Source: a virus | Direction: 5' to 3' (one strand) | DNA length: 46,964 nucleotides | Virus record (IMG/VR): IMGVR_UViG_3300029720_000024 | Part shown: positions 1 to 46,964 of the stretch, piece after piece | Numbering within the stretch: the first letter of the stretch is position 1 | Layout: every line of letters starts with the position of its first letter | Position numbers and translations under genes: made by a program | The notes under the pieces: model-generated | The model's database searches: none | Seen by the model: only the letters and a program-made list of their open reading frames with translations | What the model was told of the DNA's origin: nothing

Positions 1-99
1 GTATGTTTACGCATGATTCACCGTACCAAATGCATGATTTCCAGTTTTTGGCATGATACATGATTTTCATCATTTCAAACCATGCTTCACGGTATTCGG
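1..99. repeat. Terminal direct repeat, identical to 46866-46964. The contig is circular or terminally redundant, with a unique length of 46,865 bp.
   Basis: Both ends read gtatgtttacgcatgattcaccgtaccaaatgcatgatttcc...catgcttcacggtattcgg. Confidence 0.95.
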
Positions 100-865
100 G
101 AGCCTCGATTATAGCCCTCTGTAGCCACGCCTCGGCCTCTAATTGTTTTCCCTGTATGATTTTACACCGAGCAATGAAACGCATACTGGCGCCCCGCTCA
201 GGCGGCCACACGGCGCTTCTAAGGGCAAGATGTTTCTCCAGCGTTTCAATGGCCTTACTGTATTCCCGATGGAACATATATTCGCGGCCTAAGTAATGCA
301 TGTTTCGGTCGTTCTCCGGCTCTTCCTTAACCGCCAGCTCCAGAAGCGGCAGGTAATTGCTGCGGCTTTTCTTCTCATCGGGCCAATGGTCAACCCTCAG
401 CGGCAAATCGCAGTATGATTCTTCGCCGTATGATTTCAGCACTTCGTGAACGGGATTCTTCCAGTAGTATGATTTTGTATGAATTTTATCGGCGTTGAAT
501 GATACTCCGTCCCTGCCGTATGATTCATGGCTCCAAACATATAAATACCTTCCCCGCGTCCCGTGAAAGTTTTTCCGTATGATTTCCGCCCAGCCGGGCT
601 GTATGATTTCGTCCAGGTCGAGGCATACCAACACGTCCGCATCTTCCGGTATGATTTTCAATGATTCATTTCGCGCTACATCAAATCTCCACGGCTGTAT
701 GATTTTGGTTTTTACGATGCAGTTGTATGATTTCAGCTTATCAACGGTTTTGTCTGCGCTCCCCGTATCGAGAACGCAGACATAATCAGCCTCTTTTGCC
801 GTCTCATACCACCTGTCAACGAATTTTTCTTCGTCCTTAGCTATGGCATATACAGCTATTTTCAT
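1..865 (-). CDS. Glycosyltransferase (GT2-like N-domain plus TPR-like C-domain), 5' part. The CDS continues across the circular junction to 46666, giving 354 aa in total.
   Basis: Hand translation from the ATG at 865 gives MKIAVYAIAKDEEKFVDRWYETAKEADYVCVLDTGSADKTV..QPWRFDVARN..NPVHEVL..NYLPLLELAVKEEPENDRNMHYLGREYMF. The frame is open to base 1 and in frame with ORF 46666..46938 (865-73=792). It is missing from the ORF track because it runs off the window edge. The family is recalled from memory. Confidence 0.8.
   Translation of the reverse strand, partial: MKIAVYAIAKDEEKFVDRWYETAKEADYVCVLDTGSADKTVDKLKSYNCIVKTKIIQPWRFDVARNESLKIIPEDADVLVCLDLDEIIQPGWAEIIRKNFHGTRGRYLYVWSHESYGRDGVSFNADKIHTKSYYWKNPVHEVLKSYGEESYCDLPLRVDHWPDEKKSRSNYLPLLELAVKEEPENDRNMHYLGREYMFHREYSKAIETLEKHLALRSAVWPPERGASMRFIARCKIIQGKQLEAEAWLQRAIIEAPEYREAWFEMMKIMYHAKNWKSCIWYGESCVNI
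413..735 (+). repeat. Motif cluster I: 10 dispersed same-strand copies of ATGATT, 9 of them as GTATGATT[T/C], inside the glycosyltransferase CDS
   Basis: The A of ATGATT falls at 415, 430, 469, 520, 579, 603, 651, 661, 699 and 727. A near-copy lies at 479 and a lone copy at 156. Confidence 0.9.
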
Positions 866-1625
866 TTTCTCCCCTCAAAAAACAGTTGATGAAATAAATC
901 TGCCCTTTCCCCGTTACTTTCGGGGTGCGTGTTATTCTGGTGCTTCCGTCAGGGTTGGCTATAACCGTTTCCTTTATCTCAAAATATCCGGCTTCCATAG
1001 CCTTTTGGGTGGGCATATTCCAGTTTTCGCCCTTCTTGCATAACCAGCCGTTATCCCTCAACCATGTGAACATTCTGTTAGCCCCTATAGGCTTCCCGTT
1101 CTGGCGTATCATCTTAGCAAGCTGTCCCACTAAGCAACTATCGTGTGAGGCTTGCACGGCCTCCGCAAACAGCACTTTGGGGGCGTTGTGTTCTACTGTC
1201 GCTTCAAGCTCCTTCCGCCGCTCCTGCTCTTGTTTAAGGGCTGAAAACACCTTTATGGCGTTGGCGGGGTCGGCTATCATCTGTTCTATCGTGGTCGGTG
1301 TGGCGTACATACCATGTTTACGGATAGAGGGTATAACCTCATGCGTTACCCACCGCTTGAAGGCTTTTGCCTCCGGCTTGCGGGAGCCGAGCACAAGGGC
1401 ATATAATCCCGGCTCATTTACTATGGTTACTTCCTGCGTCCCTCCGGGGGTGTCGGTTAAAGCTACACCCTTTTCATCCTGTTCAAGGCGTGTTAATGCA
1501 TCACGGTTATTTGCGATTTCCAACGCCCGGCACACATCAGCCGCCACAAACCACGGTTCGCCATCCTTAATAGTAGTCCTTATCTCTCCAAACTGGTTGT
1601 TGTTAAATATCTGTAATTCGTTCAT
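837..1625 (-). CDS. Phage antirepressor (BRO-N domain plus KilAC/ANT C-terminal domain)
   Basis: MNELQIFNNNQFGEIRTT..PWFVAADVCRALE is BRO-N-like and the C-terminal ..NRMFTWLRDNGWL.. is KilAC-like. AAAGGAG lies 6 nt before the ATG at 1625. Confidence 0.8.
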   Translation of the reverse strand: MNELQIFNNNQFGEIRTTIKDGEPWFVAADVCRALEIANNRDALTRLEQDEKGVALTDTPGGTQEVTIVNEPGLYALVLGSRKPEAKAFKRWVTHEVIPSIRKHGMYATPTTIEQMIADPANAIKVFSALKQEQERRKELEATVEHNAPKVLFAEAVQASHDSCLVGQLAKMIRQNGKPIGANRMFTWLRDNGWLCKKGENWNMPTQKAMEAGYFEIKETVIANPDGSTRITRTPKVTGKGQIYFINCFLRGENENSCICHS

Positions 1626-1863
1626 TGTAACTCCTTTCATCACCTGTAATTTGGTCTATTAGCGCGTTTAGAACGTTTATGTTTTTGTAGATTATAGCAA
1701 AGGCCCCATTGCTCATTATCGAATAATTTGAGACATACTCCGATACCAAGAAATTATCCGTGTAGTCAAATACCGCTTGATTTACTGACGACTGTATATC
1801 CCTTGCCAATTCTAAGTCCATTGTTACTTTCTCCAATGCGCTGATTATTCGGGCTTTTTCCAT
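1603..1863 (-). CDS. Hypothetical protein
   Basis: ORF with GGAGG 8 nt upstream of the ATG at 1863. AT-richer than its neighbours. Confidence 0.5.
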   Translation of the reverse strand: MEKARIISALEKVTMDLELARDIQSSVNQAVFDYTDNFLVSEYVSNYSIMSNGAFAIIYKNINVLNALIDQITGDERSYNERITDI

Positions 1864-1983
1864 ATAGTAAACCTCCATTTCCTTGACCGCAGGAGGCAGA
1901 CATGATACAATTTATCTGCCTGATGTGGCACGTGAGGTTAGCGACAAATCTTGTCCCTTGTCATCGGCGCTAACCTCGTCTTT

Positions 1984-2157
1984 TTAGTTTTGGAGTGCTG
2001 CTTCTATGGCCTGCCGTATAAACTCATTTCGCGTTATTCCTCTTTCCCTGCAATATGCTTGCACTTGCTCATTTGTTTTCTCTGTAAGACGAATACTAAA
2101 CTTAACGTTTAACGGCTCCTCCACGGGCGGCCTTCCTACTTTGGGTTGGGACTTCAT
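1984..2157 (-). CDS. Ribbon-helix-helix (CopG/Arc-like) DNA-binding protein, 57 aa
   Basis: Hand translation gives MKSQPKVGRPPVEEPLNVKFSIRLTEKTNEQVQAYCRERGITRNEFIRQAIEAALQN. It is below the track size cut-off, and the plus-strand track ORF 2006..2266 is its antisense. Confidence 0.6.
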   Translation of the reverse strand: MKSQPKVGRPPVEEPLNVKFSIRLTEKTNEQVQAYCRERGITRNEFIRQAIEAALQN

Positions 2158-2275
2158 TCTTTCCCCCTTTCTTTTTGTCCCTCGTCAATTACAGTATATT
2201 CATGAGGGACAAAAAATCAATATATACATCTATTGTTTTTCCTTATACCGCCTTTCCATGTTGTAAAAGCCTGAA

Positions 2276-2902
2276 TCAAGCATAATTCAGCACCGTCAAT
2301 CTGTAACTGCCGTCATTATCCGGTGTGTCGTCAATCTGCACCGATTGGAGGATTATAAAAGCGGGGACAACCCCATTCGAGTACGAAGGGTTGCCGTAGT
2401 AGTTGGCGGAGCCGTCCGTGAAGACGTACCACGCGTTGTCAGAGGAGTACCGCGAAGAAAGCCACCAGTAGGCTGCCGAGCCGTTAAAGGTCTTTTTGCG
2501 GCTATTTCTTCCAGTAAATATAGGCCATGCTAAACCTTCTTCTATTCCTTCATTATCACCGTAGCCTACCATGGTCAACGTGGGGGCAAACACCTTGCGG
2601 GTTATATTCTCGGCGCCGCTGCCATTATATAACGAAATCGTGCTGGGGATAATCAGTTCTTTAAACTCGTCGGGGTAGCTGTTGTATATTTCTGTCATGC
2701 GTTTGTCCAGGTCTGATCCGACGTACTCCGTGCCGTTCCCGAACCGGCACAAGCTGTGTACCTCCTCGCGGATAAGCCCTGCGGTGCCTACGTCAAAATT
2801 ATTGAGGCAACCGAGGGTGTAGCCCGCCAGCTCGTAGGTTCCATCCTCGCGGCGCTCGGGGATTTTGATGTTGCTTCCGAATGGTAAATCGCTTATTCTC
2901 AT
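2276..2902 (-). CDS. DUF6273-like protein (WWLSS..GVVPAF motif), an inverted paralog of the N-terminal part of 45134..46243
   Basis: MRISDLPFGSNIKIPERRED.. and ..AYWWLSSRYSSDNAWYVFTDGS..NGVVPAF. Long identical nucleotide runs are shared with 45134-45742. Confidence 0.6.
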   Translation of the reverse strand: MRISDLPFGSNIKIPERREDGTYELAGYTLGCLNNFDVGTAGLIREEVHSLCRFGNGTEYVGSDLDKRMTEIYNSYPDEFKELIIPSTISLYNGSGAENITRKVFAPTLTMVGYGDNEGIEEGLAWPIFTGRNSRKKTFNGSAAYWWLSSRYSSDNAWYVFTDGSANYYGNPSYSNGVVPAFIILQSVQIDDTPDNDGSYRLTVLNYA

Positions 2903-2911
2903 TGTTTCCTC

Positions 2912-3403
2912 CTATTCCGGTATGTCTATGTATTTCATCATTCTGTCTATCGCACGTTCTTCAAGGTGCTCTATTGCCTTGGGGGATTTATCCATTTTTA
3001 CACCTACCCTGGTATTAGATGGCATATCCCGCGAATAGAAATGTTCGTAAAAGTTATATTTCAACTCGATTACCCTTCTCTGGTTCGCGGGGAACTCATC
3101 TAATGCAGCATCTATAAACGCCACGAATGACATATCATCGTTTATTTTTTCCAGCATTTCGGCCATTTGCAGATTATACCGCTCCTTTGCCGCCATGAGC
3201 TTTATAGCGCTCCGGGCAGTCGGGTCGGTAATGTCGCTGCCGTGCGGCATACCCGATAAAACCTGTGGGCGAATATCCGCTACCGCTTCCATTCTCTCTT
3301 TGATACTGGCTATTTTTTTATCTATTTCTTTCGCGTTTCTCTTGGCTTTCCCCCAACGAACAAGCAACCGCCTGATGTATGCCCGTTGTTCGCGTTTCGT
3401 CAT
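2912..3403 (-). CDS. Sigma-70 region-4-like / ArpU-RinA-type phage transcriptional regulator
   Basis: The C-terminal ..FPANQRRVIELKY.. followed by ..AIEHLEERAIDRMMKY resembles region 4. The pattern is recalled, not searched. Confidence 0.45.
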   Translation of the reverse strand: MTKREQRAYIRRLLVRWGKAKRNAKEIDKKIASIKERMEAVADIRPQVLSGMPHGSDITDPTARSAIKLMAAKERYNLQMAEMLEKINDDMSFVAFIDAALDEFPANQRRVIELKYNFYEHFYSRDMPSNTRVGVKMDKSPKAIEHLEERAIDRMMKYIDIPE

Positions 3404-3600
3404 TGGTTCCTCCTTAACAATTCATCTGCCGTTATGTTAAAATAATCTGCCAACCATATGATTCTGCTCGCGGTCGGCTCCATGCCGTCCATCTCATAGT
3501 GATAAATGGTCGCCGCGCTTATGCCGGTTTCGCGCTCCATCGCAGCCCGCGACTTGCCCTTCTTTTCTCGGTACATTCGTATCCTCTGCCCTATCGTCAT
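3400..3600 (-). CDS. XRE-family HTH protein
   Basis: MTIGQRIRMYREKKGKSRAAMERETGISAATIYHYE, with GGAGGAAAC immediately before the ATG at 3600. Confidence 0.7.
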   Translation of the reverse strand: MTIGQRIRMYREKKGKSRAAMERETGISAATIYHYEMDGMEPTASRIIWLADYFNITADELLRRNQ

Positions 3601-3760
3601 GTTTCCTCCATACGCCGCAATGGCAGTTAGTTTCCTGACCTTCTCTGAACTCCTTGCAGATACATCTGCTTTCCTCATCCTTGATTATCGCGCAGGGGCA
3701 GTATCCGTCCCCGCGCCGTATACACTCCCATATATCAGGCCGCAGTAATTCATAGCTCAT
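3494..3760 (-). CDS. Small Cys-rich protein (CPC..CxC..CHC, like the ferredoxin-thioredoxin-reductase catalytic motif). Its 3' tail overlaps the XRE gene.
   Basis: MSYELLRPDIWECIRRGDGYCPCAIIKDEESRCICKEFREGQETNCHCGVW. Its ATGA start overlaps the upstream stop at 3757-3760. Confidence 0.4.
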   Translation of the reverse strand: MSYELLRPDIWECIRRGDGYCPCAIIKDEESRCICKEFREGQETNCHCGVWRKHDDRAEDTNVPRKEGQVAGCDGARNRHKRGDHLSL

Positions 3761-3987
3761 TCCGCGCCCTCCCATATCAGCGGCCTTCCCTCTGCGTCTA
3801 CCATTACGCAAACGCCGCCTTTGTATGTTCGCAGGTATTGTACCCCCGTGAGGTTATCGACATATATCACATACGCTGCACCCGTTTCCAGCGTTCGCAG
3901 TCTATAAGTACCAGCTTCAGCCTTTCCGCACCCGCACAGGGCGAGGGTCAGCAGGATTAATATTGTTATTGCTATTACTCGTTTCAT
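3757..3987 (-). CDS. Putative lipoprotein
   Basis: MKRVIAITILILLTLALCGCGK has a signal peptide with a lipobox-like LALCGC. A good RBS is present. Confidence 0.6.
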   Translation of the reverse strand: MKRVIAITILILLTLALCGCGKAEAGTYRLRTLETGAAYVIYVDNLTGVQYLRTYKGGVCVMVDAEGRPLIWEGAE

Positions 3988-4250
3988 TTTTCCTTCTCCT
4001 TAAAATCCTTCAACTCTCTCAATGCTGCTAAAAAACTATGAAACTCCGGCAAATGCCCCACCAAATACAAAGGGTCATCTTCTCTAAACAGTTGAATTTT
4101 GTGTCCGTCGTATGTCAAACATTCATAACCTTTGTGACGATACCGCCCCTGCGTGATTGTACATTTGCCCAAATACATCAAATATCGGTATGGATTATCT
4201 GAACCAGCATATTTGTTGCAAACAATATCGCCTTTGCTAAATTTGCTCAT
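3984..4250 (-). CDS. Hypothetical protein
   Basis: GAAGGAGG lies before the ATG at 4250, in an operon context with overlapping stops. Confidence 0.5.
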   Translation of the reverse strand: MSKFSKGDIVCNKYAGSDNPYRYLMYLGKCTITQGRYRHKGYECLTYDGHKIQLFREDDPLYLVGHLPEFHSFLAALRELKDFKEKEK

Positions 4251-4512
4251 TAGTTTCCTCCTTCGGGGGCTCCGGCATGGGCATCCACGCAATAACAGGA
4301 TTGCCCTTAAACCATAGTCCTTCAAACTTTTCTATGGGATATACAAGCCCCAGTATGTCGATGTCACTGCTGCCGGCATCGTAGTAATACCACCATTCCG
4401 GCAATAATTGTCTCATGCGTATCTCGCCGCGAAAAATCTGTCCATCTTGCAGCAGGATAATCACCGGTTCCTTTTCTTCTGGTAGTCTGTCTCTCACTTT
4501 AATCCAGTTCAT
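4237..4512 (-). CDS. DUF551-like protein
   Basis: MNWIKVRDRLPEE...VIAWMPMPEPP matches the recalled DUF551 pattern. Confidence 0.6.
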   Translation of the reverse strand: MNWIKVRDRLPEEKEPVIILLQDGQIFRGEIRMRQLLPEWWYYYDAGSSDIDILGLVYPIEKFEGLWFKGNPVIAWMPMPEPPKEETNEQI

Positions 4513-4915
4513 CGGCTTCCTCCTTATCCATTTTCGCCCCGCAGTTGGGGCAGTAGTTTTCTCCAGTAGGATTGAGCCCTACCGAATAACCGCATACAGA
4601 GCAAGTCCATTCATGGAATGTCCGTCCCCAATCATCGTTTTCTATTTCTGAGTGTATCCACTTCCCATACCGCACCGGCTCCACGTCTGTGCGGGGTTCT
4701 GTGATCTCGAATTCCTCTGCAAGCCAATTAAACACATTATCAAGGCAGTATGAGCCAAACCCAATGTGGCATTCTCCGTCCGCTGGGTTAAAGTACCAGA
4801 TGTTGTAACACGGCTTTTCAGGTATTCCTTCCACGACAATTCTGGCGAATGGTGTTTTTATCTTGTGTTTGCACTCATCCGCACTCGCTGCCTCCCGGCT
4901 GATGTAGTTACTCAT
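4499..4915 (-). CDS. Hypothetical protein with a C-terminal zinc ribbon
   Basis: CSVCGYSVG..NYCPNCGAKM, with GGAGG before the ATG at 4915. Confidence 0.55.
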   Translation of the reverse strand: MSNYISREAASADECKHKIKTPFARIVVEGIPEKPCYNIWYFNPADGECHIGFGSYCLDNVFNWLAEEFEITEPRTDVEPVRYGKWIHSEIENDDWGRTFHEWTCSVCGYSVGLNPTGENYCPNCGAKMDKEEADELD

Positions 4916-4916
4916 T

Positions 4917-5234
4917 TTATTCCTCCGGTTCACTTGTACTATCGCAAATATTCAGAATCTGTTGGAGCAATTCAATCTGCCCGTTTCTGTGACCATAGCG
5001 ATACCCGGTTGTATACGTTTCGGCCGTGTCTCCACTGTTCTTGTCTTTTTCAGCAACGAGCGACTGATACTTGGCTCTCAAATCTTCAAGTTCCGTTGTA
5101 TCCATAACCAAAGCAACATCGTCTGCAACCCTGTTAATGGCATTTTCTATCTCTTGATATTCCGAGGGATATAACTCCACTGCATCGCAAGCAGCTTCTA
5201 TCGCCTCGCTTTTGGTTATATATTCTTTACTCAT
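4917..5234 (-). CDS. Hypothetical protein
   Basis: Its ATGA start overlaps the upstream stop at 5231-5234. Confidence 0.45.
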   Translation of the reverse strand: MSKEYITKSEAIEAACDAVELYPSEYQEIENAINRVADDVALVMDTTELEDLRAKYQSLVAEKDKNSGDTAETYTTGYRYGHRNGQIELLQQILNICDSTSEPEE

Positions 5235-5428
5235 CGTTTCTCCGTCCTTTCTGCATTCAGCCAGTTTTCCAGCATTTTCCGGCATTCGCTGGGATACAAT
5301 TCGCCGAGTATTTTCGCCATTTCTATGCATTCGTCAACCACCGGGCATAGCGAGCAATTCATTCGTTTGGCAAGTTTAGCTGCCAGCCATTCGGCGGATT
5401 GCTGTTTTAGGTATTCGTGGTTAGTCAT
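5231..5428 (-). CDS. Hypothetical protein
   Basis: GGAGG lies 8 nt before the ATG at 5428. Confidence 0.45.
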   Translation of the reverse strand: MTNHEYLKQQSAEWLAAKLAKRMNCSLCPVVDECIEMAKILGELYPSECRKMLENWLNAERTEKR

Positions 5429-5433
5429 GCCGC

Positions 5434-5916
5434 TCACCTCCTGTCGTATTTACCGTTTTTCTGCCAGATCACAACCATGCTCGGGAACGGCGCCGGCATT
5501 GGTCGCCCATCGCGATCATGTATGGGCTTGCCCTCAATCTCGAATTTGAGCCGCCCACGGATGAAGCGAATTTCGGCTTTGCCGAGTATGTACTCGTGAA
5601 AGCTGGATCTGTCTGTCCGGGCGGGTATCAGCAGCACAACCGTTGTGTTGGGCTTCTGTGCCTCGCGGTAGCATTTCTCCGTCCATTGTCCTGTCTCCCT
5701 GTTACCATAAGGCGGATTGCAAAACACTGTTTCGCCCTGCCAATCTTGCAGCAAGCCGTTATCTTTTTTTGTGAAATACCGTTCGCATTTGTGGTTGGCG
5801 TCACTGGCCGCCGCGTCCAGTGTGAAATTAAACTCGGCGTTTAGTTCATCAAACAGGCTTTGCGGCGTTTCCCAATAGTCCTTGTCGCTCAAAAACATAG
5901 TGGTGAAATTAGTCAT
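5434..5916 (-). CDS. Phage N6-adenine DNA methyltransferase (Dam-like)
   Basis: DKDYWETPQSLFDELNAEFNFTLDAAAS.. and the FCNPPYG motif. AGGAGG precedes the ATG at 5916. Confidence 0.75.
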   Translation of the reverse strand: MTNFTTMFLSDKDYWETPQSLFDELNAEFNFTLDAAASDANHKCERYFTKKDNGLLQDWQGETVFCNPPYGNRETGQWTEKCYREAQKPNTTVVLLIPARTDRSSFHEYILGKAEIRFIRGRLKFEIEGKPIHDRDGRPMPAPFPSMVVIWQKNGKYDRR

Positions 5917-6211
5917 TTTCCTTGCCTCCTGTTTCTGCCGCCTCAATGCGCTTATTGAGCCGCTCAATCTTCTTGGTAATCCACTCTGTCATCTGCCCGC
6001 CTACGTTGAATATGCAGCAGAGCTGCCACAGCATTATCTGTACGTCAGCCATTTCCTCTGCAAGATGGTCAGAGTTCGGCTTGCCACGCAAAGCTTTGGT
6101 CAGTTCTTTTTGTAGCTCTGCACATTCCTCGATGGCGACTATGGTCTGGATGGGTTCGCCGTATTTCTCGATGGCTCTGCGCAGAATTTTCATTGTGTTT
6201 TTACTGTTCAC
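5909..6211 (-). CDS. MazG-like nucleotide pyrophosphohydrolase
   Basis: AIEECAELQKELTK...LAEEMADVQIMLWQL shows the EExxE..D pattern. Confidence 0.65.
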   Translation of the reverse strand: MNSKNTMKILRRAIEKYGEPIQTIVAIEECAELQKELTKALRGKPNSDHLAEEMADVQIMLWQLCCIFNVGGQMTEWITKKIERLNKRIEAAETGGKEND

Positions 6212-6507
6212 AGCTCAGTGTCTCCTTTCAAATACTCCTCAATCACCGCCGCCGCGCAGGGCCAGCCGTAGCAGACCGCGCAATAGTAGCAATATGCACC
6301 AAAGCTACACTCATCACCAAAGTAGCACCCATCACCAAAACGGCAATGCTCAATAAAGCGGCACTGCGCACCAAAGAGGCAATGCCTATCAAAGACGCAA
6401 CTCTCCCCAAAGTCTTTTATGGCGATATAATCCCCAGCAGGGCATATCTTACGACCAAACTTATCTACTTCAAAGTTGTCAAAATCCGCTTGCGTGTACT
6501 TTTTCAT
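6208..6507 (-). CDS. Cys-ladder hexapeptide-repeat protein
   Basis: DFGESC VFDRHC LFGAQC RFIEHC RFGDGC YFGDEC SFGAYC YYCAVC are eight consecutive 6-residue units, each ending in Cys. Confidence 0.55.
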   Translation of the reverse strand: MKKYTQADFDNFEVDKFGRKICPAGDYIAIKDFGESCVFDRHCLFGAQCRFIEHCRFGDGCYFGDECSFGAYCYYCAVCYGWPCAAAVIEEYLKGDTEL

Positions 6508-6838
6508 TGCTCTTTTCTTTCTTGTCTGTTTCCATTAAATCAAACAATCTGCCGCCGTTATCCTGTAACACCTGATAAATACCCTTTGCAAACATTTCTA
6601 TAACCGCTTCTTCATTCTCAATCTCCAACCCTGCGTGCTGTTGGACACCATGTAGAATCTCATGTAATAGAGTTTGACATCGTTTTTGATGTCCGATTCC
6701 GTCTGTGGCCGATAGCTCAATCTTGCAGTTGTCATAATCAATTTGTCCATATGCAAGTTGGTTTCCATGCCGTAGATTTTCTACGTAAGAAATAGCATAC
6801 TCCACGCCACCAATGCGTACGCTCTCAGGTATTTTCAC
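6479..6838 (-). CDS. Putative HExxH metallopeptidase-like protein
   Basis: LLHEILHGVQQH motif. GTG start at 6838. Confidence 0.45.
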   Translation of the reverse strand: MKIPESVRIGGVEYAISYVENLRHGNQLAYGQIDYDNCKIELSATDGIGHQKRCQTLLHEILHGVQQHAGLEIENEEAVIEMFAKGIYQVLQDNGGRLFDLMETDKKEKSNEKVHASGF

Positions 6839-6868
6839 TGCTCATTTCCCCCTCCGCTTCCGGACATG

Positions 6869-7318
6869 TCATTCGTCCCTCCAGCACCCCACAACAAGGT
6901 TGCTTACTCCCTGTATGGGTAAATCCTTTAATATCTGCCGCAGTCGGCAATTATGTTTCGCGCCGTCACAGGTAAAGCACTCGGTTTTGGTTGCGTACTC
7001 TGCAAGATCGGCCAGATCGTCATAGCTCATCACCCAGTAATTTTTACTCCGTCCGGCGGGGCTTTTAATGCCTATCTGTATGTCGGTCAAATCCAACTGC
7101 TTTTTCAGCGTGATAAGCTGCTCAACAGGTATCGTGTCTATCAGCGCAGTATTGATTTTCTCAATATTGCTCTGCGCCAATCGGAAATTTCGCCAGCCGT
7201 TAGGAATACGGTCTACCAGCCGATGATACTTTTCTTCGTACACCTTTAAGATATTTTCAACGGCGTACAGAGAAGCAAATAATTCTTTTCCTTCTGCGTT
7301 TATCCTTGTTCTTTCCAT
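6869..7318 (-). CDS. Hypothetical protein
   Basis: 149-aa ORF co-oriented with the early operon. Confidence 0.5.
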   Translation of the reverse strand: MERTRINAEGKELFASLYAVENILKVYEEKYHRLVDRIPNGWRNFRLAQSNIEKINTALIDTIPVEQLITLKKQLDLTDIQIGIKSPAGRSKNYWVMSYDDLADLAEYATKTECFTCDGAKHNCRLRQILKDLPIQGVSNLVVGCWRDE

Positions 7319-7554
7319 ATCCGCCCCTCTACTCTGCCTAATTTATAGGCTTTCCAGTCGTCCCAATCCCCGAATATTGTCTGCATCTGCCACAGCATAA
7401 TTTCCACGTCCGCGCACTCTTCGAGGATTTTCTTTCTGCTGCCTTGGCCGTTTACCCACTTACTAAGTTCAACGGCAAGCTCGTTCAGCTCCTCAACGGC
7501 TTTAATGGCTTGATGCTTTGCACCGTAATGGTCTACTATTTCGCTGTACTTCAT
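7300..7554 (-). CDS. Second MazG-like pyrophosphohydrolase
   Basis: AVEELNELAVELSK...LEECADVEIMLWQM. ATG at 7554. Confidence 0.6.
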   Translation of the reverse strand: MKYSEIVDHYGAKHQAIKAVEELNELAVELSKWVNGQGSRKKILEECADVEIMLWQMQTIFGDWDDWKAYKLGRVEGRIWKEQG

Positions 7555-7744
7555 CGTTGCTCCTGAATAATTCGTCCGCTTCGTGAATAAGTAACTGCTT
7601 ACCGTCAACCTTTGCCCTTAAAAGTGCGCCCTGCATCGTCATTCGGGTGTAGTATTTCTTCGCCGCTTTGAGAGTGGTAAAGGTCTTTCGATAATTCTCT
7701 TTTCCATCGTGGATTTCGTAAAACTCATACGCTTGCAGTTTCAT
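7502..7744 (-). CDS. Hypothetical protein
   Basis: 80-aa ORF whose 3' end overlaps the next gene. Confidence 0.4.
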   Translation of the reverse strand: MKLQAYEFYEIHDGKENYRKTFTTLKAAKKYYTRMTMQGALLRAKVDGKQLLIHEADELFRSNDEVQRNSRPLRCKASSH

Positions 7745-8066
7745 AAATCCCCCTCTTGATTCTTTTTCGTACTGTAAACTCTGATATTCCGGCCTTCTCA
7801 GCCATTTCCCTTACCGTCAACTTTTCTTCGCCTTGCTGTACATAAACCCTGCAACCTGTCTCGTCCTTTTTCCCATCCGCCAGGTATAACGGGCACTCCT
7901 TGACGTGGTAGCTTCCACCATCCCAGCCGCTGTTATCGTGACAGTTTATCGTTGTCGGTCTTGCGTTCCAGCCTTTAACGGGCATCCCATCTTGGCGGCT
8001 CCAACTGCACCCTAAACCGGGTTTATTTGTCGATCTCTGGCACGTCCAACATAGCGTTTGCTTCAT
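7725..8066 (-). CDS. Cys-rich protein with a C-terminal HTH, a paralog of 13011..13394
   Basis: TLCWTCQRSTNKPGLGCSWS..VKGW aligns with TLCWRCRRATNAPGMGCSWS..VEGW. The C-terminus LTVREMAEKAGISEFTVRKRIKRG is HTH-like. Confidence 0.55.
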   Translation of the reverse strand: MKQTLCWTCQRSTNKPGLGCSWSRQDGMPVKGWNARPTTINCHDNSGWDGGSYHVKECPLYLADGKKDETGCRVYVQQGEEKLTVREMAEKAGISEFTVRKRIKRGIYETASV

Positions 8067-8370
8067 ACAACCTCAAAAAATCCTCCGCTTGCATAGTTAC
8101 TAACCACTTTTCGCGGCTCCTTCGGTGGAACACCGCCGGTATAAGCTCCGGCTTTGCGTCGCGCTTCGCCTGCGCCATCCATTCATGGATTTTTGTCGTC
8201 TCGCAGCGTTTGCACTCAACGTGAAAACCAGGTAAACCTATCACGTCCGATGCGTCCCCCGTTTGTCCGCAGTATTGGGAAGTCCGCCGGGCATTGAACC
8301 CGTATTCACGGAACAGGGCGGCAAGCTCCCGTTCTCCGGCTTTGCCTTTTTCTCTCTGCGCCTTACTCAT
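8023..8370 (-). CDS. Putative PD-(D/E)XK Holliday-junction resolvase-like nuclease
   Basis: KGKAGERELAALFREYGF..DASDVIGLPGFHVECKR shows the D..E-x-K pattern. It sits in the replication/recombination module. Confidence 0.55.
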   Translation of the reverse strand: MSKAQREKGKAGERELAALFREYGFNARRTSQYCGQTGDASDVIGLPGFHVECKRCETTKIHEWMAQAKRDAKPELIPAVFHRRSREKWLVTMQAEDFLRLYEANAMLDVPEIDK

Positions 8371-8518
8371 CCCAGTGTATATCCCAGCCGTTACCGTTGT
8401 CGGTGAAGGTCAACACGGTAACGCCATTAACACTTACAACGGCTTTTCCGTCCTTCATGTTGTCCATCACGCTCTGGAATATGGTTTGCGTTATCCACTT
8501 TGCGAGTTCTTCTGTCAT
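8363..8518 (-). CDS. Small hypothetical protein (51 aa)
   Basis: Hand translation gives MTEELAKWITQTIFQSVMDNMKDGKAVVSVNGVTVLTFTDNGNGWDIHWDE. Its ATGA start overlaps the DnaB stop. Confidence 0.4.
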   Translation of the reverse strand: MTEELAKWITQTIFQSVMDNMKDGKAVVSVNGVTVLTFTDNGNGWDIHWDE

Positions 8519-9750
8519 AGTTCCTCCCATTTCACAATTTCATCTTCGTACAGAAAATACTTTCCGTACCATTTCACGCTTAGTTCCCCGGTTCGCCCGT
8601 TTCGGTTCTTCGCCACGATGATGCTCGCGTCCTCGCTTTGCGGGTCGGGTCGGTGAAGGAATAATACCTCGTCCGCGTCCTGCTCTATGGCTCCCGATTC
8701 CCGCAAGTCCGATAGTCTCGGCCTTCCATCGTTCCGGCCTTCTATCGCCCTGTTGAGCTGGCACAGAAGAACGACAGGGGCATTCAGTTCCTTCGCCAAA
8801 AGCTTTATTTTTCGGCTTATGTCGGATACCTCATTTTCCCGCGTGCGGTTCCTCAGGCTGGATTGTATTAGCCCTAAATAGTCAATCGCTATGAGGTCTA
8901 ATTCCCGTTCCTGCTGCTTTATCGCGTAGCATTGTGACCTTATTGCCTCCACGGTATAGGCATTATCCGACAGATACAACCTTGTCGCGCTCAGTTTGCT
9001 TACGGCGTTCTGTATCCTGTCAACCGCTTCCTGACCGCCGCTAAACATTTCATCACGGCTGCACCTCGCATAGCTGATGATCGCCCTTTGAAGCACGTCC
9101 TCCCTCGGCATTTCCAGCGAAAACACCGCTACCGTCCTGTCGAACAACGCCATATTCACGGCTATATTCATGGCAAGTGAGGTCTTGCCTACTGACGGTC
9201 TGGCTCCGATGATGGTTAAATGCCCTCTTTTCAACCCGCCTAACGTCTGGTCGAGAACCTGAAACCCCGTTGTAAGCCCCTCAGCGCCGTTTATAAGCCC
9301 ATATAGGGCCGCGTCAAAGTCTTTCCCTACCCTGCTTACTTTACGCCCTCCACGCGCCCGTACAGCGTCTATAACGCCCTGCATACGGTCAAGGTATCCC
9401 TCGTCCTTTCCCGATTTCATGTCCTTGACCACTTCCCGCAGTCCCGAAATGGCGTGTCGCTTCCTGGATTCCTCCAGCACCACCTTGATGTGATAATCCA
9501 CATTTGCTGCTGATACAGTGCCGGTCACTATTTCCGTGATGTACTGTATCCCTCCGGCCCTGCCGCCCAGCTTGTCAGCTACCGTTACGGGGTCTACCGG
9601 CTCGTTTGCGTTGAAAAGGGCAAAGATAGCGGAAAATATCTCTTGGTGTTCCGGCCTCTCAAAATCGTCAGGTCTCAATTCCCCGCATATTCTCTCTAAA
9701 GCCTCACGACTGAGAAGCGCAGAACCTAAAACAGCTTTTTCGGCAAGCAC
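8515..9750 (-). CDS. dnaB: Replicative DNA helicase (DnaB family)
   Basis: N-terminal AEKAVLGSALL, Walker A GARPSVGKTS, ..LIAIDYLGLI.. and ..AKELNAPVVLLCQLNR... Confidence 0.9.
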   Translation of the reverse strand: MLAEKAVLGSALLSREALERICGELRPDDFERPEHQEIFSAIFALFNANEPVDPVTVADKLGGRAGGIQYITEIVTGTVSAANVDYHIKVVLEESRKRHAISGLREVVKDMKSGKDEGYLDRMQGVIDAVRARGGRKVSRVGKDFDAALYGLINGAEGLTTGFQVLDQTLGGLKRGHLTIIGARPSVGKTSLAMNIAVNMALFDRTVAVFSLEMPREDVLQRAIISYARCSRDEMFSGGQEAVDRIQNAVSKLSATRLYLSDNAYTVEAIRSQCYAIKQQERELDLIAIDYLGLIQSSLRNRTRENEVSDISRKIKLLAKELNAPVVLLCQLNRAIEGRNDGRPRLSDLRESGAIEQDADEVLFLHRPDPQSEDASIIVAKNRNGRTGELSVKWYGKYFLYEDEIVKWEEL

Positions 9751-10415
9751 AGTTTTTCGTAGACTGGATTATCCCATGATGAAGCGCAGGGGACTTCATC
9801 CTCCCAACGCCTTTGGTTCAAAAACGTTGCCGGATGAGGGATATATTGCCCATTGTCTTTTTTCCATTGTGGAGAAGCAGCATAGTCTTTTACTGCCGTT
9901 ACGATCTTCTCCTGCAATTCCTTTGGCGGGTTCAGTTTCTTCCATGCTTTCACAGCGGTTTCTTTCGCGGTGTGACGTGGATACACTTTCCAGAAAACAT
10001 CAAAGCCATCACAAGGGGGTATGGGGGTTATCCCTTTATTGTCTTCTGTCTTATGTCTTCTGTCTTCTGTCTTATGTCTTATGTCTTTAGTAGGCTTAGC
10101 TTTGCTTTCGCTTGCTTCATTTTGCTTAGCTTTGCTTTCGCTTGCTTCATTTTGCTTAGCTTTGCTTTCGCTTGCTTCTGCTGGTTTTCCGCCTTTCGCG
10201 CCGTTTTCCGACCTAATAGCGGATATTTCAGCCTCTCGGTCTATTATTGCCTTGAATATCGGAAACACAAGGCTCTCTCTTCCTCCGTCTTCAGGTATCA
10301 GGCCTGACCGCGCATATTCCAGTATGGCGATAAATAGCCTGCCTTTTTCAGCATCAGAAAGAGCGGATGTTTGCTCTATCCAGTCGTAATAGGCCTTGAC
10401 GTAGCGTTTTGCCAT
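9726..10415 (-). CDS. Replication-module protein (DUF6291-like N-terminus, conserved FW..YP..RWEDE C-terminus) with internal tandem repeats
   Basis: MAKRYVKAYYDWIEQTSALSDAEKGRLFIAILEYA.., three copies of ASESKAKQNE, RHKTED repeats, and ..FLNQRRWEDE. Confidence 0.6.
   Translation of the reverse strand: MAKRYVKAYYDWIEQTSALSDAEKGRLFIAILEYARSGLIPEDGGRESLVFPIFKAIIDREAEISAIRSENGAKGGKPAEASESKAKQNEASESKAKQNEASESKAKPTKDIRHKTEDRRHKTEDNKGITPIPPCDGFDVFWKVYPRHTAKETAVKAWKKLNPPKELQEKIVTAVKDYAASPQWKKDNGQYIPHPATFLNQRRWEDEVPCASSWDNPVYEKLCLPKKLF
10040..10088. repeat. Seven contiguous heptads TGTCTTN
   Basis: tgtcttc tgtctta tgtcttc tgtcttc tgtctta tgtctta tgtcttt, lying inside CDS 9726..10415. Confidence 0.9.
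10095..10181. repeat. Tandem 30-bp repeat, about 2.9 copies (cttagctttgctttcgcttgcttcattttg)
   Basis: Read directly. It encodes the ASESKAKQNE repeats on the minus strand. Confidence 0.9.
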
Positions 10416-10417
10416 TT

Positions 10418-10633
10418 TTACCCCCTTATTCGTTCGTTCAGCACGTCCCTTAACCTTCTCATGTCATCCGGCGCGAAAGAAATTGATTTTTTAATCCGAT
10501 TCTCCCGTTTGTCCCATAGCCCTAACACATAAAAGGGCTTGTAGGTGTCCGGGTATGCCATAAGGTAGAGTTCTATCGACCAGCCCTCACCCTCGCCTAT
10601 CGTGGCAAGGCGGCTTTCTGTTACGTACTCCAT
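10418..10633 (-). CDS. Hypothetical protein
   Basis: 71-aa ORF tightly packed in the operon. Confidence 0.5.
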   Translation of the reverse strand: MEYVTESRLATIGEGEGWSIELYLMAYPDTYKPFYVLGLWDKRENRIKKSISFAPDDMRRLRDVLNERIRG

Positions 10634-10635
10634 GA

Positions 10636-11010
10636 CTAAAAGGGTAAAGGCTCGTCGTCTATTTCGGTAAACCCTGCCAGAGTGTCCGTTTTCTCTCTCG
10701 GCGTGAGAAATTCAACGTTTTCCGCTTTGATTTCGGTTATGTACCGCTTGTTCCCATCCTTATCCTCATAGCTCCTGTTCTGTATCTCACCTTCTATGAG
10801 GACTTTACGGCCCTTTGAAAGGTACTTCCCGCACAACTCGCCCAACTGCCGCCACACTACTATATTGAGATAGTCAACAGGGGGTTTACCGTCAGTGCCC
10901 TTGTATCTGCGCTGCACCGCTACCGTAAAGGTGCATACGCTTGTTCCGCTTGTGGTCGTCCTTAGTTCTGGGTCTTTCGTCAGGTTTCCGGTCAAAATTG
11001 CTTTATTCAT
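10636..11010 (-). CDS. ssb: Single-stranded DNA-binding protein
   Basis: MNKAILTGNLTKDPELRTT..G..V..FTVAV OB-fold pattern with the acidic tail DDEPLPF. Confidence 0.9.
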   Translation of the reverse strand: MNKAILTGNLTKDPELRTTTSGTSVCTFTVAVQRRYKGTDGKPPVDYLNIVVWRQLGELCGKYLSKGRKVLIEGEIQNRSYEDKDGNKRYITEIKAENVEFLTPREKTDTLAGFTEIDDEPLPF

Positions 11011-11326
11011 TTTTCCACTTCCTATACGTTAGTTTTTCTTCGTTCCAATCGGGATACTTTGCCATGAGATACGCTCTCAGCTTTTTTCTAAGCTCCGGCC
11101 TCCTTTCCGAATTATCATAGTCCCTATGGCACTCAGAACACAGCGTAACGATGTTTTGTTCTATCCCCTTACCGTTATGGCTTCGCGGGATAAAATGCGC
11201 CACAGGGCTTCCTACACGCCCACAGAGGACGCATAACTGATGATCTCTTTCCCATACCCGCGCTTTGACCTTCGGGGGTATCTCACACGCCTTGGTTCGC
11301 TTGCTTTTCATTTCGTGTTCCCCCAT
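11003..11326 (-). CDS. HNH endonuclease
   Basis: CVLCG..VAHFIPRSHNGKG..NIVTLCSECHRDYD. The start may instead be the ATG at 11311 (ATGA overlap). Confidence 0.75.
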   Translation of the reverse strand: MGEHEMKSKRTKACEIPPKVKARVWERDHQLCVLCGRVGSPVAHFIPRSHNGKGIEQNIVTLCSECHRDYDNSERRPELRKKLRAYLMAKYPDWNEEKLTYRKWKNE

Positions 11327-11637
11327 TCTCTGGATAGCTGCCCTTCGAGTATCCTTATCTTTAGCTTCTGCGCGTTTATCGCTTCCACCGCCGAATCATA
11401 TAGGCTCTCGGCTATGTCTCGTTCCATTCTCAGCTTGGCTATATCTTCTTCGCCCTTGGCAATGTCCAGAAGGTGTGTTACCGGCTGCCCCTCGGCGCGG
11501 AGGACGGTAAGCCTTTTAGATAGCGCCATTCTGTACTCGCGCTCCGTTTCGGCCTTTTTCCGTCCTCGCGGCTTAAGCTCCTGCACCGCCCTGTCAAGTA
11601 GGGCTTGCTCTGTCATTATTTCGTCCCACAGCTCCAT
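11308..11637 (-). CDS. Hypothetical coiled-coil protein
   Basis: 109-aa ORF in operon context. Confidence 0.5.
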   Translation of the reverse strand: MELWDEIMTEQALLDRAVQELKPRGRKKAETEREYRMALSKRLTVLRAEGQPVTHLLDIAKGEEDIAKLRMERDIAESLYDSAVEAINAQKLKIRILEGQLSREWGNTK

Positions 11638-12231
11638 TTAAGCCCCCTTTGCGTTCAGCTTGTCGAGCGTGGTGCTTAACTGCTCCCGCGTCATATTCCA
11701 CACGTCCACACCGTAGTTCTTTTTCGCCGCTTTATTGGCTAAGTCCACGCTCCCCTTACACAGGGCTATAACTTCTTCCTGCATGGCCTTTATCTCAGGG
11801 TCGGAGGAAAAGTTGTCGTACACGTTGGGCTTGAATTTCGGCTCGTCCTCCGGTAAATCCTCTCCGGCGTAAAGGTACAGCCCCAGGCCGTGACGGGCGA
11901 TTGCCTTTGTGATTGACCTCTGTATGGCCTTGTTAATGTCTGTTGACGTTACCTTTTCAAGGGGTATGCTATGGTTCTTGTAGTCCATGACCGGCAATTC
12001 CTCAATGTGTTCTATGCCGTTTACGGTTACTCCGGTCTTAACCCAACAGGTTTTTCCGTCCGTGAAGTAATTCCAATCGTCTTTATTGTGGTAGATGGTA
12101 GATATGGCGTCGGGGTGGAGCTTCTTTAATTCTCCCCACGCATACGCCCACGAGAGATAATCCAGCCCGTTCTTCTTCTCCACCTTGTCCTTGACGTTGA
12201 CGGAATTAAGTTCTGAAAAATAGTTCTCCAT
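11638..12231 (-). CDS. Rad52/Sak-like single-strand annealing protein (DUF1071-type)
   Basis: ..GLDYLSWAYAWGELKKLHPDA.. and ..AIARHGLGLYLYAGEDLPE. It is adjacent to Gp157 and SSB. Confidence 0.6.
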   Translation of the reverse strand: MENYFSELNSVNVKDKVEKKNGLDYLSWAYAWGELKKLHPDAISTIYHNKDDWNYFTDGKTCWVKTGVTVNGIEHIEELPVMDYKNHSIPLEKVTSTDINKAIQRSITKAIARHGLGLYLYAGEDLPEDEPKFKPNVYDNFSSDPEIKAMQEEVIALCKGSVDLANKAAKKNYGVDVWNMTREQLSTTLDKLNAKGA

Positions 12232-12238
12232 GCTCCCC

Positions 12239-12739
12239 TCACTTTATCTGCAAATTCTGCTTTACAACGATTTCCGCGCCCTCTGCCGTCCCGCCGGATT
12301 TCAGAAGCTCCTTTATCGCCGTTTTGTTAGGCACGGGGGGCTTATAGGTCAGAAGCTCGTCATGCCCCTGCGCCGCCCACTTTATAAAGGCTTCCTCGTT
12401 TACCTCGACGCTTTCTGACTTTCTGAATGTCAGCTTGTTCCGCTTGCTTTCAAACTTTTCCTTATTGGATAGCTGCATCTGCGTTGCAAGGTAGCCTTTA
12501 AGCCACTCGGCCTTATTGGCTTTAGCCTTGGCTCTGGCGGTGAGGTTGTCGGCTTCCTCCTTGATGCTCTTTGCCTCTGCGGCAAGGTTCTTTATCATGC
12601 AGGCCACGTTGTCAATTTTGTCATCGAGCTGCATATCAAGGCTTTCGAGGGTGTCATACACGGCTTCTTCGGGTATCTCTCCACGGTCAACCGCGTCCAT
12701 GAAGTCATTGAGATTCTTCGCTACGTCGTAAAGTGACAT
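12239..12739 (-). CDS. Siphovirus Gp157-family protein
   Basis: MSLYDVAKNLNDFMDAV..DTLESLDMQLDDKIDNVACMIKNLAAEAKSIKEEADNLTARAK.. matches the recalled Gp157 pattern. Confidence 0.7.
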   Translation of the reverse strand: MSLYDVAKNLNDFMDAVDRGEIPEEAVYDTLESLDMQLDDKIDNVACMIKNLAAEAKSIKEEADNLTARAKAKANKAEWLKGYLATQMQLSNKEKFESKRNKLTFRKSESVEVNEEAFIKWAAQGHDELLTYKPPVPNKTAIKELLKSGGTAEGAEIVVKQNLQIK

Positions 12740-13010
12740 TATCTCGCCTCCTGTTTTAAAAGATTAGGGTCATATCGGTCATAGTAGGTGTCCTCAAACG
12801 GTTTGTGGGCTTTAGCTAAAAGGTACTGCTCCATTACACGCCCTCCTTTTTTATCTTTTTGTCTATCGCGTCACGGTAAAGAGCTTTCTAAAGGTCGCGG
12901 TCATGCCGCACTTCGGCAAGCTGTTCCGCAAGCATGACGATTATTTCATCTTTTGTCATTTCGCTTTCCTCCTTGGGATAATCAGTTCTTTTGATATGTT
13001 TTTAGCTCAT

Positions 13011-13394
13011 TCACTCCACTTGCCTGGCGTTAAGCTTGCCGCGCTCGATCAGTTTGTATATTTCGTGCCTGTCGATGCCCAGCCGCTCCCTTGTCTCATG
13101 CGTTGTCAGCCACTCGCCGTCCACTTCGACGATCCACTTCTTTTGTATACGCGGCGGCTCACTTTTCCCGTCCGGTAAAAACAGCGGGCAGGCGCGGATG
13201 ACGTAGGACTGTATAATTGTCGTGTAGTTTTTGCCGTGGTAATAGTCGCTGCTCTTCAGTGTTGTTTCCCTTGCCTCCCATCCCTCAACGGGTTCGGGAT
13301 CGGCGCGGCGAGACCAGCTACAGCCCATGCCCGGCGCGTTGGTCGCCCTCCGGCAACGCCAGCACAGGGTTTGTCCGGTTATGCACGCTTCCAT
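13011..13394 (-). CDS. Cys-rich protein with a C-terminal HTH, a paralog of 7725..8066
   Basis: MEACITGQTLCWRCRRATNAPGMGCSWS... AAAGGAG lies before the ATG at 13394. Confidence 0.55.
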   Translation of the reverse strand: MEACITGQTLCWRCRRATNAPGMGCSWSRRADPEPVEGWEARETTLKSSDYYHGKNYTTIIQSYVIRACPLFLPDGKSEPPRIQKKWIVEVDGEWLTTHETRERLGIDRHEIYKLIERGKLNARQVE

Positions 13395-13496
13395 ATCTAT
13401 CTCCTTTTGCGGGGTGCGAAGGCGTATCCCGCCATGCACCCGATGAAAAACATCGGCACTCCCCAGCTAAAAAATGCTCCCCACATACTTACCTCC

Positions 13497-13655
13497 TTAC
13501 TTCCCGTTGAGTTTTTTCCTGATTGTCCGCGTCACGCTTTCGTGAAAATACCCGTTCACGTCAAACCGCGTTCTTTCCTGCTTCCGACGTTCTTCCTGCT
13601 TCCTTTTCTCCTGCCGCGCCGTTATATCGGCGACAAATTTTTCTCTGCTTACCAC
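13497..13655 (-). CDS. Small basic hypothetical protein (GTG start, 52 aa)
   Basis: Hand translation gives VVSREKFVADITARQEKRKQEERRKQERTRFDVNGYFHESVTRTIRKKLNGK, with GAGGTGA upstream. Confidence 0.3.
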   Translation of the reverse strand: MVSREKFVADITARQEKRKQEERRKQERTRFDVNGYFHESVTRTIRKKLNGK

Positions 13656-13658
13656 GGC

Positions 13659-13988
13659 TCACCTCACATAGTACCCTACGCAGTTATCGTATTTGTGCTT
13701 CCGCTTGGCTTGCAGTTCAAGGCTTTTCTCGTCCTTTACCATTGCCGCCATGCTCCGCACCAGTATGAGGGGGGCGTGGCCGTCGGCGGCGGTCGCCATG
13801 AGGCGCCCATCCCTGCACATGGCGCGTATGGTTCCGGGGTCTACGTTGATGATCTCGGCTGCCCGCTTGGTGGTGACATACTCGCCGTGCATCTTCACCA
13901 TGCGCTCCTCCAGCGCTTCAACGCTGTTTATACGCTCGTCCACGGCGGCGGTTATCATGTCCCGCAGGAGCTTGTTAAAATCGTTCAT
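13659..13988 (-). CDS. HTH (excisionase/MerR-like) DNA-binding protein
   Basis: ..YVTTKRAAEIINVDPGTIRAMCRDGRL. Confidence 0.5.
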   Translation of the reverse strand: MNDFNKLLRDMITAAVDERINSVEALEERMVKMHGEYVTTKRAAEIINVDPGTIRAMCRDGRLMATAADGHAPLILVRSMAAMVKDEKSLELQAKRKHKYDNCVGYYVR

Positions 13989-13991
13989 GGC

Positions 13992-14168
13992 TTACCTCCT
14001 AAATAAAAACCTTTCGCAGCTCTCTCCCGGTATCCGGTGCTTTATTCGTCCGTAGGCGCAATGCCCGCAGTTTACGGGGCTATATGCGCCGCTATAGTAG
14101 GTGTAGTGTTGATAGTAGTGCTGACAGTTGGCGCAGACTGGTTCCCGTTCTCCTATGTTGTATTTCAT
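13992..14168 (-). CDS. First early gene: small Cys-rich (zinc-ribbon-like) protein, 58 aa
   Basis: Hand translation gives MKYNIGEREPVCANCQHYYQHYTYYSGAYSPVNCGHCAYGRIKHRIPGESCERFLFRR, with GGAGGAAGCC before the ATG. Confidence 0.5.
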   Translation of the reverse strand: MKYNIGEREPVCANCQHYYQHYTYYSGAYSPVNCGHCAYGRIKHRIPGESCERFLFRR

Positions 14169-14212
14169 GGCTTCCTCCTAATTCAGTATCGTTTTGTATC
14201 TATTTTAGTTAT

Positions 14213-14240
14213 ATTATAACACTATTTATTGTAGTGTCAA
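14213..14240 (-). promoter_or_regulatory. Early leftward promoter: TTGACA, 16-nt spacer, TGtTATAAT
   Basis: The minus strand reads TTGACActacaataaatagTGtTATAAT, about 45 nt upstream of the first early gene. Confidence 0.7.
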
Positions 14241-14279
14241 TATGGTATTGTTGTAGTAGCGTTTTAGGAGGTTACCATA

Positions 14280-14474
14280 ATGTCAGCTAAAGATGTTTCA
14301 AAGGTCGCTACTCAGGTTCGTTTTAATGAATCTACATACAACCTTCTCTGCCGGATAGCCGAGGAAGAATGCCGCTCAATCAATGCTCAGATTGAATACT
14401 TCGTTAAAAAGGGTGTTGAGGAATACATTCAGAAATACCCTTTTGTCGACCCATCGAATCAATGTTTATACTGA
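14280..14474 (+). CDS. Arc/CopG-like ribbon-helix-helix protein
   Basis: ..VATQVRFNESTYNLLCRIAEEECRSINAQIEYFVKKGVE, with AGGAGG before the ATG. Confidence 0.6.
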   Translation: MSAKDVSKVATQVRFNESTYNLLCRIAEEECRSINAQIEYFVKKGVEEYIQKYPFVDPSNQCLY

Positions 14475-14610
14475 CGTTGGCGTTATAGAGCTTTAGCCCA
14501 AGCCCCATTAGCATCAGCATTGCGGCATTCTTGCTTATCCCCAGCTCCCTAACTATGGCGGTGATTTTACCGTCAAGCTCTTCGGGAAGTCTTATTTGTG
14601 TTGCCGTCAT
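14404..14610 (-). CDS. CopG-like ribbon-helix-helix protein
   Basis: MTATQIRLPEELDGKITAIVRELGISKNAAMLMLMGLGL. Its 3' end overlaps 14280..14474 by 71 nt. Confidence 0.6.
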   Translation of the reverse strand: MTATQIRLPEELDGKITAIVRELGISKNAAMLMLMGLGLKLYNANVSINIDSMGRQKGISECIPQHPF

Positions 14611-14660
14611 AGCTTTATCCCTTTCCTTGCGTTGTATTTCATGGCTTCCTCCCGCTCGTT

Positions 14661-14746
14661 ATAGTGTTCTATTCGCGCACTTCCTATTTATATTATAGTG
14701 TTCTAATCGCGCACTGTCAATACTTTTTAGTGTTCTATTAGCACAC
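14661..14746. promoter_or_regulatory. Three 20-bp direct repeats (ATAGTGTTCTAWTMGCRCAC), putative operators
   Basis: Copies at 14661-14680, 14695-14714 and 14727-14746, with starts 34 and 32 bp apart. Confidence 0.75.
14692..14720 (-). promoter_or_regulatory. Consensus sigma-A-type promoter: TTGACA, 17-nt spacer, TATAAT
   Basis: The minus strand reads TTGACAgtgcgcgattagaacacTATAAT. The middle operator repeat fills the spacer. Confidence 0.75.
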
Positions 14747-14804
14747 TTTTTTTGAACTCTCGTGCGGTGTACAATCAGTACACTACATAAGCGGAGGTGG
14801 CATT

Positions 14805-15026
14805 ATGGATTTCGGCAAGCGCCTTAACCAAACAAGGAAGGAACGAGGGAAAACCGCTCAAAACATGGCTGATATGCTCGGCATTGGTATTCGTTCTTAT
14901 CGTGCTTACGAAAGCAACACCCGCGAACCATACTATGAAACGTTGGTGAAAATCGCCGACTACCTTGACGTGTCTACCGATTTTCTTCTTTGTCGAGATG
15001 ATTTTCTCGCAAAACACGCTGATTAG
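14805..15026 (+). CDS. XRE-family HTH regulator
   Basis: MDFGKRLNQTRKERGKTAQNMADMLGIGIRSYRAYE. Confidence 0.75.
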   Translation: MDFGKRLNQTRKERGKTAQNMADMLGIGIRSYRAYESNTREPYYETLVKIADYLDVSTDFLLCRDDFLAKHAD

Positions 15027-15186
15027 TTTCAAGCAAGTCCTCTAATTTGTCCCATATCCAGATAGCACCTAACTTGTCGCCTGTTTCAATCGCTTTATAG
15101 TAGCGGATATTTATCCCCAAGTATTCCGCTACCGCCTGCTGGGTCAGCCCCTTAGCTTTCCGTGCGGCTTGCAGGTTTAATCTCAT
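14974..15186 (-). CDS. XRE-family HTH regulator
   Basis: MRLNLQAARKAKGLTQQAVAEYLGINIRYYKAIETG. It overlaps 14805..15026 by 53 nt at the 3' ends. Confidence 0.75.
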   Translation of the reverse strand: MRLNLQAARKAKGLTQQAVAEYLGINIRYYKAIETGDKLGAIWIWDKLEDLLETNQRVLRENHLDKEENR

Positions 15187-15214
15187 ATCTTTATCCCTTT
15201 CTTTGGAGGTATTT

Positions 15215-15622
15215 ATGTCCCCAAACGCTGAAACTGTAACGCTTTCTATGTACTATGCTTATAAAGCTCGCGCCGCAGAGGGTGTCTTCCTCGATAAGGC
15301 TATTACCTTCGGCCTGGATTTCCCCGGCTTGCGTCCCGTGTTAAACGAGCTTGTGCGCTTCGGGGTGGTTCGCTCAAATACCATAGATACCGTGCAGCTT
15401 TCTTTGTCATTTATTAGCCATCTGGATAACGAGAGTAAGCAACGTGCCCAAAAAAGAGCTGAGGAGAACGAGAATGACGCCAAGGCGAATGTAGAGCAGA
15501 TGAAGCAGTGGCGTCACGAATGGCGTATCGCACTTGTTTCCGCTTGCGCAAGCTCTATACTCACGCTCCTTATCGAGCATTTCACTGAAATACTCGTCTT
15601 TATAAAGGAATTTTTCCATTAA
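15215..15622 (+). CDS. Hypothetical protein with a C-terminal hydrophobic segment
   Basis: GGAGG before the ATG at 15215. C-terminal ..WRIALVSACASSILTLLIEHF. Confidence 0.5.
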   Translation: MSPNAETVTLSMYYAYKARAAEGVFLDKAITFGLDFPGLRPVLNELVRFGVVRSNTIDTVQLSLSFISHLDNESKQRAQKRAEENENDAKANVEQMKQWRHEWRIALVSACASSILTLLIEHFTEILVFIKEFFH

Positions 15623-15691
15623 GCTCTTGCGTTTCATCGTTTCCCCCTTACGCTGTTCGTTCGTCAGCTCTAAATAGTGTGTCTTTGTTTG

Positions 15692-15904
15692 TTAATCGTT
15701 CGCGGTCACTTGTGAAGTGTCTAAATTTGTAAAAAAAACTTCCGTAGGATTATCAATTCCCAGAATACTTATCATCTTCTCGGCATCCCTTACGGTCAAC
15801 GTGTTCTTTTTTACTTTGGCAACTAAGGTGGATTCGCACATATCAAGCTCATGTGCCAGTTCTCTTTGTGTTTTTCCGCAACGTGCCAACGCTGCTCGAT
15901 ACAA
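15692..15904 (-). CDS. HTH regulator (Cro/CI-like), start codon uncertain
   Basis: ..ARCGKTQRELAHELDMCESTLVAKVKK... The track start is TTG, and no ATG or GTG lies near the AAGGGGG SD. Confidence 0.55.
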   Translation of the reverse strand: MYRAALARCGKTQRELAHELDMCESTLVAKVKKNTLTVRDAEKMISILGIDNPTEVFFTNLDTSQVTAND

Positions 15905-15933
15905 ATTTCTGTTAATTCTGACCGCCCCCTTGC

Positions 15934-15987
15934 GTCACTTATTAAGTGACTAAAGTGTAACATGGGTTTAGTCACTTGTCAAGTGTT
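15934..15987. promoter_or_regulatory. Palindromic operators GTCACTT-N3-AAGTGAC (two full sites)
   Basis: GTCACTTATTAAGTGAC at 15934-15950 and GTCACTTGTCAAGTGtt at 15971-15987. A third full site lies at 15705-15721 and a half site at 16013-16019. Confidence 0.75.
15954..15982 (-). promoter_or_regulatory. Leftward switch promoter: TTGACA, 17-nt spacer, TACACT
   Basis: The minus strand reads TTGACAagtgactaaacccatgtTACACT. The -35 element lies inside operator 15971-15987. Confidence 0.55.
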
Positions 15988-16000
15988 TTTAAAAAAGAAA

Positions 16001-16029
16001 TTGCATATTCTAAAGTGACGTGGTAATAT
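16001..16029 (+). promoter_or_regulatory. Rightward switch promoter: TTGCAT, 17-nt spacer, TAATAT
   Basis: TTGCATattctaaagtgacgtggTAATAT. The operator half site lies in the spacer. Confidence 0.55.
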
Positions 16030-16048
16030 ATAACCGAGGTGATGATAA

Positions 16049-16381
16049 ATGACCCTTGGCGATAAAATACGGGAGTTGAGAAGGGCCGCCGGGCTTACCC
16101 AGGGTGATTTGGCGAAGATGCTCAACACGACAAAGCAGACCATAGGGAAGTACGAACAGGGCATTGTATCTAATCTTCCTTTGTCTCGAATTGTCGAGCT
16201 TGCCAATGCGCTCAACACCAGTCCCGCCTATTTGATGGGCTGGACAAACGAACGACGCCGAATGAACCAAAGTGTGAGGATTGAGGCGATTATGAACAAT
16301 TTGGACGAGAGCGAGCAGCTTCAGCTTTTATCTTATGCTGAATTTCTAATGCAGCAGCATAAGAAAAAAGAAGGTCGGTAG
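16049..16381 (+). CDS. XRE-family repressor (CI-like, no peptidase domain)
   Basis: MTLGDKIRELRRAAGLTQGDLAKMLNTTKQTIGKYEQG. Confidence 0.8.
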   Translation: MTLGDKIRELRRAAGLTQGDLAKMLNTTKQTIGKYEQGIVSNLPLSRIVELANALNTSPAYLMGWTNERRRMNQSVRIEAIMNNLDESEQLQLLSYAEFLMQQHKKKEGR

Positions 16382-16439
16382 CTTCCGGATCGTGCTTTAA
16401 CTGTTCAACGATTGCAAGAATTTGTTCCCGCGTTGTCAT
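16290..16439 (-). CDS. Small hypothetical protein (49 aa), convergent with and overlapping the repressor 3' end
   Basis: Hand translation gives MTTREQILAIVEQLKHDPEATDLLFSYAAALEIQHKIKAEAARSRPNCS, with GGAGG 8 nt before the ATG. Confidence 0.4.
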   Translation of the reverse strand: MTTREQILAIVEQLKHDPEATDLLFSYAAALEIQHKIKAEAARSRPNCS

Positions 16440-16741
16440 CTATTCTACCTCCAAACACTTGTTCTGTTTTGATAATAACACGTTAGATTCAAAAAGAAAG
16501 GGGGAATTTGTATGAGAGTACCATAAACGGGACTGCGCTCGCCGATGTTGCACAAATCGTGCCTCAAATTTAATCGGCAGGGGCGATTTCTCACCCCCGC
16601 CTAAGACGGTGGAGAAGCATCGGGGAACCGTCCTGAATAAAGCATAGCATTTATGCCGCTCAAATCAAATACTCATAAAATAGCATTCGCTAACATTCTT
16701 GTTTTTTCGCCATAAATAAATGAAGAAGGTGATACCCATTG

Positions 16742-17137
16742 ATGTTATATGAGCGTTTACGCGCCATGAAAGGCGATATGACGGCGCAGCAGATAGCGGA
16801 CAAAAGCGGCGTACCCGTTGCCACGGTAAACCGTGTGCTTCAGGGCTTAACGGAAAATCCGGGGTTTGATACGGTCTACAAACTGGTAAAGGCCATGGGC
16901 GGGAGCCTGAACGATCTGGACGAGGATAGGGTGTGTGAGCCGGAAGGATCGACGCAGCTATACGAAAGAGGGTTAGAGTACAGGGAGCGGAAGATAGAGG
17001 ATTTGGAGCAGAAGATAAAGAAGCTGGAACGCATAAAAGCTATAATAGTGGTATCTATCCTTATAGCAATGGTAGTGGCAATGGGCTTATTGGTATATGA
17101 CATAATGCACCTCGATAGAGGGTGGATAATAAAATAA
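16742..17137 (+). CDS. Membrane-tethered XRE-type HTH protein (HTH, coiled coil, C-terminal TM helix)
   Basis: MLYERLRAMKGDMTAQQIADKSGVPVATVNRVLQG.., ..KIEDLEQKIKKLE.. and IIVVSILIAMVVAMGLLVY. Confidence 0.65.
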   Translation: MLYERLRAMKGDMTAQQIADKSGVPVATVNRVLQGLTENPGFDTVYKLVKAMGGSLNDLDEDRVCEPEGSTQLYERGLEYRERKIEDLEQKIKKLERIKAIIVVSILIAMVVAMGLLVYDIMHLDRGWIIK

Positions 17138-17229
17138 AGAATCCCCCGTGCCGAATTAGAGGGCGGCAACAGGGGATAAGGCGGATGCTTCTCCGCCTCC
17201 GATTTTAACACAACGGGAGGTTTTTGTAA

Positions 17230-18339
17230 ATGGCAAGGCAAAGTGACGGCAGATACCGGGCTAAAGTCACCGTCGGGCGGGCTGACGGCAAGAGCATAGT
17301 AAAGTACGTTTCCGGGCGCACAAGAAAGGAGCTGGAGGCCGCGAAGGAGGCGGTCAGGCAGGAGTTCATCACCGGGCGCACCGCACAGAAGGACGCGCTT
17401 TTCGGCCCATACGCCATACAGTGGTATAACGTCTACAAAAAGCCGAGCATAAAGGAATCGGCACAGAGCGGATATAAGACGGCACTCAACAAGCACATAT
17501 TGCCTGTTCTGGGGGACAAGCGGCTCACCGCAATATCCACTATGGACTTGCAGGAGCTGCTTAACTCCAAGGGCGATATGTGCGTAACCATAATCGAAAA
17601 TGTACACCATGTGTTAGAATCCGTCTTTAAGCGGGCATACTCCGAGGGGATAATCCAGCGGGACGTGACCGTGGGGCTGGTCAAGCCCACGAAAGAAAAG
17701 TCAAGCCGCCGGGCACTGACGGAAGCGGAGGAAGCGGCGGCAAAGAAGTTGATGCAGGAGGAAAACGGCCTGCTGGTGGCATTGCTATACTATACCGGAA
17801 TGAGGCTCGGTGAAGCCCTCGGCCTGCAATGGGAATGTGTAGATTTCAAGAAGAATGTCATACACGTCCGGCAGCAGGTCAATTTAAGGAAGGGCATGAT
17901 AACCCCGCCCAAGACGAAGGAGAGCATACGGGATATACCCCTGCCGGACGAGCTGGCGGAAATGCTCGTGCGGGGATTCCCGCAGGCGTTTGTATTCCCC
18001 GCCCCCGATGGAACATACTACCGCAATTCCTCTTCAAATAGGCTATGGCGTTCGCTGATGGAGCGCATGGCAGAGTTGGGGCCCGACATAGAAACGAGAG
18101 AGGACGGCGCCTCCGTCCTCACGCCGCACTACTTCCGGCACAATTACGCCTCCATACTCTATAATGCCGGCGTTGACGTGCTTTCTGCGCAGAAATTCCT
18201 CGGCCATGCCAACGTAAAGGTGACGCTTGAAATTTATTCACACCTTTCAAAGGAAAAAGAGGACGCAAGCGCGGGCGCAGTTATGGACGCTTTCAAAAAA
18301 AGGTTGCCGGAAAGTTGCCAGAGCAAAAGCACAAAATGA
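17230..18339 (+). CDS. int: Tyrosine recombinase / phage integrase
   Basis: ..ALLYYTGMRLGEALGLQW.. and ..HYFRHNYASILYNAGVDVLSAQKFLGHANVKVTLEIYSHL. Confidence 0.9.
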   Translation: MARQSDGRYRAKVTVGRADGKSIVKYVSGRTRKELEAAKEAVRQEFITGRTAQKDALFGPYAIQWYNVYKKPSIKESAQSGYKTALNKHILPVLGDKRLTAISTMDLQELLNSKGDMCVTIIENVHHVLESVFKRAYSEGIIQRDVTVGLVKPTKEKSSRRALTEAEEAAAKKLMQEENGLLVALLYYTGMRLGEALGLQWECVDFKKNVIHVRQQVNLRKGMITPPKTKESIRDIPLPDELAEMLVRGFPQAFVFPAPDGTYYRNSSSNRLWRSLMERMAELGPDIETREDGASVLTPHYFRHNYASILYNAGVDVLSAQKFLGHANVKVTLEIYSHLSKEKEDASAGAVMDAFKKRLPESCQSKSTK

Positions 18340-18552
18340 GCACAAGCAATCAAAAAAGCCCTAAATACCTAAGAAAAACGCCCGTGCAGCACGAGCGTTT
18401 TTGATGTTTGGTATCCGGCGGCTACCCGTTTTTTATTCAATTCCTTGCAGTTTCTCGTCCGTAAAAAGCGGCTGTTTATCTATATTTTCCGTTTGCGCTC
18501 GTTTTAGGGTTTGAAATAAAAGGTTGCCAGAAAGTTGCCGGAAGGTTGCCAG
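18295..18552. repeat. Two blocks of 11-bp-phased RGTTGCCR repeats flanking the int terminator (candidate attP arm sites)
   Basis: aaaaggttgccggaaagttgccag at 18298-18321 and aaaaggttgccagaaagttgccggaaggttgccag at 18518-18552. Confidence 0.5.
18374..18403 (+). terminator. Rho-independent terminator after int
   Basis: AAAAACGCCCGTgcagcACGAGCGTTTTT: one stem mismatch, followed by a T-run. Confidence 0.6.
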
Positions 18553-18984
18553 TTACGCAGTAAAATATTTTTCAACCTTGAAATCCTTACCGTCTATATC
18601 GTTAATGAAATCTTTTGCAAGGCTGAAATAAAACTCCGGGTCTTCTCCCCTGCCTACCATTTCGGCGGTATCATGGCTGTCGTTGTAGTACATATTCATG
18701 CACAGATAGTATTTGCATACCGCCGTTATTCCCTTCGTCGCCAGAAACGCCTTGATGGTATCATAGTCCCATTTTTGACCGTATGGGCGCATACCCTTGA
18801 CTATCTGCCGCGCCTCTTCGGGAGTTATCCGATATGCTATTTCTTCGAGGCAATACATCGTTTCTCTGTACACCTCCGGCAGACGGTCCTTTACCGTGTG
18901 CATCATATCAGAGAGCGCATCGGTCACTTCTGCCATATCGGTGTGCCTTTCGGATATCAGGCGTATGATCTCCTTAAAGCTCAT
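18553..18984 (-). CDS. Hypothetical protein (cargo module)
   Basis: 143-aa ORF whose TAATG start overlaps the upstream stop. Confidence 0.55.
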   Translation of the reverse strand: MSFKEIIRLISERHTDMAEVTDALSDMMHTVKDRLPEVYRETMYCLEEIAYRITPEEARQIVKGMRPYGQKWDYDTIKAFLATKGITAVCKYYLCMNMYYNDSHDTAEMVGRGEDPEFYFSLAKDFINDIDGKDFKVEKYFTA

Positions 18985-19364
18985 TACTCTGCGCCTCCGT
19001 TAATGCTTGCAAGGCTGTTGGTGAGTGCGCAAGTTTTATTGAGCAGTTTAAAGCTGCCGCCCGTGGTGTTGGTCTTGACGATGGTAGCATACCTGGTGCG
19101 GGTGCGTATGGCGCAGGCTGTGACCTGGGCGCAGCAGCTATCTATCAGCGGGTACTGTTCCGTGCCGGCGCCTATGGTGACAAACACGGGCGCGGTTATA
19201 GTGGTAGCCGCCGGGATAGACTGAGCTACCACGATGCAGTATTTCTGATTATCGTTATAGTTGCCTGCCGGGAGGTTGATTATCAGCCCGGTTCCCGCCG
19301 TGAAGGTAACGGCCTGGGAGATTATAAGGTTGGGGCAGAGTTTGCATACATTTTTACAAGCCAT
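18984..19364 (-). CDS. Cys-rich hypothetical protein (126 aa, 8 Cys)
   Basis: MACKNVCKLCPNLIISQAVTF..DSCCAQVTACAI.., with AAAGGAGC before the ATG at 19364. Confidence 0.55.
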   Translation of the reverse strand: MACKNVCKLCPNLIISQAVTFTAGTGLIINLPAGNYNDNQKYCIVVAQSIPAATTITAPVFVTIGAGTEQYPLIDSCCAQVTACAIRTRTRYATIVKTNTTGGSFKLLNKTCALTNSLASINGGAE

Positions 19365-19434
19365 TTTTATTATGCTCCTTTCGAAAATCAAGGGGCAGCA
19401 TACGCCGCCCCGATATATCACGGCATAGCCGGAA

Positions 19435-20016
19435 TTAGCAGCAGCAGCCGCAATTATTACCACAGAAGGGAGAGTTCCCCGCGTTGTAGGTGTAACCGTT
19501 GGGATAGCGGACTACTCCGTACATGCGGTTATCCATCTCAAGGCTGGACACTTTGTCCCTGAGAGCCTGCATTTCGTTCGCCTGTATCAGGGAGCGGGTG
19601 GCCTCGGCCTCGGCGTGGATAGCGGTGGTTATGTCGCAGGTGTTCTGGTTCATCTGCGCTGAGAGGTTGGCTATACCGAGCCTCTGTTCACAGCAGCAGT
19701 TTGCAAGCTGGTTGGACAGGTTCCGGCCTTCGGTGGTGATAGCGTTGTTCAGCGCGAAGGTGGAATCACATATACCGTTGCCGATGTTAGTCAAGCGGTC
19801 ATTGATCTGGCCGAAGTGCTGACCGAAGAGAATTTCCTGCTGAGACGCAGCGGTGGCATACTGTCCAAATTCGCCCTGGCGGTTCCAGCCGCCAAAGCCG
19901 CCGCCCATCATAGCAAAAAGTATGATAAGGGCGAATATCCAGAAGCCTCCGTTGAAGCCGTCAGTCTTGCCATCAGTTACCGCGGCTATATCCGCGAGAG
20001 AGGGCATATTATCCAT
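19435..20016 (-). CDS. Hypothetical membrane protein with a Cys-rich C-terminus (193 aa, 10 Cys)
   Basis: TM segment FWIFALIILFAMMGGGFGGW, ..LANCCCEQR.., a coiled-coil-like middle, and a C-terminal FCGNNCGCCC. Confidence 0.55.
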   Translation of the reverse strand: MDNMPSLADIAAVTDGKTDGFNGGFWIFALIILFAMMGGGFGGWNRQGEFGQYATAASQQEILFGQHFGQINDRLTNIGNGICDSTFALNNAITTEGRNLSNQLANCCCEQRLGIANLSAQMNQNTCDITTAIHAEAEATRSLIQANEMQALRDKVSSLEMDNRMYGVVRYPNGYTYNAGNSPFCGNNCGCCC

Positions 20017-20073
20017 AGTTCTAAAGTTCCTTTCGATTTATATTCCAATCCCGCGCGCGCTTCGGGTAATGGT

Positions 20074-20286
20074 CTACCTTAATTCAGAAAGAATATCCTC
20101 GGGGTCTATCCCGTATTGCTTGCAGGCCGCATAAAACATCTGTTTAGGGTCGCCGTTGCCTATCATCTGCTTTATCTTCTGTATTTGTCCGGGAACGGAC
20201 ATCATCTGTTTAGCCTGCGCTATCATTTGTGGGTTGAGTTTCCTCGGACTTCCTCCGCTTAGCATTTGTAGTATCGGGTTTGGCAT
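20074..20286 (-). CDS. Small hypothetical protein
   Basis: GAGGAA lies 7 nt before the ATG at 20286. Confidence 0.45.
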   Translation of the reverse strand: MPNPILQMLSGGSPRKLNPQMIAQAKQMMSVPGQIQKIKQMIGNGDPKQMFYAACKQYGIDPEDILSELR

Positions 20287-20626
20287 TTATCATTTCCTCC
20301 AATCTGGCTATTCTCTGTTCAAGGCCGTTCACATCGACAGGCGGAGCGGGTTTATACGGGGTTATGCTGTAAGGCGAGAGAGAGGGGAACCCCGCCCCGT
20401 CCGTTGTTTTAAGCCACACTATGGGGGCCGTTTCGTCCAACAGAAGAACGGAGCTATTAGGGGGCATTTGATATGCCTTTGCGCCGCCCTCGCCGTTCAC
20501 TTTGACTACTTCGGTTCGCTGATATTGGGTTTGCTGGTTAAAATAAGGTTGGTATGGATACACTGTTTCACGCTCCCTTCTACCTGAATTTTGGCATAAA
20601 AAAAGAGCCGATAGGATTGCTCCCAT
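20210..20626 (-). CDS. Hypothetical protein (Q-rich N-terminus). The start may be the GTG at 20563.
   Basis: ..YPYQPYFNQQTQYQRTEVVKVNGEGGAKAYQMPPNSSVLLLDETAPIVWLKTTDGAG. Confidence 0.5.
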   Translation of the reverse strand: MGAILSALFLCQNSGRRERETVYPYQPYFNQQTQYQRTEVVKVNGEGGAKAYQMPPNSSVLLLDETAPIVWLKTTDGAGFPSLSPYSITPYKPAPPVDVNGLEQRIARLEEMINAKPDTTNAKRRKSEETQPTNDSAG

Positions 20627-20640
20627 CGGCTATTTATCGG

Positions 20641-20874
20641 CTATTTACAGTGCGTTTTCAGTTGTTTTTCGGCAGCCTTGCACCGCCTTCGTATCTGGTC
20701 ATATTCAAGGGGTATTTCAAATTTAAGCTGGTACTCGCCCGTTAAAGCGTCGTATGATATCCCGTCTAAAAGGCGGCGGGTTATCAGCCAGCGGTCTTTT
20801 TCGTTATGTATCCATTCGTGTATGAGTGCTTCCCATTCCGTGCGTGAACGGGAATTAAGCAATGCTTTATCCAT
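20641..20874 (-). CDS. Sigma-70 region-4-like small regulator
   Basis: ..EALIHEWIHNEKDRWLITRRLLDGISYDAL.. matches a recalled pattern. The SD is weak. Confidence 0.4.
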   Translation of the reverse strand: MDKALLNSRSRTEWEALIHEWIHNEKDRWLITRRLLDGISYDALTGEYQLKFEIPLEYDQIRRRCKAAEKQLKTHCK

Positions 20875-20913
20875 TTCAAAGGGGCCCGCTTCTCCAAAAG
20901 CCTATACCTCCTT

Positions 20914-20944
20914 TATAAAAATGCGCCCCCCAATTAAGGGGGGC
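20914..20944 (-). terminator. Strong rho-independent terminator after the lysis cassette
   Basis: The minus strand reads GCCCCCCttaattGGGGGGC followed by gcaTTTTTAT. Confidence 0.75.
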
Positions 20945-20970
20945 TATTGAAAGGGAATCCCATCCGGGGG

Positions 20971-21171
20971 CTACTGTTTGTTGTAGTTTGCCGAGGATAT
21001 GCCCAGCACCGCGCCCAGGAACGTGTCAACGGCGGTGATAGTGCCGACGATCTCCTCAGGATAGGGGAGGTTCCAAATACCCGCAAGGGCAAAATAGAGG
21101 GTGCCTATGGCGGGGAGCCAGATCAGGGCGATTGCCTTGAGAATGTCGTATACCTTGTTCGAGAGTTTCAT
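20971..21171 (-). CDS. Holin (two TM helices)
   Basis: MKLSNKVYDILKAIALIWLPAIGTLYFALAGIW..IVGTITAVDTFLGAVLGI, with AAAGGAGG before the ATG at 21171. Confidence 0.7.
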   Translation of the reverse strand: MKLSNKVYDILKAIALIWLPAIGTLYFALAGIWNLPYPEEIVGTITAVDTFLGAVLGISSANYNKQ

Positions 21172-21184
21172 GTTTTTTCCTCCT

Positions 21185-21484
21185 TTAATTGTTGTGTGCT
21201 TCAAGCCTGTCCAGCCGGTGGTGGGCGCTTTTCGTGCTTTCTTCCACACGAGCCACGCGGAGGTCTATGTCCTCAATTTTGGTGGCCTGCGCCCGCATAT
21301 CGAGTTTGATATCGTCCACGCCGCGCTTGATGTAGTCCACGTCCGATTTAAGCGCGGTGTCAATGGCGGTGTCGCGTGTCGCCGCGTCAACCGCGTCCTT
21401 TCTTGCGGTCTTTATGTGAGCCAGCCAGCCCAGCAAAATGCCGCTCAAGCCTGTGACTATTGCCCATATCCATTCTTTGGTCAT
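21185..21484 (-). CDS. XhlA-like coiled-coil membrane protein (lysis accessory)
   Basis: N-terminal TM segment IWAIVTGLSGILLGWL, then ..RVARVEESTKSAHHRLDRLE. Confidence 0.5.
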   Translation of the reverse strand: MTKEWIWAIVTGLSGILLGWLAHIKTARKDAVDAATRDTAIDTALKSDVDYIKRGVDDIKLDMRAQATKIEDIDLRVARVEESTKSAHHRLDRLEAHNN

Positions 21485-21496
21485 GGGTGCTCCTCC

Positions 21497-22267
21497 TTAT
21501 TTTTTTAGTGTGCCTACATAGATTTTGCCGTCCACGGATACGGTAGCCTGCAACACGTTCGGTAGCTCTGTCGGTGTCATGCTGTGTGCCTGTGCAAACC
21601 GCTGTATAGCCGCAATGGTGTTTTTACCGGCTATGCCGTCCGCGTCCCCCGCGTCATAGCCCAGAGCGTTAAGGGCGGTCTGCAATGCCTTGATATCGTC
21701 GCCCCTCATCATGGGGCTCGTCAGGGTTATGATCTTCCGCTCCTTTACCTCCTCCTTTTCTTCCTCATGCTGGAGCAGGGCAAGCCGCCCCCAGTGCGTC
21801 CAGTTGCCATCGGACAGTTTGCGCTTGCATACGCCATCGTCGCGGCCTTTCGCCTCTATGGTGTAGCCGTCGCCGACGTATACGCCGACGTGAACCATTT
21901 TCTTGCTGCTTTCGCTGTACTTGAATACGAGGTCGCCCGCCAACATGGGGGTTTTCCCGGCGTAGCCCCTGTTTTCGCCGCACATACGGTAAAGCCCCTG
22001 GGCGTTGGTGTCGCCCTTCATCCAGTGCTTTATGTCGCTGATGTAGTGTACGATGAGGCCGGAACAGTCGAACGCGTAGAGAGGCCGTTTTTCGGCCTTC
22101 TCCATGAATTTCACGGCGCGGTTGTAATTCGTGTCGCTGGTTTCGCGCCGTTCTATCCATGCGTAGGGGTCGCTCATGCTGTCAACCTGCTGCCCCTGCG
22201 CACCCCAGACGTACATATCCCCGACATGACTTTCGAGGTATTCTATGAAGCCTGTTACTCTGCTCAT
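21497..22267 (-). CDS. Endolysin: NlpC/P60 (C40) peptidase plus a PG_binding_1 domain
   Basis: YVWGAQG..FDCSGLIVHY..GDLVF..HVGVYVGDGYTIEA, and a C-terminal DIKALQTALNALGYDAGDADGIAGKNTIAAIQRFQ-like segment. Confidence 0.85.
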   Translation of the reverse strand: MSRVTGFIEYLESHVGDMYVWGAQGQQVDSMSDPYAWIERRETSDTNYNRAVKFMEKAEKRPLYAFDCSGLIVHYISDIKHWMKGDTNAQGLYRMCGENRGYAGKTPMLAGDLVFKYSESSKKMVHVGVYVGDGYTIEAKGRDDGVCKRKLSDGNWTHWGRLALLQHEEEKEEVKERKIITLTSPMMRGDDIKALQTALNALGYDAGDADGIAGKNTIAAIQRFAQAHSMTPTELPNVLQATVSVDGKIYVGTLKK

Positions 22268-22818
22268 TTGCGTTTACCTGCCACCGCGAGGCCGAATCCT
22301 ATCAGGGCTATGGATACCGCATACGCGAGGACGGAGGCGCCGCCGGTCTTGGGTATCACCACGGGATTTTTTGCAATGGGCTGTTCGGCGGGCTGCGCGG
22401 CGTTAAAATAGTAGGTTTTGCTTACAGTCCTGTTTTTCTGCATGGCGTTGTAGAGTTCTTCTGCCGTGGTGGCGTTGTCGTAGGCCTTGTCCTTGACGGT
22501 TATACGGAGGGCGGCGGGCTGGTCGGTAACTATGCCGCTCAGGTAATATGTGCCAGCCTCCAATCTCATGTCGTTTGCGTCCAGCTTTACGCCGTCCAGC
22601 TCCACAATAAGCTCCATATCGGTCAGGTCGTAAAAACGGGGTATGCCCAGGTCAACCTTGAGTAGGAAAAGCTCATTGTTGACGTAGGTTTTGGATACCG
22701 CCTTGCCGGTCTGGTAGTCCAGCGCGGTTATATCCAGAGTTACGGGGTCTGCGGCGTAGGCTATGGTGCAAAGGCACAGCATGAGCATTACCGCGAGGAT
22801 ACAAGTGAGTTTTTTCAT
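22264..22818 (-). CDS. Secreted, probably sortase-anchored surface protein (xPKTG sorting signal)
   Basis: Signal peptide MKKLTCILAVMLMLCLCTIAYA and C-terminal IPKTGGASVLAYAVSIALIGFGLAVAGKRK. Confidence 0.65.
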   Translation of the reverse strand: MKKLTCILAVMLMLCLCTIAYAADPVTLDITALDYQTGKAVSKTYVNNELFLLKVDLGIPRFYDLTDMELIVELDGVKLDANDMRLEAGTYYLSGIVTDQPAALRITVKDKAYDNATTAEELYNAMQKNRTVSKTYYFNAAQPAEQPIAKNPVVIPKTGGASVLAYAVSIALIGFGLAVAGKRK

Positions 22819-22835
22819 AATGTTTTCCTTTCTTT

Positions 22836-23090
22836 TTAGAGTTTTATGCAGCGGTTCTCGAACTTCTTATATGCATCGAGGTACACTTCGTTTTTGTCGC
22901 CGTTGCAGGTGACCTCGTAATACATACCATCGGGGAGTGTGGTGGATACCAGTGCCTTCCAGTTCTGGAGGGTCTTGCAGTGCCAAACAACATAAGTATC
23001 AGTCATGTTGATCTCTATGCCGTCTGTTTTGTCGAGGTGCTCGTTTACATAATCTCTAACGATTTCACGAGCTTTGAGTGTGTAGTCCAT
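22836..23090 (-). CDS. Hypothetical protein (DUF6275-like)
   Basis: 84-aa ORF with an AAGGAAAA RBS, sitting behind a terminator. Confidence 0.5.
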   Translation of the reverse strand: MDYTLKAREIVRDYVNEHLDKTDGIEINMTDTYVVWHCKTLQNWKALVSTTLPDGMYYEVTCNGDKNEVYLDAYKKFENRCIKL

Positions 23091-23128
23091 AATTCTTTTC
23101 CTTTCTTTATTTTTGTTTTTTAATTATG

Positions 23129-23149
23129 AAAAAAGAGCCGTGCGGCTCC
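23129..23149 (-). terminator. Rho-independent terminator after the fibre genes
   Basis: The minus strand reads GGAGCCgcaCGGCTC followed by TTTTTT. Confidence 0.65.
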
Positions 23150-23566
23150 TTATTCCGTGTATTCGCTCCATTTGGAGCTGCCCGCCTTGGGCTTGTAGAC
23201 GGTGGACTTGATGTGCTGCTCGGTGCATTGCCACGTTTTGCCGTTGTAGGTAACTATGGTGTTTACCTCAATCACCGTGCCGTCCTCGATGTCGCCCCAC
23301 GCGGGATAGGTCACGGTCTGCACCGCCCAATATGTGCCGAGGTTTGCGGCAGGGGGCTTGTTGCGGCTGTATTTAAGAGCGACATATCCACCCTCAACCG
23401 TATCCCCTGCTATATAGCGGGTCTCAGCGTCCCACGGTGCGCCCTGCGTGGGGGTGGGAGTAAGCCCCGCCCGCGCCGCTGTCAGCACCTCTACAAGGTC
23501 GGTCTCGTGCGCCTCGATCTCCGCTTTACGCACGGCTACCAGCGCCATAAGTTCACTGCGCGTCAT
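23150..23566 (-). CDS. Fibre-associated protein with two CBM5/12-like carbohydrate-binding repeats
   Basis: ..APWDAETRYIAGDTV.. and ..VTYNGKTWQCTEQHIKSTVYKPKAGSSKWSEY. Confidence 0.55.
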   Translation of the reverse strand: MTRSELMALVAVRKAEIEAHETDLVEVLTAARAGLTPTPTQGAPWDAETRYIAGDTVEGGYVALKYSRNKPPAANLGTYWAVQTVTYPAWGDIEDGTVIEVNTIVTYNGKTWQCTEQHIKSTVYKPKAGSSKWSEYTE

Positions 23567-23888
23567 TTACATTCACCCCCAGCTCCGCAAGCGCGTCTAT
23601 ATAGTCCTGCGTGGTGGCCTGCGCCTCATGCTCCGTCCAGCTCTGGACTATCTCTGCGCCGTTGTCCGTCCATATTTCGGTATAATAAAAGCCCTCCTTT
23701 GAGGGCATGGGGGAACGGGTCACGGGCTTATAGCCCAGCTCCTTTATTGCCGCATCGTCATTGGTGGAGAGGTGCGCCCCTGCGGGGTGCGTCACACCGT
23801 TGATTATAAGCGGCGACTTCAACTCAACCGGTAGGCGTAAACATTCGGGATACCCGCCCACCAGCTTGGCATAGTTTGTGTTTAGCAT
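23553..23888 (-). CDS. Hypothetical tail-fibre-region protein
   Basis: 111-aa ORF in operon context. Confidence 0.45.
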   Translation of the reverse strand: MLNTNYAKLVGGYPECLRLPVELKSPLIINGVTHPAGAHLSTNDDAAIKELGYKPVTRSPMPSKEGFYYTEIWTDNGAEIVQSWTEHEAQATTQDYIDALAELGVNVNDAQ

Positions 23889-23900
23889 CGTATTGCTCCT

Positions 23901-24281
23901 TTATATATTTTTTGTCAGGACAAGCTGCGGCATAAAACTGCCTTGTATCCTGCCCGTAATTGTAATATTGCTATTCACTATATACTCGTATGTTTTCGTG
24001 GTATTCATATCTTGAAATCTAACAACGCTCTTCCCCTCAACCGTAATTTGAGCATAATATCGAGTGTCACGCGCATTTCCTATAGCAACACTCAGTATAA
24101 TAGTATCTCCTACATTCACTTCGTATGTACCTGACTTGTTAACAACCGTGCCATCTGGTAAAGTGATTGCAGAATACGAACTCGCACCGCCGCTAAAAGT
24201 ACCTGATGTTGTGATAATACACTTCTTATTTCCCCCTGTCATCATCATCCTGCGCCGTAAGGCAAACTGCAAGGGTATCAT
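23901..24281 (-). CDS. Hypothetical fibre-region protein with no SD of its own. Its start overlaps the stop of a leader ORF (ATGA).
   Basis: MIPLQFALRRRMMMTGG.. resembles the N-terminus of 24355..24969 ([11 protein letters not shown]). Confidence 0.5.
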   Translation of the reverse strand: MIPLQFALRRRMMMTGGNKKCIITTSGTFSGGASSYSAITLPDGTVVNKSGTYEVNVGDTIILSVAIGNARDTRYYAQITVEGKSVVRFQDMNTTKTYEYIVNSNITITGRIQGSFMPQLVLTKNI

Positions 24282-24340
24282 AGCGCATAGGCGCTTTTTA
24301 TTTTACGGAGGCTGCCCCCCCCCGATAGAATTATTTTCAT
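24278..24340 (-). CDS. Leader mini-ORF (20 aa) containing the G9 tract
   Basis: AAGGAG, 6 nt, then ATG. MKIILSGGGSLRKIKSAYAL, with its stop TGA overlapping the ATG at 24281. Confidence 0.3.
   Translation of the reverse strand: MKIILSGGGSLRKIKSAYAL
24315..24323. repeat. Homopolymer tract C9 (G9 on the coding strand)
   Basis: gctgCCCCCCCCCgat read directly. Confidence 0.9.
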
Positions 24341-24354
24341 AGTGTACTCCTTTT

Positions 24355-24969
24355 TTATATTGGTATCGTGAGTGTTACGTAGCCGTCGCCACCTTTTTGA
24401 GCCGTACCGCTTGTTGGAGTGTTCGAAGTTTTCCCTTCTCCACCATTAGGCGCACCCCCTGGAGCGGTTTGGTATGCACCAAACTTAGCATCACCATTTA
24501 ATCCATTAGGTACGCCTCCAACTCCACCATAAGCATGTTGGTGGTTGTCAGAGCAGTTCACGTTAGCACCCTTGCCGCCCGTTGTTGTTATCCCAAAGGC
24601 AATCGTATCGCCACCATCCGATGCAATTACAGCATAATTTTGCTGACTACTATTTCCAGCACCACCCGCACCTATGATAATATCATATACACCAGCAATA
24701 ATTTTCATTTTAACTGTTTGATGCCCGCCGCCACCACCACCGCCACAACCCAATGTCCCAACATTGTACGCAGCAGCGGATACACCCCCACCGCCACCAG
24801 CCAACAGGTAAACATCAGCCATAACCGAACCGCTGACATTCAGTGTGCCAGAAGATGTAAGTTTTATAACGCGCTTTGAGCCTTCTATCTTGTCCGTAAA
24901 TTGGCCTGTGTAGGTAAACTCAAAAGCGCCGCCGCCACTCATCAGCCTCCTTCGTAGCATACCTATCAT
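24355..24969 (-). CDS. Glycine-rich fibre/receptor-binding-region protein
   Basis: ..[32 protein letters not shown]... Its ATGA start overlaps the collagen-like gene stop. Confidence 0.6.
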
Positions 24970-27476
24970 GCGCTCACAACCTCCTGTACTGCCCACACGC
25001 CATTGTATACGTCAAATTCATAGGTCTTGCTTGCCTCTATTGCCGGGGCCGCGCCCATAAATGTGCCGCTAAATGACACTGATACACTACTACCCGTAGT
25101 AAATTTACCGTGCGCCCAGCCGGATGTTGGCGGGGTAAACACATACGTACCCACAGGAGAGGATACGTTATATATGGTATTTGCCGTCAGCGCCGCGCCG
25201 CTGGCGGGGAGGGAGGAAGCTATAACAGGCGGGGTCAGATAGTCCACGCCGCCCTCGGCCTGCGCCACCTTGCCGCCCGCGCCCTTGAGCAGGCCGTTAA
25301 TGCTGGTCGCGGTATCGGCGGTTATCTCGTTAGGGCCAGCGGGGCCCTGTTCGCCCTGTGCGCCAGTGTCGCCTTTCGCTCCCGTGTCGCCCTTTGCCCC
25401 CTGCGGGCCTTTGATGCTGACGCTTGCGGGGTTATCCAGCCCGCCGTTATTTGTCCATGAGAGTATGCCCTCGGCAGAGACAGCGGGGGTAAAATACGGC
25501 CCGGTGTCGCCCTTGGGGCCGTCCGCGCCCTTGGGGCCTTGGATACCCTGCGGGCCTTGCTCGCCCGTATCGCCCTTCGCGCCGGGGTCGCCTGTCGCGC
25601 CTTTTTCGCCTGTCGCGCCCTGCGGGATGCCGAACTCAAAATCAAATACCTTTGCGGTGTCCGCGCCGCTTGCCGTTACCTTTACGGTGGCGGCGGCTCC
25701 GGCGGCGAGGGTGTTTACCGTGGCGGTGGGCGTGCCAAACCCTGCGGCTGTGCCGGGGTCGCCTTTTGCGCCGGGGTCTCCCTGCGGGCCTTGCTCGCCC
25801 TGTATGCCCTGTTCGCCCTGTATGCCCTGCTTGCCTTGTATGCCCTGCGGGCCTTGCTCTCCGGCGGGGCCGCGCTCACCCGTGAGGCCCTGCTCTCCCT
25901 GCGGGCCTTTTATGTTGGCGTCGGGGGGATTAGCGAGACCGCCGTTATTGCTCCATGATATAACGCCCTCGGCGGATACCGAGGGGGTAAAGTAGGGGCC
26001 GGGGTCGCCCTTTGCTCCAGCGTCTCCTTTCGCTCCCTGATCTCCCTTTGCGCCCTGCTCACCAGTCGCACCCTGTTCGCCCTTGGGAACGCCGAACTTA
26101 AAGGCGAATACCTTCGCGGTATCTGCGCCGGAAGCTGTTACCTCTACAGTAGCGGGGGTTCCCGCGTCAAGGGTGGTCGCCGTAGCGGTAGGTGTGCCAA
26201 ATCCGGCGGCTTCGCCCGTGGGGCCTTGTTCGCCCCTTGCTCCCGTGTCGCCCTTCGCGCCGGGGTCTCCCTTGGGGCCCGTATCGCCTTTAGGGCCAGT
26301 GGGGCCTTGCTCACCTTTTGCGCCCTGCAAGGGGCCGTTGTTTACCCACTTGGAATTTACGCCGTCCCAGATATATATATCATACGGTTCGCCCGCGCCC
26401 ACGCCGTAAGCGTCGCCAGCGGAGGGGTTAGATACTCCGGCTTGTAATGCGGAGAGGGAAGCGTAATAGCCCAACACGGCAAATCCTTCGCCCGTATCGC
26501 CCTTGGCTCCCTGTGCGCCCTGTGGCCCCCTTATATTGACTGTGGCGGGGGTTTCCAGCCCGCCGTTATTACTCCACGATAAATCGCCGTCAGCGGTCAC
26601 AGAGGGCGTATAGTGCGCTCCTGCGGGGCCTCGTTCGCCCGTGGCTCCCGTATCGCCCTTGGGGCCCGTTTCTCCCTTATCTCCGGGGTCGCCTTTAGGG
26701 CCTTGGATACCCTGCTCACCCTTGGGGCCAGCGGGGCCCGTTTCTCCTGCGGCTCCTGTGTCGCCTTTATCGCCTTTCTTGCCTTCGGGGCCTTGGGGGC
26801 CGACGGGGCCAGCGTCGCCCTGCAAGCCTTTCTTGCCCTCCGGGCCTTGTGGGCCGATAGGGCCTTGCTCACCACGGGGGCCTTGCAAGCCTTGTATACC
26901 CTGTTCGCCCTTGGGGCCTACCGCGCCCTGTTCGCCCTTGGGGCCTTGTATTCCTGCGGGGCCTTGTACACCCTGCGGGCCTTGGGGGCCTGTGGGGCCT
27001 ATTTCACCCTGCGGGCCTGTGGGGCCTGTCGCGCCTAACGCCTGGGATACTAATTCCTGCACCTCGGCAAGAAGCTGTTCCGCCACACTGGGGGTGGGAA
27101 GGTTGGAACCGGGAAGGTCGGCTATTATCTCAATGGGCCGCGTTCCCGTCCACTTGGCTATGATGTTCTTCTCATCGTTCGCCAGAGTGGCTAAAAGCGT
27201 GAGGTTCATCATGCCCCGCTTGCCCGTAAACAGCGGCGTGATATGCCATGTAAGGGTTATATCTTCCCCCACATCTTTATACAGCACATACCTTGCTTCC
27301 GTGCCGTCCATGGGCCAATACGCCTTTATGGTGAACCCTGCGGCGGCAAGGTCTACGTCACGGGCATCTAAGGGTATGCTGATAGTGACGGTATCCGCCA
27401 GACTTTCACCCTCGATAACAAGGGACTGTATAGGGGTGGTGAGAAGATACTTTCCGTCAACCGTTATTCTGTGCAT
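24966..27476 (-). CDS. Collagen-like tail fibre / baseplate upper protein (BppU-like N-terminus, G-X-Y tracts, repeated globular modules)
   Basis: Long [16 protein letters not shown].. tracts, three [20 protein letters not shown] modules and two [22 protein letters not shown] modules. Confidence 0.8.
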
Positions 27477-27613
27477 TGTTCGTCCTCCGCAAGTTTTTCT
27501 AAGGCCAGAATACAGCCTAATTTCGCGTCTAAGTCCGCTTTCGCTACAACGGGTATAGAAGTATTAAGTGTGCGTATTATCGCTTGTATAACGGCTTTCT
27601 GTTCGTCTGTCAT
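27464..27613 (-). CDS. Small hypothetical protein (49 aa)
   Basis: Hand translation gives [49 protein letters not shown]. Its ATGA start overlaps the upstream stop. Confidence 0.35.
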
Positions 27614-27951
27614 ATATCCGTAGCTCCTTTAAATCTGTCATCATGGGTTTTGATATAGTTATAAACAACCTGATACAACGTTTGCCCTTCGAGAGCGGAC
27701 GGGCTAAAATAGTCAGTGTAATCGGTCGAGTTTTCGCCATACTCTTCAGAAGGATAAACGATGTCCTCTACTCGAATCTTCACCGCCGCGAAAGTTATAG
27801 GATTTGCACCCGCCAGCCGTGCTTCCTGCGAAAAATAAGGATTGACTGTCGCGTCAACCCTTTTGTTTACTCTGTCTATCTTAACATCATCTATTACCCA
27901 ATAATTTACGGGAACGCCCTCTTTTGTAGTTTTAGGTAGATACAACGCCAT
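27610..27951 (-). CDS. Hypothetical baseplate-region protein
   Basis: 113-aa ORF in operon context. Confidence 0.5.
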   Translation of the reverse strand: MALYLPKTTKEGVPVNYWVIDDVKIDRVNKRVDATVNPYFSQEARLAGANPITFAAVKIRVEDIVYPSEEYGENSTDYTDYFSPSALEGQTLYQVVYNYIKTHDDRFKGATDI

Positions 27952-30193
27952 ATCTTTCCTCCAATGCTGATAATCTCCGGTTTAAGTCCTGCACATAAGG
28001 CAATAACAACTTGGGCAATCCGCCCTCGTAATCAACGGCGCACGGGACATCTTTGCCATTGATTTTTTCGGTTATAGCGAGTTCGGGGCATACCTTATAG
28101 ACTTCTTCGGCTATAAGCCCGTAATCCTGCTTACCACTGGATTTCCATGTGAACTTACGGGGACGTAGAGCGTTCACTTTTGCTATACAATCCAACCCCG
28201 CATCTTGAATATTCTCCTTGCGGCGTATCGAGGAGGAAGCATAGCCTATATATCCTCCGTCTGATGCCGCCCATCGTAGCGTATAAGTGTTGACAGAATA
28301 ATCATAAATTTGATCACATTGCAGATAACCTTTAGTAAATATAGTAGCACCGGCGTTAATAGAATAATCAACTCCCAGCGTAACAAGCCCGCTTTTTTGG
28401 CCTGACAGGGTTATTTGACCAAGCTTTAACTTACCTCCACTTTGCCCTGAGTACAGCGAACAAGTATTGCCTTCAAGGTAACTGCCGTGTATATCGAATC
28501 CCGCAATCGTACCGCCTGATGCATTAAGGTTGCCGGTGGTCACTGTGCCGCTTATGGTGGCGTTTACGCACGTCATCTTGCCGTTTGTATCTATCTTGAA
28601 GTTGTTGTTCGCCGTGACAACGCCGTTAAGGTTTATCTTTGACGCGCTTATTGATACCGCTTCCGAGCTTTGATTTATGGTGGAAATAATATTGTCCTTG
28701 GTGACGGTGCTCGACAATCCCTCGGCGGTTATTTCAAGCTGTGTCTGCATATTCTGCGTCCATGTGGTAGGCATACATACGGTGTTATCTACCACCCACG
28801 CCGAGCCAGTGTAACGCTTTATTTCCTTTGTCGAGGGATTGTACCAGTATTCGCCCTCCTTTGCGCCCGTGGGCGTGGCGGTCTGGTTGTATTTAGGGGA
28901 GATGACCGTCTGCCACGCGGAACCCGTCCATACCTTTATCTTGCCATCGTTGTACCATTGATACCCCGTATTCGCGGTTTTCTGGTCATCGTCCCACCCT
29001 AAAGAGGGGTCGGTGTCGGATTCAACAGGGGTCAGGAAAGCTACCCGTGTGACCGTCTGCTTCATTCCCTCAACGGTCATTTCTATTTCATGGGCTGCGC
29101 GTCCGGCTATGAGCGTCCGGCGGTTCTCCGCGCTTATGGCGGGGCGCAGAGGGGAGCCGGAGCTTATGTACTGTATCCTTGCCCTGCCCTTAAAGGTCAA
29201 GTCCATGCGGTAAATGGGGAAGGTATAAGTCCCATCGTCCGTGACTACCTTTATCATGTCGCCTGCTTCCAAAGACCAATCGCCCTTTGCGTCCAGCTCG
29301 ACAGGCGTAAACGCCGCAAAGGAGTTTAAGCGGTTATAGATAACCTCTGCATAAGGTCTTATCTGTGCATCGGTATAGCCATACAGCATAGGGCAGTCTA
29401 TTATTTGATAAGCGTTCGTCCCCGTGCCGACTATTACGCCTATGTCCTTTTCGGACGCGGCTACTTGTAATTTGTCTATCTTGGCTACCTGATACTCCGA
29501 TACCACGGCGTTATAATAATCCGCGGAATTGGCGGTCTTATTAAAGGTGACATTGGTATTGGCGAACCACGCCAGTTCACATACTCCGCTTCGGGATATG
29601 CGGGCAAAGGAACACGCCGCCTCGGCTATCCATTGAAGAACTTCCCGGCATAGAACATCTTGCGTCCTGAACAGCGGCGAATCAAAGGTTTTCCCCGAAT
29701 TGGGGAAGTCTGCTATTGAAGCAGGTACGCCGACATGAGCGCAAAGCGATGTAAAAATATTTTTTAGTGTAGTCGGGTACGAAAGAGAATTAAGAAAAGC
29801 ATCTGCGCTCACATCGAACTTTACCATTCTGTCATGGGCGGTGATGCTTATTTTTTTAGGTTTAAGTTTGTCGGGCTTTTCGGAGATAAACACGCCCAGA
29901 GGAACATATTCGTATTCTTCCCCCACGAGTACGCCTATCGAGGCGGTGAACTCCGTGCCGTCAAAGTTAAAAGAGGACAGCCCCCCGTCAAAGTTAAGGA
30001 GTTCTATCCCCAGTTCTGCGGAACAGGCCGCGCCTATCGTCAGTTCTTCGTCCTCGAAAGCCATGCTTGAATAGGTCAAGCCGGAGATAGAGAGGTTTTG
30101 TTCCGCTATCTGATTTTCGCCGAATGTCAGTTTTAGCTTTTGGGGCTTGCCCGACATTACGGCATTACGAAAGCCTGTGCTTACTGTATACAT
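27932..30193 (-). CDS. Tail-associated (Tal-like) protein with a C-terminal S74-type intramolecular chaperone domain
   Basis: Position after Dit. C-terminal ..YASSSIRRKENI..LRPRKFTWK..DYGLIAEEV... GGAGG before the ATG at 30193. Confidence 0.7.
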   Translation of the reverse strand: MYTVSTGFRNAVMSGKPQKLKLTFGENQIAEQNLSISGLTYSSMAFEDEELTIGAACSAELGIELLNFDGGLSSFNFDGTEFTASIGVLVGEEYEYVPLGVFISEKPDKLKPKKISITAHDRMVKFDVSADAFLNSLSYPTTLKNIFTSLCAHVGVPASIADFPNSGKTFDSPLFRTQDVLCREVLQWIAEAACSFARISRSGVCELAWFANTNVTFNKTANSADYYNAVVSEYQVAKIDKLQVAASEKDIGVIVGTGTNAYQIIDCPMLYGYTDAQIRPYAEVIYNRLNSFAAFTPVELDAKGDWSLEAGDMIKVVTDDGTYTFPIYRMDLTFKGRARIQYISSGSPLRPAISAENRRTLIAGRAAHEIEMTVEGMKQTVTRVAFLTPVESDTDPSLGWDDDQKTANTGYQWYNDGKIKVWTGSAWQTVISPKYNQTATPTGAKEGEYWYNPSTKEIKRYTGSAWVVDNTVCMPTTWTQNMQTQLEITAEGLSSTVTKDNIISTINQSSEAVSISASKINLNGVVTANNNFKIDTNGKMTCVNATISGTVTTGNLNASGGTIAGFDIHGSYLEGNTCSLYSGQSGGKLKLGQITLSGQKSGLVTLGVDYSINAGATIFTKGYLQCDQIYDYSVNTYTLRWAASDGGYIGYASSSIRRKENIQDAGLDCIAKVNALRPRKFTWKSSGKQDYGLIAEEVYKVCPELAITEKINGKDVPCAVDYEGGLPKLLLPYVQDLNRRLSALEERYGVVST

Positions 30194-30203
30194 TTTGCCT
30201 CCA

Positions 30204-30227
30204 ATAAAAAAGACACCCGAAGGTGTC
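30204..30227 (-). terminator. Rho-independent terminator downstream of the moron
   Basis: The minus strand reads GACACCttcgGGTGTC followed by TTTTTTATT. Confidence 0.75.
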
Positions 30228-30236
30228 ACGGAGTAT

Positions 30237-30998
30237 TTATCTTAATGAGCCGATAATTCCGAGTAAAAGCAATATGCCGAATGCGATTAGAATTTTGGTC
30301 AGGCAACCGCTCTTCTTAGGTTTACCGCCCAGATATACATTAAATTCGCCGCCGCCTGTCGGCGTGTTCTTTGTCGTTTCAGTTTCCGCCGGAATGGCAT
30401 CTGCGCCGTTGGTTATTATCTTTGCGGAACCCTCTGCGTGTCCGTACAGTCCATACCCGCGCTGGAACCAGAGAGAAATTTTCGCGCTATCCCGCCTGTC
30501 TTTTATGGTTATTCTTGCTTTAATGGCTTCATTCCTCGTTCTTATGTCAAACACGTGCCTGCCTACCGGGCATTCTATAAAACTGCGTTCGCCCAAACCG
30601 AGCCGACACACTTCTTCACCGTCCTCGCTGACTACAATTTGTTCGGCGTATGAACCTTCCAACTCCGGGCGTTCTATTATCACATTGGGTTCGAGTATCG
30701 TTGTTTTTACACGTTCCAAGCCCTCTTGTGCCTCCTGATTGTCCATGTCAATATCAAGAGCACGGTCGTAATATTTTTCGGCGTCATCAAGCATTTGCCG
30801 TTCTTCGTAGTCTTTCGCTCTTTTGAGAATGTTATTGATTTCGGACGAGCGATTTATATTTACCGTTCCGCTCACTTTCTGTACGGCATCGGCAATCATT
30901 ATCTTGGTTCCGCAATAATTACAGAAACCAAATTCCCTATCCTGATCTAACTCTATATCGGCATTACAGTTCGGGCATTTAAGAGCTATTATTTTCAT
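30237..30998 (-). CDS. Moron: zinc-ribbon, TPR-like, tail-anchored membrane protein
   Basis: MKIIALKCPNCNADI..FCNYCGTKI, ..AEKYYDRALDIDMDNQEAQEGL.. and a C-terminal CLTKILIAFGILLLLGIIGSL. Confidence 0.65.
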   Translation of the reverse strand: MKIIALKCPNCNADIELDQDREFGFCNYCGTKIMIADAVQKVSGTVNINRSSEINNILKRAKDYEERQMLDDAEKYYDRALDIDMDNQEAQEGLERVKTTILEPNVIIERPELEGSYAEQIVVSEDGEEVCRLGLGERSFIECPVGRHVFDIRTRNEAIKARITIKDRRDSAKISLWFQRGYGLYGHAEGSAKIITNGADAIPAETETTKNTPTGGGEFNVYLGGKPKKSGCLTKILIAFGILLLLGIIGSLR

Positions 30999-31047
30999 AA
31001 CAAAACCCCCTAAAGATATGTAATTTCATTATTACGCCTTTAGGGGG
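30999..31047 (-). terminator. Long hairpin plus T-run between Dit and the moron
   Basis: The minus strand reads CCCCCTAAAGgcGTAATgaaATTACatatCTTTAGGGGG followed by TTTTGTT. Confidence 0.55.
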
Positions 31048-31052
31048 AAGTG

Positions 31053-31427
31053 TCAATACTCTATTACCGTCATGCTCAAGGAAATATACGCCTTGTTCTT
31101 ATCACCTTCGGGGAACCAGATAATTTCTTCTTTCCTGTCGCCTACATAAAACGTGCCGGAATAGTTACCCGCAAGGGTTTTAGGGTTCGGACAGGTGAAA
31201 GAAAAGCTGTCGGAATCGACTGCTTGTAATATCGCCGAGCATAGCTCCCATGTCAGCACGTCCCACGACAATTCAACGGTCAACTTCTGCGCTACCATTG
31301 TTCGGTTGAGTGTGCCGGAAGCGTCTCTTTCAGCCTCCGTGTCAAGGTCGGCGAGCGTCATATTCAGTTTAGAGGGGTCGGGGAGCGTATAGCTCCCCAC
31401 CTTTAAGCCTATATCATATCTATACAT
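31053..31427 (-). CDS. Putative distal tail protein (small Dit-like)
   Basis: Lies immediately after the tape measure gene, with a TGATG overlap. Confidence 0.5.
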   Translation of the reverse strand: MYRYDIGLKVGSYTLPDPSKLNMTLADLDTEAERDASGTLNRTMVAQKLTVELSWDVLTWELCSAILQAVDSDSFSFTCPNPKTLAGNYSGTFYVGDRKEEIIWFPEGDKNKAYISLSMTVIEY

Positions 31428-34243
31428 CACACGTTACCTATGGCAATATTGTTCATATTGACCGATTGATTGACTATCCTGCCCAGCTTCGCAGAGGGAT
31501 ACAGTGCTATCTCCACGTCCTTATCCGCTATTCTCTTGAGCAGGGCTATGATGGTTTGTGTATCCTTATCGTTCAGCCCGCCCATTATGGATTGCAGCTT
31601 ATCAAGGGGGGCTATGACTTCGGGATTATTCTTGGCGTTGGCGTATTCGCCTACCCTTGCGAGGGTATCGCCATAAGCAAGGCCGCCCTGCGCCAGCAGG
31701 GGAATAGTTTTAAGGGTAAATAATTGTTTGTCTACGCCCGCGAATATCGTTTTGCCGCCAATAACAAGAGGATCAATGGTAATGTGCATCTTCTCATTTA
31801 CCCAGTTGATGAGCTTGTTCATCAGCGATATAGCAGCGTTAATGGCTTTCTTGAACACGTCCTTAAACGCGAGCTCAACTCCGTCCATAGCAGAAGTCCA
31901 CTTTTCTTTTGTGAACCACGGCTCAACATTCTCACGGAACCATTTCACAATGCCTAAAGTGTTCCACCATTCAACGACGGCCTCCCATTTCTCTCCGATG
32001 CCTTCTTTCATGCCTTCACCGGCTTCTGCCCACTTTTCTTTAGTCAACCACGGCTGAACCTTTTCCTCGAACCACTTGGCGATCCCAGTATTCTCCCACC
32101 ACTCCTTGAAGCTGTTCCATTCTTCGCGGAGGTTATCCAAGCTAAGGGTTGCACCCTCCGTGTTAAGGCGTATTTGTTTCTCGTTTTCGGGTTTAAGGTT
32201 TTTCCACCATTCAACGGTTTTGTCCCAGTCTCCTGTTGAATTTTTCTGGCTTATTGCGGTATCCACACGCAGAGTTTTCCATTGGTCGGCATTCGTTTTT
32301 TCCCACCAATTTATAAGGTTTTTTGTTTCATCATCCTTTGTTTCTAAGGATACTGTACCGCCCAACTGTATCTTGTCGTGTTTGCCGTCATTAAGTATAT
32401 CCATCTTTTCATTGGACTGCCCAAGACCTTTATTTATGCCGTAGAATATCTTCTGCTTCGCCTTTAGTGCTGCGATTAGGAGCCGCCACGCTTTCTCCGC
32501 TATTGATTCCCAATCAATATTTTCAAGCATTTCCTGCAACTTCGAGCTTACCTCGTTCCAGTTCGTTGTTTCTATAATACCTGTCAGAAAATCAAGAACA
32601 CTGCCTATCTTCGCCTCTATAACATCAGCGGTCGCGGCTGCATCCCAATCTTCCACAAAGCCATTGATAAAATCGCCTATGCCTTTTCCGAGGTCGCTCC
32701 ATTTGATACCTTTGAGCCACTTTGCAACAACCTTCATAGCAAGGTTAAACCCGTTGGCGAGGGTATTGCCGAGCTTACGGAAGTTGAAGTTCTCTATAAA
32801 GCCGTTTACCGCTTCTACGATATCCTGAACGGTTTTCAGTATCTTAGGTCGGAGCTTATCTATCCAACCGTTGAGCTGGCTTACTGCGGTATTTAAGCCT
32901 TGTGCAATGACTGTACCTACACCTTTCCAGTCTCCGGCTTTTATGGCGGCTTTAAGTTTATCCATCCATTTGGAAACATCGGTCGGAAGCATACTCTCAA
33001 CAGATGTTTCCTTGAACATGCCGGAAGTATCCGCGCCTCCTGTTCCGCCGCTGTCTTTCTGCTGCTGAATAAGGTTGATCTGGTCGAATCCCGCAAGAGT
33101 GCCTTTCAGATCTTTTGCGGCTTTGTTGGATTTATTAAGGGATTTTGCGTAATCCTGCTGCACATATACCGCCTTTGTAAAGGTGGAATCGCCTCTGAAT
33201 TTTGCGAACAGTGCGCCCAGCATATTAAACAAACCGGCTACCGCCTGTATTATCTTGTTTATTACGGGGAGTATGGATTGCAGAGCAGGAAGCAGCATAG
33301 CTGCTATACTGTTTTTGACATAAGTAAAACCGCTTTGCAGCTGGGACATGGCGGCGTTGGCCTTACTACTGGCCTGCACCATATTATTCATACCTTCGGT
33401 AGTTCCCATGATCATGGCATTGATACTTCGCCATATAATCATACGCGACAGTATCTTTGTCACAGCCTTTCCCATTTTAGAGAAACCAGAAGTGATATCT
33501 TTTACTTTGGTTTTAACCGCATCTACAGCCTTGCCGAATACTTTCTTTACAGCTCCGCCTATTTTCGATACGACAGCTCCGACTTTTGCTTTTATCCCTC
33601 CAAAAGCCGTGACGGTCTCGCCAAACTTCTCTTTGATTGTCCCGACCTTTTCCCTGAATGCATCGAACTTACTGCCGGCCCCTTCCGTCTCGCCTTGTAT
33701 TTGTTGCATTTTTTGAATGGCTTCATCAATACTTGGAATCCAGTTTTTATCTTTTTCCCTGAATGCCTGTGCAATACTCTTACCACCATTATCTTCCCAA
33801 AGAGCGCGACGCTTGGCGTATGCCTCGTTTGCATCAGCACGGGCTTGCGCTTCATCCTCTGCGGCGGCGCGTATCCTTGCCGCCGTTTCCTCAGCGGCAT
33901 CGGCGGCCAGCTTCGCCCAACGTATTTCATCAGCTCGTGCAGCAGCTTCTTTTTTTGCCGTCTCTTCCGCCGCTTTATTGGCTTTTGAAAGCCTTTGTTT
34001 TGCAATAGCCAACCGCGCATTGGCTTCTTCCATTTGAGCCGCGTACTTCACCCTTGCGGCTTCGGTTTTAAGCGCTTCCCTTTCCGCTGCGGCTTGTGCG
34101 CGTATGGCCTTCGCGTTCTGCATACTGCTTGCCGACTGCTTTACAAATCGGTTAAGTCTGGTTTCCAGTTCGGTCAAGACCTTCTCGGCGGTTGAAGCAT
34201 CACATCCGACTAAAATTTGTAATTCTTCAACGACCACGGACAT
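31427..34243 (-). CDS. Tape measure protein
   Basis: 938 aa, helical and repeat-rich, located after the chaperone pair. Confidence 0.85.
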   Translation of the reverse strand: MSVVVEELQILVGCDASTAEKVLTELETRLNRFVKQSASSMQNAKAIRAQAAAEREALKTEAARVKYAAQMEEANARLAIAKQRLSKANKAAEETAKKEAAARADEIRWAKLAADAAEETAARIRAAAEDEAQARADANEAYAKRRALWEDNGGKSIAQAFREKDKNWIPSIDEAIQKMQQIQGETEGAGSKFDAFREKVGTIKEKFGETVTAFGGIKAKVGAVVSKIGGAVKKVFGKAVDAVKTKVKDITSGFSKMGKAVTKILSRMIIWRSINAMIMGTTEGMNNMVQASSKANAAMSQLQSGFTYVKNSIAAMLLPALQSILPVINKIIQAVAGLFNMLGALFAKFRGDSTFTKAVYVQQDYAKSLNKSNKAAKDLKGTLAGFDQINLIQQQKDSGGTGGADTSGMFKETSVESMLPTDVSKWMDKLKAAIKAGDWKGVGTVIAQGLNTAVSQLNGWIDKLRPKILKTVQDIVEAVNGFIENFNFRKLGNTLANGFNLAMKVVAKWLKGIKWSDLGKGIGDFINGFVEDWDAAATADVIEAKIGSVLDFLTGIIETTNWNEVSSKLQEMLENIDWESIAEKAWRLLIAALKAKQKIFYGINKGLGQSNEKMDILNDGKHDKIQLGGTVSLETKDDETKNLINWWEKTNADQWKTLRVDTAISQKNSTGDWDKTVEWWKNLKPENEKQIRLNTEGATLSLDNLREEWNSFKEWWENTGIAKWFEEKVQPWLTKEKWAEAGEGMKEGIGEKWEAVVEWWNTLGIVKWFRENVEPWFTKEKWTSAMDGVELAFKDVFKKAINAAISLMNKLINWVNEKMHITIDPLVIGGKTIFAGVDKQLFTLKTIPLLAQGGLAYGDTLARVGEYANAKNNPEVIAPLDKLQSIMGGLNDKDTQTIIALLKRIADKDVEIALYPSAKLGRIVNQSVNMNNIAIGNV

Positions 34244-34523
34244 ATCCTCCGAATTTATTTCTTATTTCGTCTATCCTGTTGTCAAGGCTCCGCTCCCACG
34301 ACGCAGGAACAAACAGTTCTTCGTACTTCGGCAAATCGTGCTTGGACTTGGAGAACATATTGCTTATGTTGGCGGCAATAAACCTTGATACCAGCACGCT
34401 TGAATAGTACATTTCCCTGCACTGGTTTTCCTCGCGGGCTTCGATATAGTCTACAATATCGGCGGGTTCATGCTCCCAAAACTGATTTGGGAGCATTCCC
34501 GCCATGCTTGCACGTTTGAGCAA
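34227..34523 (-). CDS. Tail assembly chaperone, T-like part (probably made as a -1 frameshift extension of 34586..34996)
   Basis: The -1 frame relative to the upstream gene stays open from at least ~34670 through 34523. Confidence 0.45.
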   Translation of the reverse strand: MLKRASMAGMLPNQFWEHEPADIVDYIEAREENQCREMYYSSVLVSRFIAANISNMFSKSKHDLPKYEELFVPASWERSLDNRIDEIRNKFGGYVRGR

Positions 34524-34585
34524 ATCGTAGATTATATCGGTGAAGTCCTTTTCAATGTTTTTCTTAACGTCCTCGAACTGCTCTC

Positions 34586-34996
34586 TTAGCGAACGACGCT
34601 CTTCGCCACGTCCGCCGCTGCCGCCGTTATCGCCTCGGTCATTGCCGCCGACATATCCAGCTTGTTTAAGGGCTCTCTCATATAGTCCTGAATGCTCTGC
34701 CCTTTCAGGTCTACACGACCGAAAAAACCCATACCGTAAGCGAAGTTCACCAGCTCGGTATAGATGTCCTCCATGTAAGTACCCTGCTCCATGAGCTTGT
34801 CAAACTCATCGAACACGGCCTGCTTGCTCTTAGGTTTGGGGTTTGCAAACGACATTACCACATCTGCAAAGAAATCCAAATCGCCCTGCTCGTAAGCGGT
34901 GAGGAACTTTACTTTGAGATTAGGAGCACCTATTTTCTGTTTGAGGTCGCAATAAGCCTTGCAGGAGGCTTTAAGTTCAAATTCACCGATATTCAT
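34586..34996 (-). CDS. Tail assembly chaperone (G-like)
   Basis: Lies between the major tail and tape measure genes. 136 aa. Confidence 0.6.
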   Translation of the reverse strand: MNIGEFELKASCKAYCDLKQKIGAPNLKVKFLTAYEQGDLDFFADVVMSFANPKPKSKQAVFDEFDKLMEQGTYMEDIYTELVNFAYGMGFFGRVDLKGQSIQDYMREPLNKLDMSAAMTEAITAAAADVAKSVVR

Positions 34997-35007
34997 GTTG
35001 TTCTCCT

Positions 35008-35508
35008 TTATACGGGGGTAGTTACGGTTTTGCCGTTGAACAGGTCAACATAGGAAGTCGTTTCGCCCTGGAATGCGATATACACGGAATCGCCGACAAG
35101 GTTGACGGAGAATGCGCCCGTTTGGGCGTTATTCGCCTGCTGTCCGCCCGCGTACATGGATACGACCTTGCCCTTGTAAAGAATACCGGTGCCGAGCTTG
35201 GTAGCATCGGAAGGGATTTCGTACTCTTCGTAAATCCAGATAACATCACCGACCAGAAGTCCCATCTTCGCCATATTGCCGGTCTCGGCGGTGAAGTCGG
35301 GGACGAAGGAATACTCAAACACGGGCATTTCCTGCTGACCGGCAAGGTTACGCACGAAATATTCAGATATAATGTTTACGGAAACCTCGGAGGGCGAACC
35401 GCCCTTATCGGGGGTCTGGGTAAGACCGGCTATCTCGGTCTTGTTTGCCATAGTGTAAGCGGTATCATAAAATACGCGCTGGCCTACGGAAGCCTGATAC
35501 TGTGCCAT
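35008..35508 (-). CDS. Major tail protein
   Basis: Assigned from position and size (166 aa). Confidence 0.6.
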   Translation of the reverse strand: MAQYQASVGQRVFYDTAYTMANKTEIAGLTQTPDKGGSPSEVSVNIISEYFVRNLAGQQEMPVFEYSFVPDFTAETGNMAKMGLLVGDVIWIYEEYEIPSDATKLGTGILYKGKVVSMYAGGQQANNAQTGAFSVNLVGDSVYIAFQGETTSYVDLFNGKTVTTPV

Positions 35509-35520
35509 ATTTTCTCTCCT

Positions 35521-35883
35521 TTAGAACGTTTTTGTTTTCTTGAAATAGACTACGTTGACGTGCCATTTCCCGTTTGCGTCGCGGTACGGCTCTGTCGAGC
35601 GTGTCTTGATATAGTGTTTTTCCAGCATTGCGGCGTGGAGTTTGTCAGCCAAATCGAGAACGCCTGTAAATCCCTTGGTGCTTATGTAGGTCTCGCCCCA
35701 CACACCACATCTTATTGAGGTGGCGGGAAGCGCTTCGCCCTCTAAGGATTTTACCGATGTCTCCTGTGTGATGTTCAATGTCACGATAGGATACCTTTCG
35801 GGGGTCTCGTCAGATTCCGGCTGAACCTCAACTTTAAGTTTTTTGTTAAGATACTTCTGAGCGTCCTTATAGATATTCGTCAT
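35521..35883 (-). CDS. Tail completion / head-tail joining protein
   Basis: Position in the conserved siphovirus gene order. Confidence 0.45.
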   Translation of the reverse strand: MTNIYKDAQKYLNKKLKVEVQPESDETPERYPIVTLNITQETSVKSLEGEALPATSIRCGVWGETYISTKGFTGVLDLADKLHAAMLEKHYIKTRSTEPYRDANGKWHVNVVYFKKTKTF

Positions 35884-36347
35884 AGCAGTTTCCTTATCTC
35901 GTCCGCCACGGACTGAACAACAAAATCCTTTGCCGCGTCAAAGGCGGGCTTCATATAGGGGTGAGGGTGTGCGCCATAAACCTTGTAGAACAGTCCCTTC
36001 TTGCTTAGGACGGTCTCAAAGTTGTACTTGCTCAGGTCTGCCATGCTCTCATGAACATACCACGGGATTTTTGCCGAAGAACCCAGCTCGTTATAAATAC
36101 CCGTACCGTATTCCAGCGTCATAGCCTGCGGGATAGCTGCGGTATGCACCTTTCCCTTTACGGTTCCGGTTTTCTCATCGAAAATGGTAAACTCTATCGA
36201 ATTTTTCAGTTCTCCCGAATCAACGCGAACCATAGAGATAGCTATATCCGCCATTTCCTTACCGCCGCTTTCTATGCCTTTTCGGATGGCGGACTGAATA
36301 TCCGGCCTTTCAAACCTCTTTATGACTTTAACTTTGGCGTTAAACAT
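35880..36347 (-). CDS. HK97 gp10-family head-tail joining protein
   Basis: ..VDSGELKNSI.. and ..HPHPYMKPAFD.. pattern. ATG at 36347. Confidence 0.6.
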   Translation of the reverse strand: MFNAKVKVIKRFERPDIQSAIRKGIESGGKEMADIAISMVRVDSGELKNSIEFTIFDEKTGTVKGKVHTAAIPQAMTLEYGTGIYNELGSSAKIPWYVHESMADLSKYNFETVLSKKGLFYKVYGAHPHPYMKPAFDAAKDFVVQSVADEIRKLL

Positions 36348-36666
36348 ACTTCTTTGCCGTATATGTCGAGAACCCACGGGCGGAATTGACGGATTCCACA
36401 ATATAGCTCGGCGTTTCCTGCGGGTCGTTCAAGCAGATTCCGTCACCCTCGACTATCTGAACAGGCCCATCGGAGGGGTCTTTGCAGATTTTGATATATT
36501 CCTTGATACGTTCGCCGTACATGGCTATATCCTCTGCGCTTCCGGCAGAGTTAGCCACAAGTTTATACCGTCTGACTAAGGCCCACTCCGAAACAACAGT
36601 CTGCCCGTTTATCGTCTCCTTAATGGGGGCAAGCACATAAACGTCCTTCTTATCCTTCGCTCTCAT
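36340..36666 (-). CDS. Head closure protein
   Basis: Assigned from gene order. Confidence 0.45.
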   Translation of the reverse strand: MRAKDKKDVYVLAPIKETINGQTVVSEWALVRRYKLVANSAGSAEDIAMYGERIKEYIKICKDPSDGPVQIVEGDGICLNDPQETPSYIVESVNSARGFSTYTAKKYV

Positions 36667-36958
36667 ATACCGCTCCTAACGGGTTCATTTTGCCTTTTAA
36701 AGCCAGTTTAAGATTCTCGGTAATATCTATATAGTTAGTGGACACTCCCGCCGCAGATTGGGAATTAAAGGCTTCTGCGCCCATCTTCCCTATCGCCTTT
36801 ACCGCCGCGTCCTCTATATAGGGTTCTAACCACTTCGGAGGCTCCTTGTAGCGGGTAATGGCACACGCTACTGCGGTATACCGCTCCAAAAACATCAGGA
36901 TAACGCCGTCCGGCGCACCCGTTTGAAGCTTTACGTTGTTTACCATTACCTCATTCAT
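36650..36958 (-). CDS. Head-tail connector (gp6-like)
   Basis: Assigned from gene order. Confidence 0.45.
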   Translation of the reverse strand: MNEVMVNNVKLQTGAPDGVILMFLERYTAVACAITRYKEPPKWLEPYIEDAAVKAIGKMGAEAFNSQSAAGVSTNYIDITENLKLALKGKMNPLGAVYESEG

Positions 36959-37159
36959 TTATTCCTCCTTCTTAGGGCGGCCCCGCCGCTTGGGTTCTTC
37001 TTCCTTAAACTCTCCGTCGTGTTCGTATCCCAGGGCGATAAGCTTTCTTATCGTCGCTTCGTTGGAAGTCTCAAAAAGGCCACGCACAAACTGTGCTATG
37101 GCCTTATCTTCCTTCACATCAAAGGGGATACTCGTTTTGTTCCCCTGATAGAATTTCAT
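36959..37159 (-). CDS. Small hypothetical head-module protein
   Basis: 66-aa ORF with a basic C-terminus. Confidence 0.4.
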   Translation of the reverse strand: MKFYQGNKTSIPFDVKEDKAIAQFVRGLFETSNEATIRKLIALGYEHDGEFKEEEPKRRGRPKKEE

Positions 37160-37161
37160 GG

Positions 37162-38112
37162 TTATTCAGTGGTGAGGTTGGTTATCTTGCCGTGGAGCCA
37201 TTCAGGGCCGTAGTTCAGACCTACCTGTCCGAATATCTCGCCCTTCTTGCCCGCGCCGTTCTTAGCCAGTTCCTCAAAGAAGAAGTTGCCCTTGCCGGGG
37301 GTGGGCTGCTCTACAAGATGCACTACATCACGACGGAAAAGAAGTATCTGGTCTTTGGGCATGGCGCGGGAAAGGACTATGCCCACATCGCCGAAGTCGG
37401 TGATAAGGCGGGTCACGTTCACACCAGCCTCCATGCGGGAATCCGGCATCTGCATGGAACCCTCATACAGCGCGGAAATAGCCGCCTTCTGGAAGGAATT
37501 GCACATCAGTATCATACCGTTCACATCACCGCCGTTGTCGAAGATGGACTTGACCAGTGACTTTATCATAGCCTTGGTCAGCGCGGCAGCGGTAGAACCT
37601 GAGCCCTTCGCGTCTATGACGTTGGTGGTCAGCGCGGTAAGAATACCACGGGACTTGTTGACGGTAGCATCGGTGGTAGCGGCGTTGTACTCGCCCTGCA
37701 AGGAAGTGAACTCTATATCGTTGGCGATATTGAGCATCTGGCGGGAAATCTGCCAGTTCCACTCGTCGCCGGGGTTCGCCTGCTGACCGGCTATGTTGAT
37801 ACCGCTCATAGTACCCATGTTAGATTCCTTGGCATAGGAAATCTCGCAAGCCCTCTGGTATATCTGGGTCACGTTGGTGTGCTGGGTGCGGGTTATCTTC
37901 TTGGTGTCAGGCGCGGTCATGGATGCCTGCTCGGATATGGCAGGCTGGGAGGGAGTGTCAAGGGAATACTCCTGATCTACCGCGAACTGAACGTGATTGG
38001 TGTACTGAGGCTCCGCTATAAGGTTTATAAACGGGGTCTGGGTGTTGCTCTTGGTGTAGAGCAGGCCGGAATAGTTAGGTACTGCAAAACTCATTATAGG
38101 GGCGTTTGCCAT
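37162..38112 (-). CDS. Major capsid protein
   Basis: 316 aa, directly after the scaffold gene. Confidence 0.75.
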   Translation of the reverse strand: MANAPIMSFAVPNYSGLLYTKSNTQTPFINLIAEPQYTNHVQFAVDQEYSLDTPSQPAISEQASMTAPDTKKITRTQHTNVTQIYQRACEISYAKESNMGTMSGINIAGQQANPGDEWNWQISRQMLNIANDIEFTSLQGEYNAATTDATVNKSRGILTALTTNVIDAKGSGSTAAALTKAMIKSLVKSIFDNGGDVNGMILMCNSFQKAAISALYEGSMQMPDSRMEAGVNVTRLITDFGDVGIVLSRAMPKDQILLFRRDVVHLVEQPTPGKGNFFFEELAKNGAGKKGEIFGQVGLNYGPEWLHGKITNLTTE

Positions 38113-38125
38113 GATATTTTCTCCT

Positions 38126-38713
38126 TTAAGTTAAGTCTATTTTTTTGGATTGCGCGAGGGTCATAAGCTGCACTTGCTTAAGCATATTGCCCGACTTGAC
38201 AGCTTCCGCCCACTCCGCTTTGAGTTGAGCGGCTTCGTTCGCCTCTGCCCCGGAAGCAGGGGGTGTGCCGCCGCCCAGAAGGTCAGTTTTCGCCTTCTGC
38301 TCCGCCGCAATCACCTTGGCGGACAGAAGCTTTACGATGGAGTTCGCAAAAGCCGTAGCCTTATCCGTCTCCGTGAATGTAGGCATTTCGGGAAAATCGT
38401 CCTCTTTCAGCCCTGCTCCGGCAAATATCTTGCCTATTTCAAGACTGCAAATCTTAGTCTTGTATTCGTTCTCCGCGTCCTTTGCGGCTTTTTCCGCTTC
38501 GGCTCTGCGCTGCTCGTCCGTCATTTCTTTCTCCTTATAGGATTTAAGGTTTCTCGACAGCTCGGCGGCCTCGGAGGCTTTTTTGTCGAATACATCTTTT
38601 TTTACATATCCTGTGTAATCAGGTGTAAATTCATAAGATGAATAAAGCGCAAGCTTTTCCTCGGCGGTCATATCTTCCCGATAGCCTTCCATTTTGGTAA
38701 TGTCTATTTTCAT
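38126..38713 (-). CDS. Scaffolding protein
   Basis: Helical, charged, 195 aa, between the gp7-like and capsid genes. Confidence 0.65.
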   Translation of the reverse strand: MKIDITKMEGYREDMTAEEKLALYSSYEFTPDYTGYVKKDVFDKKASEAAELSRNLKSYKEKEMTDEQRRAEAEKAAKDAENEYKTKICSLEIGKIFAGAGLKEDDFPEMPTFTETDKATAFANSIVKLLSAKVIAAEQKAKTDLLGGGTPPASGAEANEAAQLKAEWAEAVKSGNMLKQVQLMTLAQSKKIDLT

Positions 38714-38756
38714 TTTTTCTCCTTTGGGATTTATGTCTTCTCTGACAAAATGGGAT

Positions 38757-39383
38757 TTATGCCTTCTCTGGCGTAAAATAGCACCGGCAATTAGGGTGTT
38801 TTGTCGGTATTTTGTCTATTGGATAAATTTTTCCGTTGCGTTCTTCACACTCTTTGCAGACTTTTTCATCGTTCTGTGTGTGCCACTTGATTTTTTTATA
38901 ACCGTTGTCCTTAAAGGCCCTTATTACGGTCTTATCTTCAACGGTGATGGCGAATTGGTCTGTTTGCCTTGTCACATAGTTTAATCCCCGCGTGAAATCC
39001 TGCTTTATAGGGGGATAATTGACGGTAGGGGGGTCTTTGCCGGAGTACTCGGCATCTGCGATTATGGATTCAGCCAATCTTGCCCCCTTTCGTTCCAGTT
39101 CTTTTGTGAAAACATATTTAACAACAGGGTCGTAATCGTCCAGAATACCTATTACCCACGCTTCGAGTATCCTATCCGGCCCGTTATGGTCTGCGTATGC
39201 TTTCTTGGCTATATCCAAGTACGCTTCTTCGGATAATCTCAGGATTTTTCTGTACAGAAGATTTATCTGGTCGATTACCTTTGTGTTGGAATCAATATAA
39301 AAGAGCGTTTCCTTAGTTTTCAGAAACGCCCTCGTTATTGTTTTTTTCAGGCTCTTCGCCCGTTCGTCCCCGTACTCGTACAT
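38757..39383 (-). CDS. Minor head protein (SPP1 gp7 / Mu F-like)
   Basis: C-terminal KWHTQNDEKVCKECEERNGKIYPIDKIPTKHPNCRCYFTP. Confidence 0.75.
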   Translation of the reverse strand: MYEYGDERAKSLKKTITRAFLKTKETLFYIDSNTKVIDQINLLYRKILRLSEEAYLDIAKKAYADHNGPDRILEAWVIGILDDYDPVVKYVFTKELERKGARLAESIIADAEYSGKDPPTVNYPPIKQDFTRGLNYVTRQTDQFAITVEDKTVIRAFKDNGYKKIKWHTQNDEKVCKECEERNGKIYPIDKIPTKHPNCRCYFTPEKA

Positions 39384-40779
39384 TCATTGCCTCCGCTATT
39401 TCGTTTGCCTCCTGCTTATCCTGTTCAAGCTTCCGCTGATGAGCGGCCTCGGAATCCTCCACGAAAGACACCATATCAAGAATGTCCTTATCTGAAAGTA
39501 GCCCGGAGCCCTTGACTTGGGTCATAAATTGCGCCTCGTCCGTCATAGAGGAAGGAATATTCCTTGCGAACGCCACATCTAACACTTCCCAATTATAGTG
39601 GTTGGCGGTTCCCTCATTCATCAGCGCGGTTATCTTCTGCGCCCTGCCCTCCAGCAGACCTTTTTCAAAGTTACGTTCATACGCTATTATCGTGTTATCC
39701 ATACCGTAGTTCTGGTATCTGACGGCCTGGATATTCTGATACACTTCGGCTATTTCAGTGGGGTTGGTCTGGCCTAAAGAGGCGTATATATCGCCAGTCA
39801 GAATGTCGAAGTACCCTTGAATGGATTGTATGTCAACATTCTTTATCAGCCATTCAACCTTATTATCCTCGCCCAGATATAAGGTCTTGAATTTGGACAG
39901 CCTTTCGTGGAATTCTTCTTCGTCCTCATCGGTTTCGGGCTGCATGTAGCCAATCATAAGAAGAATGGCCTCATCGTTATATTTAAACGTGTTGGAAACG
40001 TTGTTCAGAATGGCGTTTCTCGCGTGAACCAATGGAAGAACCTTTTCAAAATACCCTTCTCTGTTTGGCATGGGGTATTCTACAATGGGTATGCCGCAGG
40101 TCTTAAGCAGCGCCATTTCGGAAGCTGTGGCGGGTTCTTCCCGAACGTTGCCGTCAAATATATACTTTGTCCAGCGGTCGTCCGTAATCAGTTCATAGGT
40201 CTCATACTTCCGATTGTCCACGAGCGAAAAATATTCTTCTCGAATGATAAAAGCCGTGGGATTGCGGTCTATGGTCTGGTCGTGGAACAGCATTGCTTTT
40301 CTGGGATCCACGGGCTTGAACTTTGGAGCTATCAGGCCGTCCCTTTTAGAAGCGTATATCCGTTCGTATGCCGTGCCGCATATCAGTGCGGAAGTGGCAA
40401 GCCGCATATTCTCCTTGTCTTCGTGGTTCCGGCGCATTATCGCACGATAGCGGTTCAAATATGCGTCGTCCCTCGGATTCTTATCGGGCAAGTCCTCAAA
40501 CTGCATCTTAGGCCGCCCGGCAACATCGGAAGTCTTTTTGACTACCGTATTCGTCTGAACGTAGTATTTGCACGGTGAGCCTATGAAGTACCCGGCGGCT
40601 ATGTCTACCGCGTATTTAGGGATAGGGGAATATATACCATTCATACCGGCGCAGTCGTATTCCTTATACATATCGCACCTTTTCAGAATGGAATCCTCCA
40701 GCGCACAGCCGAATACGGTTCTTATGTTATCCCCGTTTATCCTGCGGGCTTCTTCCCGCGTTAAAATCATTTCTGTCAC
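39313..40779 (-). CDS. Portal protein (SPP1 gp6-like)
   Basis: 488 aa, immediately after TerL with an overlapping stop/start. Confidence 0.8.
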   Translation of the reverse strand: MTEMILTREEARRINGDNIRTVFGCALEDSILKRCDMYKEYDCAGMNGIYSPIPKYAVDIAAGYFIGSPCKYYVQTNTVVKKTSDVAGRPKMQFEDLPDKNPRDDAYLNRYRAIMRRNHEDKENMRLATSALICGTAYERIYASKRDGLIAPKFKPVDPRKAMLFHDQTIDRNPTAFIIREEYFSLVDNRKYETYELITDDRWTKYIFDGNVREEPATASEMALLKTCGIPIVEYPMPNREGYFEKVLPLVHARNAILNNVSNTFKYNDEAILLMIGYMQPETDEDEEEFHERLSKFKTLYLGEDNKVEWLIKNVDIQSIQGYFDILTGDIYASLGQTNPTEIAEVYQNIQAVRYQNYGMDNTIIAYERNFEKGLLEGRAQKITALMNEGTANHYNWEVLDVAFARNIPSSMTDEAQFMTQVKGSGLLSDKDILDMVSFVEDSEAAHQRKLEQDKQEANEIAEAMNVRVRGRTGEEPEKNNNEGVSEN

Positions 40780-42194
40780 AGTATCCTACCTCCGCCGATA
40801 AGCTTAGTACCGGCAAATATATCATATCCCAGGGCATATGAAAGCGCGTCTATGCCGTGGTTGTCTGCGTCCTCCGGTATGTCTAACTTCTGTCCGGCGG
40901 AATCCGTTTTCCACCGATAAACCTTAAACTCTCCTATCAGGTTCACACATTTCTGGTCGATTATTATTTCATAGTCGTGCAACCAGTCTATTCTTCGGGT
41001 GATAGCGGACTTCGCCCCCTTGGCTTTGCCCTTCTTGCATTTGTCCGCATGGATACCCATCTCTTTAAGCTCTTTGATACGGTCAGGCTCCGCCGCGTCA
41101 CAGTACACTACATGCCCCAGTGCCTTATTGTAGATCAGCTCCCCGTATTGGCGGGTAGTGACCTCGTTCACGAATAATTCATCAAACACATATATCTTGT
41201 GGTTATGCTTATCCAGTGAACACTTGACGAAAGCGCAGGGGTGATTATATCCGAAGTCGCTGCCGACACGGATATTCCTAAATTCCCTGCCGGACAGGTC
41301 TGCAATATTCCAGTGCTTTCCGCGCTCGAACACGGTAGAACCTAATCTGCCAAAATTCCCTAACGTATCTACCCATAATCTTTGCCCGGTGGATTGCTCC
41401 CTTTTCTGAATATCTTCCTCGGTGAGAAAACGGTTGTCGGCATAGGTCGTTTTCAAAATAAAAACATCTGATCCTTCGACCACACCTCTTGCGGTCTTGT
41501 CTTTCAGGGTCAGAGCTTTCAGTTCGTCTATTGACTTCACATCGGGGTGATGCCACAAGGGTTCAAAAAAGACCTTATAAAGCCAGTGCGTTTCAGGGAA
41601 CGGGTTGAACGCCATTATTATCCTCTTGTTCGGCTGCGGTAGTCCTCTCAGCTTCGCGTCCTTATCAATACCTCTCAAACAGTTATCCAGAACCTCAAAA
41701 GCCTCATAGGAGGGACATTCATCGCCTTCTTCCATGAATATGTCGGTCAGTATACCCTTCTTTGGCTTCAATGACTTCAATCTCCGTGTTTCCTCTAACG
41801 CACCGAAGATTATCTGACGGCCATTATACAGGCAGGTAATGGTCATGGTAGACTTGTCAACGGAAAACTCGTCTGTAAGCCCCCATTCGTCTATTACAGA
41901 GATTATTTCATTAAAGCAAGAGGTTCTTAAGTCTACCTTGTAATAACGGCACACAAGCCAATTATGGCCGTTGTAGGTATCGGCTACTATCTCCCTTACA
42001 ATGTGGTTCGATTTGCCGGAGCCGCGTCCGCCGAAAATGAGCTGCACTCTCGCTTTCTCATCGAGGGTGCAGGCATACACATCGTTGAAATCGTCCTTGA
42101 GGATAAGGCGCGGTTCACCGTTACGCAGCTTGAAGTAGTAGACCACATCGTTAGGGTCAACATTATACTTGGCACAAATTGTGTAAATGTCCAT
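40776..42194 (-). CDS. terL: Terminase large subunit (PBSX/XtmB-like)
   Basis: Walker A GGRGSGKS, 472 aa, position. Confidence 0.85.
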   Translation of the reverse strand: MDIYTICAKYNVDPNDVVYYFKLRNGEPRLILKDDFNDVYACTLDEKARVQLIFGGRGSGKSNHIVREIVADTYNGHNWLVCRYYKVDLRTSCFNEIISVIDEWGLTDEFSVDKSTMTITCLYNGRQIIFGALEETRRLKSLKPKKGILTDIFMEEGDECPSYEAFEVLDNCLRGIDKDAKLRGLPQPNKRIIMAFNPFPETHWLYKVFFEPLWHHPDVKSIDELKALTLKDKTARGVVEGSDVFILKTTYADNRFLTEEDIQKREQSTGQRLWVDTLGNFGRLGSTVFERGKHWNIADLSGREFRNIRVGSDFGYNHPCAFVKCSLDKHNHKIYVFDELFVNEVTTRQYGELIYNKALGHVVYCDAAEPDRIKELKEMGIHADKCKKGKAKGAKSAITRRIDWLHDYEIIIDQKCVNLIGEFKVYRWKTDSAGQKLDIPEDADNHGIDALSYALGYDIFAGTKLIGGGRIL

Positions 42195-42468
42195 TTTGTG
42201 GGGGAGAAAAAATGTGCGGGGAGCTATATGTTTGGCGCGTTCCCCCTACAAAAACCACCCCCATGCCACCCCCTCCGATTATGCAGCATATACATACATT
42301 TTCGCGGTGTATAAACGGGGTTATTCAACAGCACTTTTGTATATATATACACAGTATGCAGGTACTAACCCCGTATTATACAACACTTTATACATTTTAC
42401 TTTATAACTATTCGTTAAACTACACTTTAACGAATACTTGGGCCGGAAATATGCAGACTATGCAGACG

Positions 42469-42930
42469 CTATACATCACCGCCAGACCGTCCAAAACCGC
42501 CCCTAATCACTCTATCAGCGTCGGCCTGGGCGACCTCTACCCGCACCCCGTCAATGTCCCCACAGCGGCTCAAAATAGCCAGCGCGGCGGCCGTAGAATC
42601 CCGTGCGTAGGGGGCGTTTAGGTTTTTTTGTAGCACAAGTTGCGCCCTTGCCCTCATGCGCTGGTAGAACTTATCATCCTGCGCGTTGCGCAGTGCGGTT
42701 TGCCTGTCCAGCTCCTCCGCAAACAAGGGGAACTCGTTGAACCACCGTGTTATATTGGATTTGTGCACCCCTACCTTTTGGGCTAACTCTGATTTGGTGT
42801 CTATATAATGGGTGCTGCCGTCCTCCTGCTCCTCACCCCATACCCATAACCGGATTGCTTTTTTTTGCTCCTCGGTGAGCTCTGGCCTCTGTCGTGGCTG
42901 GCCTCTATACTGATCTTTGCTGCTTGCCAT
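42469..42930 (-). CDS. terS: Terminase small subunit (HTH type)
   Basis: ..KSELAQKVGVHKSNITRWF... It is the first gene of the late operon. Confidence 0.6.
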   Translation of the reverse strand: MASSKDQYRGQPRQRPELTEEQKKAIRLWVWGEEQEDGSTHYIDTKSELAQKVGVHKSNITRWFNEFPLFAEELDRQTALRNAQDDKFYQRMRARAQLVLQKNLNAPYARDSTAAALAILSRCGDIDGVRVEVAQADADRVIRGGFGRSGGDV

Positions 42931-43157
42931 ACGTTACACCTCCTCAATACGCAACGGTAATCTATTTATTGCGATAGTTTATCCCCCCTTTATGGGGGAC
43001 TTTGACAATCTTTTCAATTTTTCTTTTTTTGTTTTTTCTCCGCCCCTTCGGGGGCTCGGTCTAATACTCCACGTTGATATTATAATAGGTATTTACCCCC
43101 ACTAACCCCCGCAGCAAAAGTTTTTGCCTTATTATTTTAGTTTGTTTATCTCTTTGG

Positions 43158-43186
43158 TTGACTTTTTAATCTGATGGGTATATAAT
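43158..43186 (+). promoter_or_regulatory. Consensus promoter P1: TTGACT, 17-nt spacer, TATAAT
   Basis: TTGACTttttaatctgatgggtaTATAATatagacat. Confidence 0.75.
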
Positions 43187-43210
43187 ATAGACATAACAAG
43201 AGAGGAGCAC

Positions 43211-43720
43211 ATGACAATGATGACGAGGGACGAGAACGTGATAGTATACGGCACAGCTGCCGACGGCATCAGGGCATGGCGCGGGTTAGCGTGGCGCGAT
43301 TACAACTGGGCTGGAGAAATAGTCAAGGAGTGCAAGGCGGGTAGCTGTGTGCCAGAGTTTGGGCATGATCACGATGACGAGATAGCGGCCACCATAGCCA
43401 ACATGATTAGGCCCTATGATTGCGATATATATATACGATTCGGCGAGTTACCGCGGGGAGGGCGGTCTACTAACTGGGCCACCGGCGAGACGGAGGCCGG
43501 CATATCCGCCTATGATACCACGTATGACGGGATAACGGGTTGCTACAAATGTTACGGCGCACTGCAGGGGGCGGAGATCAACTACCTGATGCGCGGAGCG
43601 AATATATATTTTGTGACTGGTGATGTGGTCGGCACCGGGAGCGATGGGGAGCCGCTGCTGGCAAACGTTAAAATAATTGCCGAGGCGCATGCATCCGAGA
43701 ATGGCTATAAGGCAGTATAA
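43211..43720 (+). CDS. Hypothetical protein
   Basis: 169-aa ORF downstream of P1 with a GAGAGGAG RBS. Confidence 0.55.
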   Translation: MTMMTRDENVIVYGTAADGIRAWRGLAWRDYNWAGEIVKECKAGSCVPEFGHDHDDEIAATIANMIRPYDCDIYIRFGELPRGGRSTNWATGETEAGISAYDTTYDGITGCYKCYGALQGAEINYLMRGANIYFVTGDVVGTGSDGEPLLANVKIIAEAHASENGYKAV

Positions 43721-43796
43721 CGCAGAGTGACGCCCGCAAGGGCGGTAATGCGGCAGGCCGGTCACAAGCCCGGCGGCAAAAAGGAGGATGCGAAAC

Positions 43797-44270
43797 ATGA
43801 CAGACAACACGGTTAAGGCCCTGGGTCGGGCGTATGGTATAATGGCGGCGCAGCTCCCCGACATCATCGGGGCGCACTGCCGGGTGCAAACAGCTAATAT
43901 GTGGCCCATCCGTGGGCTGGGTGAGGGCTTGCGGTATATGATTATTAACCGCAAGCTCACCCCGGAGGTCGATAGAGCCATACGGGACGCGCTGCAAGGC
44001 GCGGAGGATATAACCGAGGACGAGCACGCGCTGCCGCTCAACCAACAAGGCATGTGGGAGCTTGCCTATATGCAGGGCCGGTGCGCCCCCGTGCTCGGTG
44101 ACGGCGAGTATTTGCGGGATCAGTTCAAGGCCCGTGGTCTGACGTTGGAGCAGGCCGCCGAAGCCTGTGAGGTAAGCAAGGCCGCAGTGCATTCGTGGTG
44201 CGCCGGGGTCAAACCGATACCCCACGCGCGGCGGGAACTGCTCGCGGCAAAGTTTGGGATAATGATATAA
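43797..44270 (+). CDS. Hypothetical protein with a C-terminal XRE-like HTH
   Basis: ..RGLTLEQAAEACEVSKAAVHSWCAG... AAGGAGG lies 9 nt before the ATG at 43797. Confidence 0.55.
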   Translation: MTDNTVKALGRAYGIMAAQLPDIIGAHCRVQTANMWPIRGLGEGLRYMIINRKLTPEVDRAIRDALQGAEDITEDEHALPLNQQGMWELAYMQGRCAPVLGDGEYLRDQFKARGLTLEQAAEACEVSKAAVHSWCAGVKPIPHARRELLAAKFGIMI

Positions 44271-44296
44271 GAGGGCTATATCAGCCCTCTTTTTTC
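44270..44296. terminator. Bidirectional hairpin terminator shared by convergent genes
   Basis: AGAGGGCTatatcAGCCCTCT followed by TTTTT. The 3' arm encodes the end of the RHH gene. Confidence 0.7.
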
Positions 44297-44460
44297 ATGT
44301 CCGCATATATCAGATCGGTTATATAGGCGTTAATGCTCTTTCCTATTTTTTCCGCCCGTTGTTTTATTTTTTCTTTTTCTCCTGCTTTTACTGTGATGTC
44401 AAGTCGTTCATACATTTTCGCATTGTATTTTCTTTTTGCCCTCGTTGCTGATGTGCCCAT
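44281..44460 (-). CDS. Ribbon-helix-helix protein (59 aa)
   Basis: Hand translation gives MGTSATRAKRKYNAKMYERLDITVKAGEKEKIKQRAEKIGKSINAYITDLIYADMKKEG, with GGAGGTGA before the ATG. Confidence 0.55.
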   Translation of the reverse strand: MGTSATRAKRKYNAKMYERLDITVKAGEKEKIKQRAEKIGKSINAYITDLIYADMKKEG

Positions 44461-44478
44461 GTTATCACCTCCGCAAAC

Positions 44479-44507
44479 ATTATATCATTTCTGGCATACT
44501 GCCGCAA
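44479..44507 (-). promoter_or_regulatory. Promoter for the RHH gene: TTGCGG, 17-nt spacer, TATAAT
   Basis: The minus strand reads TTGCGGcagtatgccagaaatgaTATAAT. Confidence 0.6.
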
Positions 44508-44551
44508 GTATATCTTTCTAATTCTTTAAGGCTTTTCCCTTAATATTTCAG

Positions 44552-44580
44552 TTGACTATATACTCCCGTAAGTATATAAT
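44552..44580 (+). promoter_or_regulatory. Consensus promoter P2: TTGACT, 17-nt spacer, TATAAT
   Basis: TTGACTatatactcccgtaagtaTATAATagagacat. It shares gtaTATAATa(t)agacat with P1. Confidence 0.75.
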
Positions 44581-44624
44581 AGAGACATCGAAAGGGGAAC
44601 CACCCCGAACAATGGAGGTACAAA

Positions 44625-44774
44625 ATGATCGAAATAAAAAATATTCTCAACAGTCTGCGCGATAGTGTTTTATCTGGCGAGATCACACTTTATGAGGCGG
44701 CTGAAGAATTGAATGAAAGCGGATGGACAAATTTTATTGACGAGGAAAAAACCCGCAGTCTCCTCAAACTGTGA
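44625..44774 (+). CDS. Small hypothetical protein (49 aa)
   Basis: Hand translation gives MIEIKNILNSLRDSVLSGEITLYEAAEELNESGWTNFIDEEKTRSLLKL, with AATGGAGGT before the ATG. Confidence 0.45.
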   Translation: MIEIKNILNSLRDSVLSGEITLYEAAEELNESGWTNFIDEEKTRSLLKL

Positions 44775-44791
44775 ACAATGGAGGTTATAAA

Positions 44792-45103
44792 ATGAAATAC
44801 CACAAGATAAAGAATGTTGATAAGAGCGTATGCACCGCAGAACAGAAAATCGCGTATAATTTGGCATGGTATGAATGCTTTGGGGTAAGGGAGAACTTAA
44901 CCGCCGATGATTGCGAAAACGTTATAGAGGGCTGCATGAAACACTGGAGCCGCGAGATTGCCAAATGCCCTAAATCCGCACGATATGATTCGGACGCTAT
45001 TTTAGCATCGCTGAACGCCGGAATGAGAAACTATATCGCATCAGGTTTCCGCATCCCCTTCAGTTATGAGGCGGTCGGCGAAATGTTCCCCGCTACTATC
45101 TGA
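44792..45103 (+). CDS. Hypothetical protein
   Basis: AATGGAGGT RBS before the ATG at 44792. 103 aa. Confidence 0.55.
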   Translation: MKYHKIKNVDKSVCTAEQKIAYNLAWYECFGVRENLTADDCENVIEGCMKHWSREIAKCPKSARYDSDAILASLNAGMRNYIASGFRIPFSYEAVGEMFPATI

Positions 45104-45133
45104 AATAAAAGTAGGACAATTATGGAGGAAACA

Positions 45134-46243
45134 ATGAGAATAAGTGATTTACCATTCGGAAGCAACATCAAAATCCCCGAGCGCCGCGAAGATAGAACCT
45201 TTAAGCTGGCGGACTACACCCTGGGCTTCTTCGGCGCAGGCACCGCCGGGCTTATCCGCAAAGACATATATGATAACCGTGTCTGGGTTGGCAACAGCGC
45301 GGAGTACGCCGGATCAAACCTGGACAAACGCATGACGGAAATATACAACAGCTACCCCGCCGAACTTAAAGAGCTGATTATCCCCAGCACGATTCCGTTA
45401 TATAACGGCAACGGCGCCGAGGATATAACCCGCAAGGTGTTTGCCCCCACGTTGACCATGGTAGGCTGCGGCGACAACCACGGCGTAGAAGAAGGTTTCA
45501 CATGGCCTATATTTACCGATCAGAATAGCCGAATAAAGACCTTTAACGGCTTTGAAAGCAATTGGTGGCTTTCCTCGCAGTACTCCTCTGACGATGACTG
45601 GTTCGTCCGCACGGACGGCTCCGCCAAAAACATTCGCTCGTATATTGATTTCGGAGTTGTCCCCGCTTTTGTAATCCCCCAATCGGTACAGATTGACGAC
45701 ACACCGGACAAGGACGGCAGCTACAGATTGACGGTGCTGAATTCCGGCAAATATCTGTACGGGGCCGAGCTGTCAAAGGCGATTCGGGAGGAGCTGAAGC
45801 GTCAGGGCATTAAGGGCGTAACGGTGAGCTGTAAGACCTACTCCGGCGGGCAGTCCGTAAGAGTTAGGGTCAACGCTACCGCGACCGACTTCGTGAGCCG
45901 TGACGAATACATTAATAATTATAGCTGTAACGATATAGGTTACTGGCTTTATACTGAGGACGGCGAACAGATACACCGTGAAAAATGGTTTGCATTAGAC
46001 GGAGACGAGCAGCAGCGCACGCTCCGCAGCCATGCCGCCCGCGAGTATGATTTTTACATCTCCGGCAGTCACGACATTAACCATTACAAGATTGAGAACA
46101 GTAAAATCTATACTGAGGCGTTTCGCGCTAAACTGAGCCGGATTAACGCTGTGCTGGATACATTCCACTACGATGACAGTAACAGCATGGTTGATTATTT
46201 CGACACTAATTTTTACCGCAATATAACGGTTGTGGCGGCGTAA
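45134..46243 (+). CDS. DUF6273-like N-domain fused to a polyvalent-protein-type (LPD-like) C-terminal domain
   Basis: The N-terminal ~200 aa are paralogous to 2276..2902. C-terminal ..AIREELKRQGIKGVTVSCKTYSGGQSVRVRV... The same GGAGGAAACA ATG start region is shared. Confidence 0.6.
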   Translation: MRISDLPFGSNIKIPERREDRTFKLADYTLGFFGAGTAGLIRKDIYDNRVWVGNSAEYAGSNLDKRMTEIYNSYPAELKELIIPSTIPLYNGNGAEDITRKVFAPTLTMVGCGDNHGVEEGFTWPIFTDQNSRIKTFNGFESNWWLSSQYSSDDDWFVRTDGSAKNIRSYIDFGVVPAFVIPQSVQIDDTPDKDGSYRLTVLNSGKYLYGAELSKAIREELKRQGIKGVTVSCKTYSGGQSVRVRVNATATDFVSRDEYINNYSCNDIGYWLYTEDGEQIHREKWFALDGDEQQRTLRSHAAREYDFYISGSHDINHYKIENSKIYTEAFRAKLSRINAVLDTFHYDDSNSMVDYFDTNFYRNITVVAA

Positions 46244-46279
46244 AGCCGCCCCCGCCGTATGATTTTAAGGAGGTACAAT

Positions 46280-46507
46280 ATGAAAAACTTCTATATCGCG
46301 TTTTCTGCGCAGCAGAACGGGAAGTATTGGGCAGGGACTATGACAGTCAGCAGCGATGATAACATCATGAACATCTCGCGGAGGATCGCCGGAATGCAGG
46401 CCGCTAACCTCTGCGCAACAAGAAAAGCCGCTAAAGAGCTGGCGGATTGTTGGAATGAGTGCTTCAGACGTAACGGGACGAGCATTTACACGGAGGGCAT
46501 AGCATGA
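46280..46507 (+). CDS. Hypothetical protein
   Basis: TAAGGAGG before the ATG at 46280. MKNFYIAFSAQQNGKYWAG... Confidence 0.55.
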   Translation: MKNFYIAFSAQQNGKYWAGTMTVSSDDNIMNISRRIAGMQAANLCATRKAAKELADCWNECFRRNGTSIYTEGIA

Positions 46508-46689
46508 TGCGTTATCAGGTTATTATATGGACAAGGGGCGAGGGGCACGACGAGCGGCGGGAGTTTAGTACCCTCGCCCAAGCTCGCGCCGCCGCCCGTA
46601 TCTACCGCCGAGAATGTGACGGCGTGGGGATATATGATTTCCGGCTTGGGGTCGTGCGGGAGACCTTAGGACGGTTTCCCGATATATGA
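46504..46689 (+). CDS. Small hypothetical protein. Its 3' end overlaps the glycosyltransferase 3' end by 24 nt.
   Basis: 61-aa ORF whose ATGA start overlaps the upstream stop. Confidence 0.45.
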   Translation: MMRYQVIIWTRGEGHDERREFSTLAQARAAARIYRRECDGVGIYDFRLGVVRETLGRFPDI

Positions 46690-46964
46690 TTGCATGATTT
46701 TCACATTCTGCATGATTCTTTCATCAGGGCCGTACATCAACGCATGATTTGCCGCTTCCAGAGCGTCCCTATAGCGGCCTACGTTACAATAGGCTATGGA
46801 CAGCATATCAAACGGCAGCGGCCCCCACGGGTCAGGCTCACAAATGTATGATAGCGGCCTTTCCCGTATGTTTACGCATGATTCACCGTACCAAATGCAT
46901 GATTTCCAGTTTTTGGCATGATACATGATTTTCATCATTTCAAACCATGCTTCACGGTATTCGG
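46666..46964 (-). CDS. 3' part of the same glycosyltransferase-TPR CDS (46866-46964 duplicates 1-99)
   Basis: The track ORF MMKIMYHAKNWKS..ERPLSYICEPDPWGPLPFDMLSIAYCNVGRYRDALEAANHALMYGPDE is TPR-like and in frame with the 5' part. Confidence 0.8.
   Translation of the reverse strand, partial: EYREAWFEMMKIMYHAKNWKSCIWYGESCVNIRERPLSYICEPDPWGPLPFDMLSIAYCNVGRYRDALEAANHALMYGPDERIMQNVKIMQSYIGKPS
46684..46964 (+). repeat. Motif cluster II: same-strand copies, mostly the GCATGATT variant. It continues through the junction into 1-67.
   Basis: The A of ATGATT falls at 46686, 46694, 46712 and 46744, then at 13, 34 and 60 (duplicated at 46878, 46899 and 46925). Confidence 0.9.
46866..46964. repeat. Second copy of the 99-bp terminal repeat (same as 1-99)
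   Basis: Base-for-base identity with 1-99 on reading. Confidence 0.95.

Follow-up and report, generated by a model that had tools for sequence, protein, structure and literature searches.

At the distal end of the early operon of this human-gut phage, co-oriented copies of one short word form a real, strand-polar signal that is under both purifying and directional selection. This selection is strong enough to rewrite about 16 tripeptides in an otherwise conserved enzyme, and we infer that the island acts in cis as a signal in DNA rather than in RNA. It is an unusually clean natural case of a non-coding signal overriding protein sequence, with about 16 motif-compatible tripeptides created and the intermediate stages of motif gain preserved in related lineages. 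The specific word of 9-10 nt and its strand are now defined for a widespread phage group of the human gut that has no cultured host.

Extent and orientation of the motif island

The window, that is the whole stretch of 46,964 nucleotides that was analysed, closes to a circular genome of 46,865 bp, with the remaining 99 bp forming a terminal overlap, and ATGATT matches at 46878, 46899 and 46925 are therefore repeats of those at 13, 34 and 60. The contig ends inside the glycosyltransferase gene were rejected as physical termini, being storage-chunk boundaries. The glycosyltransferase CDS (1,065 nt, 354 aa; Table 1) matches PF00535 and TPR repeats, and phrog_13126 is matched over its full length. 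Within this CDS, the first motif copy starting 133 nt into the gene, ATGATT occurs 18 times on the plus strand, at 13, 34, 60, 156, 415, 430, 469, 520, 579, 603, 651, 661, 699, 727, 46686, 46694, 46712 and 46744. Every copy placed by the initial annotation was thus found on that strand, together with its four near-copies; the opposite strand, which it had described as free of copies, indeed holds none (plus-strand AATCAT count of 0 across the CDS), and its 9/8/1 split of the copies over the codon phases was correct when recomputed.

The extended consensus first proposed, G[T/C]ATGATT[T/C], describes a motif that is present and falls short of the informative word, which is about 9-10 nt. Its plus-strand reading is C-Y-G-Y-ATGATT-T-Y and its coding-strand reading R-A-A-A-T-C-A-T-R-C, and the 6-nt core is invariant; its short form is GYATGATTT on the plus strand, equal to RAAATCATRC on the coding strand, which is that of the early and late operons.

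A weight-matrix scan of both strands of the genome (listing threshold 9 bits) located all sites above 13 bits on the plus strand within 46259→727, and none was detected on the other strand or elsewhere in the 45 kb. Among the copies in part 1 of the island, 13 of 14 scored 13.7-17.9 bits and the copy at 661 was below the listing threshold. In part 2, the copies at 46686, 46694, 46712 and 46744 lie within the CDS, and those at 46634 and 46259 are past its stop codon. The array had been described as limited to 1-735 and the CDS; its strong copies span 46259 to 727, with a weaker one at 46047, and form one discrete island from 46259 through the origin of numbering to 735 (about 20 copies, all on the plus strand, about 1.4 kb). 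The rest of the genome shows no enrichment of the word, and the phage-genome scan showed a polar island rather than a word equally frequent on both strands. The spacing of the copies is irregular (8-259 bp) with no helical phasing obvious by eye, and copies occur in the sense strand of the glycosyltransferase gene, antisense to the convergent genes and in intergenic DNA.

Table 1. Positions of the motif island, the assembly overlap and neighbouring features in the window.
Feature	Position	Strand	Evidence or remark
Motif island, part 1	1..735	+	14 copies of GYATGATT(T/C) (13 to 727); degenerate copies at 53, 479 and 499
Motif island, part 2	46259..46865	+	Continuous with part 1 over the circular junction; degenerate copy at 46848
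Outlying weaker copy GAGTATGATTTTTA, 11.6 bits	46047..46052	+	In the 3' end of the convergent DUF6273 gene
Assembly overlap	46866..46964	+	Identical to 1-99 (99 bp); the three motif copies inside are duplicates
Glycosyltransferase-TPR CDS, 5' part	1..865	-	Codons 1-288; start codon 865-863
Glycosyltransferase-TPR CDS, 3' part with stop codon	46666..46865	-	Translation, domain and phrog matches
Last two small ORFs of the convergent cassette	46259/46284-46507 and 46504-46689	+	Carry island copies 46259 and 46634
Strong sigma-70-type promoter, TTGACT-17-TATAAT	44552..44580	+	Drives the convergent cassette towards the island
TerS, small terminase subunit	42469..42930	-	Packaging site presumed in or just upstream of terS
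Sigma-like (phrog_36) late regulator	2912..3403	-	phrog match

Selection on the word and on the encoded protein

The comparisons with codon-shuffled versions of the gene and with homologous genes, both proposed in the initial annotation, support its view of a strand-specific signal at the nucleic-acid level. Synonymous codon shuffling within the gene gave 5.7±1.7 copies with a maximum of 12 in 5,000 shuffles, and codons redrawn from the phage's own usage gave 1.56±1.2 copies with a maximum of 7, far under the 18 observed. The word is present at 18 of the 19 positions where it is synonymously possible. In 115 homologues with 47-56% identity it could be encoded at 2.2±1.7 positions versus 19 here, and these homologues contain neither the word nor its tripeptides. 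Therefore, the protein itself has been remodelled, and the earlier description of a word laid over the permissive codons of an ordinary family member did not hold. Residue changes that carry the word include KGY→KSY, KVI→KII, ERC→ESC, ERA→NHA and RIR→RIM.

Population data point the same way. Among 26 population variants, 3.7% of motif bases vary versus 13.4% of bases elsewhere, and at third codon positions the values are 5.6% and 27.9%, so that motif bases are about 4-5 times less variable than the others (p≈0.002).

A pattern of no function, arising as a by-product of codon or dipeptide bias, an amino-acid repeat or a local mutational process, has some features on its side, as the word falls on a small set of tripeptides that recur (K-S-Y, K-I-I and K-I-M) and an unrelated phage tape-measure gene clusters AATCAT purely through a P-Q-I-I amino-acid repeat. 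Nevertheless, three codon phases are in use, copies outside the CDS fall between genes or on the non-coding strands of further genes, the synonymous nulls are far exceeded, third-position motif bases are conserved, the homologues lack both word and tripeptides, and a relative without the gene is also enriched for the word. This explanation is largely refuted by these observations and we regard it as highly improbable, in agreement with the earlier statement that the array is not an amino-acid repeat; codon bias was rejected too, as was a tandem repeat, given the irregular spacing.

The island in related lineages and in sequence databases

Conserved DNA ends with the island, and beyond it lie the variable cassette and the terminase genes. 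The distance between island and terS is 2.3-3.7 kb; measured from the TerS gene of Table 1, the island starts 3.1-3.7 kb away, on the side that packaging presumably does not take up first. In the relatives the sigma-like regulator lies directly upstream of the glycosyltransferase gene, or of the island where this gene is absent. Ant is encoded at 837-1643 in this phage. The cassette that separates the island from terS differs among lineages, and its second small ORF listed in Table 1 overlaps the 3' end of the glycosyltransferase gene by 24 nt. No intrinsic terminator was found in this lineage between the converging cassette and glycosyltransferase genes. The terminase large subunit (TerL) is of the PBSX/SPP1 headful type, TerS carries a helix-turn-helix at its N-terminus, with partial conservation of the putative recognition helix, and the phage encodes its own recombination module, with a Sak-like annealing protein, Gp157 (phrog 'Gam-like') and SSB. 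No tRNA was found in the window, and its sole Rfam match, to a twister-P5 ribozyme (43721-43773), lies away from the island.

The copy number rises stepwise over related lineages, with lineage-specific gains (6→15→18→21); more copies appear to be better. In the relative L400, which lacks the glycosyltransferase gene, 6 co-oriented copies fall in the corresponding 1.2 kb, compared with 1 in the remaining 14.7 kb. Because the copies continue past the stop codon and are also present in L400, the signal is tied to genome position and not to the glycosyltransferase. Its orientation relative to terS and terL is the same in 4 of 4 lineages. The island is retained even in relatives with terminators at the convergent junction: L041 has two copies flanked by a terminator on either side, and in both L041 and L043 copies continue past the terminator hairpins into the convergent genes. 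Identity across the lineages is 47-60% for TerS and 28-53% for the sigma-like regulator, while the motif word is unchanged; since the word stayed constant while the candidate DNA-binding proteins of the phage diverged, a reader encoded by the host is favoured. In relatives with 61-65% TerL identity, no arrays of other words were found except origin-like iterons and compact repeats that precede terS in the divergent region. A repeat cluster directly upstream of terS, as in these more distant relatives, was not found in this phage.

Scanning IMG/VR for three-copy GTATGATT returned irregular arrays in this phage clade only; the other IMG/VR matches and all 120 GTDB matches listed are regular tandem repeats. 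A looser scan with AAATCAT gave mostly AT-rich chance matches, and the only GC-rich one among the matches listed was a tape-measure P-Q-I-I repeat. An iteron-like triplet 'ATCTGTATGATTTY' with 31-bp spacing, in unrelated Bacteroidetes-like gut contigs, was judged a coincidence of the search pattern. No host DNA was found beside the phage in the integrase flanks (IMG/VR, ENA/Logan) or in the att-side gene flank, the phage contigs being at most 50 kb or concatemer-like with no host flank; the att junction lies at about 18,340-18,550. TerL homologues came from metagenomes only, with no NCBI genome match, and TerL identity to the nearest cultured phages was at most 37%.

Possible readers of the island

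The explanation we favour, tentatively and with a probability of about 0.3, is a Chi-like island for end protection and recombination, whose co-oriented copies would be recognised by a host helicase-nuclease that comes in from the side of the packaging site. A double-strand end made at the packaging site would be the entry for such an enzyme of AddAB/RecBCD type, this end being either the one that stays unpackaged after the initial cut at pac or, in injected DNA, the end proximal to pac. The enzyme would then move through the cassette into the island, where it would meet the word from its 3' side, and this encounter would switch the enzyme from degradation to RecA loading, with recognition made near-certain by the high copy number. 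We infer the reader's identity as well as the packaging direction. With packaging running terS→terL, the position and strand of the island would fit the orientation expected at the entry end. The irregular spacing suits a signal for a translocating enzyme better than cooperative side-by-side binding, and the asymmetric word of 9-10 nt, with all 20-21 copies on one strand, agrees with Chi as a short (5-8 nt) asymmetric sequence that is active in a single orientation.

Chi is defined by its over-representation and replication-strand skew in the host chromosome; the host RecBCD or AddAB enzyme recognises it and its nuclease is thereby attenuated. Known Chi sequences are G-rich. Against a Chi-like role, the word is A/T-rich with no G on the proposed active strand, the island does not lie at the very end but 2.3-3.7 kb from terS, and a role in the sense-strand RNA remains a competing option because most copies lie within the early transcript. 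The closest likeness is to the phages LLS (E. coli) and MD8 (Pseudomonas): their 20-32 Chi sites share one orientation and are concentrated towards the end of the genome through which RecBCD enters (Zheng et al. 2025, PMC12315714). As in these phages, a short asymmetric word has nearly all its copies in one orientation, is overlaid on coding sequence and accumulated by selection, with multiplicity being useful; a position near the genome end opposite the terminase genes would also be shared if packaging runs in the proposed direction. In LLS and MD8, however, Chi sites are spread genome-wide too (PMC12315714), whereas all copies of the present word lie in one 1.4-kb stretch with no enrichment elsewhere. 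The density of 1 copy per 68 bp is about 25 times that of LLS (about 1 copy per 1.9 kb as genome average), and the A/T-rich word is no known Chi. Chi-rich genomes among lambdoid phages are those without a recombination module (PMC12315714), as is the case for LLS-type phages, which are also characterised by the lack of a RecBCD inhibitor, whereas this phage has its own Sak, Gp157 and SSB.

It is also conceivable that the dense polar array represents a new class of cis-acting element, whose reader is a machine not known to use sequence signals in phages. Candidate readers are a Clostridial helicase-nuclease, whose A/T-rich Chi would be without precedent, a decoyed defence translocase, and a machine in fork or packaging-motor control.

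Alternatively, the word may be a TerS site and the island an extended pac on which TerS oligomers load before the first cut. This would accord with the location between early and terminase genes, the orientation fixed relative to terS and terL in all lineages, the helix-turn-helix of TerS, the headful type of TerL and the lack of compact repeats directly upstream of terS, unlike in more distant relatives. P1 pac consists of 7 short hexamers, and packaging of Sf6 initiates over about 1.8 kb; the hexamers of P1 and the pacL/pacR of SPP1 are likewise short repeats near packaging genes, recognised by TerS and sometimes inside a CDS. Known pac sites, in contrast, are under 300 bp, with fewer than 10 repeats, and to our knowledge those characterised lie in or beside terS. 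The island is separated from terS by a lineage-variable cassette and greatly exceeds all of them in size, with about 20 copies in 1.4 kb; its word is identical across TerS proteins with 47-60% identity, and its irregular spacing is a poor fit to wrapping on a ring oligomer. A TerS/pac role is therefore possible but weaker than the polar Chi-like one, and we consider it unlikely. Similarly improbable is a roadblock or insulator, in which a monomeric sequence-specific protein of phage or host would coat the island as a polar barrier at the junction of early operon and cassette, stopping transcription in the manner of stoperators or stalling forks, perhaps triggering concatemer-forming replication. 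The island has its centre at a junction of converging transcription that is without an intrinsic terminator in this lineage, its copy number expands outward from there, and its sites are asymmetric, numerous and co-oriented, like the stoperators of mycobacteriophages L5 and Bxb1 with their strong orientation bias relative to transcription. Those stoperators, however, are 13 bp long, dispersed genome-wide in intergenic gaps and share the operator sequence at the early promoter, whereas here all strong copies form one 1.4-kb cluster, mostly within a CDS, and the immunity region, early promoters and terS upstream region are all without the word; dispersed sites of the stoperator type were rejected on these grounds. 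No candidate binder is conserved enough (regulator 28-53% identical), regular spacing and obvious helical phasing are both lacking, and relatives with junction terminators keep the island.

A signal in the sense RNA is more doubtful still. RAAAUCAURC in the early mRNA would serve as a sponge for a small RNA or an RNA-binding protein, or as sites for an endoribonuclease (toxin or abortive-infection RNase). Strand specificity is natural for an RNA signal, most copies (18/21 here, 11/15 in L041) lie inside the sense transcript of the last gene of the early operon, and no terminator in this lineage blocks the transcript from the downstream copies. The copies of L041 and L043 nevertheless persist beyond terminator hairpins into convergent genes, the island region has no Rfam match, and neither a small RNA nor an RNA-binding protein cognate to the word was found. 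The predicted single-strandedness of the word was no higher than that of composition-matched octamers, an apparent accessibility signal having vanished under these controls. A target in plus-strand RNA, also suggested in the initial annotation, is unlikely, since terminators in the relatives block antisense transcripts.

If the Chi-like explanation is true, the phage reveals the Chi sequence of an uncultured gut Firmicute, and a host AddAB-type reader would make the word the first candidate Chi for that host. The 'terminal Chi cluster' strategy would then extend to Firmicute phages with their own recombinases, and could matter for evading defences based on nucleases, CRISPR adaptation or Argonaute. 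With TerS or another protein as the reader, the island would represent a new architecture of packaging or insulation signals.

The other roles first suggested for the array found no support. As a binding site for a repressor of the RHH or XRE type, the word would be expected in the immunity region (14.7-17.2 kb), which has no site above 9.0 bits, with a lone match at 14998 of 9.0 bits. The RHH protein ω of pSM19035 binds a similar 7-bp A/T-rich word resembling ATCA, but its operators consist of 7-10 contiguous WATCACW heptads in promoter regions; the core here is AATCAT(R)(C) rather than ATCAC, and the copies are spaced 8-259 bp apart, never contiguous and not in a promoter, which argues against an ω-type heptad or centromere array. 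Direct repeats that may sit in a gene and whose number matters are also known from lambda ori in gene O, P1 incA and E. coli datA. Iterons differ in being 17-22 bp long and matching the origin repeats, and here the origin-like tandem repeats (TGTCTTN, GCTT-rich 10- and 30-mers) have another sequence and lie within the initiator/replication gene at 10040-10180. GC skew tracks gene orientation only.

Motif counts and anatomy of the island

The initial annotation had reported 18 plus-strand copies of ATGATT (AATCAT on the coding strand) in the minus-strand glycosyltransferase-TPR CDS, with a 9/8/1 codon-phase split. Every position was found, the opposite strand of the CDS had none, and the phase split was reproduced. 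The genome is circular with 46,865 bp, the extra 99 bp of the window being an assembly overlap that duplicates three matches at 46878-46925. Outside the CDS the word occurs 10 times on the plus strand and 7 times on the minus strand, with 8 of the 10 at 43403-46634, just past the stop codon. The consensus is C-Y-G-Y-ATGATT-T-Y on the plus strand (R-A-A-A-T-C-A-T-R-C on the coding strand). In a weight-matrix scan of both strands of the whole genome, all sites above 13 bits fell within 46259->727, on the plus strand only; a weaker copy lay at 46047, and the remaining 45 kb held nothing comparable on either strand.

Copies are spaced 8-259 bp apart without helical phasing obvious by eye, and the 259-bp gap coincides with the protein's most conserved block. 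Beyond the stop codon, the copies at 46634, 46259 and 46047 lie within a convergent ORF, in the spacer ahead of the next ORF's ribosome-binding site and within the DUF6273 gene, respectively. The phage, a temperate siphovirus, comes from metagenomes of the human gut.

Gene map of the phage (window coordinates)
Feature	Coordinates	Strand	Remark
TerS	42469-42930	minus	
TerL	40776-42194	minus	
Portal	39313-40779	minus	
Tail genes		minus	same strand as terminase and portal
Integrase	17230-18339		
Repressor-like gene	16739-17137		
Gp157/'Gam-like'	12239-12739	minus	early operon
Sak	11638-12231	minus	early operon
HNH		minus	early operon
SSB		minus	early operon
Replication initiator	9726-10415	minus	early operon
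DnaB	8515-9750	minus	early operon
Methyltransferase	5434-5967	minus	early operon
Sigma-like regulator	2912-3403	minus	early operon
DUF6273 protein gene	2276-2902	minus	early operon
Ant/Bro antirepressor	837-1643	minus	early operon
Glycosyltransferase-TPR gene	865->46666 through origin	minus	final gene of early operon
Convergent cassette	43211-46689	plus	faces glycosyltransferase; two strong sigma-70-type promoters

Selection on the word and its history in relatives

Codon or peptide bias does not explain the array. Shuffling synonymous codons within the gene, a check proposed earlier, gave 5.7±1.7 copies (maximum 12 in 5,000 shuffles), and redrawing codons from the phage's own usage gave 1.56±1.2 (maximum 7), both far under the 18 observed. 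The proposed homologue comparison agreed: the protein allows AATCAT at 19 places and 18 of them carry it, whereas 115 homologues (47-56% identity) offer 2.2±1.7 such places (maximum 6), and relatives at 85%, 68% and 66% identity offer 18, 13 and 6. The alignment contains the motif-enabling replacements KGY->KSY, KVI->KII, NED->ESY, KTN->KSY, ERC->ESC, ERA->NHA and RIR->RIM. Together with the excess of encodable places, these indicate that the protein itself was reshaped to accommodate the DNA word, so the earlier description of a signal superimposed on permissive codons was an understatement.

The motif is still under selection. IMG/VR supplied 26 distinct CDS variants, 96-98% identical, in which 4 of 108 core bases varied versus 128 of 957 elsewhere (p=0.002), as did 2 of 36 third codon positions in the core versus 89 of 319 elsewhere (p=0.002). 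Tolerated changes include A/G at the consensus R position; 21 of the 26 variants retain all 18 copies and the other 5 have 17.

Copies in the CDS and downstream number 18+3 in this phage, 16+2 in the relative L040 (85% protein identity), 11+4 in L041/L042 (68%) and 4+2 in L043 (66%), with 2 at 56% and 0 at 49%, a drop that follows divergence. Site occupancy is nested across lineages with lineage-specific gains, implying stepwise accumulation, and the island's evolution can be traced with unusual clarity. The array centres, in every lineage, near the gene's 3' end and the convergent junction and spreads in both directions. L400, a contig with a 72% identical TerL and no glycosyltransferase, has six co-oriented AATCAT within the corresponding 1.2 kb, a stretch that takes in the sigma-like regulator gene with its flanks and reaches the convergent junction, and only one in its other 14.7 kb; the signal is therefore tied to map position (the early-operon end, 2.3-3.7 kb before terS) and not to the gene. 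The word stays constant across lineages whose TerS proteins share 47-60% identity and whose regulators share 28-53%. Gene and array are both absent from relatives with 61-65% TerL identity, and the irregular arrays that a three-copy pattern scan of IMG/VR picked up all belonged to this clade.

Level of action and candidate mechanisms

Hairpin terminators lie at the convergent junction in L041, L043 and L400. In the antisense direction, each of the two L041 hairpins has a U-tract behind it, and two motif copies lie between the hairpins, so antisense (plus-strand) transcripts should not cover the array; L043 has a bidirectional terminator ahead of its downstream copies. An RNA target, one of the roles first suggested, is thus unlikely on the plus strand. 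In sense RNA the word's predicted accessibility is accounted for by base composition, an Rfam search of the region matched no family, and copies occur on the coding strand of some genes and the non-coding strand of others. These observations favour a DNA-level signal, leaving a sense-RNA sponge or RNase-target array as an improbable rival.

The most likely mechanism, at a probability of about 0.3, would be a polar signal that a host enzyme recognises as it translocates along the DNA. The asymmetric, strictly co-oriented word, its indifference to spacing and gene, its number dependence, its place at a map end far from terS and its constancy beside diverging TerS and regulator point this way. 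Packaging in SPP1, P22 and lambda begins close to terS and proceeds toward terL. By analogy we infer the same here, in which case the end produced by the first pac cut and the pac-proximal end of injected DNA would expose the cassette and then the island, and an AddAB-type enzyme entering at that point would encounter 5'-RAAATCATRC-3' on the 3'-ended strand, the orientation seen in all four lineages. Among clustered polar DNA signals of phages, the island stands as a novel variant; its closest precedent is the Chi sites of phages LLS and MD8, which are terminally clustered and co-oriented (PMC12315714). With packaging in that direction, position and strand would fit the initial Chi-like suggestion. 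Against it, A/T-richness sets the word apart from known Chi sequences, and the word is not enriched outside the island; moreover, Sak, Gp157 and SSB give this phage a recombination module of its own, something that Chi-rich lambdoid phages lack (PMC12315714).

The earlier TerS/pac proposal fails as a compact site beside terS, since the island spans 1.4 kb at a distance of kilobases, and no repeat cluster was found upstream of terS in this phage; a wider TerS recognition zone is retained as a rather unlikely rival. Equally unlikely is a protein acting at the convergent junction as a roadblock or insulator. Absence of function is highly improbable. The island is a genuine, lineage-specific feature under strong selection. 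Further known kinds of site, some of them offered initially, are not supported. For repressor sites of the stoperator or operator type, including those for RHH/XRE proteins, the weight-matrix scan gave no copy in the immunity region or at promoters; for ω heptads or centromere arrays, the copies are non-contiguous and the word is different. As to origin iterons, different repeats sit in the initiator gene.

Other repeats and genome features

The tandem direct repeats inside the initiator gene (10040-10180; TGTCTTCTGTCTTATGTCTTC twice, GCTT-rich 30-mers three times) probably form the replication origin. Ends of several independent ENA/Logan contigs fall within ~60 bp of coordinate 10,500. In comparison contig L405 (10985-11254), a tape-measure P-[QE]-I-I repeat gives clustered AATCAT confined to one reading frame, a purely protein-level repeat in contrast to the island. 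Unrelated, apparently Bacteroidetes-like gut contigs (L182 3936-4003; also L173, L186, L194, L206, L238) carry three intergenic, iteron-like direct repeats ATCTGTATGATTTY at exactly 31-bp spacing; their 11-mer is identical to the island's best copies, probably a coincidence of the search pattern. Compact lineage-specific repeats in the 61-65% TerL relatives, namely ACTATATATAGTA x3 (L390 7658-7790), ATATAGCTATGCTAC x4 (L392 5367-5540) and GGGAAGCTGTG x6 (L394 26-492), are candidate late-regulator or pac sites, those of L390 and L392 lying within the divergent intergenic region that opens the late operon.

Many IMG/VR contigs end 50-270 bp beyond the integrase or DUF7841 gene (18340-18553, between the two), consistent with the attachment site dividing assemblies between an integrated and a circular form. 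No collection yielded a host flank. In the long 'viral' IMG/VR contigs 3300045988_108204 (150,893 bp) and _115933 (74,151 bp), phage DNA continues across the integrase/att junction; these look like concatemer-like assemblies of related variants, not host-flanked prophages.

Two DUF6273 ('Hoc-like') genes, 2276-2902 (minus) and 45122-46243 (plus), flank the island region, and relatives L344/L346/L347 have extra copies near tail genes; the domain looks like a mobile accessory. A type-P5 twister ribozyme (43721-43773, plus; RF02684, 65 bits, E=2e-11) lies directly 3' of ORF 43211-43720, with a strong promoter (43158-43186) upstream and a terminator (44269-44291) downstream. G+C peaks at 25000-27000 (0.64 vs a genome mean of 0.495), inside a tail/fibre-like ORF (24966-27476, 836 aa).

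Follow-up and report, generated by a model that had tools for sequence, protein, structure and literature searches.

A widespread gene cassette of gut phages with a conserved four-gene core, an intercistronic hairpin and exchangeable flanking genes

The viral DNA analysed here (IMG/VR record IMGVR_UViG_3300029720_000024; 46,964 nucleotides, hereafter the window) was described in an earlier note, made from its letters alone, as carrying six minus-strand genes between the lysis cassette and the integrase and attachment region. All six frames, here g1 to g6, are present in the ORF list of the window where that note placed them. Upstream of the unit lie an NlpC/P60 endolysin (21497-22267) and a Dp-1 holin (20971-21249), and downstream of it a tyrosine integrase (17230-18339, plus strand) and XRE repressors. 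The placement is borne out in the window and corresponds to the attR-proximal end of integrated prophages: in integrated copies with an identical g4, seen at three different sites in hosts, no further phage DNA separates the unit from the host genes. A terminator-like hairpin on the minus strand (20925..20944; seven G-C pairs, a loop of six, then GCATTTTTAT) ends the late (lysis) operon. At the other end, an inverted repeat between g6 and the convergent integrase (18374..18402; 14-nt arms AAAAACGCCCGTGC / GCACGAGCGTTTTT) is likely a bidirectional terminator closing the unit, and the last cassette gene of two related loci, L001 and L079, has a terminator at the equivalent position. Positions 16000-23500 hold 19 terminator-like sites, compared with 8.4 +/- 3.4 in shuffles, and the two hairpins already proposed, the late terminator (20944-20925) and an attenuator-like element (19411-19392), were both found in place and rank among the strongest.

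The first gene, g1 (20641-20874, minus strand), encodes a 77-aa helix-turn-helix (HTH) protein of a sigma-70 region-4-like family with the pattern EWExLIxxWIxNExDRxxxxRRLLDG... The window's own protein has no Pfam match at E<1, and no Shine-Dalgarno sequence lies immediately 5' of its ATG. Homologues collected from related loci by iterated HMM search reach Sigma70_r4 at 31.5 bits, above the gathering score of 24.1, with others weaker, and positional analogues match Sigma70_r4_2 (28.6 bits) or GerE (32.4 bits). At the level of the family, a sigma-region-4-like HTH gene adjoins the unit. Ten nucleotides past the g1 stop codon lies T1 (20606..20631, minus strand; 11 pairs, tail CTTTTTTTAT), a third strong hairpin, absent from the earlier description, which separates g1 from g2. 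Roughly half of the diverged loci examined have a T1-like hairpin 3' of the regulator gene, and in L001 the T1 counterpart abuts the g2 ATG; T1 may gate entry into g2-g4.

The Q-rich frame first listed at 20210-20626 (138 aa) is real, but its start has moved: T1 contains the ATG at 20626, so g2 most likely begins at GTG 20563, after AGAAGGGAG, giving a 117-aa protein (20210..20563, minus strand; MYPYQ...). This start agrees with the gene calls of near-identical contigs and with the consensus N-terminus of homologues. The protein, which matches phrog_21718 (E 4.7e-12), opens with a tail rich in Q, Y and P, continues into a small, conserved alpha/beta domain and closes with a helix that bears a basic tail. 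Its AF2 model (pLDDT ~95 across residues 20-90) predicts a core of a helix, a three-stranded sheet and a long helix; Foldseek against the PDB gave no significant match, the best being an AP2 DNA-binding domain (E 0.47, probability 0.75). Overlapping the last 77 nt of g2 is g3 (20074-20286, minus strand), a Q/M-rich helical protein whose 70-aa form is backed by conserved N-termini in diverged loci. Two sequence types occupy this slot, g3A and g3B, with N-termini that align at an hhalign probability of 68%; g3B matches phrog_22984.

The core protein is g4 (19435-20016, minus strand; 193 aa), which matches phrog_16490 and has one predicted transmembrane (TM) helix and a Cys-rich C-terminus, CGNNCGCCC. 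From N to C it consists of an acidic tail with a conserved SLxD, the glycine-rich TM helix, a helical domain that is rich in N, Q, T and S and contains the motif CCC, and the Cys-rich end. Its family comprises 4,753 homologues, counted as 90%-identity clusters, or 1,394 clusters at 50% identity, every one a stand-alone protein. Among 92 representatives the TM segment is strongly hydrophobic in all (mean hydrophobicity 2.06), the CCC motif occurs in ~75-80% and the C-terminal Cys cluster in 84-91%. g4 shows a hydrophobic periodicity of 3.65 residues, and its helical domain is 35% N/Q/S/T and 17% charged; the flanks of the TM helix carry net charges of -1.75 (N-tail) and -0.79 (C-flank), a weak topology signal. 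The window's exact g4 is indexed in 2,373 blocks of a public assembly collection, and g4 keeps ~70% identity among phages that carry another g5 family and integrases with ~22% identity to the window's.

Two hairpins follow g4 on the minus strand. A small CGGC-TAT-GCCG hairpin immediately past the stop codon (19421..19431) is the counterpart of an ACGCC-n4-5-GGCG-AGG motif that recurs in relatives, and T2 (19392..19411; GGGGCGGCgtatGCTGCCCC, 8 bp, seven of them G-C; tail TTGATTTTCG/TTGATTTT) lies immediately 5' of the g5 Shine-Dalgarno sequence. T2 belongs to no Rfam family. The attenuator-like hairpin of the earlier note is real: of 44 distinct g4-to-g5 intergenic sequences, 39 have a GC-rich hairpin and T-run behind g4, represented by 30 different hairpin sequences, and the diverged locus L001 repeats the whole three-hairpin layout. 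We read T2 as a putative intercistronic terminator or attenuator; it could instead be an antitermination target or a processing site.

Downstream of T2, g5 (18984-19364, minus strand) encodes a 126-aa beta protein from its ATG, the mechanical ORF extending to a GTG at 19463. Near its N-terminus stands C-x3-C-x2-C, C43 and C78 are further invariant cysteines, and its family numbers 5,314 homologues as 90%-identity clusters. The AF2 model, of moderate confidence (pLDDT 68.7), has eight strands and suggests a small beta-sandwich resembling the tip domains of phage fibres. Foldseek found nothing better than E 0.31 in the PDB; in BFVD it matched C-terminal parts of collagen-like/tail-fibre proteins (E 1e-5 to 1e-3, TMq 0.43-0.57), and the BFVD matches include a 294-aa crAss-like virus protein annotated "DUF7841 domain-containing". 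The window's g5 has no Pfam match, BclA_C (PF18573) included, and the alternative g5B type aligns weakly with BclA_C over its full length (E 2.8e-4 and 1.8e-3; 18.6-21.2 bits vs a gathering score of 38). The g5A and g5B types share a slot with no detectable mutual homology (hhalign probability 0.1%). The last gene, g6 (18553-18984, minus strand; 143 aa), overlaps g5 in TAATG, through which it is probably translationally coupled. Over residues 53-141 it matches DUF7841 (Pfam PF25223; E 1e-7, 32.6 bits vs a gathering score of 25.2), a family without known function of which we found no mention in the literature. Although g5A is followed by g6 in 56 of 56 loci, the fifth slot varies across the wider set, holding DUF7841 or ferritin-like helical proteins according to the g5 type; a 103-aa ferritin-like type has weak, sub-threshold matches to Rubrerythrin (E 0.053) and EncB/encapsulated ferritin (E 0.0078).

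Searches of Pfam, NCBIfam, PHROGs, PADLOC and PDB sequences, together with Foldseek, assigned no function to the proteins of the unit. In keeping with the earlier note, which recognised no characterised domain, they return only function-unknown families (phrog_16490, phrog_21718 and DUF7841), and no component has a characterised homologue. No annotated structural or lysis family, of the kind that the note took as refuting its reading, was matched in Pfam, PHROGs or NCBIfam; this lack of virion, lysis or defence matches agrees with a discrete unit apart from the virion and lysis genes. The suggestion of defence cargo was not supported: PADLOC-DB v2 yielded no significant match for any of the six proteins (best E 0.023-0.035, to unrelated models). 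The structure comparison proposed in the note, run on the g2 and g5 models, gave no PDB match and revealed no function. No Fe-S or metal-binding family was detected in the cassette proteins, and no DNA-binding family in components other than the HTH gene. On reading the sequences we found no signal peptide in g2, g3, g5 or g6 and no lipobox in any ORF neighbouring g4.

The order g2-g3-g4-g5 recurs in essentially all 105 related loci fetched, in that every locus with enough sequence shows all four genes, and g2 lies ~600 nt upstream of g4 in 101 of them. The conserved core is g2-g3-g4-g5, and the g6 slot and the regulator are exchangeable. The set travels together, with the same order and a post-g4 hairpin in diverged relatives, and with ~4,750 (g4) and ~5,300 (g5) clusters at 90% identity and 1,394 g4 clusters at 50% it is not the idiosyncratic cargo of one phage. 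The idea of cargo with its own regulator holds in part: an HTH gene does adjoin a discrete unit, but the unit is widespread and its regulator is exchanged among loci. The sources seen are all gut samples or gut anaerobe phages, and the hosts named for relatives are Clostridia MAGs.

Nor is the att-proximal slot a fixed place, since the cassette also occurs in inverted orientation beside early genes, within a cluster of head genes, and in phages of the crAss-like group. We count at least four distinct positions, in both orientations, in phage genomes of Clostridia. The cassette is directly downstream of lysis genes in the window, in loci L001, L004, L112 and L024 and in the crAss-like cr116_1, and away from them in L079, L115 and the C. 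perfringens phage CPD1, where it sits amid small early-type genes. In L112 it follows the late genes, and no integrase is nearby. L079 carries it inverted, as the only unit on the strand opposite all structural genes; an AT-rich promoter-like region of its own (a site upstream of g2) and an end terminator come with it, and phages of this type have no integrase within the 20 kb examined. The head-gene cluster of bajarodcaudo virus 2 encloses the cassette, which shares its strand and is flanked by the portal on one side and scaffold/capsid genes on the other. Versions centred on g4 occur in cr116_1, just before the capsid genes, and in a Bacteroides phage, and replication or recombination genes adjoin the cassette in CPD1, L079, L112 and the Bacteroides phage. 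crAss-like phages usually lack integrases. With its own terminator-like hairpins and variable position, the unit resembles an autonomous accessory cassette of the moron kind. In the window, no sigma-70-like site was found upstream of g1 or g2 and the gaps from the late terminator to g1 and from T1 to g2 leave no space for a promoter, so the unit may simply be read through from the late operon.

How these parts might work together can be set out tentatively. The reading we favour, as possible and still short of probable, is that the unit is an autonomous accessory cassette, shuffled horizontally among gut phages and lying outside the virion and lysis machinery, whose products assemble into a stalk with a head, anchored in the membrane and probably serving to exclude superinfecting phages or to modify the envelope. 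Transcription would cross the hairpin past the HTH gene and then the conserved attenuator past g4, so that g2-g4 would be made in excess over g5-g6. The abundant component would be g4, a single-pass membrane protein whose N/Q-rich amphipathic helical stalk ends in a cysteine cluster; g5 would be a fibre-tip-shaped beta-sandwich with a cysteine-rich end of its own, g2 and g3 soluble partners carrying low-complexity Q-rich segments, and g6 (DUF7841) the occupant of an exchangeable helper slot. Joined by their cysteine-rich ends, through metal or disulfide, g4 and g5 may form a stalk-and-head complex that acts at the host membrane in phage-phage competition, via superinfection exclusion or a related change to the envelope.

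Several observations sit uneasily with this reading. By homology, none of the components is tied to exclusion, to defence or to changes of the cell surface. The superinfection-exclusion proteins that are known usually come as single, fast-evolving genes, and g4, unlike them, is unusually conserved. Because g2, g3, g5 and g6 have no signal peptide, an external spike would be hard to assemble. In two phages the cassette is on the same strand inside or beside the capsid genes. The window unit could be expressed by late-operon read-through, and the g5 model reaches a pLDDT of only 68.7.

Some of these observations suit a late-expressed morphogenetic or virion-associated fibre, with g4 as trimeric stalk, g5 as tip and g6 as tip chaperone. 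The BFVD matches of the g5 model and the weak BclA_C matches of g5B would fit such a fibre, as would weak matches of the g4 profile to trimeric-autotransporter stalk fragments (E 0.3-5) and the co-variation of tip and helper slots, like that of tail-fibre tips and chaperones; the same-strand sites in bajarodcaudo virus 2 and cr116_1, and a window unit reachable only through late-operon read-through, point the same way. We nevertheless judge it quite unlikely, given the TM-type segment in all g4 representatives, the L079-type cassette standing alone on the strand opposite all structural genes, the strong terminator between unit and holin, PHROG matches that carry no structural annotation, and a complete tail set already present in the window phage, with a collagen fibre and an S74-chaperone fibre among its parts.

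A cytoplasmic complex, suggested by partners that all lack signal peptides, could be a scaffold on the membrane's inner face tethering phage DNA or replication/assembly factories, as phi29 p16.7 does, with g4 as anchor and g2 as nucleic-acid-binding adaptor; it could help to maintain non-integrated genomes, and the cassette's presence in the usually integrase-free crAss-like phages and beside replication/recombination genes in four phages agrees with this. The acidic g4 N-tail weakly favours an N-out/C-in topology, and g2 has a basic C-tail and the AP2 domain as its top PDB match. That match is not significant, however, no DNA-binding family was detected in any component but the HTH gene, and neither the fibre-tip-like g5 nor the swapping of g5 types is explained, which makes a scaffold decidedly unlikely.

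The six sites directly downstream of lysis genes invite a role beside holin and endolysin, as an envelope factor that sets timing or disrupts a further layer, loosely like a spanin. i-spanins are single-pass membrane proteins with a long helical domain and cysteines, a description that g4 shares. Clostridia, the named hosts of relatives, have no outer membrane, and this role is very unlikely given that no holin or spanin family was matched, that the strong terminator separates the unit from the holin and that L079, L115 and CPD1 carry the cassette elsewhere. A spanin pair proper was not found: g4 has the TM helix and helical domain, but no neighbouring ORF has a lipobox or signal peptide, a terminator lies between the holin and the unit, and in several phages the cassette is not lysis-adjacent.

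Lysogenic conversion offers a surface organelle instead: g4 and g5 would form an adhesin-like spike on the outside of the lysogen and change host-surface or mucosal interactions. The attR-proximal end of integrated prophages is a suitable place and the fibre-tip-like g5 a suitable fold, and the N/Q/S/T-rich, low-charge composition of the g4 helical domain is of a kind associated with extracellular fibres. Against such a spike, which is highly improbable, stand the missing export signals of g2, g3, g5 and g6, a g4 N-tail without the positive charges expected of a signal anchor, and the cassette's occurrence in crAss-like phages and in phages where the 20 kb examined contains no integrase. Least probable of all is metal or redox chemistry in strict anaerobes, in which g5 CX3CX2C and the g4 CCC and C-terminal CxCxC would bind Fe-S or zinc with ferritin-like helpers: the invariant or nearly invariant cysteines, the ferritin-like proteins in the fifth slot of many loci and the gut-anaerobe sources suit it, but the ferritin-like matches are sub-threshold, the slot is interchangeable with the unrelated DUF7841, no metal-binding family was detected, and the membrane anchor and fibre-tip fold are left unexplained.

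The favoured reading of a membrane-anchored complex can be carried further, to an unlikely but consequential form: a new modular phage organelle, common to gut phages of Bacillota and Bacteroidota, in which a cysteine-linked g4 stalk would carry interchangeable, fibre-tip-like g5A/g5B heads with matching helpers, and would recognise and block competing phages or other ligands at the cell membrane. This would be a new modular class of exclusion or recognition system, with specificity swapped as in receptor-binding proteins. Phage-phage exclusion or an envelope change, if borne out, would affect host-range prediction, competition among gut prophages and the design of phage therapy against C. perfringens. 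Should the cassette turn out to serve structure or replication instead, several large DUF/PHROG families would gain a function at once. A four-gene membrane-associated cassette this conserved, mobile and frequent in the gut viromes of humans and animals amounts to a sizeable portion of phage dark matter. The g4 family ranges over cultured C. perfringens phages and crAss-like phages, and the fixed gene order, conserved attenuator and swappable head genes provide a genetic handle.

Among known systems, intercistronic attenuators set subunit ratios past the major pilin gene of pap and fim operons; T2, whose counterparts recur in nearly all relatives, likewise lies between g4 and the g5 Shine-Dalgarno sequence, though it has no Rfam family and its role as an attenuator is putative. 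Subunits of Bacillus endospore appendages (Ena, DUF3992) are beta-sandwiches with a cysteine-bearing N-terminal extension and conserved body cysteines. The small predicted g5 beta-sandwich, with a disordered Cys-bearing N-terminal extension and body cysteines, is built alike, yet it has no DUF3992 match in Pfam and no Ena is among the best 50 of its 144 Foldseek PDB matches; because phages of non-sporulating Bacteroides carry the cassette, a spore-specific role is excluded as its general function. BclA and C1q-TNF-like tips of collagen-like fibres, and tail-fibre tips with chaperones, may share with g5 the small beta-sandwich that its model suggests; an exchangeable helper gene downstream is a further likeness. 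In contrast to BclA and collagen-like fibres, g5 is a free-standing protein of 126 aa, and the candidate stalk, g4, is separate, membrane-anchored and alpha-helical, not collagen.

Membrane superinfection-exclusion proteins (T4 Imm, lactococcal Sie2009, HK97 gp15 and TP-J34 Ltp) are likewise small, membrane-anchored and phage-encoded, and share with the cassette a predicted dispensability for particle structure and lysogeny-adjacent or early-type positions. The cassette differs from them in showing no sequence or profile similarity, in comprising four to six genes and not one, and in its highly conserved g4. Similar in layout are prophage morons, such as lambda bor and lom and the toxin or sie genes by Gram-positive lysis modules, which are also bracketed by terminators, attR-proximal past the lysis genes, variable in position among phage genomes and accompanied by a small regulator. 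Unlike morons, it also occurs in crAss-like phages and in phages without a nearby integrase, and it has no evident promoter in the window. It is also far more widespread and conserved than a typical moron, with thousands of clusters built around a fixed four-gene core.

The six genes between the lysis genes and the integrase are an autonomous, mobile, widely shared accessory cassette with an abundant membrane protein at its centre. All six ORFs described in the earlier note are present on the minus strand of the window between 20944 and 18553: g1, a small HTH regulator (20641-20874); g2, a Q-rich protein (20210-20563); g3, a 70-aa helical mini-protein rich in Q and M (20074-20286); g4, a TM and Cys-rich protein (19435-20016); g5, a Cys-rich beta protein (18984-19364); and g6, a 143-aa protein (18553-18984). 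The start of g2 is revised here: it is most likely GTG 20563, downstream of AGAAGGGAG, giving 117 aa, because ATG 20626 falls, on our reading of the sequence, within the second hairpin of the unit (20631-20606). The GTG start matches both the gene calls on near-identical contigs and the consensus N-terminus of homologues. The 3′ end of g2 is overlapped by g3, and a TAATG couples g5 to g6. At the g1 ATG (20874-20915) no Shine-Dalgarno lies immediately 5′; a strong AAAGGAGG is found 27 nt upstream, past which a TTG-initiated 37-codon ORF begins in another frame and overlaps the g1 start.

Searches for homologues of g4 returned 4,753 proteins at E<=1e-3 (90%-identity clusters) and, counted at 50% identity, 1,394 clusters, with stand-alone proteins in every case; g5 has 5,314 homologues. 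When ORFs of 105 loci fetched via g4 were searched with iterated HMMs, 101 of the loci proved to have g2 ~600 nt ahead of g4, and the conserved core is g2-g3-g4-g5. Two alternative sequence types, A and B, occupy the g3 and g5 positions, and the core is followed by a variable slot (DUF7841, a 103-aa rubrerythrin-like protein or a 186-aa ferritin-like protein) and an optional extra helical protein. DUF7841 follows g5A, the type of the window, in 56/56 cases. After g5B comes the ferritin-like protein in 22 loci, the rubrerythrin-like one in 14 and DUF7841 in 9. No homology was detected between g5A and g5B (hhalign probability 0.1%); g5B aligns over the full BclA_C profile, below threshold. Across loci with integrases ~22% identical to that of the window and with the other family of g5, g4 is still ~70% identical. 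The earlier reading of these genes as cargo stands insofar as they form a separate unit in a classical cargo slot beside a sigma-r4-type regulator, but they are a conserved and mobile cassette shared among gut phages, not cargo private to one of them.

The genes upstream of the unit code for an NlpC/P60 endolysin that also has a PG_binding_1 domain, for a 99-aa protein with a TM and a helical part, and for a Dp-1 holin; downstream, on the plus strand, come a tyrosine integrase and two HTH proteins of the XRE type. Long metagenomic contigs carry an identical g4 protein. On three of these the six-gene unit is the final phage DNA and host genes come next, at sites that are all different (an aminotransferase with VanW and RNase J; a PBP; a cyclase with rubrerythrin), and on other contigs the integrase follows as in the window; the placement of the unit between lysis genes and att/int had thus been correct. 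Three AAAGGTTGCCGGAAAGTTGCCAGA-like direct repeats (18295-18322 and 18515-18553), one within the integrase gene at its 3′ end, the other two in tandem right after the g6 stop, lie on either side of the int-g6 intergenic region. This region, of 220 bp, also contains an inverted repeat with 14-nt arms (18374-18402) between g6 and the convergent integrase. The elements probably represent arm-type sites of the integrase together with a bidirectional terminator around attP. In IMG/VR, many provirus contigs stop ~180 nt beyond g6.

Several other genes of the window were also inspected. A 184-aa ORF immediately upstream of the endolysin (22264-22818, minus strand), kept ahead of the endolysin in related prophages and without a Pfam match, has an N-terminal signal peptide, a hydrophobic segment, a C-terminal VIPKTG motif and a KRK tail. 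Cell-wall proteins anchored by sortase are laid out in this way, and the ORF may be another cargo gene, of a more classical kind, that modifies the surface from within the late operon. The 99-aa protein between endolysin and holin (21185-21484, minus strand) combines an N-terminal TM helix with a long charged helical region, is conserved in relatives and has no Pfam match. It is probably a second membrane protein associated with lysis, with a likeness to XhlA/BhlA seen by eye only. A 64% G+C island (24966-27476, minus strand) encodes a protein of 836 aa with collagen repeats (Pfam Collagen, E 1.6e-53, eight stretches) that is presumably a tail fibre. A Gly_rich_2 protein (24355-24996) follows it, and a 765-aa protein (27932-30229) bears a Peptidase_S74 intramolecular chaperone domain. 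A search of the rest of the window for paralogues of cassette proteins, for instance a tip resembling g5 on fibres of the phage itself, found none.

The unit contains three strong terminator-like hairpins on the minus strand, located after the Dp-1-type holin (20944-20925), 10 nt past the g1 stop (20631-20606) and between g4 and g5 (19411-19392). Terminator-like sites in the region 16000-23500 number 19, vs 8.4 ± 3.4 in shuffles, and these three rank among its four best. Since the distance to the g1 start is ~40 nt from the first hairpin, and that to the g2 start only ~34 nt from the T-run of the second, with no sigma-70-like site found ahead of either gene in the window, transcription would have to read through the hairpins. 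We infer either graded expression (g2-g4 above g5-g6) or antitermination control. Locus L001, diverged and with other lysis genes, shows the layout of the window: regulator, an 18-bp hairpin touching the g2 ATG, g2-g3-g4, hairpin, g5-g6, hairpin.

The hairpin after g4, earlier described as attenuator-like, proved to be real and to extend well beyond this phage: 39/44 distinct g4-to-g5 intergenic sequences carry a G+C-rich hairpin of at least 7 bp, then a T-rich run, then the Shine-Dalgarno of the next gene. These 39 comprise 30 different hairpin sequences and occur with both g5 types; they were counted sequence by sequence, as MAFFT/RNAalifold recovered just 6 pairs because the hairpins vary in length. 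A small hairpin 5′ of the main one also recurs (ACGCC-n4-5-GGCG-AGG; CGGC-TAT-GCCG in the window), and the 5′ arm of the terminator hairpin is often GGGGCGG. The two-hairpin element (19392-19431 in the window; loci L001-L105) thus reads small hairpin, G+C-rich terminator hairpin, GAAAGGA. It has no Rfam family, and Rfam searches of the region returned chance-level matches only. Because g4 and g5 types recombine independently, the element may double as a recombination joint.

Database searches assigned g6 to DUF7841, above the Pfam gathering score, and g4 and g2 to phrog_16490 and phrog_21718, both families of unknown function; source names are 'hypothetical protein' throughout, and none of the six matches NCBIfam. 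While g1 itself has no Pfam match, members of its family (EWExLIxxxIxNExxRxxxxRRxLDG...) hit Sigma70_r4 at 31.5 bits against a gathering score of 24.1, so that the earlier sigma-region-4-like call holds at family level; they also show a weak Mor match. Sequence-profile searches of the PDB with g4 (shallow and deep alignments), g5, g2 and g6 gave nothing significant, a g6 match to Tako8, a designed repeat protein, being spurious. Foldseek searches of g5 and g2 against the PDB gave no match better than E 0.3. In the literature searched, DUF7841 is unmentioned, and nothing relevant was found on CPD1, the crAss 'spike protein' or prophage BclA/C1q.

The g4 protein has an acidic N-tail with invariant S6, L7 and D9, a single glycine-rich TM segment (mean hydrophobicity 2.06 over 92 representatives), a very conserved juxtamembrane stretch (GQYATAASQQEILFGQ...) and a helical domain with 35% N/Q/S/T and 17% charged residues, whose hydrophobic period is 3.65 residues (power 37.9 vs 34.2, the 95th percentile of shuffles). 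Of the representatives, ~75-80% have a CCC motif and 84-91% a cluster of Cys at the C-terminus; charge bias would weakly favour an N-out/C-in orientation. Its PDB profile matches are weak (trimeric-autotransporter stalks, apolipophorin; E>0.2). The core of g2 (AF2 pLDDT ~95) consists of a helix, three strands and a long helix, with no significant PDB match (best, an AP2 domain, E 0.47). Invariant cysteines of g5 are C3, C7 and C10 (C-x3-C-x2-C), C43 and C78, and its AF2 model (pLDDT 68.7) has eight strands and disordered termini. An Ena-like pilus subunit was rejected for g5 (no DUF3992 match, no Ena structure among the 50 best of 144 Foldseek PDB matches). In BFVD, g5 first retrieved uncharacterised homologues and then proteins of collagen-like, tail-fibre and adhesin-stalk type, matched over their C-terminal parts (TMq ~0.5). 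Among the 150 best g4 representatives searched for domain fusions, all were stand-alone (~65-260 aa) and no informative fusion was found; the sole fusion hint comes from a crAss-like virus, whose 294-aa protein is named 'DUF7841 domain-containing' and was retrieved by the g5 fold in BFVD as well (TMq 0.57, rmsd 2.3). It hints at joint action of g5-like and g6-like domains.

In low-G+C cassettes (L108 8400-9149, L115 7423-7947) g5A is followed by a gene for a helical protein whose long middle part is of low complexity and rich in R/G/Y/D/S (RGG/RGY-like). Taken with the Q/N/Y/P-rich g2 N-tails and with g3, rich in Q and M, this gives the cassette an unusual abundance of low-complexity segments of prion-like type.

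The cassette occupies different positions in different phages. It stands after the lysis genes, adjoining int/att, in the window, L001 and L004; after the late genes, convergent with early genes and with no nearby integrase, in L112; inverted between the end of the late operon and the start of the early operon in L079 and L085; and at a prophage end adjoining host genes in L024. In L079, whose late operon terminates in an endolysin and a g1-like gene, it is the sole opposite-strand unit within 20 kb and comes with a promoter-like AT-rich region and a terminator at its end. In the cultured C. perfringens phage CPD1 (L110) it lies 3.4 kb past the holin among small early-type genes, with an HNH-like 216-aa ORF (CPD1_038, 5158-5808) inserted between g3 and g4; the record annotates an integrase, so we do not call CPD1 virulent. 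In bajarodcaudo virus 2 (L115) it sits within the head-gene cluster, portal to scaffold/capsid, with its own 92-aa HTH gene; there the g3-to-g4 gap (5613-6139) is ~500 nt without a convincing ORF, and the annotated g4 lacks its TM-coding N-terminus. Insertions seem to be tolerated at the g3/g4 junction. No copy outside a phage context was found among the loci examined. Matches in species-representative genomes are all on MAG contigs, the most credible being a 202-kb Dysosmobacter contig; as binning is inconsistent, an Oscillospiraceae host is only an inference.

A g4-centred version is present in Bacteroides phage C3_41T2LP and in crAss-like cr116_1, there after a holin and an L,D-carboxypeptidase and before capsid genes. 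Along with a phrog_16490 protein (E 1.8e-50), this version encodes a beta protein bearing Cys, a protein that combines beta structure with a coiled coil, and a small HExxH protein. Small HExxH companions beside the cassette (L113 5150-5497 and 7730-8125; L108 9207-9527; L111 7392-7856) are found in crAss-like, Bacteroides and some Clostridia phages and not in the window; they have a weak SprT-like match, and one is annotated as a PolyVal metallopeptidase.

The lysogeny-adjacent or early-type positions and the lone opposite-strand unit of L079 fit a role other than particle building or lysis. For this reason we tentatively favour a role at the membrane, in phage-phage competition (superinfection exclusion) or envelope modification. 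Of the rivals, a virion or morphogenetic fibre, which the g5 fold matches bring to mind, is unlikely, and an accessory to lysis, which the neighbouring endolysin and holin might suggest, is improbable. A membrane tether for phage DNA or factories, for which g4 would supply the TM segment, appears rather doubtful, and a surface organelle of lysogens has a low probability similar to that of the lysis accessory. Handling of metal or redox, to which the cysteines and ferritin-like neighbours might point, is the least probable of these. A sporulation or exosporium module, first suggested by the GerE-like regulator, Cys-rich proteins, BclA_C-like and ferritin/CotJ-like appearance and Q/Y/P-rich tails, is rejected as a general function, since the hosts of the crAss-like and Bacteroides phages carrying the g4-centred cassette do not sporulate. 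A known defence system is rejected, as none of the six proteins matched a PADLOC defence model.

As judged from sequence and predicted structure, the cassette falls outside every characterised system tested; it counts as new only provisionally, on the basis of absent matches rather than of a demonstrated mechanism. Its interchangeable partner of g4 is g5, which appears fibre-tip-like and comes with a helper, and the Cys-rich ends of both proteins are obvious candidates for the junction. Conservation of the stalk despite exchange of the heads, and co-variation of the helper slot with head type, suggest that the two form a complex with an exchanged specificity element, as in receptor-binding fibres.
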